A stretch of DNA of 63,984 nucleotides, the filler included, from Folioceros fuciformis (lineage: Eukaryota), in NCBI GenBank assembly GCA_049999805.1. It is 7 parts of 7 records of this genome, joined end to end, with 100 filler letters (N's around TTAATTAATTAA, not from the genome) between each part and the next. Parts side by side here need not be neighbours in the genome. Positions count along the whole stretch, not along the records: positions 50,436 to 58,107 come from JBNGIO010004201.1; 6 more parts are not named here. One strand, 5' to 3'. How positions within the stretch are numbered: position 1 is the first letter of the stretch; every line of letters starts with the position of its first letter. This document shows positions 1-63,984 of the stretch, in pieces. The notes beneath the pieces are model-generated. The model saw nothing but the letters and a program-made list of their open reading frames with translations, searched no databases and was not told where the DNA came from. Made by a program: the position numbers and the translations under genes.

Positions 1-108
1 CCGGACGAGTGAACGCGTGATCGTTGGCCACAGAGAAAGGAGGTGGTGACCTGGACGGTGCACGACAGGTTACCGACAACATAAACATACAGATCGACGT
101 AACCAGCA

Positions 109-225
109 TTGACTGCCTTGATTGACGGGTATTCATGAGCCAAATCGGACAAGAAGCTCTTGTTCTGTATGGGCAACGGGAACAGGAGAGCTTCATTTGG
201 GCTAACCTTGTGACTTTTGCTTTCC
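109..225 (+). pseudogene. Decayed single P-type PPR motif fragment related to the flanking PPR genes
   Basis: Two frames give LTALIDGYS* and QIGQEALVLYGQREQESFIWANLVTFA, matching WTALIAGYAQQGLGQEALVVYGQMEQEGLILADHVTYA of the 1805-4744 protein; disrupted by a stop and a frameshift. Confidence 0.7.
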
Positions 226-1804
226 AAAGACAGGATTGTAGAGGATACTCGACGCTCTACAACAACAGCACTGTGAACAGAGACATCTCAGGCTCCAACT
301 TGAACCTTGAGTCGGATGCGTATTTCGCGAACCGTAGGAGTAGCACGTCTGTAGTAGCATGCAGAGACCGACCATGACTTCAGACGCAGTTGTTAATAGA
401 CTTCCGAATGCTCCAAACAGGAAGGCGGGTTGCGTCAGATTGAGGCATGCTAGGTGGCGACCTGCCAGGGATATCTGTGCAAGATGATTTGGTCTGTCAG
501 ACGCGGTGAACTAGGGGCTGTCTCCACTACTTTGGGGAGACACTACCTGAAAATGTCCCACTTGTGCAGTTTTTTACTGGTCCTTGAGGCACCGAGTTTC
601 CATGCCAACGCTTGAGCCTGACAAACTTCTGCCAAGGGCAGTGATGGGGAGTGATGAAGATCACATTCGTTGCTGAACGGTGGCACACCAAGATGATTCT
701 TTCCTACGACCTGCAGATGTCCATGGTAAAACCGCTTTCAAGCATGGTTGCAACTCAATGAGGGCTGCCAGTAGCTTGGATCGGCTGGATGATGATCGAT
801 GTAGTCCATCATCCATCAAAACCTCATCCAAACTTGGTGTACGTTACTTTATCGCTGCTCAGGATAGTTAAGCAAACTCTGTTCGTCCCAGGGCTGAAAT
901 AAAGCACCCACGTTCCAGTATTCTGCTCCTGCCCCACAACATAAAACGTCAGACTGGAGACACGAGACAAAACTCACGCTTGACACTCCACTGGACGGGA
1001 AGCCATCTTTGAAATAAATACAAATACCGTGTCCCACTAGAATGACTGTCTGAAACTAGGAACGGTTATTTCTTGGTTCAGGGCCACTTCTGACTGCACA
1101 CGGAAGACAATCAAGCATAACGAACAATCTAGTTGTGCATACAAGATGAACAGCACTATTGTTATCAACACCCTCTTTATATCACGCATTAACTGCAAAT
1201 AACCTGGTTCCACACGACGTGGTCATGTCTGGGAAGTAAAGAGAAATGAGAACTAAATCCACTCTAAACCAAGTATCGCATACGGCATCAACCATTGCAA
1301 TACAACAGAGATCTAAATTGTTAACCCCCACTATCTCCTGAAGTTTCTTTTGGTCGTACTTCCTAGAGACAGGTGTTCCATTTAAGCAACAGACGTCACA
1401 AACTTCGACCAAAACACCAATGCAACACCAACTTCACCCGCACTACATACACCTGCCCAGGACGACGTCATAGAGATTGTCGATGGTTACTGACCGGGCC
1501 ATAATGCTCTGCAGGTAAAATGCTCCGAATTGCGTGCATCGCTCATCCTCGCCATCTACATGTCTGCAAGCGAACCACATTTTTCATGTTGAACCACATG
1601 ATACAGTTTCAACATCAAAAGAAGCACAGACATCCATTCTTGTCGTGGGTGACTGATGACTTACTGAACTTGTTCTCATTGTAGCCACATACGTTCCCAT
1701 CATCATAAGAGCAAGAAGCTTGTCGACTCCTGACCTGATTTTGCACAGAGACTTCCGACCTCCTTTCGACCCCAAAGAGCACTGGCTATACTTCTTCGTT
1801 ATTC

Positions 1805-4744
1805 TCAAGGTCGGCCCTTGCAACTGCAACAACCAGCTGTAAATCGATGCACACGGTACCCATCCCTTACAACAATGTCCCTCTGTTCAAGCTTTGACAT
1901 AATCTCCGTGGAACTGTGGCAGTCACTGCACATGCGTAGATTCTTCGTTACAACCAGAGGTGTACCACTTGGAGTGTTCAAGAGGCCAAAAGCTAAAGCT
2001 AGCTTCTCAGCATGCCCACAAAGTATATCCTCCTTTTCCTTCTCACACAGTGGCTTCAACACCAACTTCGTGTGAGGTACGTGGCCACCTTCTTGCTTCA
2101 CCCGTGCATTTGTGCTCTCTGCCTTGATCGCAATATCCTTTCGTTTTTCCCCCACCAGAAATCTGTGTACCTCCTTATTCACCTCAACGCTCGCCACTGC
2201 AGGTTTCTTATTAGCTCCTGCTGCTCTTCTCTGCGTTTCAATCCTGTCTACATCCGTCCACCTACCTGCATCTGCATAGGCATTGGCCATAGTCACATAG
2301 GCAGAAGCCATTTGAGGATCCAGCATAACAATGCTTTCAAAACACCACACAGCCGTCTCCATATCCCCGTAACTTTTGCTGGCATTCAACAATGAAGTTA
2401 AGCCAACTAGATTACTTTGGCCTTCACACAAAAATAGCATCTTCTTTGCCTCATCTAAGTGGCCAGCACGCCCAAGAAGATCAATCATGCAGTTGTAATG
2501 CTCAATAGTAGGTTTGATGTCATACTGTTCAGCCATGGAATCAAAGTGTTTGCGACCCTCATAGACCAGTCCCTCATGACTGCACGCTGCCAGAAGGCAA
2601 GTGAAAGTGGCATCATTAGGCTGAACACTGGCAACTAACATCTCCTCAAAACAAGCTAGTGCCTTGTGACCTTCATCACAAGCACCATACCCAGATATCA
2701 GGGCATTCCATGTCACGACGTCCTTAGTGGCCATGCTGTCAAAAACATGGCGTGCCTCCTCCGGTTTACCACACTTTGCATACATGTCCACCAAGCTTTT
2801 GCCCACCACGTCATCATCCAGCAGTGCTCTTTCGACAATCTGTGAATGCAGTTGTATGCCCTTCTGTAAGGCACCAGTGCTTGCACAGGCCTTCAAAAGG
2901 CAAGCAAAAGTAACATGGTTAGCCAAAAAGAGGCCTGCCTCCTCCATTCGTCCAAACACAACAAGCGCCTCTTGGCCAAGTCCTTGTTGTGCATATCCAG
3001 TAATCAGGGCATTCCATGTCACCACATCCTTCGTGGGCAGGCTGTCAAAAACCTGGCGTGCATCTTCTAGTTCACCACATTTCGCATACATGTCCACCAG
3101 GCAGTTGCCCACCACTACATCTCCCGTCAATCCTCTTTCAACAATTTGAGAGTGCAGCTGCCTGCCCTTCTGTAAGGCACCAGTGCTTGCACAAGCCTTC
3201 AGAAGGCAAGCAAAAGTAACACGGTCCGCCAAAATAAGCCCCGCTTCCTCCATTTGTCCATATACAACAAGCGCCTCTTGGCCGCGTCCTTGCTGTGCAT
3301 ACCCAGCGATCAAAACTGTCCAAGTCACCACATCCTTTGTGGCCAACCTGTCAAAAACCTGGCGTGCATCTTGCAGTTCACCACATTTTGCATACATGTC
3401 CACCAGACAGTTACCCAACACAACGTCATTCAGCAGTCCTTTTTCAACAATCTCCGAGTGCAGCTGCCTGCCCTTTTGTAAGGCGACAGTGCTTGCACAG
3501 GCCTTCAGAAGGCAAGCATAAGTAACATGGTCAGCCAAAATAAGGCCCTCCTGCTCCATCTGTCCATACACAACAAGCGCCTCTTGCCCCAGTCCTTGCT
3601 GGGCATACCCAGCGATTAGCGCTGTCCATGTCACCACATCCTTTGCGGCCATGCTGTCAAAGACCCGATGTGCATCTTTCATTTCGCCACATTTTGCATA
3701 CATGTCCACCAGGCAGTTGCCAACAAACAAATTAGTAGGAACGCCACTCTGCACCACATCGCAGTGCACTTTCCTGCCAGATTCCAAGTCAGCGGCCAAG
3801 CCACACGCTTGAAGGGCAGCTACAAAGACGTAAGCATCTGCCTTCACTCCTGACCCACGCATCTGATAGTACAGTCGAACAGCCTCACTGGGTTTCCCAT
3901 GCTTAACGTATGCAGAGATCATGGAAGACCACATGAAGGCATCCGGTTTCCCAACTCTGGTGAGCATATCCATGGCCTCCTGTAGCCTACCTCCACTTGC
4001 ATACATGCGCAAGATATGGTTCCCCACGAATGCACTCGACTCGTACCCAAGCTTGGCAGCGAGCTCATGAACTCGTCGGCCCGCAACCAAATCCTTCTTA
4101 GCGGTGCATAATTTCAGAACATTGTAGAACAGAGACTGAGCAACGCCAGAACCTGTTTGCGCCAGAAATTCCAGGGCTCCAACGGCTTCACAAAGCTTCC
4201 CCTGCTGACATAACATGCCAACGGTTGCCGCAGTAACGACGCCCATTTGCGATCCTGCACGCCTCCCAGATTCAGGCTTATCCGGAGAGTAGGACTCGGA
4301 AGGAGAGACACCATGGCCCATCTGCTGATCCAAGCAAATGAGCTGCTCATCAACCCAAGCTGGCTTAAACAAGTTGTTTAGCCACAGCACCTTGCCAGAC
4401 CCCTTACGACGGAAGTCAGGAGAACGTGAGCTCGTCTTGTCTCGTCTCTTATCCCACCACATGGTAGGGTCCAGAAAAAATTCCTGCCACAAGTACTCCT
4501 GCTCCTGGCAACGCTCATAGCTGGAAAACCGGTCTGTAGGCACACACTCTCCGGGAAGTGAAAGTGCTGGGCTCCTTACACTTTCGCACCTGGAGGCTTT
4601 GCTTGCCAGGGGTCGACTCCTTACGACGAGGTCCACAGGAGCTCTTCCTTGCATCCACTTACGCACACCAATTTGTTGGATCCCGCCTGAAACCCGATAA
4701 ACAGCAAAGAAAAGGAAAGAAGCTTCAGCCCTCGCTGCGGCCAT
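1805..4744 (-). CDS. PLS-class PPR RNA-editing factor, DYW:KP (GRP) type, with N-terminal OSB-like PDF motif
   Basis: 979-aa intronless ORF, ATG 4744 to TGA 1805. About 18 P/L/S motifs (e.g. VVTWTALIAGYAQQG, VVGNCLVDMYAKCG), P2-L2-S2, E1/E2, then KKPAVASVEV...HAEKLALAFGLL...KNLRMCSDCH...CCSCKGRP. The true N-terminus may include an upstream exon. Confidence 0.95.
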   Translation of the reverse strand: MAAARAEASFLFFAVYRVSGGIQQIGVRKWMQGRAPVDLVVRSRPLASKASRCESVRSPALSLPGECVPTDRFSSYERCQEQEYLWQEFFLDPTMWWDKRRDKTSSRSPDFRRKGSGKVLWLNNLFKPAWVDEQLICLDQQMGHGVSPSESYSPDKPESGRRAGSQMGVVTAATVGMLCQQGKLCEAVGALEFLAQTGSGVAQSLFYNVLKLCTAKKDLVAGRRVHELAAKLGYESSAFVGNHILRMYASGGRLQEAMDMLTRVGKPDAFMWSSMISAYVKHGKPSEAVRLYYQMRGSGVKADAYVFVAALQACGLAADLESGRKVHCDVVQSGVPTNLFVGNCLVDMYAKCGEMKDAHRVFDSMAAKDVVTWTALIAGYAQQGLGQEALVVYGQMEQEGLILADHVTYACLLKACASTVALQKGRQLHSEIVEKGLLNDVVLGNCLVDMYAKCGELQDARQVFDRLATKDVVTWTVLIAGYAQQGRGQEALVVYGQMEEAGLILADRVTFACLLKACASTGALQKGRQLHSQIVERGLTGDVVVGNCLVDMYAKCGELEDARQVFDSLPTKDVVTWNALITGYAQQGLGQEALVVFGRMEEAGLFLANHVTFACLLKACASTGALQKGIQLHSQIVERALLDDDVVGKSLVDMYAKCGKPEEARHVFDSMATKDVVTWNALISGYGACDEGHKALACFEEMLVASVQPNDATFTCLLAACSHEGLVYEGRKHFDSMAEQYDIKPTIEHYNCMIDLLGRAGHLDEAKKMLFLCEGQSNLVGLTSLLNASKSYGDMETAVWCFESIVMLDPQMASAYVTMANAYADAGRWTDVDRIETQRRAAGANKKPAVASVEVNKEVHRFLVGEKRKDIAIKAESTNARVKQEGGHVPHTKLVLKPLCEKEKEDILCGHAEKLALAFGLLNTPSGTPLVVTKNLRMCSDCHSSTEIMSKLEQRDIVVRDGYRVHRFTAGCCSCKGRP

Positions 4745-5534
4745 AGTTCAGGGACCGCTTGATGAGGATGCATGGACAAGCCCGAGCCGCTCACAAACAC
4801 GTCCGCTGCACGTCCAGTAGCCCACAGCCTCCAGAGCAGCCGGGCCAGGGTTGGTGGACTGACTCAGACGCTGGCATGGCAGTGCCTACAACGGTGCTGA
4901 AGAGCGGGCTGTGGAAAATTGCAATGAAACCGGACATGTCCGGTTCGGAACTATGAGCACCTGCATCTACACCTCACCTGGACATTGACACCTGCTCTTG
5001 AACCTGGATTTGCACCGGAGAAAAGGTAGCCCTGCAACCTTCTTCCACGCTCATGGTTGCCTTCGGGCTGCTAAAGTGAGCTGAACATAAAGGAGAGTCT
5101 GCCAAGTTGGACGATTCCGCCGTGCAGGAACAAGTAGCAGCCACACACAGAGAAGGATCCGTGAACAGTCGTGTCCCGTCCCAAGATTTGCCGAACACGA
5201 GCTCGTCCCCCATCCCAGTTGGCAGCGTTGTGCCGCCGCAGGTGATTCGTCCAGGCTCGGCGGCCTGGCGACGGTCTCGCTGGCTTTCCTACAGCCGGGA
5301 CGAGACCCCGATCACACCGAGGGCTCTAACCAGTCCATCGAGTTCAATTTCATATCATTTTTGCGTAAAACACAGTACATTTCAAATAATAAATTTAAAA
5401 TATATCATCAAGAATATGAAATTTTAAAATTAATCACCATATATATATATCTTACACCATTGCCATGTCACCTAATCAGCATTGAAGGAGGCTAATTTTT
5501 CTTTCTTAGTTTTCTTTGTTATGATGCAAGATTA

Positions 5535-5560
5535 TTAGGGTTTAGGCTTTAGGGTTTGGG
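5535..5560 (+). repeat. Short degenerate plant telomere-like tract
   Basis: TTAGGG TTTAGGC TTTAGGG TTTGGG. Confidence 0.6.
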
Positions 5561-5599
5561 GGAGCCGACATCACATGGTTCAAACAACTTCTTGTAGAT

Positions 5600-8500
5600 A
5601 TTGTCACAACAATATTTCTATGATTGAAAAAGAGATGGAAAGTCCCATCTATTCCAAAGATTGGAGGAACAACCCCTAATCTTAGGAACAACCACATTAA
5701 GGCCAAAGGCAAAAAGAGGTACTCTCCCCTGCGAATATCATTTTCAAAAACTATCTACTGCTCCCAAAATGTCATGATGTGGAATAACAAAAGGCCTACC
5801 TACCACCGGTGCCGAAGAAGTCGCTTGACCTGCACTTGTTGCTGTTCTAAAAACTGCATTGGCCAATGCTCGTTGCAAAGCAATAGATACATATTGTCGA
5901 AAGAAGGCCACCACAGAGGAAAGAGGGAGAACACCATTCCTATTGCTCTAATAAACTTTGGCGCACTCCTTGATAAACCTTGAAAAGTCCTTGCCCATAG
6001 CTCCATGAGTCTCAAGAACAAGGGGGATGAAAGTATGCCCGTCTTGCAAGGGAGAATACTTATGGACTTTGGCACTTGCACAACCCTCTGCCGCCCAACT
6101 AGGGGGGTTGATGATGACGTGCTCACAAATCGAATCCCTAGTGAAGAAAAGGTCAGCTCTAAGTAAAACCCCATTGCGCAAAGTATATGGACACTCCCTA
6201 TACGGAAGAAACCCACATTCCCTAACCATTGAGAACATGACATCTCGAACTGCATCATGAGTGGCAATGCGGTGTCTCCCAACGGGACAACGTGCCAAAT
6301 GGGACCCTGTATCGACAATGGGAACCCCATAACTGCATGTAGAGAGAGAAAAAGCCAAGGGGTGGGCCAAACCTAAGCGAAATCTCATCGCGGTGGCGAA
6401 AGTTGCTGGTGTGATTCGAAACGCCTGGATGCAAGGTCGAGCTAAAAGCCAAGAGCCCGCTCCTTTACCTGAACAAGATCGAATACGAGCTCGAGAAGAC
6501 CTAGGGATGGATGAGTCCGAAAGAAGGGCTCTAAGTGCTTGGCCATATTGCTTTTCTAGGAGGGAGGCTTGGAGACCCTTCAACCCTTCCCTAGAAAAGG
6601 AGGTGAAAAGAGGTAGAGCCTCACGAGCCTCCAAAGGTAGAGAATCCCTCGCTTGCCTAAGAGATACCTGTAAAGGGAAAATGCCCTCCTGAACACCTGA
6701 AATAAAACTTTCAAGAACAGGGGAATCTTGTAGCAAAAAACGAGAGGCCAAAATTGGAGCTGAGANNNNNNNNNNNNNNNNNNNNNNNNNNNNNNNNNNN
6801 NNNNNNNNNNNNNNNNNNNNNNNNNNNNNNNNNNNNNNNNNNNNNNNNNNNNNNNNNNNNNNNNNATGATGTTCCCAAGAGCCTACATAACTTGATTGTT
6901 AAACTTCTTGAGACTTGATAAGAAAAATGGAGAAGGCGCAACAGTTCTAGTAAGGTAACCTGGTCGCTGTGCAAAACAAGAAGAAAGGATACCAAACGCA
7001 ATATGAGGATCACTGATTTGAGAGAGGTCCATGATATGAGCCAAATCTTCATCCAATGCTTCATCCACAAACCTATGAACAAAATCAGGAGGTCCCACAG
7101 GCACACCCAAGACTCAAAGTTCCTGTGAGGGGGTGATATTCCCCCCTAAATATTGAAGGGGGGGAGTGATGCTTGAAGGGGACCAAACCCTGCATCCAGA
7201 TAGCTTGACCCGCAACCCCACCTTGAAGAGCTCTGATTAGAAGAAATCAAATGACTATGACCAATCAATTTAACTGTGACTCCTTGCCCAAGAATCTGAG
7301 TGTCATCTGCCACGGAAGGGAAAAGGCATTCCCGAAATGCTAAGGCAGTAGAGGACAACGCACGAAAATGCGCCATTGCAAAAAGAGCACCCCCTAGCGG
7401 ATCCCCTTGCCTTGTGCCTGTTGCTGAATCAAAAATTGAGACCCCCTCAATAGTCGGGCCGTGTTGGTAGTAGAGCTTGGATGGCGAGCCATAGAAGGAG
7501 CGAACAAAAGGGATAAGACTTGCCAATTGACCTCCTGCACTCTTGAGCTTCGAGAAGATGGCGACCCTAGAGACGGTGTTGAAAGCATTCTCAATATCAA
7601 CCTGCAAAGCCACCCAATGAGGATGTAACTCAAGGGTAGCCTGGATGCCGAGAGCGGCAGATTCACACCCACCTGGGGTAGCAGTCCGAAATTGGTGGGG
7701 TGCAAGATGCGCTTGGAAGTACTCCAAAGTTGAATTGCAATACTTCGGCTGATAAGGCGCAAAAATACCTCCCCCACAGCAATAAGGCACACTCCTGAAG
7801 TGGGCTTTTCCAATGCAAGTAGCCTACTAGCCGCCAAAACTTGAGAGATTCGATTGGGAACTTCGCCCTAGCCACAGTAGCTGCTAGTGTATAAAGCTCC
7901 GAAAAACCACTTGAGGGATTCTCAAGAAAAAAATAATCTCGAAAATGGTCATAAACGGTGCCAGACAAACCCCCTGCAGAAAGTCGCAGCGCACAAGAGA
8001 ATGCATGCCCAAAAACAACCCTATCCAAGCAAAAAGGCTCCTCGACCATGTGGTCAAGAAGATCTTGTGGTATAGTGTCATGAGGTTCTGGATGAAGGGC
8101 ACGAAGTGCAGCATTGGTGTCCTTAGTTGCAGATGCAACCGGCTCTGGGCACAATGCTCTAGCAGCCCGAGCATATTCATCATCCCTGCCCAACATGAGA
8201 CACCGCTTGAGGCGTGCTTTAACTGGGTCATGGCACACCTTGTCAACCTTAGCTGACTGCAATTGAGATTTTGCTATTAGTAAATCCTCCTCCTGAAGAG
8301 CTTGCCAATCTTTGAATCGAAAACGGCAAAGTCACCATGACGGCCACCTTCCTATGACTTGACGGACCACCCTTAGAGCGTCGAAGGCACCATCTAGGCA
8401 GGAAAAGGAACAAAATCCAAGCACCCTCATCCCTCGGATCTCGAGCAAGGCGATCCAAGGGAAGACGATAAGCAAGGCAAATATCATCATGTAGGCGCCT

Positions 8501-8900
8501 AGGGTGACGTCGGAAGAGGCGAGGACATGGAAACCGAGCATGGAAAAGATCCAACAAGTAATCATATTGCCCTCGAAGACACAACCAAGCCTCCGGGGAC
8601 GGCCCCAGAGGATCTGTTAGAAGAGGATTGGCACCTGGTTCGGAGGAAGAAGCAAGTCGAACTTGTGCCGCCCAAGTGGTCCTATCGAAGTCCTTATGTT
8701 TGTGACCAATATGGCATTTCACCCCCTTGACCCCAGAGCAAAGTTGAGAACACACTGGGCAAGAGGTGTCCTTGACAGGTAAAGGCTGGGTGTCACGCGC
8801 CATATGATAGAGGCGTGTAGAAAGTCTTGTAAAATGATCAAAACCAAACAATTGTACTCCTCATTGTAACCCATAATCCTATAATGCCCTCCATAAGCTC
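5600..8900 (-). mobile_element. Degenerate CRE-clade-like non-LTR retrotransposon (C2H2 finger - RT - CCHC - restriction-like endonuclease)
   Basis: Frameshifted ORFs give an N-terminal C2H2 (CPVCSQLC...CHIGHKH) and RT motifs (APHQF...GGCE, LQVDIENAFNTVSR, GTRQGDPLGGALF, SVADD). The C-terminus has TCSYG...GSHLARC, THDAVRD, RADLF, KVHKY, FIPLVLETHG and FFRQYVSIALQRA. Ends are approximate. Confidence 0.8.
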
Positions 8901-8944
8901 CTCTCTGAGCCGCTCAACCCTCGACCCATTTTACTCCACAATGT

Positions 8945-9445
8945 TTATAAAACCCTAAACCCATTTTTCTCCATCGTGTCACAAAACCCTAAACCTGTTC
9001 AGCTCTGCTATGTCACTAAATCCTAAATCAATTTATGTCACTAAATCCTAAATCAATTTATGTCACTAAATCCTAAACCAATTTTTGCTCCATAATGCTG
9101 ATAAAGGGTAGAATGTGTGCAATGCCCTAAATCCATTATGCTGCTGCTATGCTTGTAAACTGTAAACCTTATTGCTCTGCCATGCCACTAAACCCTAATC
9201 TCATTCTGCTATGTCATTTTACTAAACACCAAACTCATTCCACTTTGCCCTGCCGCTAAACCCTAACCCTTACTTGCTTGCTCCACCATATCGGTATACC
9301 ATTTTTCGGTACCTTCCTCACTTGGACACAAACACACAACCAAAGCCCTAATGAACTTGGCCTTGCCCTACATCACTTTTCATCGTCCAAACTCTTCCCC
9401 CAAAGAACACCTCTTAGAAACCCTAGGCCCATACCCCTAAAGAGC
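8945..9445. repeat. Dispersed CCCTAAA/TCCTAAA telomere-like motifs and a 25-bp triplication upstream of the CRE-like ORF
   Basis: Recurrent AAACCCTAA(A/C/T) and TAAATCCTAAA; TATGTCACTAAATCCTAAATCAATT x3 at about 9009-9083. Confidence 0.65.
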
Positions 9446-9497
9446 ACCTCTTANNNNNNNNNNNNNNNNNNNNNNNNNNNNNNNNNNNNNNNNNNNN

Positions 9498-9509
9498 TTA
9501 ATTAATTAA
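9498..9509. other. Artificial scaffold spacer TTAATTAATTAA inside N runs (also 20127, 33978, 50380, 58152, 62879)
   Basis: Identical 12-mer with stops in all six frames, centred in 100-nt N gaps six times. Confidence 0.95.
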
Positions 9510-9552
9510 NNNNNNNNNNNNNNNNNNNNNNNNNNNNNNNNNNNNNNNNNNN

Positions 9553-12500
9553 NGGGTTGGAGTGCAAGTCTCTTCCCCGATTCTTCTCCTTCCTCTCCTC
9601 ATAGTGCAGCGCTTGAGGGCCCTCCTTTATCTAGTGACTCTCTTCCTTCTCTTGGCTCTTCTTATTTAGCTGCTTCACCTCCTCGCCATCTCTCTCCCGG
9701 CATTCTGGGCCCTCCTCGTGGTCCTGTTTTACGTTGTTCTTCTCGTTTCACCCAAGGGGTGCCAGCCACCAAGTTTGCATACTTGGACTTTTCTCATGGC
9801 TATGGTGCTTGGGCCCATCCTCCTCAAGGGGGCGAACCAGCATCTATCTCTGAGGCTCTATCCGGGCCCAAAGCTGCTCAGTGGAAGATAGCCACTGATC
9901 AAGAATATGCTTCACTCATCTCTAATAAAACATGGACACTCACAGATCTTCCTCTAGGTAAGAATCTCATCACTTGTAAATGGGTTTACAAGAAAAAATA
10001 CCAAGTGGATAGTACTCTTGCTCGTTATAAGGCCCGGCTTGTGGCTCGTGGTTTTACTCAACAGGAGGGTATTGATTACTCTGATGAGGGTGTATTCAGC
10101 CCTATTGTCAAGTTTATCTCTTTGCGTGTGCTGCTAGGTTTGGCAGCAATCCATCGACTACATGTCTATCAAATGGATGTGCAGACTGCCTTTCTTAATG
10201 GAGTCCTCAAGGAAGAAGCCTTCATGTCTCAACCTAAAGGTTATATCACTCCTGGACAGGAAAAGAAGGTATGTAAATTGCAATGCACAATCTATGGGCT
10301 GAAACAATCGCCTCGAGCGTGGTATGATCGTTTTGATCAGTATATGACTAAGGTCGGCCGCTATAAGACTACAGCTGACACTAATGTCTATGTCCGACAC
10401 TCAGTTTTAGGGCTGGTGATCATAGCACTTTATGTCGATGATCTAATCATCTTTTCTAAGAGTCTTAAGGTTCTCAAGCATGCTAAGTCACAACTGAGCT
10501 CAGAATTCAAAATGACTAATAATGGTATTCTAGAGTATTGTCTTGGTGTGCAAGTTAAATATGATGCTGAAAATCAAACCATCACCATCCATCAAGCAAA
10601 GTATGTCGATGATGTTCTCACCACGTTCCACATGAAGAATTGCCATTCGATTGATACTCCTTTACAAGCTGGTGTGAAGTTGACCAAGGCTATGTCACCT
10701 CAAGACGATGCTGCAAGGTGTAGGGTTATTAAAGCCCAATGTGCTTAGACTAATGTGTTTAGTCTAATATTAGTGTCTAGTTAAGTATCATTAGTTTAGA
10801 TTAGCTTAAGCTAATATGTAGGAAGCTTCTTGCGCAGCTTCCTGTGCGCTTCTTGTGAAGCTTCCTAGAGAGCTCTTTTAGAGGGTATAAATACCCCTTG
10901 AGCACCCTTGCATATAGAGACCTTTTGTGAGAGTGTGACCTCTCTTTTTCCTCTCCTCCTTGCCCTCCTCCTCTCCTCTCCTTCACCATGCTAGCGTGAA
11001 CGGGATCGATAGGGTAGGAAAGATGAGTAATGAATGAATTCTTTAAAAATTTGTGAGTGTGTGAGGTCTTTATGGCCGTGTCCCATGAACCTATACGACG
11101 GTTGACGGGTAATCGTTCTTTAGGGCACGGTTCGTGCCTGTTCGTATTCTATATGTATATTTAACTAAGGACTACGCTTAGCGCCGGGAAGCGGGATATA
11201 TTAGGGCAACCTTATTTCGTTACATGCTCCTCTAGCGATCCTTCAAGTGGTATCAAAGCCTGGTTGTGGAGCTTGGATTGTGGAGCAAGGATGATAGGCT
11301 CCGGATGCTGCGGACAAGGTGCACAAGTGGGCTTCGGAGTGAGCACGCTGCTGGGTGCAAGGGTCTCAGCGCAGAGGGGGAGCCGAAAGCGAGGACCCAG
11401 ACACGAACACAGACGGCGCAAGGGCACCAACCCCGCGCGCGGGATGAGCAGGCCCCGGCCGCGGGGTGAGGACAGGCCTCCAGCCCCCCGGGCTGTGGGG
11501 CGCGGACAGACCTCCAGCCCCCCAGGCTACAGGGCTCAGCCAGAGCCTGGCTAGCCCGCGGGCCTCCCGGCCGCCGGGCCACCTCGCAGCGGGCAGGCCT
11601 TGGCTAGCGTGGGGGCGCTAATCCCCCCGGGCGCTAGGCCGCCCGGCTAGGGCTAGGGCACTGCCGGCTAGGGTTAGGGCGCCGGCGAGGCGCCACTTGG
11701 GCGCCAACAGGACGCCACCCAAGTGCCAGCGGGGCACAAGCGAGGAGCGAACCAAACGCGCCGACAAGGTGAGGACTTGACCGACGGGAGCCGAAAAGTG
11801 AACGAATCGCGGTCATCGAGAGCACAGACGCCGAGAGCAAGGGTGTGCGCGCCAAACTAACCCTGACCGTGGAAGTCAAGATCCCGATCAGACAACGAGA
11901 GACATTCCAGTTGTGAGCGACCAAGGCTCAAGTTGTGGACATCCGATTCGGAACACGTTGGCTCTGGGTTTTTTTTTTTTTTTATTACATTCCGACTGTT
12001 TTCTAACTAGCCTTTAGCTTCATTTGCATCGATTTTGAAACATGGCGTCCTCAGAAAACGTCATGTTCAATATCGAGAAGTTAGATGGTACTAACTTCCC
12101 GTTCTGGAAAGAACAAGTGTATAATGTTCTAGTATAAAAGAAGCAGATCAAGCCCATCAAGCTGCTAGGAGTGAAACCCATTAGCATGACTCAGGATGAG
12201 TGGCAGGATCTAGATGAGCTTGCTAGGTCTACCATCATGCTAACATTGTCGAAGTCGGTCTACTTTAACGTGAAAGGCAAGACCACAAGTTTTCGAGTTG
12301 TGGCAGAAGTCGTGTGACCTGTACGAGAAGCAAAGTGCAGCTTCTCAGGTGTACTGGTTGAAACAGCTGGTGGACTTGAAGATGAAGGAAGGGACGAGGA
12401 TGTTCGATCATCTGAACGAGTTCAATACCATTTTCAGCCAGCTCTCATCTTAAGTTATCTTGTTCCCAGATTCCGTGAGAGCTATGTTTCTGTTGGTCAC

Positions 12501-15500
12501 ATTACCAGAGAGCTGGGACACCTTTCGTACAACTCTGAGTAATTCCGCTCCTGCCAGTGGTCTTACCATTGTAAATATAGAAGGTAGCCTGTTAACAGAG
12601 GAGGTGAACAAGAAGAATATGGAACCTTCGAAAGGTTCCAATGCCCTCATGGTCAGAGGAAGGTCCACTTCAAAGGGGAAGTACAAGGAGCGAAGTCGTT
12701 CCCGTAGTAAGTCTCGTAGTCGTAACAATGTTGAGTGCTACCATTGTCACAAGAAGGGTCACATCAAAAGGGACTGCGAGAAGTTCAAGAAGGACAAAGG
12801 AAAGGAGAAGAAGCAGAGTGACAACAAGGCAAGTCCGAGTGTGAAGTCTAACGAGGTGAATTCTGTTGATGATGGAAATGTTCTTATCTCTTCTTCCTTC
12901 GATTCTGCACAACTGATAGCCGTGGAGAGTCACTTATTCTCTAATTGGATAATTGACTCTGGAGCATCTTTCCATGTTACTCCGCATAGGGAGTGGTTTA
13001 GCACATATGATGCTACTAGGAAAGGATGTGTTCGGCTTGGAAATAACTACGCATGTGAGATTGCAGGCGTTGGTGATGTGCAGCTGAAGTTCGACAATGG
13101 ATCTTCATTCGTACTGAAGGATGTTAGGCATGTTCCAAAGTTGACCAAAAGCATGATTAGCGCAGGGCAGTTGGATGATGCTGGCTACCACTGTTGGTTT
13201 GGAGATCGTTCTTGGAAGGGTTCTCCAAAGGTTCTCTTGTGTTAGCTCGTGGATTGAAGTGTGGCACTTTGTACTCACTTCAGGTAACCACTATTCAGGA
13301 TCATGTGATTTGTGTAACGGAACAGCCAAGTGTTTCCTTGTGGCATAGTCAGTTAGGACATATGTCTCAAAAGGGAATGAAGATCCTATCTCGTTTTGGT
13401 TACATCCCTACTTTTGACTTCTCTGATTTCTCCGTGTGTGAGCACTGTTTGTATGGGAAACAGACGAAGTTACCACATGGAGCAAGAGGTAAACACAAAA
13501 GTAAACCTCTTGAGTTGGTTCACAGTGACGTTTGTGGACCTATGCCCACTGTATCGTTAGGCGGCGCACCCTGTTTTGTCACTTTCATTGATGACTTCTC
13601 GCGCAAGGTGTGGGTTTATCCCTTGAGGAAAAAGGATGATGTTCTGATAGTGTTTCAGAAATTTGTCACACTTGTGGAGAATCAGTCTGGCCTCCGGCTG
13701 AAGTGTCTAAGGACAGACAATGGGGGAGAGTATGTCTCGAAGGCTTTCCAGTCATTCTGTGATTCCAAGGAAATCAAGAGAGAACTGACTGCGCCGTATA
13801 TTCCTCCCCAGAATGGTGTGGCCAAACGGATGAACAGAACCATCCATGAGAGGATGCGTAGTTTGTTGTCAAACTCTGGATTGCCTAACGGATTTTGGGC
13901 AGAAGCAGTGGTTACTATGGTGCATCTTATTAACAGATCTCCGAATAGAACCATGGATGATCAGGTTCCAGAGGAGATGTGGTTTGGAAAGAAGCCATCG
14001 TACAAGCATCTACGAGTGTTTGGCTGTGAGGCATACTACCATATTCTGAAGGAGTTTCGGGACAAGTTGGCACCCAAGTCCAAGAAATGTATTTTTCTTG
14101 GCTATGGTGAATCTGGTGAGATGGGATACCGTCTATGGGATCCAGAAGCCAAGAGGATGGTTTGCAGCAATGACGTGTTCTTCAATGAGACGAAGATGCA
14201 CAAGAAGCCTACTCCAACTGTGGAAGTGCGACGGGTGGTCTTTCAAGAAGATGGACTTGACTGTCCCGTGCAGGTTGAACGTCGTTCTGTGCAGGTTGAA
14301 CGTCGTTCTGTGCAGGAACAAGTTCCTCCACTTGTAGAAGAGGAGAGAGTGCAACAGCTCGGGTCGATGCGCAAGTGCTTCATAGGTCAGGAAGGATCTC
14401 ACATCCTCCTGCCAGGTATGTTGCATCTCTTGATTATGTCATGCTGATGGATTGTGGGGAGCCCTCTTGTTACCAAGAGGCCATGTCAGTGACTGACAAG
14501 GACAAGTGGGAGAAGGCAATGTAGTCGCAGATGGATTCGCTCCATAAGAACCAAACTTGGGATTTGGTTTGGTTGCCTAAGGGCAAGAAGGCGTTGCCAT
14601 GCAAATGGGTGTATAAGATGAAGGACATACTCCATTATGGCAAACCCAAGTACGAGGCACGATTGGTTGCTAAGGGTTTTAAGCAACAGCAAGGTATTGA
14701 CTTTGATGAGATTTTCTCGCCAGTTGTCAAAATAACCACCTTGCGATGTGTCCTTGGTCTGGTTGTGAGGCACGACATGGAACTTATCCACATGGATGTA
14801 AAGTTGGCATTTCTGCATGGTGATCTCCAGGACGAGGTATACATGCAGCAACCAGAGGGTTCATTGAGAAGGGCAAAGAGAGTTTGGTGTGCAAGTTAAA
14901 GAAGAGCCTTTATGGTTTGAAGCAGGCACCCAGGGAGTGGTATTTCAAATTCCACTCATTTATGCTTTCTCAAGGCTACAAACGTAGCGATGAGGATCAT
15001 TGCCTCTATACGAAGCAAGCTAAGGATGGAAGCTTGCTCATTCTGGTCCTCTATGTGGATGATATGCTAATTGCTGGGACTAACAGTAATGAGATTTTAG
15101 CGTTGAAGTCAAAGTTAATTGGTCGCTTTGACATGACAAACTTGGGAGAGGCAAGCCATATTCTTGGCATGTGTATTCATCGAGACAGACAGAAGCATTT
15201 GCTTTACTTGTCTCAAACTGAATACATTAACAAGGTGCTTCAACGTTTCAATATGGAGAAGGGGAAGGTATTGAGTACTCCGTTGCCTCCATATGTGAAA
15301 CTTTCGAGAAAAGATTGCCCAAGCTCTACGGAGGACAAAGCTGAAATGGAGAAGGTTCCATACTCATCAGCTATGGGGAGTTTGATGTATGCAATGATTG
15401 CTACGCGCCCTAACATTGCGTTTGCAGTGGGAGTGGTTAGCAGGTTTATGTCAAACCTTGGCAGGAAGCATTGGGAGGCAGTGAAAGGAGTTATGAGGTA

Positions 15501-16756
15501 CTTGAATGGTACAAAAGCTTTGTGCACATGTTTTGGTAGTGAAGATGCATCTATCGTGGGATATACGGATGCTGATTATGTAGGGGATATGGACAAAAAG
15601 TAGGTCCACATCTGGTTATGTCTTCATGTGCACTAGAAGGGCAGTCTCATGGCGATCGCGTTTGCAATCGTGCATAACGCTATCTACCACAGAGGCCGAG
15701 TATGTTGCAGCGACTGAGGCATGCAAGGAAGCCATGTGGCTTGCTCGTTTAATGGGAGATTTGGGGACCAAGGTTGAGCTGCCAATGTTGCATTATGATA
15801 GCTAGAGTGCTATCCAATTGGCGAAGAATCCAGTGTATCATGCGAAGACCAAACATGTAGAAGTGAAGTATCACTTCATTCGAGAGGTGTTGGAAGACAA
15901 GAGGGTACAACTTGTCAAAGTTCACACCAGTCAAAACCCTGCAGATGTTCTTACCAAGGGGCTCTCTTCGGAGCAATTCGCACAAGCTCGAACACTCATG
16001 GGCATGAGGTAGACCACTCTCCTATGAATGTAAATTGGCCTTTAAGGGGGAGGTTGTAGGGTTATTAAAGCCCAATGTGCTTAGTCTAAGATTAGTGTCT
16101 AGTTAAGTATCATTAGTTTAGATTAGCTTAAGCTAATATGTAGGAAGGTTCTTGCGCAGCTTCCTTTGCGCTTCTTGTGAAGCTTCCTAGGGAGCTCTTC
16201 TAGAGGGTATAAATACCCCCTTGAGCTCCCTTGCATATAGAGACCTCTTTCTCCTCTCCTCCTTGCCTCCTCCTCTCCTCTCCTTCACCATGCTGCTCTA
16301 GCGATCCTTCACAAGGGCTGCAATGAAAGCTCAACCTTATTGTCAAGTTACAAGCTCTGTTCAGCACCTTGTGCAGAACTCTCACCTCGATATTGCTTTC
16401 TCGGCTTCTCACACGTCTCAATTTATGTCTGACCCTGGTCCTACTCATTGGTCCTCTATGAAAAGGATATTAAGATATCTTCAAGCTACTCGATGCCGAG
16501 GCATCTGTTACCATGAAAAGCATTTAGATTCTAACCTTTGTGGCTGGACTAATGCAGATTGGGCCGGAGATCCTGATTCTCGAAAATCATATACGGGTTT
16601 TGTTTTTACATTGGTTGGCGGAGCTGTTAGTTGGAAGTCCAGGAAGCAAACCATAGTTGCTCTAAGTTTGACTGAATCTGAGTACATAGCTACTACCGGT
16701 GGAAGCTGTGTGGCTCTATCGACTTCTTTGTGAGCTTGGTTTTCCTCATGATAGTT
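9553..16756 (+). mobile_element. Outer Ty1/Copia RT-RNaseH relic interrupted by a nested Copia
   Basis: RT 9759-10718 (CKWVYKKK...YKARLVARGFTQQEGIDY, QMDVQTAFLNG, LYVDDL) resumes in frame after 16316 (MKAQPY...ADWAGDPDSRKSYTGF...WKSRKQ). Confidence 0.88.
10719..16311 (+). mobile_element. Full-length but frameshifted Ty1/Copia (Tnt1-like) LTR retrotransposon, family A copy 1
   Basis: 5'LTR TGTAGGG 10719-11245 (ends CCTTCA); PBS TGGTATCAAAGC 11248-11259. gag-pol 12042-16012 has CCHC CYHCHKKGHIKRDC, protease IIDSGAS, integrase HSDVCGP/RTDNGGEY, RT YVDD and RNaseH. PPT AAGGGGGAGG 16044-16053; 3'LTR 16055-16311; 5-bp TSD CAAGG (10714-10718, 16312-16316). Confidence 0.96.
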
Positions 16757-17436
16757 GTAGAGAAAAAAAACTTTCAACACTCCCATTTTGAGTGACAAAA
16801 TGAGCAGGCTGCGATTTTTTGTGTGAAGGAACGAGGGAATCGGCTAAGTATGTGAATAAGATAGGGGTATTCATACCCAAAAATGGCCTTGGTCTTTGGG
16901 TGTTTGGGATAACGAAGACCACGATCTGGAAGTGAGTGAGTAAGGGTGTCCTTGGGCCTTGGTGGTTCGGGGACACTTAGATGGTTATATNNNNNNNNNN
17001 NNNNNNNNNNNNNNNNNNNNNNNNNNNNNNNNNNNNNNNNNNNNNNNNNNNNNNNNNNNNNNNNNNNNNNNNNNNNNNNNNNNNNNNNNNAAATGAGTAG
17101 GGAAGGGGGCTAGCTAGTTGTGGATTTAGGAAAAAGGTTGGGTTGAGGTGACTGGGCGACCGTGGCCAGTGGGGCAACCGTCGCGAAAAGGGGGACTGGT
17201 GGTAGTCCAACTAGCAGTAGTGAGAGAAGAAACGGCCAGTATAAAAACCCTAAAGGGAAGTCTGGAGGGGAATTAAGTTGGTATTTGAAACGTGAAGGGC
17301 AGTAACCCGGGAGCGTGAAGGCGGCTAGAAGGGAAGCAGACGCTGAGGCAACAGGACGGGCCGAGGCAAGCAGCGAGTGCTCAGCGAGAGAGAGGAGGGA
17401 CCACAGAAGCCGAAGCACGAGGAGGAGGTTGGCAGG

Positions 17437-20060
17437 ATGAGGTCGCGCCCTAAACTGCTGCCTAGAGTGACAGTACCCGAGCAGGAGCATGAAGCATTGG
17501 AGGGTTAGAGGAGGAGGGCTGGTGGATGAATTGGGTCTGGGTTTCATGGCCTAGAAGTGGAACCATGCAGTGCCATAGTTGGTCAGGGAGTGCACCTTGA
17601 GGTTGAAAGAACTTGTCCGTGAGAAGGGGATCAGAGGTAGACCGCAAGGGTGGAACCTAGAGCTAGTGAGGAGGGTGTATGGTCGTGACCAGCGAGAAGA
17701 GGGAGGATTGGTGCTGGAGTCCCTAAGGAAACGGGGAGGTACAGGAGACGCTGTAGGACTGCTCAAACCAGGCATGAAGAAGGAGGCTAATGGATGGTTG
17801 GTTCGCGACATGGCAAGCCCGCAGCTGATGGGTCTGGCCAGGTGGTTTCTTAGTTTTCTCCATGTTCGCAAACAGGATTATCTGTCTGACCAGATGCTCC
17901 TATTTGTGCATGAGGTAGTGAAGGGGACCAGGATTGATTGGGGAAAAATTCTGTATGCCAGGATGGACGAGGAGAGGCAGAATCTGACCCTGCCATCTCC
18001 TCAGCCCTCGATGATTTCCCTGTTTCTAGTGCATATTTATAGTTATGCTAACCTGGTGTCGGAACTGGAGGTGTTGGCTTCACTGCACATGTGGAGGCCA
18101 ATCAGGGATGTAAAATGGAAGCCTGCTGAGCCAGTGAAGGCTGACTCCAGCAGTTGGGTGTCGGGGAGTGGGGACAACTCGGAGGGGGAGGTTCCCGTCA
18201 GGCCTAAGAAGAGGATAGCAACTCAGAGGAAGACCCTTTCCAAGAGGAGATGGGTCAGCGGGCAGAGCATGAGAGGAGGGAGTAGGCCAGAGACACCGGA
18301 GACAACCATGGAGCGAATCGAAGGTCAAACAGAGGAGCGGGTTGTACAGGAACAGGAGGTAGAATAGGAGGTCGATGACCAAGGAGTCACGGATCAAGGA
18401 CTGGAGGAGTAGGGGCAGGATGAAGCAGGGCTGGAGGAGTCTCAGGAGCAGACGTTAGCCACCGAGTTAATTCCTCCCAGGCATGAGAGCGAATTAGGGC
18501 ACGTTTCGGCGCAAGGAGCTTTTCAGGATGGGAGGAAATCTTCAGGAGCATTCCTCAGAAGGACAGGCTGCAGGTGGGAGACCTGGAGAAGCTGAGGGAG
18601 TTCCTGGGCAAGCAGATTACGGCGAGAGGAATGACTGTTGGAGAAACGCAAGAGGTGGATCTGCCAGGGCTGACTGCCGCAATGGTACAGGACCAAGCAG
18701 ATCTCTTAGACCAGGCTGCTAGGGCACTGACCTGGCTGAGTGTGCAGGCGGAACGGGAAGCCGAGGCCCGATGGAAGGAAGCAGAGGCATGCCGGCAGGA
18801 GGCTGAAGCCCGGAGGCTACTGGCAGAATCAGAGTCGGCGCGGCATCTGCTGGAGGAGAGACAGCAAGTCCTAGATAAGGAGAGGGCACAGGCTGAGGAA
18901 GAGGCACGCCAAGCGAAGGCCGAGGTCCAAGCGCTAAGGGAGCAACAGGGGATCCTACTAGCTCAGGTGAGGGAGGCCCATGAGACTAACCTGGAGATAC
19001 AACAGGAGATGGCCAGGGTGCAGGAGCTGGAGGTAGCAGCCGTGGAACAGGCCCAAAAGCTGGCTGACAGGTACAAGCGGGAGCGAGACGAAGCCAGAGA
19101 GAGAGTGAAGGGGAAGGGTAAGGTTGGGCGCCCGAGTCAAACGGCGACCCCGGTAGCTGAAGGGGCTACCGGTAGTCGAGCAGGGGAACCGGTAGTCAAG
19201 CGGACTACCGGTAGCCGAGTAGTCGCCAGGGCTACCGGTAGCCCAGCTGAGCCCAAAGTGGCCGAGGGACCAGCCTTGGAAACCAAGAAAGAAACAGCGA
19301 AGGCACCTGAGCTTAGGCGCTCCATGAGATTGATCTGCACCAGAAGGACAGAGCCGGAGGAAGCAACAGCTGGACAGATGAAGGACCTTCAGGTACCCCA
19401 GAAAGATGGGGAGCAAACAGCCCACGGTAGCCCAAGGGAGGAAGGGGTAAGCACCTCCTTTATGATAGAAGGTCGGGTTGTGCTGCAGTATGAGGAGGAG
19501 GCTTCCTATGTGCCAGGTCTTTATGTGGAAGGGGCCAGAGTTCTTAAACAATTTCCGTATGTACGTATGGGCACAGGAGGGACGCGGGGCTACGGCCTGC
19601 ATCTGAGGACCCGCAAGGGACTCTACCACTACAGCTGGTGGATGACAGGCCTGCTCTATTGCTACGCGGAGGCCGTCCTAGAGGAGCTGATGGAAGAAGA
19701 GGCCCAAAGATGGGTAGAACGGGAGCCTGTTGCCATCCTCAGTAACCAGAGGAGGAGGGGGAACAGTGGTTTCTTAGCGGCGAGGCCCACCTGTGCCACC
19801 GCCGAAAAGGTCTAGCAGCAGTAGTGAAGTAGAGATCCTATGGGAAGATCTGCCCGATCAACGGAGGGGTAGGAGAGCAAGAGGGGGATGTCATGCTGTT
19901 GCTGTATGGGAAACAGAGCACCTAAGACTCTATGACTGGATACTGACTAGAGCATCCTGGGCATAAGCCCTGAATGCTGAAATGACTAGATACTGACTGG
20001 AGCATCTCGGGCATAAGCCCTGATGCTGAAGTGCTTGATGATGTCATGTACATGGCCCAT
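17437..20060 (+). mobile_element. 3' portion of an LTR retrotransposon with decayed accessory (env-position) ORF, PPT and LTR start
   Basis: Broken ORF 17437-19815 has ...WNHAVP*LVREC... and FVHEVVKGTRIDWGKILY (resembles plant retroelement accessory 'Athila ORF1/plant transposon protein' motifs), then a long coiled coil. AAGAGGGGGA at 19879-19888 is followed by TGTCATG; ~50-bp tandem duplication at 19930-20030. Confidence 0.55.
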
Positions 20061-20599
20061 GGATGGCCTGCACATGACATGTNNNNNNNNNNNNNNNNNN
20101 NNNNNNNNNNNNNNNNNNNNNNNNNNTTAATTAATTAANNNNNNNNNNNNNNNNNNNNNNNNNNNNNNNNNNNNNNNNNNNNCCATATATACATGCTAAG
20201 TACATATGTACTTGCTAACTCAAAACTATCTTATTTAATCCATATGTACCTGATGGCTAAGGCGATATCAAAGCAAAAGGGATTTTGTACTTATACAAAA
20301 CTAAGTTAAACTCAAGATTCCAAATTTGACTAGCCTTGGTTAAACTTGTCACATAGCACACCAGAGCTATAGAATCAACAATACCACTCAATCATCTCTT
20401 GGTTCTTGATTCCCGACAACCTCCTCTTCAATCGCAATATTTTTTTTTTTGCCTTTCTCTCAGCAACATCATGTTGAGAGGTCTCCATTGCCTTTTTTAG
20501 TTCCACATAGACCTCCTCCTCTCTTTGCTCCATTGCCTCCACCTCCACCAATGTCAATGTCTTGGAAAAAAAAAACAATTGTCTTGTGCTTCAGGTAGC

Positions 20600-21384
20600 T
20601 GTGAGAATCAAAGATTTAGAGAAGAAATGGGCATTTTGTGGCGTAAAGATGAAGTCCACAATGGTGAGGTGGAATGTAGTAGCTGATTATTGTGTGAAGC
20701 ATGGCACCAAAGCTTCCCCTAACTAGTGCATATCCAGGTAGAAGTTGTTACGACAACAATGGAAGAAGATTTCTTACTATAGTCGATGTGGAATGCGAAG
20801 TGGTCACTAGGATTATTGGAAAATGACTTCATCATATAGGAAAGATAAAAAATTACATGCGGACTTCAACTATGAATTGTATGGAACCATTTCGGCCTAG
20901 ATAGTGGTTGTGAACTCAGCTGTTGACCCTCCGAATGATATGATTGTCAACTTCAATTTTTTACACATTCTAGGTACTTCAAGTTACTCAACGATACCTA
21001 TAGAGTTAGGCTCATGTTTTCAACTAGATGTTTCAAGTGAGCCCATGGAGGAGGTATCAAAAGCTCCAACAAAATCCCCAACAATGGACAATAGAGAGGA
21101 TTAAGCACATAAAATTAAAGAAGAAGGCTGTTGATGCCACATTGTCCACAATGACTCAATCATTTGTTCAAGCTCTCGATGATGTTGAAGACAAGAGAGC
21201 CATGTGTCATACTAAGGGCATGCAACTTAATACAAGGAAGCATGAAGAGCTGTTGAAGTGCAACAAAGGCATGGTTCACATGATAAATAACATCATGCAA
21301 GTTAACAAAGAGATTGCGCTTGGTTTTAATGCAACTTTAGGAAAAGTTGGAGACAACCTTCTCAAGCTTATTCATAAATTGTGA
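20600..21384 (+). pseudogene. Decayed Myb/SANT (trihelix-like) ORF, probably Harbinger-type DNA-binding gene relic
   Basis: Stop-interrupted reading RWNVVADYCVKHG...*CISR*KLLRQQWKKI...DYWKMTSSYRKDKKLHADFNYELY, followed by a coiled-coil tail (21028-21384). Confidence 0.55.
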
Positions 21385-22365
21385 CAACTGTTAGGATCTC
21401 CACTTGAACCAAGTGTCATGAACTTTGCCCACCAATAAAGTGACCATAGCTTGATGTAATACATGCCTACCCTTCTCTAAGGCTTCTAGTACCATTGAGC
21501 TGTTGTGGATACAAGCAGCCACATTGTGGTGAGGAGGGTGTCTTCCTCATTTGCCGCTCTTATAGTGGAAGGAGAACACAAATCACGTTTTGTAGGCAAT
21601 AAGCTTGCTTGTAGATGTGGTTGCAATACTCTGTACGGTGCACTTGGGATTATGACCACAACAGCCATCAAAGCTATGAGAATCGAGTGCTCTTGACGAT
21701 AAGCCATGATCGTGCAAACATCAAAGAACTAGTTATGACATGCACCACTAGAAGTAGTGTTTCATCTCGCTGAGTGCCCTCAAAATTCTGCACCTTTTTG
21801 CCATATGCCCAGTGTTATGTGAACATGGAAAGTGCCCTAAAACTTATTTGTCCAAATCAATTTGGGTACACATGGAAAATAACTCTAAGCTTGTTTGACC
21901 TGGTACCTAGGGGGATTTGCAAGATTTTATTTAGTGGGTATAACTAATGTAATGTGATGAGGAAAACTTGAATGTGTGTTTTGTGGACCATTTAGCTAGA
22001 AGATAAATGCTGAATTTAGTGTGTGGGAGAGAGCCAAAGGGCCTCATCTTTGGATCAGTGAACAAGAGGCATAGGGCTAAAATTAGAAGGGGTTTAATAA
22101 GCTTCTAGATTGTATATGAAGAGAAGCTTCAACCTCCAAACACGAGAGCAAGGCACACACCATGCCTTACCTTCACCCACCATGACTTTGCTAGCCATAG
22201 AGCTAGCATGGTCTAATGCTATTCCTTACATGATCCATTGCAAGTACAGTCCACAATCTCCAACTTCTCCTAGGGCTACTTCAATTCCCCATAGTAGCAG
22301 ATGGTCCCATTTAATTTGTGAGGGAAATGTTTGATGATACTTTGTGAGAACTGGAGACTCATCTC

Positions 22366-22533
22366 TTTTTTTTTTTCACGAAGAAAAAAAATCTGATTAT
22401 CTGTAGCTCAAGCTATAACCAGAGTATAGTACTTGCACGCGTAACTGCGTAAGGCGTCACTCTACACGCAAATTCCTAGACTGCAGAATTGAACAAACCA
22501 GATCTATCGTGCAAGCGAGAGATCCCTCGTCAA
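22366..22533 (-). mobile_element. 168-bp retroposed insertion (SINE or LINE 3' fragment)
   Basis: Poly(T) at 22366-22376; perfect 14-bp flanking duplication TGGAGACTCATCTC (22352-22365, 22534-22547). Confidence 0.8.
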
Positions 22534-22989
22534 TGGAGACTCATCTCCTCGGGCTTGAATGATTAGTATCAGGAATATCATTACATAGTACCTACATACG
22601 TCCATTGAGGCTTGAATGATTAGTAGTACCAGAAGCATCATTACACATGAACTACATTAAATAAGTAGTACTAGAGCATCAGGAGATTAGTACCAGGAGC
22701 ATCATTACACAGCACCTACATACTGTCGACCCTCTGTAAATGACCTCCCTAAATGTTATAACTCTATAAATGTTAGAGGTTGGGGTACTCCATAGTTGTG
22801 GAATAAGGCTAAATGTTATTTTTCTGTAAATGTTATATGTTACTTGTTTTATGAAAATATGCACTCCCAACCACTATAGTCCAATCTATAAATGATATTT
22901 TTAATTATATAGATATATAATTATATATATATTATGCTTAAAATATATATCTAACTTATCCAATCACAATGCGGGACTTGGATGGGCCC

Positions 22990-23510
22990 AAAGCAAGAAA
23001 AGGAGGAGGGAGTAAGGGGACCCAAAGCAAGGGTGGGAGGAGAGAGTAAGAAGCAAGAGAAAGCAAGGGAGGAAGGGTGGAAGGAGAGAGCAGGAGCAAG
23101 AGGAAGCAAGGGAGGAAGGGTGGAAGGAGAGAGTAAGGAGCAAGAGGAAGGAAGGGAGGAAGGGTGGAAGGAGAGAGCAAGGAGCAAGAGGAAGCAAGGG
23201 AGGAAGGGTGGAAGGAGAGAGCAAAGAGCAAGAGGAAGTAAGGGAGGAAGGAGAGAGCAAGAAGCAAGAAGAAACAAGGGAGGAAGGGTGGAAGGAGAGA
23301 GCAATGAGCAAGAGGAAGCAAGGGAGGAAGGGTGGAAGGAGAGAGCAAAGAGCAAGAGGAAGCAAGGGAGGAAGGAGACAGCAAGAAGCAAGAAGAAACA
23401 AGAGAGAAAGGAGAGAGCAAGGAGCAAGATGGAGCAAGTAGCAAGAGGGAGCAAGGAGCAAGAGGGAGAAGGCAAGAGAAAGAGGACCAAGAGAGCAGGA
23501 GGGAGAGAGC
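22990..23510 (+). repeat. Purine-rich imperfect minisatellite (~44-bp unit)
   Basis: Repeats of GCAAGAGGAAGCAAGGGAGGAAGGGTGGAAGGAGAGA; very few pyrimidines on the + strand. Confidence 0.9.
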
Positions 23511-24115
23511 GCGTGAAGTAGTGTTTACATTGTGGTTGTGGCATGCTTCGTCAATCCCCCGTAGACCGAATCACTGTGTTTTTAGGGTGGTTTGTTAACA
23601 ACAGCTTCTATCTGCGGCTTTTGTCGACGAACCGTTTACTGTTTTAGTAAGTTTTAATATTATGACCCTTTTACATACGGGGTTAGTTTTCCCATCATGG
23701 GAACACCGACCCCGCCTTTTTTGCAGCCTGCCTCCCTTCTAGCCCGCCTTCATCACGGTTTTGCAGCCCGCCTCCCTTGTAGCCCGCCTTCATCACGGTT
23801 TTGCAGCTTGCCTCCCTCGTAGCCTGCCTTCATCGCGGTTTTGCAACCCGCCTCCCTTGTAGCCCGCCTTCATCGCAATTTTGCAGTCCTCCTTTTCTAT
23901 AGTCTGCCTCTATTGCCGCCTTGCGAGAATTGTGTTGCTCACACCGTTGTTCGTAGGCCGTCCTTACTCGCAGGCTACCCTCTCCGCAGGCCGGTTACCT
24001 CGCTTGCAACTTGGACAATTCTCGATTGCAACTTAGACAACTCTCATTTGCAGCTTGGGCTTGGGCCTTTTGCCATTCCTCCTTGTTTAGGTTCAATTTT
24101 TTTCATTGAAGAACT

Positions 24116-25020
24116 ATGGACCTCCCGAACTTGCTAGGCTCTTCTATTTCCTCTTCTCAATATATTGCACTGTCTTCTCAACCCCCTCTACTACTCACAG
24201 CACGAGCTCCAGCACCTGTGGTTGTCACCAAGCCAAAGGTCAACCTTGCAGCATGGACAATCGACAGCACTTTTGCCTTTATTGCAGCTTTTGAAGACAT
24301 CTACATGGAGCACCTTCGGCGGGGGAATTTGGCAGCCCACCACTATGACAACATTGCTGTTCTAATTTCTCCTCTGTGTCAAGGTTTTCAGCCTACGGGA
24401 ATTCAATGCAAGAACAAGATGGATAGTTTAAAGCGGCAATATAAAGTAGAGGCAAAGAAGCTGACAACCGGGGTCTATGCCTCGAAATGGGTGTTTTGGG
24501 AGGCCATGGATGCATTAATCAATGACAATCCTAAGGTAGTTGGAATTCCGAACTCTCATGACCTTGGGCTTGTTGATTTGACGAGTTCAGATTGCTGCTC
24601 TGAGCAAGATGATATTCTTCTCAACACTGCTGAAGACCCCTTTGTTTCTAAGGCGGAGCCTCCGCTTGTGGCTACTGTTTCACCAAGCTTGCCAACCTTT
24701 CCACCACCGAAAGAAGAATGTGGTGAATCTCCTAAACAAAGGTAACTAAGTTGAAGGGTATAACAACTAAGAAAGCCAAGACAAGAAAGCGTAGGTTTGA
24801 TGAATTTAGGCCTGATAGAATACCTGATAGTATTTCTAGGTTTGTTGAGGTCTTTGCGAAGAGTGAGACGGCAAAGTTAGAGAGCATGCAAGCTGTGGAG
24901 AAGAGTAGACTAGAATATAGCTTAACAATCTTAGAGCCGCAACAATACATGCAGTTGGAGGTTGCAAAGCTGTTGGTACAGTCTTCTAAAAGAGCAAGGA
25001 GTTGCTCCCCTTTAAACTAG
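24116..25020 (+). pseudogene. Harbinger Myb/SANT-like DNA-binding ORF
   Basis: WTIDSTFAFIAAF...RGNL...QCKNKMDSLKRQYKVE...SKWVFWEAMDAL, then a stop or short intron at about 24745 and a basic/coiled-coil tail. Confidence 0.75.
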
Positions 25021-25712
25021 CTGCAAGTGTTGTTTGTGTTACAAGAAATGCTCAGAAACTTTGAATGTCAAATTCTGACTTTGGTCTTCATAAACAATTA
25101 CACACAAGCAATTCAAAGCAAGCTCGTTTCAAGAACTTCACAATGATGCATAGCACTTTACATTTGGACAAGTGTGTTGTTCGAAACAAAGCTAGAAAGT
25201 AACGGGATTGTTGTTTATGTTGTGTGAAAGCATAAAAACTAGACACTACTATATCTCTCTCAAGTCGTGATGAAAAAACTCAAGTGAGCACTTCAAAGAA
25301 AGCTCGTTTAGGGTTAAGGGTCCCTAGAAACAAGAAACCACCATATCTCACTCCAGTCGAAATGAAAAAAAATGCAAGTGAGCAGTTCAAAGAAATCTTG
25401 TTTCAAGAGCTTCAGAATGATGCATAGCACATTTCATTTGAACAAGTGTGCTGTTCGAAACAAAGCCTGAAAGTAACGGCATTGTTGTTTGTGTTGTGTG
25501 AAAGCATAGAAACTAGAAACCACCATAGCTCACTCCAGTCATGATAAAAAACTGCAAGTAAGCACTTAAAAGAAAGCTCGTTTCAAGCNNNNNNNNNNNN
25601 NNNNNNNNNNNNNNNNNNNNNNNNNNNNNNNNNNNNNNNNNNNNNNNNNNNNNNNNNNNNNNNNNNNNNNNNNNNNNNNNNNNNNNNNTTACATTTGTAT
25701 GCTACAAAGGAC

Positions 25713-27013
25713 TTATGCACGCCTGTTCGACCAAGCATTTCTCCAATGCCTAACTAAGGCAGCATGTTTCACTTCTGCTTGACTCTTCAAAGCTTCTTCT
25801 TTAGCATTTGTTTGTGAGATGTTCACTGGAAGTGGGAGTCTATGCTCATCCAAATATCGACTATCAGTAGTTATGCAAAAGTTATGAAGCACACAACATG
25901 CTGCTACTGTACTCGAGCATATTCTATATGGATATTGAGGTTTTTCAAAACTCTCCTCCGGCCCTTCAATGTTGAGAATGCATTCTCTATGACTACACGA
26001 CCATATGAGAACTAAGAGTTGAAGGACCATTGCTCCGCATTTGCTGGATTTTTAAATCTTTTTATGAGAAAGGGCCGTAACGGATTTGCTGCGTGCGTCT
26101 CCAATAATGTATGGAGGTATTGGAACACCTTCCACCATGACAATGGGCTCTCTGAATATGTTATTCTCGATAAGGCACTACCATAAACTACTATTCCGCA
26201 AAATTCCAACATCATTAGATTCTCCGGGACTATTGACACATATATCTAAAAACAAATGTTAATGGTTACATATAGCCTGTAGAATGATATAGTGCATGTT
26301 ATAACGCTTGCAATGATATGCTGCTGGCATGTACCTTGGTGGCGGCTTAGCAATGAACTTGATCAAAGAGCCACCAATAGCACCTACAATGTTAGGTAGT
26401 AGAGTCCACTCCTCAAACTTAGCAGAAATGGCTTGCTAATGTTGTCTTGATGGAATGCCGATGAAAGATGAGTATAATTTTTTGGGATCAACTAAGATGG
26501 CCACCATAGCCTTGGTGTATTGCACCACTGTTGCCACACCTACATCATATTTCACGGCCACTTCATACGAGAGCAACCCTCTTCCAAGCCGACACAATAC
26601 CATTACAACAGCTTTCTCAAGTTTAATTGGAGCTCTCGGAGAACTGCGAACAAGAAAGGGGCGAAGTTCCTCAACCAAAACCATGAAAGTTGTATAAGTC
26701 ATACAATATTGCCGCCTCCACTTCTCATCCCGCACTGAAGGTGAAAGCATTTGTCATGCTTGCATGTGCAACCTCTCCCAAAGACCTTGCCGACTTGAAC
26801 TTTCCACCAAACCCTCGAAACACTGGGTCTTGTAGGTCTTGTAGCCTCAACCGTTAAACTACTTGCTGCAGCCATTACCAATAGTATGAAAGAACTCATT
26901 ACATTACTCGATAAAATATCATCACTATATATGCTACGACATTGTCTTAGAAAATCATCTTGAGAATATATCGAGAGAAAGGCTAAGAGCAAAAAAACCC
27001 TAGTTTCATCCAT
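25713..27013 (-). pseudogene. Harbinger (HARBI1-like DDE_Tnp_4) transposase, frameshifted
   Basis: DEKWRRQYCMTYTTFMVLVEEL, EKAVVMVLCRLGRG...YDVGVATV, LPNIVGAIGGS, VAACCVLHNFC. Confidence 0.85.
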
Positions 27014-28404
27014 AGCCAAAAACTCAAGAAACCAAGGAGCGACAACCCAAGAGAGAAGAGGAGCATACAAGAATGCCAAGTTCTAGTAGCCCAAAATGTT
27101 GGGCAGCCCGGGACGATCCCAGCCTTGACCTAGCGTATGGATTCACCTTTTGGTGGGTCCAACAGCACCGAGTTAAAATCGCCGACACGGTCCGTCCGTC
27201 GCTCGCTAGCGATACACGAGCTGCGGACGGACCAAAGGGCTTTTCAATGTAAACCGTACTTGAGAGCGGGTGGAGCGAATGAAGCGGGTGTTGTTTAGTG
27301 CTGTAAGTACATACGTATTTATGTACATAAGAGTGTATGAAGTAAAAAAAATTGTAGTTTCTTTTTAACTTGGTTTAGTATTTATATTTTATGTGTCATT
27401 TTTCATTATTTTTTCTTATTTTATGATGGTCTTAAGCCCTAGAAATCCTATAATTATCTATCTTAGCTCAGGAAAGAACATGTTACCATACTCAAATTGT
27501 AATCGGTTTTGGTAACTCTTGTATTTATTGTTGAAGGCTTTTGATGTTAACGTTAAATGCGTTAGGACATCGTCACACAAAAAAGGCTTCCAAAATCACA
27601 TATTTTGAGGTATGTTTTTATATTAGATTTGGAATACTTTGTATTTCATTATTTTAGTACTCAATTATTAAATTTTATCTTTGCAACTTTTGCTTTTCTT
27701 AGGGTGAATTCAATATACTGTAAGAACCAAGTAGTAAGAAGAAATTATCTTTGACGATGGGGCAAAAGAAAAAAATAATATAATACAAAGATGCTCATAG
27801 TGGAGCTACTAATCGAGAGGTTAGTGCTTGGGCTTCTCATCAATTCAACATGCCAGTTTCTACTATGAGCATAGGTCGAATTTTCAAGAAGGGAGATGAG
27901 TTTCCAAACGTAAAGGATCATGAAGCTAACTCTAAACTGAGTAACGATACATTTCATCCCAAGGTTGACGAGGCTTTGTTTTCATTGTTTGTGACAATGG
28001 AAGGAAATGTCACTTACGATATGTTATGTGAAATGGGAAAAAAATTCTTTGATAGATTACCAAAAGTAGAAAGGTTGGAAAAACCACTAGCATTTTCTCA
28101 TGGTTGGGTGGCAAAGTTTAAACATCGACATGGCATCAAAGGTTTTGTGAAGCATGGAGAAGTTGGAAGTGCTGACACATCGCATGTGGTCCAAGATAGA
28201 ATGGAAGACATTAAAAGTATCATGCGAGAATACGAGCCTCAAGATATTTTTAACATTGATGAAACAGGGTTGTTCTATAGATTGGAAGCGAACAAAACAT
28301 TGGCAACGAAGAGGCTGAGTGGGAAGAAAACTCCAAAGGAAAGGTTAGCTATTGCTTTGACAACCAATATGGATGGTAGTTATAAATTACCACCCTTTGT
28401 GATC

Positions 28405-31400
28405 AAAGACCTTAAAGTCGAACAAACCTCAAAGTCGAACAAAGATTATAAGGGCTCACCTTCCCTAGGGACATGTGTGATTCCGCTGCTCATCATTCCC
28501 AGGATTAAGAAAGCCCGCCTGTCTCCATTCTTTTTGCTTGAACTTTTTCCGACGGGACTGCCTCAAAGCTTCTGCTGCTATCAGTAAGTGCTCCCATATG
28601 CGCCATAGTAAAGCCTTAGTTGAGGCTAACTCTTGTCCTCCATAGACCATTGAGGACCAGTTAACCCAAAGAGAGAAAAGGTACGAAGAACACAACAAGC
28701 CTGACCATTATGCTTGTATGAGAGCCTTGCCCGAGACTGCATCCATTCCAAATATGGCTGACTGTTTCTTGATCCTGAGATTAGTACCAAGAAAAATCTA
28801 ACCACCTACCCACCTCCCTCTAGATTTCTTGAGCAAAGCTACAATGAAAGAACATGTGTTGACTTTTATTCGGGGCACCAGAGGTGCAAAGTTGACACGG
28901 CTCCTCTCCCGTCACAAATAACAACCCATCCCAACAATCCGCATTAGGCAAACATGCTTGAAAAAAGCACCAAACCGTAGTCCTCACCTTGGGAGGGATT
29001 CCTGCAGACTTCCAAAGTAGCTTGATAGCTTCCCTTTGTCGCCGCACAGATAGTTGCAGCCTGGGAGCCATTGGCTGTCGTTGATTGCTTTTTTGCGCCC
29101 GTACCATCCAGAGGAATATGTCTGCTCTTGGGAAGTTGAAGAAAGATCTACGGCAAGCCTCCTTGCAACCTGGACGCCTGGGCTATTTGTATAGGTATGG
29201 TCTTAAGACCAACGCCTAGTTTTCCACCAGCCGGAACCAACACCATACCATAAACTTATTCGAGGGTTGTGGCCCATTAGGTCATTCGTCTTGAGTGCAC
29301 CATCGCCCTGCTTGAGCGGACTTAGAGAGGACAGTGATAGCCCACAACTCCCCTCTTTGGATTCCTCCATCGTCCCTGCCCTGATCTTCCAAAAGGCCTT
29401 CCGGTGACATGACCTTGAACGTCTGTAACTGCTCTTGAACCGCTGTACCAGCAAGCCAAGCAGCCCTATCTAACTCTACGGCATCCTCCTGTTCTTCCTC
29501 CTCAGAGTCCACACCCTCACTGTCTATGGACTATGCATACCACCCCTCAACGCCCGAGCTAGGAGGTTGCCATAAAACCTGCTGCACCTTATCCTCTAAC
29601 CCCTCTTGCACCCATGAGAAAAGGAGTCTGACGTGTCGAGCCGCTAACCAAACTCCCCCTTGACCTCGTCCATCTCCTTCCAACAAGACTCTAATCTATT
29701 CCATGGATGCCTAAGCTGGAAAACTCCTTTTCGGCACGCCAACCCGAAGATTTGAGACCGAAATACCTTTGACCTGAACTCCCGAGCCCACAACCTTGAG
29801 AATCTTTGCAAAGGGATACCAAGGACATCATCAACATGCGAAGGGTTACCAGGAATAATGTATTGTTTTACCTCTAAGTAACTGCTCCAAATGGACTTGA
29901 AGAGAGGAGATCACTCTGTAGTATCAAGTAACGGCTTGTCAGCAAGAATGTTGTCTATAGATCTCCTTCCCCTAGGTACAACTTGGGTGCAATCCAGATG
30001 TTGCGTGGGCCAACTCTTCCAAGGGTAGTATGCCGGATCAGCCACCCTGACAACCCAGCATGCAAAACTTTCATCTTAGCAACCGGATCTACCACACCAA
30101 GACCCCCTAGACTACGAGCCTGGATGATGTGATGCCAAGCCACTTTAGAGCACCCTGCCATGCTATCCCGCGAACATTTCCATAAAAATGAGGTCAGCAC
30201 CTATTGCAACCATTTCACCTCAATCTTGGAGGCGGACCACAAGAACAAGTACCATATCGGTCCTCGAAAACCTTAGCTGAGAGTGAACCATATGTAGCTG
30301 ACCAAAGCTGCTCCCACCCAGCCATCTTCCCCACACTGGAGAAAATTTCCACAAAGAATAAGGTAATGAGGTTTTTTTAAAACCTTGTAGCGAATCCTGC
30401 ATCACACCTTGCACATCAGGAAGGGCAGGAATTCGCGTCCTATGCCGGTTAGAAGCCACCTTATCGAAGAAGAATTTAGAAGGGCCGTCTCCTTCCCTTA
30501 CTCACTTAACCTTAGCCCGTTTGAACCAGCCTCTGGCCCTATCCTCTTCCAACTTGGCTAGAGCACATTGCACCTCAATCTTTCTGGCTTCTTCTTCATT
30601 TGTGAAGTACCGGTCTTCACAAGCTCTTTGTAACCAGCAAAGCTGCTCCCTCAAGAAACATTCTTGTTGGCATTGCTGTTTTGCCCGTTGAACCCCGCGC
30701 CTCCTCAAGTACCTAGTTGCTTTATTGTCAGTACAGATCAATTTAAGCGCCGCATGTTCTGGTCCCTGTTTGACTCCTTGCCAGATGTTCTTGATATCAT
30801 CAAGTACACCTTTTACCTTTAGTAAGGATGTGTTCATCCGAAAATCTTGCATGTCTCCTTTGAAGCTGAGAGTTCGGAGCAAGACTCAAATGCAAACTGC
30901 TTGGGTGGTGATGGGATAGAATCGTACCAGCGAGAATACTATACGGCTACACAAAGGATAGCCATCCTGAGGGAATATAGAACCTGTCCAATCTACGCGC
31001 TCCCAAACTCTGGTGTTGTTGGTTGGACCACCTGAACATCAAGGATTGTGGATGGCGGTGCGCTAGGAGGGCCAACCACGGGTCCTGCACCGCCAAAACC
31101 GTATCTCTCAACTCCTGCCAAGACATGGGCACCGCCCGAACATCAATTGGGCTATCTCCTCTAATGTCTTCTCGTCTTTCCACAAAGTTGAAGTCACCAG
31201 TCAGCATCCACGGGATCTGATCATCCAACTGATCTCCCAGTCTATGGCAGAGACTGCTCCTATAAGAGGCGGCGTTAGGCGCATAAATGTTGCAAATTCC
31301 GATGGGGCCCTGTGGTGTCTGCAACACTAGCCACACAAACCTTCCACCCGCATCCTGCCCCGATTCTAGAATGTTATGAGCTTGTTCTAGGTGAACAGTG

Positions 31401-32160
31401 ATGGACACCCCTCCCCGGATCGCAGACACATGCTGGGTCGACCGTTCTCCCCCTCTTGCATCCTCTGCTCTAGTTGCCACCCATTGTGTCCTACCCGGAA
31501 GGAAGATTTTCTTCACTTTCTAGATATGCTCCATTGAGAGCTTATGTTCCTGCAAGCACACAACATCCCAAGTAACCTCCTCGTCAAACAGATGATTCAA
31601 TCTTCTACACTTCGAAGCCGTCTTCAACCATCCCCCCAAACCTCTCGCGTTCCAGGAAATGATCCACAAGTGCGTCCCCCTTTCATAGTCTTTCAACGTG
31701 TGTGGAGGCAAAACCCCGGGCACTGATTGCCGACGGGTTCCATCTTTAGTGGCCACACTTATCCCACTGTCGTTGAGACATTGGGTTTTGTTCCCACGAA
31801 GGAGCGATGGGGTTCCTTGCTGCTGTGGATGAAGGGTCGGACTCAATTGACTCGATGATGGATTCGAGGGCTCCCCTCTAGCTCCGATCAGGCGTAGGAC
31901 AAGCCTCGTTGTCCAGCAGTCAGCTGCACCTCTCTTGGTGCCCACAAACTCACTCCAGTCACTACAACGACCCTAACCTCTCAGATCTGCGACTAACCCC
32001 AAAGAAGAGAAAGAAGGGAACACACTCTCCCCCCACACCCCCTCGGATATCCCCTCCCCACAACCTTACCAGACGCCATGAAACATGGCCGGCCTACAGC
32101 ACTTGTCCAAACAGGGAACAAGAGTGGACAGGTCGAGAGAAAGACACATCCTTTAAAATC
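28405..32160 (-). mobile_element. L1/Tx1-like LINE ORF2 relic with APE endonuclease and zf-RVT, RT core missing
   Basis: IISWNARGLG, VVCLQEHKL, NIYAPN, GDFNFVE, RLDRFY; FLWK...KVAW...GGLGV; PPKVRTTVW...CQLC...QHMFFHC. No QG/YADD segment is seen between about 30300 and 30360. Confidence 0.85.
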
Positions 32161-32210
32161 AAGAGCTAGGGGCAAACCCCTTCACCCTGGTCATTACACC
32201 TTGTGATCCT

Positions 32211-32504
32211 TGAAGGATCGGAAAGGGAGCCACATGATGAAGGAGAAGAGAAGAGGAGAGGAGAGGAAGAGAGGAGAAGAGGAGAAAGAGGTCTCACAAT
32301 GTCTCTCCCATCTCTCTCATCTCTCTTGAAAAGGGAGGAAGCTTCACAAGAAGCTCACAGGAAGCTAGACACGAAGCTTCCTAAAAATTAGCTTAAGCTA
32401 ATCTAAACTAATGATACTTAATTAGACACTAATCTTAGACTAGTTACATTAGCCTAATTAAACTAATAACATTAGCCTAAGCACATTGGGCTTTAATAAC
32501 CCTA
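32211..32504 (-). mobile_element. Isolated LTR of Copia family A
   Basis: Reverse complement resembles LTR 16055-16311 (TGAAGGATCG...GAAGCTTCACAAGAAG...TTAGCTTAAGCTAA...GCACATTGGGCTTTAATAACCCTA); terminal CA missing, no TSD. Confidence 0.88.
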
Positions 32505-32741
32505 TGGCCCGGTACCGGACCTAAACTTTCCCAGGTCTGGGACCAAACCTATACCCACTCTTATAACCAAACCAACTATTTCCTAGTCAATTAACCTAAT
32601 TAGCACAAAGAAAAATAGGAAAAATGACCAAAACATCAAGGAAAATTAGGGGAAATAAGTAGAAAGAGAAAACCAAACCATACCACTATTAACCCTTTTT
32701 CAACCAAAACAGACTACTACCCCAAACTTTGGAGGTTCACA
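32497..32741 (+). repeat. Dispersed ~245-bp repeat, copy 1 (copy 2 at 50574-50817)
   Basis: Near-identical AACCCTATGGCC...GTCTGGGACCAAACCTATACCCACTCTTATAACC...CCCCAAACTTTGGAGGTTCAC. Confidence 0.9.
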
Positions 32742-34033
32742 GCGTGTCAATACCCATTTAATGGGGTTTGCTTGAAAGATTCTGGACAGCAGATGGCTTG
32801 GTCATCCTAGCCCCAGACCTGAACTTGGACCGCTCCAGCTGATCACTATTTTTAGGCTCACGGGACCCTCTTTGAAGTCTTTCAGACTTGCGAATGGCCA
32901 GTGCACCTTTCCAATCATAGCCTCCTGCGAGCCTTCCAGTTTCACCCACCGCCGCCTCTGGAGTCTCTATCCTGTCCTTTGTCCAAGGTGGGTCCAAAGT
33001 CCACCTCCACTCGGGGATAAGCGGCATGGATGGCCCATAGGCATGTTTTAGACGGACTTCAGCATAATATTGCCCCTCCTTCTGGTAGACACCACTGAAG
33101 AACTCAACCTCCTTACCGTCTTTACTCATTAGGACCCCTCCGGCCGACAAGAAGGTAAAAATCCTCTCCTATCCTTTATGCAGCTGGTGTAATGTAATGA
33201 TAAGTGGCAGCTGTTCCCCCCCCGCTTCCTATCATAACCAGAAAGGAGCAAAAGTCTTGAATCTTCCTCGTAACCATTAGGTTGACTGAATAGTGTCTGC
33301 TTTTCCTCCTTGATATTCCTTTCGACTCCCTGAATTCCTGGCCACTAAGCCCGCTCGATTCCTCCTGCCCAGGGTGAGGAAGCCCGTATTGTACCTCCTT
33401 GACCTATACAAGATCCCTTTCCCCGGACCTTAGCGGAGAGGTACATCCTTCATCTCCAGAAAAAATAGCTTGTACCTCATGCCAGTCGGATTCAGTATCC
33501 TCTTCATCCTTAGCACAAGGAGTGGAGAAAAAGTCATCCTCAGACACATATATTGCATTCTCTCTCATGATGGGACTGTCAAAGGCAAGCATGGATTTAT
33601 CCAAACACGATGCACCAGATTCATCCTCTCTGGAACCCCCTCTCACTTCACTCCTGTTGTGGGGTTAAAATATGGTATCCAGGGGTACCGCGAGGTCCAC
33701 ACAAGCCCTCTATGTTGTTGTAGCTCTGGGATTCGATCCCAAGGGAATGATTTGTGTTAAACTACATAGGTTAGCTTCTAAAGTCAATTAGCACTTAAAG
33801 CTCGACTGACCCACGCACACACGTCCAGTGCTCGGACCTTACCAAGCCCCCTTACTTCCCCACCGGACGACCCCTCAACCACCCGGTCGCCCCAAGGGCT
33901 ACCTTCCCCTAGACTACCCTTGGTTGCCCACCGNNNNNNNNNNNNNNNNNNNNNNNNNNNNNNNNNNNNNNNNNNNNTTAATTAATTAANNNNNNNNNNN
34001 NNNNNNNNNNNNNNNNNNNNNNNNNNNNNNNNN

Positions 34034-37000
34034 CTTGCACGCCTCAGTCGCTGCAACATACTCGGCCTCTGTGGTAGATAGCGTTATGCACGATTGCAAA
34101 TGAGATCGCCATGAGACTGCCCCTCCAATGCACATGAAGACATAACCTGATGTGGACCTCCTTTTGTCCATATCCCCTGCATAATCAGCATCCGTATATC
34201 CCACTACAGATGCATCTTCACTACCAAAACATAAGCACAAAGCTTTTGTACCATTCAAATACCTCATAACTCCTTTCACTGCCTCCCAATGCTTCCTGCC
34301 AGGGTTTGACATGAACCTGCTAACCACTCCCACTGCAAAAGCAATGTCAGGACGTGTAGCAATCATTGCATACATCAAACTCCCTACAGCTGATGAGTAT
34401 GGAGCCTTCTCCATTTCAGCTTTATCCTTCGTAGAACTTGGGCAATCCTTGCTCGAAAGTTTCACATATGGAGGCAACGGAGTACTTAAGACCTTCCCCT
34501 TCTCCATATTGAAACGTTGAAGCACCTTGTTAATGTATTCTGTCTGAGACAAGTACATCAAACGCTTCTGTCTGTCTCGACGAATACGCATGCCAAGAAT
34601 ATGGCTTGCCTCCCCCAAGTCTGTCATGTCAAAGCGACCATTCAACTTTGACTGCAACGCTGAAATCTCATCACTGTTAGTCCCAGCAATTAGCATATCA
34701 TCCACATAGAGGACTAGAATGAGCAAGCTTCCATCCTTAGCTTGCTTCTTATAGAGGCAATGATCCATATCGCTACGCTTGTAGCCTTGAGAAAGCATAA
34801 ATGAGTGGAACTTGAAATACCACTCCCTGGGTGCTTGCTTCAAACCATAAAGGCTCTTCTTTAACTTGCACACCAGTTCTTTAACTTGCACACCAGACTC
34901 TCTTTGCCCTTCTCAATGAAACCCTCTGGTTGCTGCATGTATACCTCTTCCTGGAGATCACCATGCAGAAATGCCGACTTCACATCCATCTGGACAAGTT
35001 CCATGTCGTTCCTCGCAACCAGACCAAGAACACATCTCAAGGTAGTCATTTTGACAACTGGTGAGAAAATCTCATCAAAGTCAATACCTTGCTGTTGCTT
35101 AAAACCTTTAGCAACCAATCGTGCCTTGTACTTGGGTTTGCCATAATGGGGTATGTCCTTCATCTTATACACCCATTTGCATGGCAACACCTTCTTGCCC
35201 TTAGGCAACCGAACCAACTCCCAAGTTTGGTTCTTATGAAGCGAATCCATCTGCGACTGCATCGCCTTCTCCCACTTGTTTTTGTCAGTCACTGACATGG
35301 CCTCTTGGTAACAAGAGGGCTCCCCACAATCCGTCAGCATGACATAATCCAGAGATGCAACATACCTGTCAGGAGGACGTGAGATCCTTCTTGACCTACG
35401 AAGCACTGGCGCCTAAACCGGAGCTGGTTGCACTCTCTCCTCGTCTACAAGTGGAGGAACTTGTTCCTGCACATCACGATGTTCAGCCTGCGCGGGACGG
35501 TCAAGTCCATCTTCTTGGAAGACCACCCGTCGCACCTCCACAGTTGGAGTAGGCTTCTTGTGCATCTTGGTCTCATTGAAGAACACATCATTGCTGCGAA
35601 CCATCCTCTTGGCTTCTGGATCCCACAGACGGTATCCCATCTCACCAGATTCACCATAGCCAAGAAAAATACATTTTCTTGACTTAGGAGCCAACTTGTT
35701 GCGAAACTCCATCGGAACATGGTAGTATGCCTCGCAGCCAAACACTCGTAGATGTTTGTATGACGGCTTCTTTCCAGACCACATCTCCTCTGGAACCTAT
35801 TCATCCACAGCCCTATTAGGAGATCTGTTAATAAGATGCACTGCCGTAACCACCGCTTCTGCCCAAAATCCGTTAGGCAATCCAGAGTTTGACAACAAAC
35901 TACGTGTCCTCTCCTGGATGGTCCTGTTCATCCGCTCAGCCACACCATTCTGGAGAGGAGTATACGGTGCAGTCAATTCTCTCTTGATTCCCTTGGAATC
36001 ACAGAATGACTGGAAAGCCTTCGAGACATACTCTCCCCCATTGTCTGTCCTTAGACACTTTAGCCGGAGGCCAGACTGATTCTCCACAAGGGTGACGAAT
36101 TTCTGAAACACTGTCAGAACATCATCCTTTTTCCTCAAAGGATAAACCCACACCTTGCGTGAGAAGTCATCAATGAAAGTGACAAAATAAGATGCACCGC
36201 CTAACGACACAGTGGGCATAGGTCCACAAATGTCACTGTGAACCAATTCAAGAGGTTTACTTTTGTCTTTACCTCTTGCTCCATGTGGTGACTTCGTCTG
36301 TTTTCCATACAAACAGTGCTCACACACGGAGAAATCGGAGAAGTCAAGAGCAGGGACGTAACCAAAACGAGATAAGATCTTCATTCCTTTTTGAGACATA
36401 TGTCCTAACCGACTATGCCACAAGGAAACACTTGGCTGTTCTGCTACACAAATCACATGATCCTTGACAGTGGTTACCTGAAGTGAGTACAAAGTGCCAC
36501 ACTTCGATCCACGAGCTATCACAAGAGAACCTTTGGAGATCTTCCAAGAACGATCTCCAAACCAACAGTGGTAGCCAGCGTCATCCNNNNNNNNNNNNNN
36601 NNNNNNNNNNNNNNNNNNNNNNNNNNNNNNNNNNNNNNNNNNNNNNNNNNNNNNNNNNNNNNNNNNNNNNNNNNNNNNNNNNNNNNTCCAATTAGAGAAT
36701 AAGTGACTCTCCATGGCTGTCAGTTGTGCAGAACCAAAAGAAGAAGAGATAAGAACATCTTCATCGTCAACAGAGTTCACCTCATCACACTCGATACTCG
36801 AATCTGGCTTGTTGTCGCTCTACATCTTCTCCTTGCCTTTTTCCTTCTTGAACTTCTCGCAGTCCCTTCTGATGTGACCCTTCTTGTGACAATGGTAACA
36901 CTCAACATTGTTACGACTACGAGATTTGCTACAGGAAGAACTTCGCTCCTTGTACTTCCCCTTTGAAGTGGACCTTCCTCTCACCATGAGGGCATTAGAA

Positions 37001-38585
37001 CCTTTCGAAGGTTCCATATTCTTCCTGTTCACCTCCTCTGTTAACAGGCTACCTTCTACATTTACAACGGTTAGACCATTGGCAGGAGCGGAATTACTCA
37101 GAGCCGCACGGAAGGTGTCCCAGCTCTCTGGTAATGTGACCAACAGAAACATAGCTCTCACGGAATCTGGGAATGAAATACCTTGAGATGAGAGCTGGCT
37201 GAAAATGGTATTGAACTCATTCAGATGATCGGACATCCTCGTCCCTTCCTTCATCTTCAAGTCCACCAGCTGTTTCAACCAATACACCTGAGAAGCCGCA
37301 CTTTGCTTCTCATACAAGTCACACAGCTTCTGCCATAGCTCGAAACTTGTGGTCTTGTCTTTCACGTTGAAGTAGACCGACTTCGACACTGTTAGCATGA
37401 TGGTAGACCTAGCAAGCTCATCTAGATCCTGCCACTTATCCTGAGTCATGCTAACAGGTTTCACTTTTAGCAGCTTGATGGGCTTGATCTGCTTCTTCTG
37501 TACTAAAACATTATACACTTGTTCTTTCCAGAACGGGAAGTTAGTACCATCTAACTTCTCGATATTGAACATGACATTTTCTGAGGACGTCATGCTTCAA
37601 AATCGATCCAAATCAACCAAAAAGCTAGTTTGAAATTGGTCGAAATGAAATGTAGATTCTACAGGTTACCCTCACAACTTCTTCCGAATCGTATGTCCAC
37701 AACTTGGGCCTCTGTCGCTCATAACAGGAATGTCCTCCTACGTCTGATCGAGATCCTGACTTCCTCAGCCGGGGTCAATACGGCGCCCACACTCTCGCTC
37801 CCGGCGTCTGCGATTTGTTCACTTTCCGGCGCTCGTCAATCGGGTCCTCGCTTCACTGGCACGCTCGTTTCGCGAGTCACGGGCACCCACGTGGTGCCCT
37901 GTGGCGCCTAGGTGGCATCCAAGTGGCGCCTATATGGCGCCTGCATGGCACCCAAGTGGTGCCCAAGTGGCGCCTGCGTGGAGCCCGCGTGGCATCCAAG
38001 TCTCGCCCGCGTGGCGCTTAAGTGGCGCCTAGGTGGTGCCCAAGCGGCGCTGATGTGGTGCCCGCTGGCGCTCACATGGCGCCTAGGTGGGCGCTCGTAT
38101 GGCGCTGATGTGGCGCCCAAGTGGCTCTCACATGGCGCCTAGGTGGCACCTGCATGGCGTCGAGGTGGCGCCTACATGGCGTCGAGGTGGCGCCTGCATG
38201 ACACCCCTCCCCCTCCTAGATGGCCATCTTCATGGTCTTGCTCCACAACCTGCTCTGATACCACTTGTAGGATCACTAGAGGAGCATGGTGGAGGAGAGG
38301 AGAAGAGGAGGCAAAGAGGAGAGGAGAAAAAGAGGTCACATTGAGAGTAGTTGGCAAGGGAGCTCAAGGGGGTATTTATACCCTCTAGAAGAGCTCCCTA
38401 GGAAGCTTCACAAGAAGCTCATAGGAAGCTACGCAAGAAGCTTCCTATAGATTAGCTTAATAAACTAATGATACTTAACTAGACACTAATCTTAGACTAA
38501 ACACATTAGTCTAAGCATATTAACTAGACACTAATCTTAGACTAAACACATTAGCCTAAGCACATTGGGCTTTAATATTCCTACA
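34034..38585 (-). mobile_element. Copia family A copy 2 (5'LTR, PBS, gag-pol; 3' end lost in gap)
   Basis: LTR 38266-38585; PBS TGGTATCAGAGC (38252-38263, minus); gag ATG 37593. Integrase/RT/RNaseH are near-identical to copy 1, with stops and a 20-bp duplication at 34861-34900. Confidence 0.95.
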
Positions 38586-38644
38586 AGTAGTAGGTATACG
38601 ATTGTGAGATGAACACAATTAAGTATTGTATAGTGTAATTTCTG

Positions 38645-38980
38645 TGATTGAAAAAGAGATGGAAAGTCCCATCTACTCCATAGATTGGAGGAACAACCCC
38701 ATTAGGGCCAAAGGCAAAAAAAGGTACTCTCCATTGTGAATATCATTTTCAAAAACTACCTACTGCTCCCAAAATGTCATGATGTGGAATAACAAAAGGC
38801 CTACCTACCACCGGTGCCGAACAAGCCGCTTGACCTGTGCTTGTTGCTGTTTAAAAAACTGCATTGGCCAATGCTCGTTGCAAAGCAATAGATACACGTT
38901 GTCGAAAGAAGGCCACCACAAAGGAAAGAGGGAGAACACCATTCCTATTGCTCTGATAAACCTTGGTGCACTCCTTGGTA
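38645..38980 (-). mobile_element. 3'-terminal fragment of the CRE-like element
   Basis: Near-identical to 5620-5978 (GATTGAAAAAGAGATGGAAAGTCCCATCT...GAACACCATTCCTATTGCTCT). Confidence 0.85.
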
Positions 38981-39769
38981 AACAATTAAGTAGTAGGTAT
39001 ATGTTTGTGACGATGAACACAATTATCGCCATTATAAATATGCATATAATTGTGGACAATTCTTTGTCATTCTTACATTACCATTCTTGGATGTATTTGA
39101 AATGAATTGCATCTTTTTGTTGGTTTGAGAAGACAACTTAAGAAGACTTCTTATTATAGGACAAAAAAAAAGGTTAGAATATGCCTTTGGCTTTGTCAAA
39201 ATTTCTTGGATTTGAAAGTTCACAAATGGGTATACTACTCTACATTTATAGACGTAAAAGTGCATTGACCAAGAGTAAATATTTTGGATATGATAATTAA
39301 TTAAATTTTTTTATGGTGAAATATATTAGAATCATGGCATTTTGAGTGTCTCAAGAACAACATGTGAAATTCAGAGAAAATTTGAGGAGGAATAGACATA
39401 TCCATTGTTATCTGCAGGGCACGCCTTTGCTGATCCTCTGCTGGTAGGGAGTAGACAAACGCTCAAAAGGCTGAGGCAGAACAAAATGTCAGAAATCACT
39501 GCGTCATTTCTCATAATTCTGTATACCCAATTACGCTTCTTTAATCCTTGTTCTTTTGTCCCCTAAGCAGGGGTCCACGTCCATGGACTCCTCATGAAGT
39601 TAAGCGTTCACGAATTCACAGCAAGTCATGTGTCTTGGGGACCAGGGTGACGATTCTGTGCAGAAGCAATAGGTAGCACGATATCTGCCTTCGTCACATT
39701 TGATGTTTTGAACCTTTAATTTACGATCTTTACATAAAAGAAGTTCCCATTACCGATGACAATGAATGA

Positions 39770-41661
39770 CTAGGAGCTCCGACGGAACTGAACAACGTAT
39801 CTGTAGATAGTAACAGGGTTCGCCATGTTAAAAATATCCATGGTGTCGAGCTCGCTTCCAGGAACAGGATACATCGCCACACGCTGAATCGCCTGTGGCC
39901 AAGACCCCATTCCCGTTAGGATACACAAACTAGGTTACGGCCGACAGGTAAATTACAAGGTTGGTGATCAGCAGAAATCACCTCGATAGAAGATACGGTC
40001 TGCTCTGTTGGATCCCAACGATAGCGAGTTAAATTTCGGCTGGCCTGCACTCAGCAGCACATTTCATTGTCACATGCCTGGAACTTGGTTGTGGAATGTG
40101 GTACAAATCAACCGGGACGCACACGCACCTTCACCGAAGGAGGCCCACCTCTTCTGGTGTCGAAGACCTGCACAATTCTTACAACAAGAGTTCACAGATT
40201 TGCCTTCAACAAATTCTGTCCTGTAACGATCTTTGAAGGGTACGAGGAATACGTGCCCTGCAAATAACAAACCTGCTTGGAGTACTCCGAGGTATCAAAT
40301 TGTCCAGGAGCTGACATGCCTGCAGACCTCTTGGTGACCAAATTCTCCACCTGCAGACAGAAATTTTGAAGGCTTTGCAGAGCGGTAACAGGAAAGAGGG
40401 GACTAGAGGATTGCAGACCCAGTGACACTCACCTTAGTTCCTCCGCGTAATTCGAGTGACAGCCTATTTGGTTGTTTTGGTGACCAGCTGCCACCTGTTA
40501 TTACATCTTGTCCCACTGTGGATTCGACCAAAGACTGCAGTTGCCAACGTTTGTCAGTTAAATGGAGTACTGTATATGTGGAGGTAGCTTCAGAAACACT
40601 TTACGACACCTGGCTATGGGGAACTGCACCTTTGTCGTAAACAGCCTGTCACCGATAATGTTGGATTCATAGGGGATAAACCGTGCCTTGTACACCACCT
40701 GAGTGGTTCCTATGAATGAATAAGCTGACACATGTATGAGCATTGCAAAAAATGACAGTTCACGACACGATGCCTGGCGACTAGGATTTATACAGGAAAT
40801 TACAGCAAGAGGCACACAACAGACTGAAAGGCCCGACATACCGTGTATCCTATCTGCTTTCTAGAGAAGTTGACGCTCTTCAAATCCACCTTGTCATCCC
40901 CCTAAAAGTTCCCGAGGCAAACGGAATAGCACTACATCAAGAATTGCTACGAATGCCTGATTGCGTCTCCTCTCTGATACACCACAATCAGTACAAAGCT
41001 GACAATCTCACCTGAGGTGTATCCACGGAAAGTAGAGTTGAAAGGCAGTCCCAGACGCCCTCAAAGAATCTGAGTTCGAGAATAAACGAGCCCGTAAAAC
41101 GCAGGCGTGTGACGGACAGATGCGGGCAAGGCAGAGTTACGGGTGTGGAAGAAATACCTAGGGTAGTAGATATCCGGATCTCCTATCCCAAGACTACGAA
41201 GAACGGCATTTCCAGCGGGTGGATCCTGCTCACCAGCAAATGCTGGCGACGCTGGAATGCCGACTGCTAGCAGCAGAGCTAGTCTCCTGCTAATGCGGGT
41301 GTCCAGAACATCCTTCCTGCGGTCTGCAACCTGGGAAAATGTTCAAGCGATGAGAGTTCTACTCTACGCAGGACGAAATTCACACCAAGACCTGGCCTTC
41401 AAGGCAGCCAGGACCTCGGTATTGGTAGACAGGCTTGGTGTCTTGAGGAAAGGCCCGCATAGATGGCACAGCCCCTGTTGTGCACCTCTGTTCGCCACTG
41501 ACCAGGGTAGTAGAGAGGCCCAACGTGGGACAAGAGAACCAGGTGAACGACGGTAGCAGCCCCACTCGGCCCTGGGAGCATTTGGGAATCTCGAATTGCT
41601 GCTGCTGACGATGAACTACTCGGACATTGAGACCACAGGCCATTGCTGTAACTGCTAGCAT
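39770..41661 (-). CDS. DUF6816-like protein with plastid transit peptide and twin-arginine lumen signal (~10 exons)
   Basis: GT-AG exons assemble to MLAVTAMACG...ISRRLALLLAVGIPASPAFA-GEQ...GDPDIYYPRFFEGVWDCLSTLLSVDTP...RFIPYESNIIGDRLFTTK...PNRLSLEL...VTKRS...FDTSEYSKQ...IEAIQRVAMY...PVTIYRYVVQFRRSS*. Motif order matches the cyanobacterial/algal DUF6816 family as I recall it. Confidence 0.7.
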
Positions 41662-41871
41662 TGTGTATCGGACCAAGATAATGCAGTCACCAGTCAGTGA
41701 ATGGAAGAGTCTGGCCAGCACTGTTCTAGGATATGGACGGTGGAGCGGCAATGAAACGGTCTACGAACGAACAGCTGACACATTGATCACAGAATTGTGT
41801 GAAGTATGCCACTTCCGCCCAAAGGAGGAATTACATTTGGAATCTATTCCAAGTGCGATGCTTCTTGGTCC

Positions 41872-44800
41872 TCAAGGTGCGGGAGGAAATGTGGACGAAG
41901 GATGAGGCACAGCCACTGTTTGGTTCGATTTGACAGCCTCCATCGTCACCATAGTACCGTCGGGCCATGTCACTTCCAGCTTCACAGGACCCCGAAGCTG
42001 GCCCAGGCCAAAATGAGCCACAGGCTGAAAAGCCCAACATTTTCTTTCAGGATTCAAGCCGTCACGTGTGTAGCAGCTCTCTACCATAGAACGGGCCCCA
42101 ACAAAACGACCGACTTACCTCCATGCAGCACAAGTAGCCACTGTGACAGGCACCGAAGTAAAAACGTATCAGTAGGAAGGCTAACATTCGTAATCAAGCT
42201 CACTGCTTGTCTCCAGATTGGCCGCAACAATGATTTCAGAACCCTACCTTCCAGCATCTATCACACGCTTCTGCATTCGACCAGTCTCGTCATATAGTTT
42301 TACCGACGATCCCCTGGCTGGTGCACCCTGCAGCAGGAGTGCACAACAATCTGCAAATGTCCAGGAGCAGCATGAACCAGAAAGAAACGCTGTGCACACG
42401 AGAGTAAGGCTGGGAAGCAGAGACCTGTTTCGTAAGAGGCTTCACACGGATCCATGAATTGTCGTTCTCTGGGCTGTGATAGAAAGAAAGAGGCTGCGCA
42501 CGTAGTTCTCCATGGGCTCTGATTTCAGAAGAAGCATCCATACCGCCTACTCAAATGATACTTATGGATGACGTAGAGCAGCATCACTACCTTCTATTGA
42601 AAGGAAAATTCAGCTTACATGAGTAGCTCCAGTCGACCATCTCCATCAACATCAGCCACTGCAGCGCCAGTCCCAAGCCCGTCTGGCTCCTTCGCATCCC
42701 CAATGTCTGCTTCCACCCAGTTACCCTCTCTATCCTGAAAAAACCATCACATATTGAGCTTGATGCTGATTGGCATGTAGAACCAAACTTTACTTACTAC
42801 AAGAACCCGGAGTACCTGGCGGAAAAGCTTGTTGCCAGAACCAATATTGTTGAAGAAAAGCTCCTCATAGCCATCATTATCAAAATCAGCCGCGATGACT
42901 GTACGTATGGCTGATCTGACTGCCATCTCTGGGGGGGCAATGTCCTTGAACCCTCCATCATCTGCAGAGGCGTCCCTGAAACCAAGAGCTCTTGCTCCTC
43001 CGCGAGGACCAGGCCCATCTGGCGCAAAGAGCCTATGTGGACCCTGTCATTCCAGATAGAATCAGGGAATATCCATAAACATTACGAAAGAATCAGGCCG
43101 CTCAAAAAAGTACCTGCCAGTTGCCACAAGCCAGTCCAAGCTCTCCCTGGAAATCAACAACTGCAATACCCCTACAGTGTTCTAGTGAATCTGTGAGCCT
43201 GCAGCACAAAGAAACTTGGGGATTCGTCAAGGGCTATAACCTTCCATCGACTCTAAGCACCTACCTAATACCATTTGAACCCTAGCAACAAGCCTTGTAG
43301 CTTTTCTTACCCATACGCCCCAGCACATTCTTCATATTTTCCAGTACCATCGTTCTTATGTCGAAACAGAAAGTTTGCCCCACCCTGATGACAGGGCACT
43401 TTAGAGCTTGCTTTGCTTTGAATATCAACTGGTAAGCCAACTAGGAAACTCGAGTACAAAGATACTGGCAAGCTGTAGTTGTTGTTGGGTTCATCAATAC
43501 TTTTCGTCAACCTGCTTACCTCGTTGCCAGCAAAAATATCCATGTCATGGGCAGAAACAAGAGGAAGAGAAACAAGTGCACGGCCACCAGTTGGATAAGC
43601 TATAAGCCCAGCTTCTGGGGCCATGTCCACCACAAAGTTGTCTTCAGATAGTTCAAACAGCTGCTCTTGTTTTTAGACATGGCGGCAAGAAAACAGGGGC
43701 ACACCTCAGGTATTCAGAAGAAGATCCCGGTGCGGGGTATTATGCAAGGTTTCATCTACTCCAGAAAGCTCCTACCTTCATCAAACCGCCATAGTTGGCT
43801 ACAAAGAAGCCGTACCTGAAAATTGAACAAAATACGTATGAGGATCGCAAGATGGGAGGGAGCCCTGTCACGCTTCAGGAGATAAGTGACAAGATGCAAT
43901 TCTATGTTATCGGTTCATATTTTTCATTGATTGCTGAGTTCGTAGTACCTGCCTGTTCCCTTTCGGTCAACACAGCACACTGATCGGCCAGCACACATGT
44001 TTGACTCATCCATATTCATAGGAATGGAAAACAGGTCAACCCACCTGCGCACCAACCGACAATGTTGTCGCACCAACCAACAATGTCGTGGCAAGAATGC
44101 ACAAAACAAGTGTGTCAAACAACCTAGCTCTGGCCACACTCAGACTCCCAACCTTCCTTCTTGATTATCAAACAATCGATCTGACACCTTCTTCCGGCCG
44201 AGAAATGTGTCTGTATTGAGAATGTACACCTACGCAGGCACACAGGGGCGGTTCACTATCTCCTACAACAACATCCCACTTTTGCATAATGACAGTGCTC
44301 CAGGAATACCTCTTCACGTCCATCGCCATCGAAGTCAGCAGCAGCTACGCCAATGGCCTTCCTGTCAGGGTCTTCCAGGGGAGTACCAGTTGCCACGTTC
44401 ACAAGCTCCTCACCCGTCCACTGCAGAGGCATTCGGATCGCTCATTAGGACAACACTTGTTTCAGGTCTAATGTAACTTACAACTTTCTTTCTACATTCC
44501 ACTGGCTGCCCTAGAATGTGAATGTTTCAAGCACGCTGCATAAATGGGAAAAGACGAGTCTCACCTTCAGAAGCTGATTCTCGTTCCCAAACCCGCAAAC
44601 AAAGAGCTCCATTTCCCCATCTCCATCAAAATCAGAAACGCACACTCCGTAATGCAGCTGCTCAAATTGCACACACGTGATAAGATGGGAAGAGGCAGAA
44701 AGCTGAGAGCACAATGAGTAACCACGCACATGACAGGGAGCAGATATACATTGGACGGATTGGTTTTGAGAAGATGAGAGGCGTCTCTGAACATTGTCTG

Positions 44801-45184
44801 CCTTCGCGTACCCAAAACAGGCTCCTCAGTCAAAGTGGCCCTCACTCTTGGATTTGTTTCTGTGGAAGGCCTCGAAGTGGACGCGCTCCAATGTGACCGA
44901 AGACGCTCAGGAAAACCTGTACCCACTAATGATGACGTCCCATTTACAGGCATGGTAACCATGTCAAAGTCTGGAGGGCGATCTATTCAGCTGACAGCAT
45001 GCATGTGGAGAACAAGTCCTCATCCCAAGCATTGACGTCCATCACCACATTCAAGTGGAAGGTCCGAGACTAGTCGGAGAAGCAACGTGCTGGAATACTC
45101 ACCTAAACGCAGGCGGGCCCCGGAAAAGGGTGGCGTCAGAAGGGAAGGCAGCGGCACGGAGAGCCCACAGCTCATGACAGCCAT
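41872..45184 (-). CDS. CRTAC1-like FG-GAP repeat / ASPIC-UnbV protein, 16 exons, ~570 aa
   Basis: Phase-consistent GT-AG exons: 45184-45103, 44970-44750, 44657-44565, 44420-44310, 44229-44153, 44044-43949, 43815-43776, 43660-43520, 43384-43311, 43198-43114, 43043-42816, 42734-42619, 42518-42425, 42327-42248, 42140-42119, 42024-41872. Motifs: LHYGVCVSDFDGDG, ADFDGDGREE, AGRSVCCVDRKGTGRY, GNWQGPHRL, RTVIAADFDNDG, HGELRAQPLS, IDAGSGYLCCMEPVAHFGLG. Confidence 0.88.
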
Positions 45185-45477
45185 AGCCTGTTCATGGGAG
45201 GAAAAAGAGGGGGTAGCCAACAATGGGGCACTAGGAAATTTTACTTACTTGAGGGCAGCACCGCAAGACACGGTGGAAACAACACACGAGGTCGCTGGCT
45301 TTTGCCTTCGCGTTGCTTTGGAGGGCGCTCTGCAGCGTGTTTCTGTGTTTGGTTGGCGTGATCGGCGGGTTTGGTGTACGAAATGATAGGGATGGCGTTG
45401 GGAGAGCTGCCCATGCTTCCCCCTTTCCTGCCTGTTGTTCGTGGCTGCCGCAGGTGCAGATGTAAACGCAGTTGCAG
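45185..45477. promoter_or_regulatory. Putative bidirectional promoter / 5'UTR region
   Basis: Divergent start codons of the CRTAC1-like gene (45184) and APC7 (45478) are under 300 bp apart. Confidence 0.45.
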
Positions 45478-47316
45478 ATGCAGGGACAGATGCAGATGCA
45501 GATGCTGCAGACTGGCATGAATCAAGTGTACGGCGTGAGCAATCGGGCACATATTATGGGTCCAGTGGCAGGCGACTTTGCAGGCGATTCACCGGACGGG
45601 TCCGGGGCAAGCATGGAGGCCATCCGGGAGCAGATGGTGTTGCTGCTGGAGCAGGGGTTGTACGATTCCGCGGAGCTGCTGGGGAGCTTCCTCTTGTCCT
45701 TGTCAGGGGCGGGCAGCGGGGATGCCTTGGCGGCCTCCAGGGCCGAGAACTTGGTGCTGTTTGGAGATGCGCTGTACGGGAGGAAGGAGCACAGGCGCGC
45801 TCTTAGCGCGTACAGGCAGGCTCTGCAGCACTGCAAGATGAGCCCCAAGGTGAACGGGGGTGGGGGCAGGATCGCTGGAGCGCCAGGAGTCAGGCCCGTG
45901 ACCAACTCTGCTGCGGCCTTCTCGCACGTCAATGAGAACGAGGTGAAGTACAAAATCGGGCTGTGCAATCTGGCGGTGCGCGATGTGCGGGCCGCCTTGT
46001 CGGAGATGGAGGGCATTCCTCCCAGGTCCAGGACTCTGAGGATCAACCTGGCCTTGGCCAAGCTGTATCGGATGACGGGGTACGAGAGGGCGTCCATCGC
46101 CTCGTACCGGGAGTGCCTGCGGCAGTGCCCTTACCTTCTGGAGGCCACCATTGCACTGGCGGAGCTCGGGGTGCCGGCCAAGGAGATATGCATGCTCTTC
46201 CCCCAGGCTGCAGGCAAGGTTGGGAGGCCTGGTGCAGAGCACATGGAGCAGCTACGCTGGCTGCATACCTTCGCCGAAGGCCACTGCAGCATCGCGCAGC
46301 ACGACCATAAGGGAGGGCTGGAGCTCTTCAGCAGTCTGGGACAGCGCTTTCCCAGCAGCCTGCACATCCAGCTGGAGACTGCCAAGGCAGAGACCGCCCT
46401 GGGCATGACGGACCAAGCGCTGCACAGCTTCGAGAAGGCCCGGCAGCTGGACCACTACAGCTTGACGGGCTTGGATGAGTATGCATTGTTGCTGCGGCAG
46501 AAGGGCGACAACATGGAGCTTAACCGGCTGCTCCATGACATGCTGGCCATCGACCATGCCAGGCCCGAGGTCTGGGTGGCATCGGCAGCGTACTGGGACA
46601 TGCAGGAGGACAAGCAGAGAGCCCTGACCTACACGGACAAGAGTGTGCAGCTGGATGAGAGGCACACCACTGCGTACATCATGAAGGGGAACCTTTCTCT
46701 GGCTCTCAACCGGCATGAGGCCGCTGTCATAGCCTTCAGGAAGGCGCAGTCCCTGAAGGCAGATCTCCGGTCTTACCAGGGCCTCGTGCGGGCGTACCTG
46801 ACGCTCTCCAAGCAAAAGGAGGCCCTGTGTGTAGCCCGGGAGGCCATGAAGGCCATGCCCCACTCTGCCAAGGCACTCACTCTCGTAGGAGATGTGTATG
46901 CACACACTCAGGATGGGCGGGAGAAGGCCCGGAAGTTCTATGAGTCGGCATTGCGATTGGAGCCTGGTTATCTGGGAGCTGTCTTGTCACTGGCCGATCT
47001 CAACGGCAAGGACGGGAGAGTGGAGGAGGCAATGGCGTTGCTACGCAGGTACCTCAAGAACTGCGCCGATGATGCTCTGCACACCAAGTTGGCTCAAGTC
47101 CTGGCGTCCACCAACAGAATAGGGGAGTCTCTGTCGCACTACCAAGCTGCCCTGAGCATCAACCCGCTGAATGATGCTGCTAAGAAGGGGTCCGACAGAT
47201 TGGCTATACTGATGAAGGGCCTAGATCCAGATGCTCAGGAAGAGGAGGAGGAACATGAAAGTGAGGAAGTTGACGGGCAGCCTGAAGAGGCTGAGTTTCT
47301 GTCTCACCGATTGTGA
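45478..47316 (+). CDS. APC7: Anaphase-promoting complex subunit 7 (TPR protein), intronless
   Basis: First ATG 45478. MEAIREQMVLLLEQGLYDSAELLG, ENLVLFGDALY, ENEVKYKI, YRECLRQCPY, RPEVWVA, DLRSYQGLV, FYESALRLEPGYLGA and acidic tail MKGLDPDAQEEEEE are typical of plant APC7. Confidence 0.9.
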   Translation: MQGQMQMQMLQTGMNQVYGVSNRAHIMGPVAGDFAGDSPDGSGASMEAIREQMVLLLEQGLYDSAELLGSFLLSLSGAGSGDALAASRAENLVLFGDALYGRKEHRRALSAYRQALQHCKMSPKVNGGGGRIAGAPGVRPVTNSAAAFSHVNENEVKYKIGLCNLAVRDVRAALSEMEGIPPRSRTLRINLALAKLYRMTGYERASIASYRECLRQCPYLLEATIALAELGVPAKEICMLFPQAAGKVGRPGAEHMEQLRWLHTFAEGHCSIAQHDHKGGLELFSSLGQRFPSSLHIQLETAKAETALGMTDQALHSFEKARQLDHYSLTGLDEYALLLRQKGDNMELNRLLHDMLAIDHARPEVWVASAAYWDMQEDKQRALTYTDKSVQLDERHTTAYIMKGNLSLALNRHEAAVIAFRKAQSLKADLRSYQGLVRAYLTLSKQKEALCVAREAMKAMPHSAKALTLVGDVYAHTQDGREKARKFYESALRLEPGYLGAVLSLADLNGKDGRVEEAMALLRRYLKNCADDALHTKLAQVLASTNRIGESLSHYQAALSINPLNDAAKKGSDRLAILMKGLDPDAQEEEEEHESEEVDGQPEEAEFLSHRL

Positions 47317-48091
47317 TCCCAATCGACGGGGGCAAAAGTGTACAACATAGGGTTTAGGTAGGAACGAAGTATGTAGATTGGTAGCACCAGGAGAGGGTCC
47401 AATGGATTTCAGGGAAGAAGCCTGTGATGTTTTCCTTGCCATGTGTGCCAGTGCACGGATTGAATGCGGGGGCAGAATTTTTGACGTATCTGCCGGCTAC
47501 GGGGAGCCAGGGAAACGTGCAGGCCGAGATTGGGTCCTTCACGGAGACGTATTCGCTGTGTTTGAGCTTGCGTTTCCTGGATTTCGTGTTAATATAGGGT
47601 AAAAGATGAAAACCGAGTTGGTTCCTCACGTTAGCGGGCCATAGCAGTTTGCGTAAGCCCTTTGGAAGGGATTGTGTATTTTTTTGGTAGTACGGAGGAC
47701 GGTACAAGTCGGTCACAATCTTCAGGTGTCCAGTCGTGGACGGACGAAAGTGGAGGTAGAATTTGTTCTGTATTTCTGTCGCACTTGAACAGTAGAATAG
47801 AGATATGAGTTGTGTATGTACGTGGTGGGTACGAACTACATCGCAAGCAATGGTTATTTCTGTCTAAAAGAAAAAGACAAACTGGATGTAGCAGATGAAA
47901 TTCCATCTTCATTTTTCTTTCATGATGGCGAAATTCAATATCTACAATCGAAATGCAAAAGCAGAATCTGTTCGTTAAAAATCTGCGCCTGCACCAATTC
48001 GACAGACTTATATAACAACATGCTGCTAGCTTGCGTAGCATGACTTGCCCTTCAGAGTGTGTGTTAGGAGTGTTTCTCACCGTCAAATTTC

Positions 48092-49633
48092 TCACACTCC
48101 TCCCGGACGTGTTTCTCTGTCCGGAGCCATACCCACATGTGCGTTGTTTGGCTTTGAGGGGTGGAAGGACGACAGTGTCATCTCCTCTCCCCCGTAGTAT
48201 TTCCCCTCGTGCTGAGAACCGTCCGCGTGGTAATAAGCCTGACCTCCGTGCCTAGTAGCGTCTAGCCCGCTCATCTCGTCGTCGGCAGAAATCCTTAAAT
48301 GCCCAAATCTGTGGAGGAGCCAAAACACGGGAGCCATGGTAGCAGTCACCCAGCCAGCAATCACCAAAATCTCTATGATCTGTGCGGCCAAGAGATTGCC
48401 TCCACCTCTCATGAACAATCCGTGATGATGAGCAGCCTCTCCGTACGCCTGCTTCACGTACTCCTCTTTGGCAAACAGACCAGTGAAGAGAAGACCCCAA
48501 GCCCCGCAGCCACCGTGCAGCTGAGCAGCTTCCAAAGGATCATCGTATTCGAATTTTTGGGCCAAGAGGTTGAGACCGATCAATACCCAGGCGGCACCAA
48601 TACCACAGACGATGGAAGCCCATGGATCGACTACAGCACAACCGGCAGTGATGGCTGCAAATCCTCCCAGCAAACCGTTGCACACATCTGTGACATTCCA
48701 GTGACCATTGAGCCACCTCCTAGTAAAAAGGGTCGCCAGGGCTGCCGAACAACCTGCCAGAGTAGTGGTGACAGCAGTTCGGCCGATGCCAGACCAATTG
48801 CCCTCGAACCCGTCGGAAAAGGGGACAAGAATCTTAAGCCAGGAGCCGGGATTGAAGCCGTACCAGCCAAACCAGAGAATGAACGTTCCAAGCACCACCA
48901 GAGTGGCACTGTGTCCCTTCATCACCACGGTACCGGTCTTGTCAAATCTGCCGATGCGAGGGCCTTCGATGAAAGCTCCCCAGAAGCCGGCAACTCCTCC
49001 GACCATGTGCACAACGCCACTACCAGCAAAGTCGATAGCGCCCGTGCCAAACAACTTGTTCGTCGTCTTGAAGGCAGAGGCCCAGCCGTAGGGAGACCAA
49101 ATCCAGTGCGACGTCACGGGGTAGACGAAGCCGGTCAGGATGGAGGAGTAAACCAGGTAGGCAACGAACTGAGTGCGCTCGGCAATGGAGCCGGAGGTAA
49201 TCCCCGCTGCAGCAATGGCGAAGGCCCACTGGTAGAGGAAGAAGGAGTAGTCATACTGCAGCTGGGTATTAGGCATGTCCTTGAGCGCGAACAAATTGGA
49301 GCCTATGAAGCCATTCCCGCCCTTCCCGAACGCAAAACCGTATCCGAAGAGGTAGTAGGAGATCCCCCCGGCAGCGGCGTCCAGAACGTTGGTGAGCATG
49401 ATATTCATGGTGTTCTTGGCCCTGACGGAACCTGCGCACAACATGGCGAAGCCCAGCTGCATGACGAAGACGAGGTAGGCGGAGAAGAGCAGATAAGTGT
49501 TGTCCACCGCCAGCCTGGTGGCAGACATGTTTGCCGAAGTTTCAGAGAACTGCTGGCACAGCAAGTCGACGAGTTGGCCGTTCCCATTGGCCGCACTGAG
49601 AAGCTGATCCCTGTAGTCCAAAGAACACGCCAT
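48092..49633 (-). CDS. AMT1: Ammonium transporter, plant AMT1 family
   Basis: ATG 49633. [77 protein letters not shown] and C-tail DATRHGG with the conserved regulatory Thr. Confidence 0.97.
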
Positions 49634-50573
49634 GGTTCCTCGCTCAGCTAGCACCGCCGACGCTGGAACAAACGCGCAGGCTTCACCCGGATCCTACTCC
49701 CCTGCCTTCAGTCCAGCCCCGAGATATCCTGCACAAGCGGACTTCAACGACTACACAATCCACCTGCGGACTTCAACGACTACACAATCCACCACTCCAT
49801 ACCTCTCCAACTCTGGACGAGTCGTCGCGCCGCAAGACTTACTGGAAATCCCTCCTCCAACTTGCCGCCGCCTGCCGGCAAACCACACCACACAACAAAA
49901 TCAACAATCCACCAATTCACTCCCGAGATCACAAAATCCCTCAACCAAAATCCACACGATCAGCCTCGCCCTCGCCAGCCACACCCTCTAATACTGAGCG
50001 CGCAGGCGCAGGCCCACACAAAGGCCCCGAATTCTGATACTGCGCGATCGTAGCAAACACCGCAGCCACAGCACATGCGCAGCACGTTGGCGCGGGCGAC
50101 TTACGCGAGAACACACCAGACAGAGGGGGGAACTGAGGAGCCTGGCTCACCGGAACATGGACGAGCCAAATGCCGAGACCGGGGAGCCCGCCGACACGCA
50201 GCCAACCAGACGAAGAGCGCAGAGCCTAGAGCAAGCTCAGCCCCCACCCCGGGGATGCAGACTATAAAAGGGGGCCAGAGGGACGAAGGAGGGCACGACG
50301 GTCCTCGTTCAAAACCCGTTCCGTCCACCGTACCCNNNNNNNNNNNNNNNNNNNNNNNNNNNNNNNNNNNNNNNNNNNNTTAATTAATTAANNNNNNNNN
50401 NNNNNNNNNNNNNNNNNNNNNNNNNNNNNNNNNNNGTGACACTGACATACCCAGATACCCGTTCCTATGTTCAAACCATTATTTTATTATTTATTATTAT
50501 TTTATTATTATTTAATCATTTAATATTATTATTTAATTGTATATATCTTTAATTAATATTAAACTAATCACCC

Positions 50574-50817
50574 AACCCTATGGCCTGGTACCAAACCTAA
50601 ACCTTCCCATGTCTGGGACCAAACCTATACCCACTCTTATAACCAAACCAACTATTTCCTGGTCAATTAACCTAATTAGCACAAAGAAAAATAGGGAAAA
50701 TGACCAGAAAATCAAGAAAAATTAGGGAAAATAAGTTGAAAAAGAAAACCAAACCATACCACTATTAACCCTTTTTCAACCAAAACAAACTACTACCCCA
50801 AACTTTGGAGGTTCACA
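50574..50817 (+). repeat. Dispersed ~245-bp repeat, copy 2
   Basis: Matches 32497-32741; followed by a 32-bp tandem duplication at about 50821-50885. Confidence 0.9.
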
Positions 50818-51329
50818 ACATCTCCGAGCTCTTGCAGACCACCACTAAAAAGTCTCCGAGCCCTTGCAGACCACCACTAAAAAGGCTCAGTATTGATGAC
50901 AGACCACATACGTATGCCTGCAGGAATAGCCTCCCCGTCCCCATTCCTGGTTCCTGCCCGTGTCCCCCGTTGGTCCAGTCCTGCAGGTTGGGGTTTCTCC
51001 CACCAACCCAACCAACCGGTTCCCACACGTCCCTGAGCACCTGTGATCGCCTGAGCAAAGGGCTGGCCACAACCACCCCACTCAAGGGAAATACACACTG
51101 ACATCCCAAGCCCTGTGGTTCCTCTCGCTACATGATTCCACAGGCAGAGCAACTTGAAACCTCTAGCCCTGGCCCCCTCGAGGCAGCTGCCTGCAACCTG
51201 CCTGTCCCTATGAACATGAGAGTTGTCTTTTGCAATGTGAAGGCGCAAGGGCAGCATGGCCGCGTCAGGTCAGTCGCCCTCCTCCTTCTGCTCCGCAACC
51301 TCCCCCTTGTCAGGCTTCTGGCTAGGCCA

Positions 51330-53580
51330 CTGACTAGCTGGATGGCTAGATCCTACTCGCCAGTCGATCAGCCACCAATTTGCCCGCAGTCGACCATGCT
51401 GCCTGCGCTGCTAACGCTGGGTCACCTGCCGAATGATCCCTGCTTTAATTCGCCTGCCCGCTTAGATCCATTGCCAGGCCGCCCACCCGGATCCGCTCAG
51501 CACGATCAGGCCACCTTCGCTGCTGGCCCGCTTACTGGCTGCTTGGTAGGCAAGATCCGCCTGCAAGGCCACCCCGCTAGCCAATCAACCCGGCCACTTG
51601 CCTCTTGTAGCCTGGCGGCTCCAGCCCTGATTTCGCCAGCCCGCCAACTAACTAGGCCGCCCGCAAGCCGGCTTGCTCTGTCCGGCCTCGACCAGCCTAC
51701 CTGCCTCCATCGGATCCCGCCCCTTGCTAGTATCCCACTAGCCCGTCATGGCGATCCGGCACCGGCTGCTTGCTGCCGTCCTAGCTTCCTTGTTCCGCCT
51801 ACTTAGCCGGCCAGTGCCACGATCTGCCTGCCTGGACTCCAGTAGCTGGGCCTCCGCGCTGCTGGGGCGCCTGCCCGCCCCCAGCAGCTGGCCCGCTAGC
51901 CAGTCGCTACAAACCGCTGGCTAGCTTGCTGGATCGCTAGCCAGATATCTAGCCAGACCCACCAAGCACCTCACTGGTCCCGTCCGATCATGCCCTGCCT
52001 GGCCACCTGGACTTGGTCGTCACCCATCCGCCAGGTCGCCTTCCTGGCTTGACTGCTCCCCAGCTTGCAGGCAGCCCGCCAGTTTGGCTGCCCAGCCCGG
52101 CTGGTTGAGCAGCCCGGCCGAACTGGCTTCACTGTCCTGCTTCGGTCCAGCCCTTGGTCGTCTGGCTGCTTGTAGCCAGCCAGCCCAATCAATTGGCTGG
52201 CCGCTGACGACCCGCTCAGCTCCTACCCCCCGACTCGAGGCCAGTCGAGCCGATTCCTGTAAGCCAACTCGCCTTGATGAGGCCGAGGATCAGCCCGAGC
52301 CAACTTGGATCTTAGCCGGCCGGCCTAGACGCTCCTTGGACACAGCATCACCCCCTTGCCCATCCAGCCTACGCCAAGTGGCTGCTGCCTAGCTAGATCT
52401 ATCTGCAAGTCACCTGCAAGCTGCCTCCCTGCGCCGGCTGGACAAGCACAGCCGGCTCAAGCCGGCTCCTGCCCTCCACATCCACCCAGGCTGCCTGGTT
52501 GGTTCTGCCACCTCCAGTCCACCCGCAGCCTGCAGACCCGGCCAGTCCGGCCTCCCTCTGGCTCCGACCTCACTTAGGTCAACCCCAGCTGCCAAGCCGC
52601 CTCCGACGCGACCTCCTGGCTGGCTGGATCCGCCAGCCACCCTTCGCCTAGCCAACTAGCCAACCTCCTGCCCGGCTTGCCTTCCCCCTGGGTCTGGCTA
52701 GGCAGCCCGATCACAGCCCTTCAGCTACCTGTGGCCCGGCTAGCCTGCTAGCAGCCAGCCAGCCCGGCTGGTCGAACAGTAACACACAGCCAGGCCGAAC
52801 CCGGCCGGAAGGATCTGACCGGGCAACATCCCTCCAAGACCCTACTTAGCCAGCTCTTCGGTTGGCTCCAGGGTCGGCCATCCAGCCCAGGCGAATCCAG
52901 CACCACCCCTGGCTGATCCGCGTCGACCTCATGTCCCGACCTGCCTCCAGCACTCACCTTCCGACCGGTTCCAAGCCAGCTAGCCTCCAGGCCTGTCCCC
53001 ACCGCCCAGGATCAAGCCTCCAGATTCCACCAACAGCCATCCTGCCCAGTTTGGCCGCACCAGGCTGGATCAGCCACCCACGGCTCGGCTCCAAAGTCGG
53101 GCAGCCAGGCCGCCATCGGGCCTAACCTGCGGGTCTACAAGCAGCCAGGCCATTGTCACCCGGCCTGGCTGATGTGCCGCCATCCGCCCTTACCGAGTCG
53201 CCAGACACCCAACTACCGGGCTGCAGGGTTGGCCGGCCACAGCCCCAGCTAGTTGCCCGATCTTTGAATCCGGTCCTGGCTAGATCCGCCAATCTGAGTG
53301 TCCGCCTGCCTCTTGTCGAGACCATGCGGCCAGTGCCTTGATTCCACCGTGAATCCATCCTGGCCCGTTCCTGCAAGCCAAGCGACCTTCCTGCTCTGCC
53401 TCGGCCAGTCCCCCCACCCCAGATCCATGCCCAGCTTGGTTTCAGGCCTGATTTGCTCCCACCGGCCCAGCTAGCTGACTCTACATGCACAGCTGACCAA
53501 CCTTGCGCCGCCCTGACTCCGACTGCATCCCGCCGACCAGGCCCGTCCTCAGCCCAGGTCAAGTCAGCTAATCAGTGTGG
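51330..53580. repeat. C-rich low-complexity tract (GCCAGCC/GCTAGC-type motifs), probably TE non-coding interior
   Basis: High GC, strong C skew, recurrent short motifs, no coherent protein in any frame. Confidence 0.5.
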
Positions 53581-53584
53581 CTAG

Positions 53585-53866
53585 TGTAGGGATTAAACCC
53601 CAATGTGCTTAGACTAATGTGTTTAGTCTAAGATTAGTGTCTAGTTAGGTATCATTAGTTTAGAGAAGCTTAAGCTAATCTATAGGAAGCTTCTTGCGTA
53701 GCTTCCTGTGTGCTTCTTGTGAAGCTTCCTAGGGAGCTCTTCTAGAGGGTATAAATACCCCCTTGAGCTCCCTTGTCTATGGTGAGAGTGTGACCTCTCT
53801 TTCTCCTCTCCTCCTTGCCTCCTCCTCTCTTCTCCTTCACCATGGAGCTCCTAGAGCGTTCCTTCA
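53585..53866 (+). mobile_element. Isolated complete LTR of Copia family A
   Basis: TGTAGGGATTAAA...CCTTCA matches 16055-16311; flanks GCTAG and CTTAC are not a TSD. Confidence 0.92.
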
Positions 53867-54279
53867 CTTACCCAGAGTCGACGCTCCCCCTGGCCTGGCC
53901 ATCTGGCTGGCTAGCTTTTCCCGAATCTGATGCTCCCACAACCTTAGGCCCTCCCTGCGTGACCGCCTGCTCTCAGGCCCTCGGTCCCAGGCACCTCTAT
54001 CCTCGTCTCCCACTTCCAACAGCATCAGCCTCTGGCTCACCTCCCATGACCCGTTCTAGGGTTCCTGTTCCTCTGTTACCTTATCTTGAGGAACTGTAGC
54101 CCGTGTCTATCTACCACACACCCTCCTAGATCCTATCGACTCACCATTAATCTAGCTACTAATCTAACCTAATCTTCTGACCATTTCACTACAGGATTCA
54201 CTCAGAGATTCCAAAAAGAAAAATCCTACCATTTTCTAGGGACTTGTTCAGCATGTGGAGTCCACACTATGATAACTCT

Positions 54280-56269
54280 GGCGATATGAGATACCGTGTG
54301 TGGGATCCAGAAGCCAAGAAGGTTGTTCGCAGCAATGACGTGTTCTTCAATGAGACCAAGATGCACAAGAAGCCTACTCCAACCGTGGAGGTGCAACGGG
54401 TGGTCTTCCAAGAAGATGGACTTGACCGTCACGCGCAGGTTAAATATTGTGATGTGCNNNNNNNNNNNNNNNNNNNNNNNNNNNNNNNNNNNNNNNNNNN
54501 NNNNNNNNNNNNNNNNNNNNNNNNNNNNNNNNNNNNNNNNNNNNNNNNNNNNNNNNNGTGATTGACAAGGACAAGTGGGAGAAGGCGATGCAGTCGCAAA
54601 TGGATTTGCTCCATAAGAACCAAACTTGGGAGTTGGTTCGGTTGCCTAGGGGTAAGAAGGCATTGCCATGCAAATGGGTGTATAAGATGAAGATCATACC
54701 CCATGATGGCAAACCCAAGTACAAGGCACGATTGGTTGCTAAGGGTTTTAAGCAACAGCAAGGTATTGACTTTGATGAGATTTTCTCACCAGTTGTCAAA
54801 ATGACCACCTTGCGATGTGTCCTTGGTCTGGTTGCGAGGCACGACATGGAACTTATCCAAATGGATGTGAAGTCGGCATTTCTGCATGGTGATCTTTAGG
54901 AAGAGGTATACATGCAGCAACCAGAGGGTTTCATTGAGAAGGGCAAAGAGAATCTCGTGTGCAGGTTACAGAAGAGCCTTTATGGTTTGAAGCAGGCACC
55001 CACGTATTCAAGTTCCACTCATTTATGCTTTCTCAAGGCTACAAGCGTAGCGATGAGGATCATTGCCTCTATATGAAGCAAGCTAAGGATGGAAGCTTGC
55101 TCATTCTGGTCCTCTATGTGGATGATATGCTAATTGTTGGGACTAACAGTGATGAGATTTCAGCATTGAAGTCCAAGTTGAATGGTCGCTTTAACATGAT
55201 AGACTTGGGAGAGGCAAGCCATCTTCTTGGCATGCGTATTCATCGAGACAGACAGAAGTATTTGCTTTACTTATTTCAGACTAAATACATTAAAAGGGTG
55301 CTTTAACGTTTCAACATGGAGAAGGGGAAGCTATTGAGTACTCCATTGCCTTCATATGTGAAACTTCCGAGCAAGGATTGTCCAAGCTCTGCGAAGAACA
55401 AAGATGAAATGGCGAAGTTTCCATACTCATCAACTATAGCGAGTTTGATGTATGCAATGATTGCTACACATCCTAACATTGCTTTTGCAGTGGGAGTGGT
55501 TAGCAGGTTTATGTCAAACTTTGGTAGGAAGCATTGGGAGGCAGTAAAACGAGTTATGAGGTATTTCAATGGTACAAAAGCTTTGTGCATATGTTTTGGT
55601 AGTGAAGATGCATCTGTCGTGAGATATACGGATGCTGATTATGCAGGGGATATGGACAAAAGGAGGTCCACATCAGGTTATGTCTTCATGTGCACTAGAG
55701 GGGCAGTTTCATGGCGATCTCGTTTACAATCGTGCATAACGCTTTCTACCACAGAAGCCGAGTATGTTGCAGTGACTGAGGCTTGCAAGGAAGCCATGTG
55801 GCTTACTCGTTTAGTGGGAGACTTGGGGATCAAGGTTGAGCTGCCAATGTTGCTTTGTGATAGCCAGAGTGCTATCCAATTGGTGAAGAATCCAGTGTTT
55901 CATGCGAAGATCAAACATGTGGAAGTGAAGTATCACTTCATTCGAGAGGTGTTGGAAGACAAGAGGGTACAACTTGTCAAAGTTCACACCAGTCAAAACC
56001 CTGCAGATATTCTTACCAAGGGGCTCTCTACGGAGCAATTTGCACAAGCTCGGATAGTCATGGGCATGAGGTAAACCACTCTCCTATGAAGGTAAATTGG
56101 CCTTTAAGTTATTAAAGCTCAACGTGCTTAGACAAATGTGTTTAGTCTAAGAGTAGTGTTTAGTTAAGTATCATTTGTTTAGATTAGCTTAAGCTAATAT
56201 GTAGGAAGCTTCTTGCATAGCTTCCTGCGTGCTTCTTGTGAAGCTTCCTTGGGAGCTCTTCTAGAGGGC
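54280..56269 (+). mobile_element. Copia family A copy 3, 5'-truncated (integrase tail, RT, RNaseH, partial 3'LTR)
   Basis: YRVWDPEAKK..., KARLVAKGFKQ, YVDD, ADILTKGL...MGMR* at 56074. The PPT and LTR start are deleted (CCTTTAAG joins TTATTAAAG); partial LTR about 56108-56269. Confidence 0.93.
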
Positions 56270-56600
56270 TTCCACTACTGGTTGCTCCTTCTGTGATCGC
56301 TTTCTCCATTTCGTGACCGTCGTCGGGTTTCGACTACCTCCCTTCTTAAACTAAGTCCACACATAGACCAATAACAGCCTCTGCGCCTAACGATCGTATT
56401 CCATGAAGCCCGTTTGGCGCACTTTTAAATTTACACCATCCTAGGCACATATCCATCTTTAAGCTGGTTTTAAAAAACCGTATTGTTTGGACGTGTGTTG
56501 GACATAACCCATAATCATAAATAACTAGAACACCACACGCGTACCGAAACATGAAGTAGAAGACTGAAAACGTTTCGACAAAAATCCAAATCGTCCTTTG

Positions 56601-56624
56601 AGTGCGCCGGTCTACCGGCGCACT
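56601..56624. repeat. GC-rich palindrome AGTGCGCCGGT-CT-ACCGGCGCACT
   Basis: Perfect 11-bp arms; inverted sister copy at 58038-58063. Confidence 0.9.
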
Positions 56625-56747
56625 GAACAGTGTGTTTCACTAAAATCAATCTGGCTATGTGCATGCTATGAATAGAAAACCTTTACCAGTCAAATTTAAA
56701 TAAAGGCATATTGTACCACAAACTGCAAGCACTTTCAATCTACTTCT

Positions 56748-57921
56748 TTAGATCAAGTCATGGACGTCCTGGATGGCCTCAGAATCGACAACTATCTCTA
56801 CATCTCTAAGACGTTGGCCCTCTGTATCGCCAAAGTCGTCTCCTTCCACCTCCAGTATCGAGAAATGTGGATCGTCCACTGTCTGAGGTGGAAGCGTGCC
56901 ATTCTCATCCCAAATGGTCAGCGCATACAGGTCTTCAGCTGGTCGGTCATCTGAGTGCGTAATAACTTCACCTTTCTTTCCCAGCAGACTGTAAACCTGC
57001 ATCCGTCGATCCACGCTTTCGTCCACACATACTTCCTTGGCCCAAAACTTTGTGGGCCCATGAGAGAAGGGGTCTGTGCTGATCTCTTCATCAGCGTCTG
57101 GCAAAGATCTAAGGCCATTCACTCTCTGCATCATGTAAGTCGTGCATCGTATATCGATGTTCATCGTGACTTCATGCCTCCCTCTCTGAATAGCAACCTG
57201 AAGGAATGATCCGGATCCTGCACAGGCATCCGCTACCCAGTCCCCCTCAATCAAAAACATGTTCACTAGCATCCCCATAAGCCCCAACGGCTTCTGGTAT
57301 GGGGAGACGACCATCGAATCTGCGAGTGAAAGAGGTGCTTTTTCACAACAGCACCATGCCTTATCACTCTTGGCAATAGAAAACCCTGATTCGGAATAAG
57401 GCTGCTTTGATGGTCTAAGCTTCCAAGTGGACTACACTGCCAACTGTCAGGCACTCCACAGTCTCCACTGCCCCTGCATTCTGCGGAATATTCGTCTTTT
57501 CCCAAACCAGTGTCTATATGCTGCCTTTCTTGCACCACGTCCTACGTGCCTCTCTCGCTTGTGAGATCAGGTCAACTCCATGCATAAGCACCACTCGATA
57601 AACATTGCTAGTCGTGCATTCCAAAAACCCCTTGATCATATCTTCAAGTTCCTCGTTAGTCAACTGCCTATCGTAATCACGTCGTTGAAGCCCACGAGGC
57701 AAATCAGCGAACAACAGGGTATAAGGTCTCTTTACCAAAAAACCACTCATGTCAAGAACACTTTGCTGCATCACTTGATACTTGGTTTTTTGGTTGCTGT
57801 TGGACACTCTGAACTCTGACAACCCAGCATCCATGTCAACGTCCGCTAGCTTCTGCTTCTCCTCTTCTAACCGTTTCCAATTCTGTGCTGAGTACACGTA
57901 ATCCTGGAACGGCTTGGGCAA
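56748..57921 (-). pseudogene. Decayed beta-class N4-cytosine/N6-adenine DNA methyltransferase-like gene
   Basis: Ordered motifs YTLLFADLPRG (motif IV, DPPY-like), *TLVWEKTN, TVECLTVG, then SPYQKPLGLMGMLVNMFLIEGDWVADACAGSGSFLQVAIQRGRHEVTMNID (motifs X-I-II). In-frame TAG at 57514-57516 and frameshifts near 57420 and 57320. Confidence 0.72.
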
Positions 57922-58037
57922 CGATTCCAGGTCATTTATATCTGCAGGTTTCTACCAACAAATACATTCGTCAGCAAACTATGTGGCATTCATTCTTCAA
58001 AATGGTTAGACTACGCCGTTGGCTTGGTCAATGGTTA

Positions 58038-58063
58038 GAGTGCGCCGGTAGACCGGTGCACTC
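58038..58063. repeat. GC-rich palindrome GAGTGCGCCGGT-AG-ACCGGTGCACTC
   Basis: Inverted near-copy of 56601-56624; a possible third copy begins AGTGCGC at 58101, at the gap edge. Confidence 0.88.
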
Positions 58064-58207
58064 CAGCCACACGGTGCCTCCAAGCAGCCACTCAGGCTGA
58101 AGTGCGCNNNNNNNNNNNNNNNNNNNNNNNNNNNNNNNNNNNNNNNNNNNNTTAATTAATTAANNNNNNNNNNNNNNNNNNNNNNNNNNNNNNNNNNNNN
58201 NNNNNNN

Positions 58208-58253
58208 GGGAAGGGGAAGGGGAAGGGGAAGGGGAAGGGGAAGGGGAAGGGGA
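58208..58253 (+). repeat. (GGGGAA)n microsatellite
   Basis: About 7-8 units running into the gap. Confidence 0.9.
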
Positions 58254-58953
58254 AATGAGCCCTTCGGCACCTAGGGGTTTCTCAACATTTGCACCCGTCC
58301 CACCCACAAGGAAGGCTCCCGTGTAGCTTTGTTGAAATTCAACGATGCTCCAGCAGGCTCGCATGGTCCAAGATATGGCATCTGTGGCCCGTTTGAACGT
58401 GCAGGTCATTTTCCAGGCACTTCCCTATATTGAACAAAATGAAACTCATACTTGGGTTGGCTCGGGTCCCTTGTGTGCGAGAGCAGGGAAGGAGAGGATG
58501 CGCGTCTTGTGCAAAGCACAGGACTCGTAGCCGAGCCTGGAGATGTCACCTGCGGCAAAATGTCGCAAGGTGGGGTGCTGCACTAGCTTTTGAGGTGCAA
58601 GTACAGGTGCAGGCCACAATGCTACAGTGTCCGCGGCAGGTCCAGGTGCAGGTGCAGGTGTTATTGCTTGTGCAGGTATTAATGACACCCTCCCCACGTT
58701 CGAATGCAGGTTCGGGGGTGCTACTTCGTCGAGGGACAGTTGAGCCTTGGTATATGCAGCAGTGTTCAAGGTCCTGAGCACAGATTTTCTACCCGCCGTT
58801 CAGCAGCTTTTCAGGAACTGCCATACCCCTTCCAGGTTAGTACGCCAACCCTTGCCTCATTGCTGTGGGGGCTGTGGGTTAGTGCGCGTAGAGAAGACGC
58901 GTTTGTGAACGGCCTAGTCTTGTCCATGCACCTGCCACAACGGTACTTGAACG

Positions 58954-61641
58954 ATGGCCACAGTATGGCAATCGGATCCGTTGTCTACCCAACAAATTGG
59001 TGTATTTACAGGGATTCTACGAAGTGCTCCTGCTAACCTCAGATCAGGGAGTGGAACCCTGGCAAGCAAAGCCTCCACGAGCAGCATTGGAAAAAGCCCA
59101 GAACTTCCAATCGCGAAAAAGTGTGACGGTTTTTCAAGAGATGGTCGTTGCAAGGAGCAGCAACACTTATGGCGACAATTTTTTCTGGACCCTACCATGT
59201 GGTGGGATAACAGAAGAGAGAAGAGGAGCTCCCGTTTGCCTGACTTCCGACGTAAGGGGTCTGGCGAGGTGCTGTGGTTAAACAGCATGTGTAAGCCAGC
59301 TTGGGTTGATGAGCAGCTGGTTTCCTGGGATATGCAGATGCGCCATGGTTCTTCTCTTTCCGATTACAGCTCTCCCGACAAGCCTATACCTGGAAGACGT
59401 GCAGGATCGCAACTGACCGTCGTAACGGCCACTACCGTGAGCACGTTCTGTCAGCAGGGGAAGCTTTCTGAGGCCGTTGGAGCACTGGAATCTCTGGCTC
59501 ACACAGACTCTGCCATTTCGCAGTCTGTCTTGTACACTGTGCTAAAACTGTGTACAGTTAAGAAGGATTTGGTTGTGGGGCGTCGAGTTCATGTCCTCGT
59601 TGCCAAACTTGGGTACGAGTCGAGTTCATTCTTGGCGAACCATATCTTGCGCATGTACGCATGTGTAGGGCAGCTGCAGGAGGCCATGGATGTGTTCACC
59701 AGGGTTGGCAAACCGAACGTGTTCATGTGGTTTTCAATAATTTCTGCATATGCCAAGCTCGGGAAGCCCCAGGAGGCCATACAACTGTACCATGAGATGC
59801 GTTGTTCAGGAGTAAAGGCGGATGCGCACGTCTTTGTGGCTACCCTTCAAGCCTGCGCACTTGCCGCTGACCTGGAATCTGGCAGGAAAGTGCACCGTGA
59901 TGTTGTACACAGTGGCATTCCTACTAACTTGTTTGTGGGCAACTGCCTGGTGGACATGTATGCAAAATGTGGTGACGTGAATTATGCACGCGAGGTTTTT
60001 GACAGCATGGCCACCAAGGATGTGGTGACATGGAATACCCTGATAGCTGGGTATGCGCAGCAAGGACTGGGCCAAGAGGCGCTCGTTGTGTATTCACAGA
60101 TGGAGGAGGCGGGCCTCGTTTTGGCCGACCGCGTTACTTTTGCTTGCCTTCTGAAGGCGTGTGGAATCACTGGTGCCTTGCAGAAAGGCAGGCAGCTGCA
60201 TTCACTGATCGTGGAAAGAGGACTGCTAGATAACATTGTGGTGGGCACCTGTCTGGTGGACATGTATGCGAAATGTGGTGAACTGGAAGATGCACGCCAG
60301 GTTTTCCACAACATGAGCTCAAAAAATGTGGTGACATGGACATCGCTGATTGCTGGGTATGCAAGATGGGGTGACATGGAAGATGCCCGCAAGATTTTTG
60401 ACAGCATGGAAACGAAAAATGTGGTGACATGGACAGCGCTCATTGCTGGGTATGCACAACGAGGGCTCGGCCAAGAGGCGCTTGTGGTGTATGGACAAAT
60501 GGAGGAGGCGGGCCTTGTTTTGGCTGACCATGTTACGTTTGCTTGCCTTCTGAAAGCCTGTGGAAGCAGCGGTGCCGTACAGAAGGGAATGCAACTGCAC
60601 TCGCAGATTGTGAAAAGAGGGCTGCTGAATAACGTTGTGGTGGGCAACTGCCTCGTGGACATGTATGCAAAATGTGGTGAACTGAAAGATGCACGCCAGG
60701 TTTTTGAAAGCATGGCCACAAAGGATGTGGTGACGTGGACAGCGCTGATTACTGGCTATGGTGTTTGTGATGAGGGCCAGAAGGCCCTTGCTTGTTTTGA
60801 GGAGATGTTAGCTGCCGGTGTTCAGCCTAACGAGGCTACTTTCACTTCCCTTATAGCAGCATGCAGTCATGAGGGATTAGTTCATGAGGGTCGCAAACAC
60901 TTCGATTCCATGGCTGAACAGCATGGCATCAAACCTACCATGGAGCATTACACGTGCATGATTGATCTTCTCGGGCGTGCTGGCCATTTAGACGAGGCAC
61001 AGAAGATGCTATCATCATGTGAGGGCCAAAGTAATGTTGTGGGCTTGACGTCTTTGTTGAATGCCTGCAAAAGTCATGGGGACGTGGAGAGAGCTGTGTG
61101 GTGTTTTGAAAGCATTGTCAGGATGGACCCTCAAATGGCGTCAGCCTATGTGCTCATGGCTAATGCCTACGCAGATGCTGGTATGTGGAGCGATGTAGAC
61201 AGGATTGAAATACAGAGAAGGGCAGCAGGAGCTAATAAGAAACCTGCAGTGGCGACAATTGAGGTGGAGAATCAAGTACATACATTTTTGGTGGGAGAAA
61301 GGAGAGAGGATCTTGCGCGCAAGATAGAGAGCACGAATGCACGTGTGAAGCAGGAAGGAGGGCATGCACCTCACACACAGTTGGTGTTGAAGCCACTCGG
61401 TGAGAAGGAGAAGGAAGATATGCTTTGTGGCCATGCCGAGAAGCTAGCTTTGGCATTTGGTCTGTTGAACACTCCAAGTGGGACACCTCTGGTGGTAACG
61501 AAGAATCTACGCATGTGCAGTGACTGCCACAGTTCCACGGAAATAATGTCAAGGCTTGAACATAGGGACATTGTTGTAAGAGATGGGTACCGTGTTCATC
61601 GATTTACAGCTGGTTGTTGCAGTTGCAAGGGTCGACCGTGA
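58954..61641 (+). CDS. PLS-class PPR RNA-editing factor, DYW:KP (GRP) type, with N-terminal OSB-like PDF motif; paralog of 1805-4744
   Basis: 895-aa intronless ORF with about 16 PPR motifs including one SS motif, E1/E2, then KKPAVATIEV...HAEKLALAFGLL...CSDCH...CCSCKGRP. Confidence 0.95.
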   Translation: MATVWQSDPLSTQQIGVFTGILRSAPANLRSGSGTLASKASTSSIGKSPELPIAKKCDGFSRDGRCKEQQHLWRQFFLDPTMWWDNRREKRSSRLPDFRRKGSGEVLWLNSMCKPAWVDEQLVSWDMQMRHGSSLSDYSSPDKPIPGRRAGSQLTVVTATTVSTFCQQGKLSEAVGALESLAHTDSAISQSVLYTVLKLCTVKKDLVVGRRVHVLVAKLGYESSSFLANHILRMYACVGQLQEAMDVFTRVGKPNVFMWFSIISAYAKLGKPQEAIQLYHEMRCSGVKADAHVFVATLQACALAADLESGRKVHRDVVHSGIPTNLFVGNCLVDMYAKCGDVNYAREVFDSMATKDVVTWNTLIAGYAQQGLGQEALVVYSQMEEAGLVLADRVTFACLLKACGITGALQKGRQLHSLIVERGLLDNIVVGTCLVDMYAKCGELEDARQVFHNMSSKNVVTWTSLIAGYARWGDMEDARKIFDSMETKNVVTWTALIAGYAQRGLGQEALVVYGQMEEAGLVLADHVTFACLLKACGSSGAVQKGMQLHSQIVKRGLLNNVVVGNCLVDMYAKCGELKDARQVFESMATKDVVTWTALITGYGVCDEGQKALACFEEMLAAGVQPNEATFTSLIAACSHEGLVHEGRKHFDSMAEQHGIKPTMEHYTCMIDLLGRAGHLDEAQKMLSSCEGQSNVVGLTSLLNACKSHGDVERAVWCFESIVRMDPQMASAYVLMANAYADAGMWSDVDRIEIQRRAAGANKKPAVATIEVENQVHTFLVGERREDLARKIESTNARVKQEGGHAPHTQLVLKPLGEKEKEDMLCGHAEKLALAFGLLNTPSGTPLVVTKNLRMCSDCHSSTEIMSRLEHRDIVVRDGYRVHRFTAGCCSCKGRP

Positions 61642-61803
61642 GAAGAACGAGTAGTCGTTGTCCGTGGTGACGGGTGAATTTTCACGTAGATTTCAGTTTA
61701 CATGTTTTTGATAAGATCTAAGCATATTTCACTATCAGATATCTAAGCAAAAGATTGTCATTCATTTCCTTTGATCTTTTTTGGTAGCATAGAAGTCAGA
61801 ATT

Positions 61804-62834
61804 TGTTAAGGATGACAGCCTTAACATGAACTAGTGGAAATAGTGGAGACCATGGATCCAAAGGCTGAGTGGTGAAGAATATAGAATCGGATCCAAAGAT
61901 TGAAAAGAAGTGCTTGGGAGACAATGAATCCAACGGTGAATTTGAGTGGTGAAAAACATNNNNNNNNNNCTTGGGAGACAATGAATCCAACGGTGAATTT
62001 GAGTGGTGAAAAACATGATAAAGGTTGACAAGGTTGATATGCCACAGAATAGAGCACAGGAGGAATAAGCAATGCCAGATACGAAGCAAACGCAGAAGAG
62101 AAATACTGGGAGACCTTGTTTTCTCCTCTCTTCCTTCATCATGTGGCTCCCCTCTTCCTTCATCATGTGCTCCCCTGGCGATCTTTCAATGATATCAGAG
62201 CTTGGTTGTGGAGCAAGATGATGATGTCTGTAGGTGATGCGGACAAGGTGCACAAAAGGCGTGAGGAAGGCACCGGAGTGAGTGAAGGCAGCATCCCTGG
62301 GAGCCCATGTGAAGCAACTCTGCTGCTCGGGGTGTAGGGGTCTCCATCCCCAGCGTGCTCAGGCCGCGGCAACGGTAGCGCGGGGCACCTAGGAGAGCGT
62401 CGCCACGCCACCTCGTAGTGCGGGGTGTCTGCCCCAGTGTGGGGTGCCTGACGCGGCACGCGCCAGGCCGAGTAGACACCGCGACCAGACACCCGCGCGG
62501 GGCGTCGGGCGAGCGGCCAGTCACCCGTGTGGGGCTCCAAGGCGCCCGCCATGCCAACGCGGACACGGGCAACCTGGATCCCGGCCATGGGATCAGGCTT
62601 GGGCCGCCCTAGCCCAGCTCCTAGCCGCCAGGTGGTGGGGCTGGATCTGGAGCCCGCAAGCATCCGTGGGACAGTCTAATCCGGCTCGCTTCGTGGTGTG
62701 GCCGAATCCAGAGTTGCGAGCGGCTAGATCTCGATCACAGGACAGGATACTCCAATCGTGAGCGATCGAATTCCGGCCACAAACAGTTGGATTAGTATGC
62801 CGTAGCCAGGCGGGCCAGAATTGGGCTTGGGCCC
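61804..62834 (+). mobile_element. 5'LTR, PBS and GC-rich leader of a related Copia element
   Basis: LTR end GCGATCTTTCA (62188); PBS TGATATCAGAGC 62190-62201 followed by TTGGTTGTGGAGCAAG as in family A. LTR start TGTTAAGG at 61804 is tentative. Confidence 0.7.
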
Positions 62835-62934
62835 NNNNNNNNNNNNNNNNNNNNNNNNNNNNNNNNNNNNNNNNNNNNTTAATTAATTAANNNNNNNNNN
62901 NNNNNNNNNNNNNNNNNNNNNNNNNNNNNNNNNN

Positions 62935-63984
62935 CGAACGCGGGGAGCCCCTGCACGGGATTCAGCTCCACCAAATTGAACAGTTCCGCAGCCGTATATT
63001 CTTTGCTTGGTTCGAACACAGATCACCCCCTACCTCTATGTTATGCGCACCGACATCTTGCCGATGTGCGCCCTAGTTTGCCAAACGCACCTTATTAATT
63101 GTGCCGATCTGCAGCGCCCGCAGGTAGAAGCATTGCCCGCTGTTTTTGATTTCATGGGAACGCCCTTGCGGCCGGCAGGCCACGATCCAACTATTGGAGC
63201 GGAGATCGAGCGGCCAACTATCGGTCTCAGACTGTTTGTGTCGTCCGAGGAGTTAGCAAATGATCGACATCGTCGTCACAGAAAATCGAAATCCGCATAA
63301 GGGTCAACCCGCTTGGTGGCTGATCACCCACCGCTACAGGGATTGGCCGATCGTAGCGTGGACATCCCGTACCGCTGCAGCTTTTAAAGCGCGTTCACGT
63401 CGATGTCGTATGACTTCCGCACCGTCAAGATGAGGTAGACCGTGAACCCTGTGGNNNNNNNNNNCGAACGCGGGGAGCCCCTGCACGGGATTCAGCTCCA
63501 CCAAATTGAACAGTTCCGCAGCCGTATATTCTTTGCTTGGTTCGAACACAGATCACCCCCTACCTCTATGTTATGCGCACCGACATCTTGCCGATGTGCG
63601 CCCTAGTTTGCCAAACGCACCTTATTAATTGTGCCGATCTGCAGCGCCCGCAGGTAGAAGCATTGCCCGCTGTTTTTGATTTCATGGGAACGCCCTTGCG
63701 GCCGGCAGGCCACGATCCAACTATTGGAGCGGAGATCGAGCGGCCAACTATCGGTCTCAGACTGTTTGTGTCGTCCGAGGAGTTAGCAAATGATCGACAT
63801 CGTCGTCACAGAAAATCGAAATCCGCATAAGGGTCAACCCGCTTGGTGGCTGATCACCCACCGCTACAGGGATTGGCCGATCGTAGCGTGGACATCCCGT
63901 ACCGCTGCAGCTTTTAAAGCGCGTTCACGTCGATGTCGTATGACTTCCGCACCGTCAAGATGAGGTAGACCGTGAACCCTGTGG
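62935..63984. repeat. Exact 520-bp direct duplication separated by a 10-N gap (probable assembly artefact)
   Basis: 62935-63454 appears identical to 63465-63984. Confidence 0.85.

Follow-up and report, generated by a model that had tools for sequence, protein, structure and literature searches.

Predicted OSB-type PDF domains precede the PPR tracts of two paralogous DYW:KP editing factors encoded in Folioceros fuciformis

The usual account of a PPR editing factor comprises the targeting peptide, the PPR tract and the E/DYW domains. MORF/RIP and ORRM proteins are trans-acting editing cofactors, proposed to raise the RNA binding or the editing efficiency of PLS PPR proteins. To our knowledge, the PDF domain is otherwise known solely as the single-stranded DNA (ssDNA)-binding motif of the OSB proteins of plant organelles. 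The ssDNA binding by this motif is documented for Arabidopsis OSB proteins only, through secondary citations (PMC6963530, PMC4166229, PMC6451138). In AtOSB1, the motif is described as sufficient for ssDNA binding (PMC6963530, PMC4166229); recombinant AtOSB1 and AtOSB2 reportedly prefer ssDNA over dsDNA or RNA (PMC4166229), and AtOSB2 is reported to be a tetramer, with the part that mediates tetramerization left unstated in that account (PMC6963530).

Among the editing factors, the relevant group is the GRP subtype of DYW:KP proteins, which includes candidate U-to-C factors of hornworts as well as the designer proteins KP2 and KP3. Apart from the PLS array, the E motif and the DYW-family domain, these proteins are characterized by KP in place of the PG box, an HAE active site, a CxDCH motif and a terminal GRP (PMC9478123). 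According to the available text of this source, U-to-C activity has been shown solely for designer KP proteins in E. coli, where GRP-type proteins without a PDF attain ~22–26% editing; both the proteins described there and the designer versions take their definition from the P2-L2-S2-E-DYW end, and an N-terminal PDF is not mentioned in that text. Given that designer GRP-type proteins edit without a PDF, this domain is not required for catalysis. An extra domain that binds single-stranded nucleic acids is located N-terminal to the PPR tract in maize PPR4, although this domain belongs to the RRM rather than the PDF family, and the protein works in splicing as a member of the P type, unlike the PLS editing factors. 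The extra PPR-associated domains listed in the available part of the same review are RRM, LAGLIDADG, SMR, NYN, CBS and SAP, with PDF absent (PMC9459714).

The window, i.e., the entire stretch of 63,984 bases that was analysed, contains two intact single-exon paralogous genes, the products of which are PLS-PPR/E/DYW proteins belonging to the GRP subtype of the DYW:KP class. Copy 1 (positions 1805..4744, minus strand) is a 979-aa ORF that encompasses a presequence, a PDF domain, a linker, a PLS PPR array, an E motif and a DYW:KP (GRP) domain; copy 2 (58954..61641, plus strand) is an 895-aa ORF with the same domain order. The peptides quoted for the two copies in the preliminary description of this DNA are found in the sequence letter for letter, inside these long ORFs. 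In both proteins, PF01535, PF13041, related PPR families, PF20431 (E) and PF14432 (DYW) exceed the curated Pfam cut-offs, and the PPR array is followed by the E motif and then by the DYW-family deaminase domain, the arrangement of a PLS-class editing factor with a DYW domain. PF14432 matches residues 887–977 of copy 1 (E = 1.3e-32) and 803–893 of copy 2 (E = 8.3e-33); including the stop codons, the deaminase-like DYW:KP domains occupy 1805..2086 (minus strand) and 61360..61641 (plus strand), respectively. Both copies show the features by which the GRP subtype is recognized in the text available to us (PMC9478123): KP replaces the PG box in KKPAVA (residue 846 in copy 1, 762 in copy 2), HAE replaces HSE in HAEKLA (911 and 827), and the C-terminus, ...CSCKGRP, ends in the triplet GRP; in addition, both contain CSDCH (939 and 855). 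These assignments bear out the earlier proposal that the PDF motif is fused to a DYW:KP PPR protein. Two GGRP relatives, P0295 and P0304, show no PDF.

The reading frame runs from the start codon to the PPR array with zero in-frame stops. Contigs of run X1 (the kind of run is a guess) match without error over 3997–4365, 4660–5006 and 4977–5288, and no X1 joint spans the motif. The X1 cover continues upstream of the ATG of copy 1 at similar depth and hence cannot count as a sign of transcription.

The PDF motif itself consists of 51 residues, is rich in W and PDF, and in both copies follows a fast-evolving presequence and precedes the PPR array. A six-frame scan of the window detected exactly two such motifs, with cores at 4340..4492 in copy 1 (minus strand, residues 85–135) and 59167..59319 in copy 2 (plus strand, residues 72–122). 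The interval originally assigned to the motif of copy 1, 4340–4500, covers the core but overshoots it by 8 bases at one end and is not in frame as a translation unit. A Pfam search with the N-terminal 148–149 residues yielded 0 families at E ≤ 10, indicating that Pfam has no PDF model. A hidden Markov model (HMM) built solely from OSB sequences (126 PDF instances from 74 proteins of OSB architecture) aligned with the window motifs over model positions 1–50, with scores of 63.1 bits for copy 1 and 69.5 bits for copy 2; among 1000 shuffled N-termini, 833 gave any match at all, with the best score at 6.4 bits. In the reverse direction, a profile constructed from the two window motifs was compared with 1.84 billion representatives and retrieved 599 matches with E ≤ 1e-3, of which 154 had E ≤ 1e-10. 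One of the matches, P0037, is named ‘protein OSB1, mitochondrial-like’ (E = 5.6e-22), and its OB-like N-terminal region is common to 75 of the best 150 matches; at least 18 among the 120 matches listed carry the names OSB1, OSB2 or OSB3. Full-length P0002 was kept out of this profile because its weight would turn the search into a PPR search. A word-index search with the 67-aa motif gave 5 candidates and a single match (P0002), and was too insensitive to reach the OSB proteins.

The reciprocal profile similarity between the window motifs and the OSB motifs is highly significant, and a motif of ~50 residues with conserved W, F, P, WWD.R, K, PDF.hK, LW and P.WV positions is common to both. On these sequence grounds, the window motif is a genuine homologue of the OSB PDF motif, as had been suggested from the peptides, and we consider both this identity and the domain architecture nearly certain. 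The window genes themselves can be ruled out as OSB genes: they are nuclear and encode an N-terminal presequence, as is the case for OSB proteins, but the products lack an OB/SSB-like domain (Pfam detects solely PPR/TPR-type, E and DYW families in both proteins, with no PF00436, whereas several OSB matches carry this domain), and the motif is not C-terminal (residues 85–135 of 979 and 72–122 of 895). Instead of following an OB-like domain, as in OSB proteins, the PDF precedes PPR repeats, and the remaining part of the polypeptide is that of an RNA-editing factor. Furthermore, the PPR-linked PDFs differ from those of OSB proteins: the spacer that separates LWL from P.WV is longer, and the first Pro is preceded by Asp where OSB proteins have Asn.

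The claim that the motif is better conserved than its N-terminal surroundings holds. The two copies are identical at 41 of the 51 positions of the motif, compared with 28 of 71 aligned positions of the presequence and 25 of 40 of the linker, and the respective omega values are 0.31 for the motif, 1.12 for the presequence (residues 1–84) and 0.60 for the linker (copy 1 residues 136–175), with 0.25 for the first PPRs. The PDF motif is under purifying selection, and since selection maintains it, its loss together with the presequence is unlikely. The proximity of the motif to the start codon (just 71–84 residues) and the existence of many related PPR proteins without a PDF might be taken to suggest a functionless relic, either the leftover of a past gene fusion or a part of the cleaved targeting peptide. 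Such a relic would hardly combine an omega of 0.31 with a presequence at 1.12, 37–57% identity to the PPR-linked PDFs of ferns, lycophytes and moss, 2–4 copies in lycophyte PPR proteins and a confidently predicted fold next to disordered residues 1–59. This interpretation is already disfavoured, and we regard it as very improbable.

The structural models point in the same direction. AlphaFold2 predicts the PDF domain of copy 2 (59134..59349, plus strand, residues 61–132) to adopt a fold with a helix, two or three short strands and another helix, with pLDDT of 93.2 and pTM of 0.75 for the isolated domain. In context, the blocks within residues 61–130 reach pLDDT of 89–96, whereas residues 1–59 and 133–149 remain below 50, with 44–46 in the linker. 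Thus, the PDF is predicted to be an independently folding helix/strand/helix module of ~70 residues, with a disordered linker of ~17–25 residues leading to the repeats, and preceded by a presequence that is predicted to be disordered as well (copy 2 residues 1–59). The limits of the folded domain in copy 1 (4310..4525, minus strand, residues 74–145) are carried over from the copy 2 model through a 13-residue alignment offset. Residues 1–73 of copy 1 (4526..4744, minus strand) then form the presequence, presumably an organellar targeting peptide, and the linker that leads from the PDF domain to the first PPR helix maps to 4232..4309 (minus strand), as judged by the alignment and by the disorder of its equivalent in copy 2.

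Searches for a solved relative of this fold yielded no match: the best E-value in a Foldseek comparison with the PDB was 5.8, and VIA-align over 48,161 chains reached a best Z of 2.8. In the ESM Atlas, the best score, 0.81, was for a phage gp49-like cluster and is below the useful range. A sequence search of the PDB with the motif profile retrieved CP29 chains only (E = 0.18–1.4), which we attribute to chance. For a 60-residue model, such an outcome is not proof of a new fold.

A small, autonomous and confidently predicted domain on a flexible linker could also serve protein-protein contacts or regulation, by oligomerizing, by binding OSB proteins or other components of the nucleoid or editosome, or by packing against the PPR or DYW part of its own chain, and the reported tetramer of AtOSB2, for which the mediating part is left unstated in the account available, would be compatible with such a function (PMC6963530). 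Nevertheless, nucleic acid binding is the sole function reported for the motif, the aromatic and basic residues that are invariant in it are of the kind usually seen to stack on bases, and none of the present results points to a partner, which makes a role of this kind improbable.

The fusion of PDF with PPR is not limited to the two window genes. PPR proteins account for 13 of the best 150 profile matches, from Selaginella, Sphagnum, Adiantum, Ceratopteris, Pteridium and Diphasiastrum, and among the 120 matches listed, 57 contain PPR Pfam domains, 15 of these together with DYW. In a separate listing that included 69 PPR proteins, all PDFs are N-terminal to the repeats in 68; in the exception, P0185, two copies are N-terminal and another two are found at 636–736. 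The number of PDF copies per fusion protein varies from 1 to 4. In a quick-search tree of 83 motif instances (53 columns), the PPR-linked PDFs cluster, such that 4 changes are needed compared with 17.3 in shuffles, with 0 of 500 shuffles as low; only 3 branches are starred, and accordingly, the tree is not decisive with regard to a single origin of the fusion. Judging from these architectures, the window genes are members of a large set of PDF-PPR fusions that extends over hornwort-type organisms, Sphagnum, lycophytes and ferns. This set is apparently undescribed: in agreement with the preliminary description, we found no link between PDF and PPR in the searchable library. In one relevant study (PMC13393729), the part available to us indicates that solely proteins with both PDF and OB-like domains were retained, a filter through which PDF-PPR proteins would have dropped out.

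The C-termini across this set are of the DYW:KP, DYW:PG, E or DYW-less type. Among the matches listed, canonical DYW:PG proteins carry the PDF, namely 15 Diphasiastrum proteins that end with GDYW and Sphagnum proteins ending with RDYW or RDSW. Many PPR proteins of the E type or without a DYW do so too; the fusions outside DYW:KP come from Diphasiastrum, Selaginella, ferns and Sphagnum. Conversely, the PDF is present in only 1 of the 13 KP-like (HAE) relatives listed, although some of the other 12 may be incomplete ORF calls; this scarcity among the KP-like relatives speaks against a helper role. The notion of a specific PDF-PPR-DYW:KP family tied to reverse editing is therefore not supported, and the U-to-C chemistry is left unexplained by the PDF, given that the fusion also occurs outside DYW:KP. 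The same distribution bears on the proposal that the PDF, by virtue of its reputation as an ssDNA binder, brings the DYW:KP domain to single-stranded organellar DNA as the substrate. This is extremely improbable, given that the PPR tract is an RNA reader and the fusion is equally common on DYW-less PPR proteins, which are unable to deaminate or aminate.

PPR tracts bind RNA with the N-terminus toward the 5′ side of the transcript. We hypothesize that the PDF most likely binds single-stranded nucleic acid in a sequence-independent manner, as a tethered aid to the PPR tract. The invariant Trp/Phe and Arg/Lys residues would mediate the binding, and, because the N-terminus of the tract faces the 5′ side, the module would touch the RNA immediately 5′ of the stretch covered by the PPRs, add affinity and help to hold the site single-stranded. 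Under this scenario, the PDF would be an in-cis helper for editing in general, not for the U-to-C chemistry. By analogy, the N-terminal RRM of PPR4 may be considered a functional counterpart of such a helper, and the PDF could play in cis the auxiliary role of MORF/RIP and ORRM proteins, which are separate polypeptides with unrelated folds. As a whole, this explanation, comprising the PDF identity, the architecture and the role in RNA binding, has a probability of roughly 0.5 in our assessment; the RNA-helper mechanism itself is plausible but tentative.

The main alternative is that the PDF keeps the activity of OSB proteins and anchors the editing factor on ssDNA within the nucleoid, at the non-template strand of transcription bubbles, at R-loops, or at replication or recombination intermediates, so that the PPR tract would meet nascent RNA and editing would be co-transcriptional. 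The entire OSB consensus is kept in the window motif, the linker predicted to be disordered suits tethering, and in the available accounts the PDF suffices for ssDNA binding in AtOSB1 and OSB1/2 favour ssDNA over RNA (PMC6963530, PMC4166229). The latter preference, reported for both AtOSB1 and AtOSB2, runs against RNA binding and favours a DNA anchor (PMC4166229). However, the systematic differences of the PPR-linked PDFs (the longer spacer before P.WV, Asp for Asn, and the clustering in the tree) could mean a changed ligand, and the placement of 1–4 copies directly ahead of an RNA-binding tract fits an extension of the RNA-binding surface equally well. We consider the DNA anchor possible but doubtful.

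A broader proposal can be made, which we rate as rather unlikely: PDF-PPR proteins would be a lineage-wide solution of non-seed plants, in which an editing factor with its own single-strand-binding helper loads on the displaced DNA strand or the nascent transcript at organellar transcription or R-loop sites, coupling both C-to-U and U-to-C editing to transcription. If this is true, the PDF, a small fold without a match, would be a general binder of single-stranded DNA and RNA, not an OSB-specific DNA motif.

With a folded and conserved domain of OSB origin on PLS PPR proteins that number dozens to hundreds, the plant editing machinery gains a new module, and the PDF motif is seen in a context other than genome maintenance. 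From the engineering standpoint, the efficiency of designer KP editors is low, and adding such a natural helper to them might be worth trying. The PDF also provides a testable handle on the question of how thousands of sites are reached by hornwort, lycophyte and fern editing factors.

Both genes, copy 1 (1805–4744, minus strand, 979 aa) and copy 2 (58954–61641, plus strand, 895 aa), are long, uninterrupted open reading frames. They are paralogues with 61–67% identity in long BLASTP alignments. The encoded proteins contain PPR repeats, an E motif and a DYW deaminase family domain, all scoring above the curated Pfam cut-offs. At the position of the PG box of canonical proteins both have KKPAVA, followed by HAEKLA, CSDCH and the C-terminal triplet GRP, which bears out the assignment to the DYW:KP class in the preliminary description. 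In the available text of PMC9478123, the combination of KKPAVA, HAE and terminal GRP is the GRP variant of DYW:KP reported in hornworts, and designer GRP proteins perform U-to-C editing in E. coli.

The window is plant nuclear DNA, in which the two copies lie 54 kb apart and in opposite orientation amid Ty1/copia-type fragments (ORFs for reverse transcriptase, RVT_2, and integrase, rve and gag_pre-integrase, at 9759–10748, 13194–14447, 33986–34891 and 35797–36780, on both strands); there is a further putative LINE-like reverse transcriptase region at ~6–8.9 kb. The paralogues can be aligned for only ~170 bases upstream of the ATG (4745–4915, minus strand, and 58783–58953, plus strand) and for ~35 bases past the stop codon (1770–1804, minus, and 61642–61676, plus), and diverge beyond. 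The duplicated unit is roughly transcript-sized, which is compatible with a retroposition-type dispersed duplication of the kind proposed for PPR expansions in the accessible portion of PMC13386178. Long ORFs run antisense to the PPR arrays (2727–3521, plus strand, in copy 1; 59982–60719, minus strand, in copy 2), with repetitive translations rich in Ser, Thr and Pro; rather than being genes, they look like a side effect of the repeats. Elsewhere the window contains a TPR-repeat ORF (45472–47316, plus strand, 614 aa) and a single-exon ammonium transporter gene (48092–49654, minus strand, 520 aa; PF00909, E 6.8e-126); no Pfam family matches a 450-aa ORF antisense to the latter (48299–49651), which is probably spurious. 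Assembly gaps show up as stretches of N (X in the translated sequence) at ~6800–6900 and ~61950, the second of these ~300 bases downstream of copy 2.

The two peptides previously proposed to be OSB-type PDF motifs were found letter for letter, as residues 85–135 of copy 1 (4340–4492, minus strand) and 72–122 of copy 2 (59167–59319, plus strand). Pfam includes no model for the PDF motif, so homology was tested directly. When the two window motifs were combined into a profile of 60 positions and 1.84 billion representative proteins were searched with it in HMMER, 599 matches had E<=1e-3, of which 154 reached E<=1e-10; among the matches listed, most are proteins of 250–530 residues with one to several motifs towards the C-terminus, for example the Populus protein P0037, named ‘protein OSB1, mitochondrial-like’ (E 5.6e-22). 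The OB-like N-terminal region of P0037 is common to 75 of the 150 best matches (jackhmmer among the matches), 13 have PPR repeats, and the remaining 62, with neither, are fragments or multi-PDF arrays. Reciprocally, an HMM built exclusively from 126 motif instances in 74 proteins of OSB architecture matched the window proteins over its full length (positions 1–50) with 63.1 and 69.5 bits, against a maximum of 6.4 bits for 1000 shuffled N-termini. When PPR-linked motifs served as the profile, at least 18 of the best 120 matches were named OSB1, OSB2 or OSB3, and several of the OSB-named proteins contain Pfam SSB. The window motif is therefore an established homologue of the OSB PDF motif, as had been proposed. 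The PPR-linked motifs show small differences from those of OSBs, including the spacer before P.WV, and cluster non-randomly, in two groups, in a poorly resolved tree of 83 instances. Unlike the OSB family, the window proteins lack an OB/SSB-like domain and have the motif at the N-terminus, so that they do not qualify as OSB proteins.

The motif was also said to be better conserved than its N-terminal surroundings, and in the Nei-Gojobori comparison of copy 1 with copy 2 this holds: across the 51 codons of the motif (41 of 51 residues identical) omega is 0.31, versus 1.12 for the presequence (71 aligned codons), with 0.25 for the first PPR repeats and 0.60 for the linker. That the PDF is a functionless relic is highly improbable. 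Given the continuous ORF, no splicing is needed to connect motif and repeats. AlphaFold2, given 16 aligned PPR-linked motifs, confidently predicts a small fold (helix 2–9, strands 14–16 and 29–31, helix 48–59) with mean pLDDT 93.2 and pTM 0.75. In the context of copy 2 residues 1–340, residues 1–59 are predicted to be disordered (pLDDT 31–41), 61–132 are confident (89–96), 133–149 are again predicted to be disordered, and the PPR helices become confident from ~159. No solved structural relative was identified by Foldseek, where the best match had E 5.8, or by an exhaustive comparison in VIA-align, where the best Z was 2.8; for a 60-residue model this is no proof of a new fold. Together, the substitution patterns and the predicted models show a conserved, selected and apparently autonomously folding PDF domain on a flexible linker directly N-terminal to the PPR tract, which reads RNA.

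The fusion is far more widespread than the preliminary description assumed, and the PDF-PPR-DYW:KP architecture is one of several in which the PDF occurs. The 13 PPR proteins among the best 150 representatives all have an N-terminal PDF; their named sources are Selaginella, Sphagnum compactum (terminus RDYW), Adiantum, Ceratopteris, Pteridium and Diphasiastrum. The PPR-linked profile yielded 455 matches at E<=1e-5 among 6264 candidates, and among the best 120 of these, 57 contain PPR Pfam domains, 54 of them from Diphasiastrum complanatum. A DYW domain is present in 15 of the 57. These all terminate in GDYW and, wherever the landmarks were located by pattern, have HSE and a PG box, and therefore belong to the canonical C-to-U class. 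Another set of 109 PPR relatives of copy 2 contains 18 PDF carriers, including two that end in RDSW (one named from Sphagnum jensenii). Only one of 13 KP-like (HAE) relatives, P0368, with the terminus DRH, is a carrier; two GGRP relatives show no PDF, although ORFs called from short contigs may be incomplete N-terminally. Counting P0002 and P0097, both ending in GGRP, five KP-class carriers were seen. With 15 canonical carriers and one in 13 KP-like relatives, the suggested special link to U-to-C editing is not upheld; DNA editing is the least probable reading of all. Judged from these proteins, the fusion is a peculiarity neither of DYW:KP nor of the two window genes.

The 69 PPR proteins examined have one to four PDFs each, and in 68 of them every PDF precedes the repeats; the exception, P0185, has two N-terminal PDFs and two more at 636–736. 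In the proteins with two to four copies (P0005, 1371 aa; P0178–P0183; others from Diphasiastrum), the PDFs are in tandem at the N-terminus, save the internal pair of P0185. In the matches listed, no PDF-bearing PPR protein has a seed-plant name, and the seed-plant-named PPR relatives (Cryptomeria, Taxus) are not among the carriers; this is weak evidence of absence from seed plants because only the best matches were covered. In four sequencing runs, 10–99 distinct contigs per run (>=88% likeness) cover the motif positions, a pile-up comparable to that on PPR positions and far above the presequence, which hints at many motif-bearing paralogues in related organisms.

Both hornwort-type DYW:KP subtypes, DRH (P0368, 828 aa) and GRP (P0097 and P0002), include PDF carriers, though not every member seen has the motif. 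In P0097, Arg-Asp-Phe replaces Pro-Asp-Phe and one Trp of the WW pair is missing, an indication that some copies are under relaxed constraint. Arrays of 8–13 PDFs without PPRs occur in P0003 (Kingdonia), P0004, P0007, P0010 and P0017. Matches with other annotations, such as P0056 (Coptis), which combines PDFs with a kinesin motor domain, and P0048 (Striga), named ICR-like, may be gene-model fusions.

PPR tracts lie on RNA with the N-terminus towards the 5' end. The PDF module would bind single-stranded nucleic acid, with no sequence preference, beside the PPR footprint. Within the best explanation, we tentatively favor (probability about 0.4) an in-cis helper that contacts the transcript 5' to the site, because the fusion invariably faces the 5' side of the RNA, is equally common with and without a catalytic domain, and the PDF has multiplied in lycophytes. 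The PDF accounts for ssDNA binding in OSBs, according to the available parts of PMC6963530, PMC6451138 and PMC4166229, and the preference of OSB1/2 for ssDNA over dsDNA or RNA (PMC4166229, in part) speaks for the main rival, a tether to single-stranded nucleoid DNA resulting in co-transcriptional editing, which we consider rather unlikely. A protein-interaction module is more doubtful still.

Full-text literature searches returned no relevant paper linking the PDF motif to pentatricopeptide or PPR proteins, and, among the papers listed, nothing relevant, judged mostly by title and abstract, on OSB, PPR, editing and ssDNA together. The accessible sections of two PPR reviews (PMC9459714, PMC11897456) do not mention a PDF, the former giving RRM, LAGLIDADG, SMR, NYN, CBS and SAP as additional PPR-associated domains, and neither OSB nor PDF occurs in those of a 2026 study (PMC13386178) that surveyed domain fusions in editing factors. 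A 2026 OSB family study (PMC13393729), from its available text, required both a PDF and an OB-like domain in every protein retained, so that PDF-PPR proteins would drop out. In the literature covered, the architecture appears to be new, and with it the PLS PPR editing factors gain a new type of accessory domain, the PDF.

Follow-up and report, generated by a model that had tools for sequence, protein, structure and literature searches.

What is the decayed coding sequence of a bacterial-type amino-methyltransferase doing in the repeat DNA of a land plant? Land plants are generally thought to have few DNA amino-methyltransferases, and an earlier note on this DNA described such a relic in the window, i.e. 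the whole stretch of 63,984 nt from Folioceros fuciformis that was analyzed here. In that note, the relic was proposed to derive from a family that was either mobile-element-borne or horizontally acquired. According to our analysis, it is probably a dead last-exon copy of a gene that resides in a transposon-like repeat family with many copies in a land plant. Because the window is made up of several scaffolds joined end to end, the real context of the relic is limited to the scaffold at 50436-58107 and neighbors outside of it carry no meaning. The coordinates of all features are compiled in Table 1.

The nature of the encoded protein is apparent from its motifs, which occur on the minus strand in the order IV, VWEK, VETVECLTVG, PYQKP, DACAGSGS and GR..NID, just as previously described. 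This is the order of beta-class enzymes, and their circular permutation is confirmed by DLPRG lying upstream of DACAGSGS on the coding strand. GR..NID is followed by an acidic tail that ends at the stop (56748-56750, minus strand). In a profile search, the check that had been proposed in the earlier note, Pfam N6_N4_Mtase (PF01555) matched the 227-aa C-terminal piece (56751-57431, minus strand) with 29.9 bits and E 6.7e-7, which is above the curated gathering cut-off of 26.7 bits; relatives score 30-65.7 bits against the same model. A family profile built from 13 relatives recognized the relic in frame 1 (57924-57418; 88.3 bits, E 8.3e-29) and frame 2 (57350-57060; 101.5 bits, E 8.2e-33), with no match in the third reading frame. 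The exon is also matched by tblastn with the relative proteins P0003, P0004, P0013 and P0007. Moreover, the family profile of alignment A2 matches solved beta-class enzymes across the whole domain, namely 8urk (E 8.2e-13), DpnA, CcrM, M.MboIIA and M.RsrI, and can be aligned over its full length with 8urk and M.MboIIA. Its vDlPyG is thereby placed on aDPPYG of the solved chain 8urk_A. The FxGxG-like AdoMet-binding loop that serves as motif I in N6_N4_Mtase enzymes is retained in the relic. The assignment to the beta-class N6_N4 methyltransferases is hence borne out by Pfam, the family profile and the solved enzymes alike.

Table 1. Positions of the methyltransferase relic, its motifs and lesions, and its surroundings in the window.
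Feature	Position	Strand	Remarks
Decayed last exon (methyltransferase module and acidic tail, stop included) of a ParB-like/beta-class amino-methyltransferase gene	56748..57951	-	ORF pieces, Pfam, family profile, tblastn
3' splice acceptor (ttgttggTAG/AAACCT; exon from AAACCT)	57952..57954	-	Sequence; CAG in paralogous contigs
Motif IV variant DLPRG (in LLFADLPRG)	57691..57705	-	DPPY position; translation, alignment A1
In-frame TAG	57514..57516	-	His/Ser/Glu position of relatives
W-E-K motif (VWEK)	57496..57504	-	W and K invariant in the family (W168 and K170 in alignment A2)
Second TAG, N-terminal frame	57415..57417	-	Out of frame unless the first shift is at 57393-57395
Probable first frameshift or deletion breakpoint	57393..57395	-	Paralogous contigs, short loop
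Second frameshift	57322..57323	-	One base absent from the window, present in most paralogous contigs
PYQKP	57288..57302	-	Family signature N/S-P-Y-Q-K-P; HPTQKP in prokaryotic enzymes
Motif I, AdoMet-binding loop DACAGSGS	57207..57230	-	ADACAGSGS aligns with DFFAGSGV of M.RsrI
Palindrome, core AGTGCGCCGGT-CT-ACCGGCGCACT	56598..56627	.	Some 125 nt past the stop; 0 expected in shuffles
Second copy of the palindrome, inverted at its center	58038..58063	.	Within the presumed intron, some 90 nt ahead of the exon; scaffold end 44 nt beyond
Ty1/copia pol fragment and 3' tail	54181..56268	+	Integrase end, RVT_2, RNase H region; Pfam
Artificial linker N44-TTAATTAATTAA-N44	58108..58207	.	End of genuine context; another linker at 50336-50435

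The relic reaches somewhat further than the 56748-57921 given in the earlier note, since the exon begins at 57951. The TAG directly upstream is a splice acceptor and does not break the coding sequence, and the exon start is common to intron-bearing relatives such as the related locus L015 (tttcacaCAG/AAACCA; L numbers denote related loci, P numbers relative proteins). Sequence data of the organism itself were available as three DNA runs of one sample with the same organism label as the window (X1, X2 and X3). Position 57954 is changed from A to G in all 7 (X1), all 6 (X2) and most (X3) of the paralogous contigs.

Of the one TAG and two frameshifts originally proposed to interrupt the reading frame, the TAG is present, a shift is demanded by the family profile (at least one net frameshift), and a second shift is indicated by the contigs; a further TAG has to be added. 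This additional TAG appears as CAG in every covering contig (57417 A>G, i.e. TAG to CAG on the minus strand, in all 7 X1 and all 9 X2 contigs). Around the first break, the loop is shorter in the window than in the aligned relatives, some paralogous contigs insert a base behind 57393 or 57394, and contigs diverge at 57393 and 57395. The extra base at 57322 has contig depths of 51.6/59.1, 69.3/86.5 and 16.9/37.4, figures that do not equate to copy number. As the third frame gave no match with the profile and tblastn of the middle stretch returned nothing significant, this second shift rests on the paralogous contigs and on the reading of about ten residues. Given its TAG, a minimum of one net frameshift and the additional breaks that show in comparison with the paralogues, the relic has no open reading frame that could yield an enzyme. 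In addition, motif I is followed by Asn in place of the acidic residue of the relatives. Judged from two TAGs, two frame breaks and this Asn, the window copy is non-functional; it is dead and without functional consequence in itself.

Decay does not account for the unusual motif IV. The deviation from DPPY/SPPY noticed earlier is real: DLPRG retains Asp and one Pro of the (D/S)PPY consensus, while the first Pro is replaced by Leu and Tyr by Arg. Relatives carry D(I/V/A)PYG or DIPHG at this position, and the DLPRG clade falls inside a set of D(I/V/A)PYG lineages. Since all five clade members that cover motif IV (the window counted) read DLPRG, the variant is a conserved clade trait and its origin by decay is ruled out. 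With Arg in place of the base-stacking Tyr, catalysis in this clade may be altered or lost, and the exchange calls for caution in predicting methylation by DLPRG proteins.

The relic shares its contig with the RVT_2-to-tail part (54558-56268) of a Ty1/copia pol fragment, which is recognized by Pfam as RVT_2 (3.1e-28 and 3.6e-17) and SH3_retrovirus and is split by a 100-N scaffolding gap (54458-54557). Its tail (56075-56268) is found again on further scaffolds of the window. This copia fragment is a neighbor on the scaffold and separate from the methyltransferase element. The description of the relic as embedded among transposable elements can be judged only within the scaffold 50436-58107, whose end, 156 nt before the exon begins, cuts off the upstream exons. 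In the three runs, 326, 393 and 370 contig pieces, respectively, fall on 1.84 kb including the relic at a likeness of at least 80%. In X1, the 326 pieces comprise 24 at 99% or above, 65 at 95-99%, 101 at 90-95% and 136 below 90%. Because 326-393 diverged pieces cover it in the DNA of the organism, the relic is a many-copy repeat.

These data also bear on whether the segment is plant DNA at all. It might be a contaminant or an insertion from bacteria, phages or giant viruses, in keeping with phage N6_N4 methyltransferases being the nearest language-model clusters of P0003 and about 26% identical to the methyltransferase part from Ginkgo. We regard this as hardly credible. Copia pol on the same contig, the acceptor at a conserved exon start and the hundreds of diverged pieces argue for plant nuclear repeat DNA, as had been proposed. 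The NPYQKP signature and the tree, in which 32 family rows (window included) split from 4 DPPY prokaryote-like rows with support 100/98, set the family apart, and a scan of viral contigs gave just 5 distant matches that are confined to motif I. An endogenous giant-virus origin was dropped, as viral genes were not seen.

The eukaryotic family around the relic is small. Out of 1.84 billion representatives, just 50 are matched with E<=1e-3, a word-index profile search with A2 gave 9 matches that are all unnamed, and the window contig yielded zero nucleotide-level matches against the 85 loci compared. Named members occur in Ginkgo biloba, Riccia sorocarpa and Adiantum nelumboides. In L015 and L006, spliceosomal introns and the exon order are visible. 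Full-length relatives consist of a ParB-like N-terminal part, the methyltransferase and an acidic tail, with the ParB-like feature present in L010-L015, L022-L025, L034, L035, P0007, P0020 and P0026 and an N-terminal motif GG(S/N)H(S/G)A..A...WDHN in 12 loci. When an AF2 model of the N-terminal part (pLDDT 63) was submitted to Foldseek, ranks 1-23 were all ParB/Spo0J/Noc/PadC rows, with KorB at ranks 25 and 48; the best E was 3.6e-3 at probabilities of up to 0.99, and no row reached E<=0.001. The N-terminal exons of L015 and L006 were without a Pfam domain, the only hint being a sub-threshold DUF6551 match (E 0.019) in Ginkgo P0007. In hhalign, comparison of the N-terminal alignment with one bacterial ParB-methyltransferase matched the methyltransferase part alone. 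The support from the fold for a ParB-like part is moderate, the single matches being weak.

As to the intact copies anticipated in the earlier note, longer open frames exist, but only in other organisms, namely an uninterrupted 446-aa frame with DLPRG in P0003 and a 376-aa frame in L006, whose copy is of the D-I-P-Y-G type; Gb_37443 of Ginkgo is another intact natural member. On the window scaffold, tblastn revealed no ParB-like exon or transposase up to its end, and hence the ParB fusion and the transposon link rest on relatives that are 30-49% identical. Word-index searches with the window piece and P0003 found no longer fused forms of the DLPRG clade, which is weak evidence.

Palindromes occur in the window and in relatives. 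The exon is flanked by one copy per side of the window's own 24-nt palindrome (0 expected from shuffles). Many contigs of the organism's runs diverge or join at the downstream copy, and contigs also join palindrome to palindrome over 12-40 other letters. The position of the upstream copy corresponds to the intron array of L006 (3181-3489). In relatives, the palindromes are lineage-specific and 22-38 nt long, and their arrays surround the gene and in some lineages fill its introns. Such arrays are present in L015, L013, L024, L025, L034, L041, L006 and L010, while L008 harbors two copies of a related palindrome 64 nt apart. Counts exceeded all 30 dinucleotide shuffles in 10 of 12 sequences tested; an excess was absent from L021 and L033. 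A Helitron-type hairpin end had been considered as well and was dropped, since the palindromes form arrays and occur within introns.

A candidate transposase is encoded next to the gene in some relatives. In L031, L007 and L010, an open reading frame with a DUF7869 match (E 8.9e-50) is arranged tail-to-tail with it, and its translation can be read as containing D..D..GHTH..ID motifs. Based on these motifs and the wide multi-copy spread in eukaryotes, DUF7869 may be transposase-like; in one atlas cluster, 11% of the members have DDE_Tnp_ISAZ013. A sequence search of the protein against the PDB gave no match, DUF7869 was not mentioned in the literature searched, and neither the ends of an element nor target-site duplications were delimited in any lineage. 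The tblastn search for a flanking transposase gave the DUF7869 reading frame in the three related loci and none on the window scaffold. Of the two origins originally offered, mobile-element-borne is the better one in view of the many copies, the flanking palindromes and the DUF7869 neighbor in these loci.

Alternatively, an ordinary family of host genes could have expanded by duplication without a mobile element and left the relic as a pseudogene, with the palindromes as cis-regulatory or unrelated repeats. This would fit the window scaffold, which lacks a transposase and element ends, as well as L021, which has a short-chain dehydrogenase gene at a distance of 3.3 kb and no palindrome excess, and the annotation of the Ginkgo, Riccia and Adiantum members as ordinary hypothetical proteins. 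We nevertheless consider it clearly unlikely. Apart from the hundreds of diverged contig pieces on the stretch, another lineage has more than 15 paralogous loci that are 70-85% identical across exons and introns and have a common downstream non-coding block. Several family copies contain stop codons, the DUF7869 gene adjoins repeatedly, and an algal precedent described in a passage of PMC12477816 places such genes within transposons.

The intact gene, as seen in relatives, encodes one long protein comprising an N-terminal region, a ParB-like domain with helix-turn-helix, a circularly permuted beta-class amino-methyltransferase and an acidic tail. In the most likely model, the ParB-like part would bind the palindromes of its own element and thereby bring the methyltransferase to the element's own DNA. 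N6-methyladenine or N4-methylcytosine would then be written on the element, with the Asp-first motif IV favoring adenine. The transposon would thus carry the gene as a passenger and be marked or shielded by it. It is a doubtful, albeit conceivable, extension that a gymnosperm, ferns, liverworts and the window organism all host transposons with their own site-directed amino-methylation, and that the DLPRG clade was long kept as a new catalytic solution or as a non-catalytic partner or reader. If true, some plant transposons would set non-5mC marks on themselves, an epigenetic layer not yet sought. The relic points to a family that has largely escaped annotation and is represented in Ginkgo, in ferns, in liverworts and in one or more further plants. 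Through the open frames of P0003 and L006, this family offers natural proteins and cognate sites for tests of self-marking, and it cautions that a genuine enzyme may lie behind 6mA/4mC calls in the repeats of these genomes. A passage of a 2015 review likewise credits land plants with few N6A DNA methyltransferases. No papers on a ParB-like/methyltransferase family in land plants were found in the literature searched; this kind of gene is known from algal transposons and apparently unreported in land plants.

Among known systems, the prokaryotic enzymes M.RsrI, M.MboIIA, CcrM and DpnA share the permuted order, W-x-K, QKP, the motif I loop and profile matches over the whole domain, and the bacterial fusion P0058 likewise combines Pfam ParBc with N6_N4_Mtase. 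The plant family differs from prokaryotic and phage beta-class enzymes by an identity of only about 26%, by D(I/L/V/A)P(Y/H/R)G instead of (D/S)PPY and NPYQKP instead of HPTQKP, and by its introns, acidic tail and eukaryotic repeat context.

The earlier note had pointed to the 4mC writers of Marchantia and rotifers, i.e. MpDN4MT1 and N4CMT, whose N6_N4 methyltransferase domain of bacterial type is likewise encoded in the nucleus of a eukaryote. In the portions of the literature considered, these are described as single or duplicated host genes with demonstrated 4mC activity, stand-alone or chromodomain-fused and of recent bacterial origin. Could the relic derive from such a recently transferred, genome-wide acting writer? 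The shared Pfam family, a match of the family profile to Adineta N4CMT chains (E 3.1e-8) and a family member in the liverwort Riccia are compatible with this idea. It is, however, very improbable: motif IV starts with Asp and not with the Ser that marks N4C enzymes according to a passage of PMC4738411, and N6A enzymes score higher over the whole domain, whereas N4CMT was matched around motif I only. The family is many-copy, its motif IV is Asp-first or degenerate, its enzyme is a predicted one, and it has introns and a ParB-like fusion with palindrome arrays as reported for algal transposons; MpDN4MT1, compared by description, is portrayed without extra domains in the relevant text of PMC8885841. 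The resemblance thus extends to the Pfam family and not to the architecture. For the DLPRG clade, METTL3-METTL14 of the MT-A70 clade provides an analogy only, as one paralogue with a disrupted active-site motif is thought to be inactive (passage in PMC4738411) and the fold is likewise a permuted amino-methyltransferase, but of a different clade that acts on RNA.

The transposon-borne gene proposed here finds its counterparts in algae, with which the window has in common palindrome copies beside the gene and its repetition in the genome. As outlined in part of PMC12477816 (2025), the giant Sola-1 transposon Sola1-1_Ec32 of Ectocarpus carries, on the strand opposite to the transposase, a gene for a 1104-aa ParB-like and N4C/N6A methyltransferase protein, for which binding and modification of its own element have been proposed; Iyer et al. 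2011 is cited there for green algal transposons. The same strand arrangement is seen with DUF7869 in L031, L007 and L010, whereas the host is a brown alga instead of land plants and DLPRG is a feature of the window clade, the comparison being one of descriptions and not of sequences. In the red alga Bostrychia, the ParB-like accessory genes of Plavaka elements are neighbored by tandem arrays of inverted repeats, as stated in a section of bioRxiv 10.1101/2025.02.11.637652. Both there and in the plant family, a ParB-like domain with adjoining inverted-repeat arrays, which can be read as self-binding sites, is accompanied by a DNA-modifying cargo enzyme. In Plavaka, however, the ParB-like domain is joined to a 2OG oxygenase (PAG3) and the N6-adenine methylase is separate and combined with SET (PAG2), while the plant family unites ParB-like part and methyltransferase in one gene.

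The relic, a decayed methyltransferase exon on the minus strand (56748-57951) of the scaffold at 50436-58107, is real and eukaryotic, and is best read as the dead final exon of a ParB-like/methyltransferase gene of the kind that transposons carry as an accessory. Stop-to-stop frames divide it into three pieces (see table), the third of which is matched by the Pfam model N6_N4_Mtase, the HMM comparison suggested in the earlier note, with 29.9 bits at a cut-off of 26.7 and has M.RsrI as best solved chain. A family profile made from 13 relatives matches two frames, at 57924-57418 (88.3 bits, E 8.3e-29) and 57350-57060 (101.5 bits, E 8.2e-33), with no match in the third. These matches establish as real both the breaks and the motifs with their beta-class order, in line with the motif series first read from the DNA.

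The earlier note had counted one TAG and two frameshifts. By itself, the family profile demands the TAG at 57514-57516 and one net frameshift, while the second frameshift is supported by paralogous contigs from three DNA runs with the same organism label, aligned to the relic stretch: most carry an extra base at 57322 relative to the window, some carry one behind 57393 or 57394, and several diverge starting at 57393 or 57395. A further TAG of the window, at 57415-57417, reads CAG in all covering contigs of two runs. Another TAG at 57952-57954, likewise CAG in covering contigs, was rejected as a break. It is a conserved 3' splice site, judging from the boundary ttgttggTAG/AAACCT in the window and tttcacaCAG/AAACCA in the distant relative L015 (a metagenome locus), after which the exon opens with Lys-Pro in both; the window thus holds a single exon of what was a larger gene. 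The window copy itself is decayed.

Features of the window and of related metagenome loci (L-numbers)
Feature	Location	Strand	Remarks
Relic piece 1	57951-57517	-	...LPKPFQDY...LLFADLPRGL...; stop-to-stop frame
Relic piece 2	57513-57418	-	TLVWEKTN...VETVECLTVG; starts past in-frame TAG
Relic piece 3	57431-56751	-	...VVSPYQKP...GDWVADACAGSGS...GRHEVTMNID..., then acidic tail; different frame
Artificial linkers	9454-9553, 20083-20182, 33934-34033, 50336-50435, 58108-58207, 62835-62934		each 44 N + TTAATTAATTAA + 44 N
PPR gene	58951-61641	+	E motif and DYW deaminase domain, intron-less; separate scaffold from relic
PPR gene	1805-4747	-	E motif and DYW deaminase domain, intron-less; separate scaffold from relic
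Ammonium transporter ORF	48092-49693	-	ordinary gene; Pfam E 7.4e-126; scaffold preceding the relic's
TPR-repeat ORF	45466-47316	+	ordinary gene; scaffold preceding the relic's
Copia 3' tail recurrences	10725-10885, 16013-16207		
Copia 3' tail recurrence	53592-53749		relic's own scaffold
Copia 3' tail recurrences	32336-32457, 38381-38517	-	
DUF7869 ORF	L031:966-2981, L007:1945-3177, L010:2994-3539	-	Pfam DUF7869
L015 palindrome array	599-1046		upstream of gene; ten copies CCAATTCGATAC-N3-GTATCGAATTGG, 41-nt period
Palindromes, L015 sister copies	L013, L024, L025, L034, L041, L043		upstream or downstream; variants of TCGATAC-N3-GTATCGA core
L013 palindrome array	4826-5669		
Palindromes	L006, L007, L010, L031		upstream, in introns, downstream; GGAGCGAGAC-N2-3-GTCTCGCTCC
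L006 palindrome arrays	180-620, 1737-2047, 3181-3489, 4678-4967		
L008 palindrome			core TCATGATATCATGA

The genomic context of the relic is narrow. Six identical linkers separate the scaffolds of the 63,984-base window, which is a chain of unplaced scaffolds and no continuous piece of genome, so adjacency across linkers is meaningless for any finding on it. Since a 100-N gap (54458-54557) interrupts the relic's scaffold, its certain context is the 3.55-kb contig 54558-58107 only. The two PPR-DYW genes (896 and 980 aa) show that the assembly source is an RNA-editing land plant; lying on other scaffolds, they are no neighbours of the relic. The only other gene-like feature on its scaffold is a copia pol fragment unrelated to the methyltransferase, whose 3' tail (56075-56268) has further copies of 85-91% identity, one on the same scaffold and the rest on four others, and belongs to a multi-copy copia family. 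The stretch 51100-53600, with a G+C content of up to 62% and, on either strand, long open frames rich in Pro, Ala and Ser, had no Pfam match in two frames examined and looks like low-complexity repeat DNA. Exact direct duplicates of 300 nt (62925-63224 and 63455-63754) and 47 nt (61913-61959 and 61970-62016), both with 100% identity and beside 10-N gaps, probably arose as artefacts of gap closing or assembly.

When the C-terminal piece of the relic was compared with 1.84 billion representative proteins, only 50 matched at E<=1e-3. Its closest relatives are the proteins P0003, P0004, P0005, P0006 and P0013, later joined by P0052 and P0053 (37-49% identical), while named, more distant members include Ginkgo biloba Gb_37443 and one protein each from Riccia sorocarpa and Adiantum nelumboides. 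The family is marked by N/S-P-Y-Q-K-P where prokaryotic enzymes have HPTQKP, by an invariant W-x-K, and by an acidic tail that follows a conserved LP(D/T)E..E motif. Scanning of metagenome contigs added 80 loci, about 40 of them clearly of the eukaryotic family type, with ADIPYG, ADVPYG or ADIPHG as motif IV. The family profile matches 8urk, DpnA, CcrM, M.MboIIA and M.RsrI across the domain, and its vDlPyG aligns to aDPPYG of solved beta-class enzymes.

The deviation of the catalytic motif from DPPY/SPPY, which had been noticed at the outset, proved genuine: the window shares DLPRG with P0003, P0004, P0013 and P0053. A tree was computed from the N-terminal half of the methyltransferase module (36 rows; P0053 and P0029 were dropped by the motif filter). 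In it, 32 family rows including the window split from four DPPY prokaryote-like rows (100/98), and the DLPRG rows, four in all, group as one clade (96/93) nested among D(I/V/A)PYG lineages. Hence, the odd motif is a derived and conserved trait of this clade, and its origin by decay of the window copy, whose terminal branch is long, was rejected.

In L015, L006 and related loci, the full gene is divided into several exons by GT..AG introns. Its coding parts are an N-terminal region, then a stretch with ...YYVIGGSHSAEARRQL...LLAWDHNNDNDYR..., next a helical linker (WRAMQGIKDEQLL.SVLSRV...), and lastly the methyltransferase exon(s) and the acidic tail; the same N-terminal stretch occurs in Ginkgo P0007 and in Adiantum P0020 and P0026. 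Pfam recognised no domain in this N-terminal part, nor was it matched when profiles were compared with one bacterial ParB-methyltransferase. With its AlphaFold model (mean pLDDT 63), Foldseek returned ParB, Spo0J, Noc or PadC chains at all of ranks 1-23 as printed, and KorB at ranks 25 and 48 (best E 3.6e-3, probabilities up to 0.99), which lends moderate support to a ParB-like fold.

The window exon lies between two copies of the 24-nt palindrome AGTGCGCCGGT-CT-ACCGGCGCACT, the first some 90 nt ahead of the exon and the second about 125 nt past the stop. Chance would give no copy at all, and the window holds no further one. Relatives display a like arrangement with differing sequences, and in the loci with GGAGCGAGAC-N2-3-GTCTCGCTCC one array lies in the intron immediately 5' of the methyltransferase exon, as in the window. 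In 10 of the 12 sequences examined, the palindrome count lay above that of every one of 30 dinucleotide shuffles; L021 and L033 showed no such excess. In the runs of the organism, contigs link one palindrome to the next over 12-40 unrelated letters and many diverge precisely at the palindrome, which looks like arrays with variable spacers and explains the break of the scaffold at this point. These lineage-specific arrays are candidate ParB-type binding sites.

From three DNA runs of one sample (X1, X2 and X3), contig pieces numbering 326, 393 and 370 aligned to a stretch of 1.84 kb; contig depth is no copy number. Most pieces in X1 are less than 95% alike to the window, so that the genome must contain many diverged copies of the unit. 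In X3, G>A differences on 56269-58107 far outnumber C>T (104 vs 38), several G>A sites being exclusive to this run; it may be a bisulfite-type or enzymatic-conversion library, which, if so, could report 5mC over the relic repeat. More than 15 loci of a different lineage share 70-85% identity across exons and introns, as well as a non-coding block that lies about 600 nt beyond the stop; some of these copies bear stop codons. Three paralogous loci (L031, L007 and L010) harbor a large ORF tail-to-tail with the ParB-like/methyltransferase gene. It matches Pfam DUF7869 (E 8.9e-50), contains D..D..GHTH..ID motifs as read by eye from the translation, and has multi-copy eukaryotic proteins as nearest atlas clusters, with a DDE transposase family in 11% of one cluster's members. 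This ORF is the probable transposase of the element; no counterpart occurs on the relic's scaffold, and the literature searched contained no mention of DUF7869.

The analysis established the fold family, the eukaryotic gene structure of the family, the palindromes, the many copies and the decay of the window copy. In the working model inferred for such elements, the private palindromes would be recognised by the ParB-like part, which would bring the fused methyltransferase onto the DNA of the element itself. An Asp at the start of motif IV would point to adenine N6 as target, while in the DLPRG clade, where the stacking Tyr is lost, catalysis may be changed or abolished. The interest rests with the family, not with the window copy.

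No report of a ParB-like/methyltransferase accessory gene in land plants was found in the literature searched, and a 2015 review describes N6A methyltransferases as few there. The 4mC writers of Marchantia and rotifers, named in the earlier note as eukaryotic examples, share only the Pfam domain with the relic's family and are described as host genes without such fusions. The Ser-first motif IV that marks N4C enzymes (PMC4738411) is missing from the family. Closer parallels are the accessory genes of algal transposons. The Ectocarpus transposon study of 2025 (PMC12477816) reports that the 21.5-kb element Sola1-1_Ec32 encodes, on the strand opposite the transposase, a protein of 1104 aa that combines a ParB-like part with an N4C/N6A methyltransferase. 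In the Bostrychia genome preprint (bioRxiv 10.1101/2025.02.11.637652), accessory proteins of ParB-like type have tandem arrays of inverted repeats next to them, and the proposal is that the transposon carrying them is what they bind and modify. The land-plant family is of the same kind, an addition to this recently recognised ParB-like/methyltransferase group with a conserved, unusual catalytic motif.
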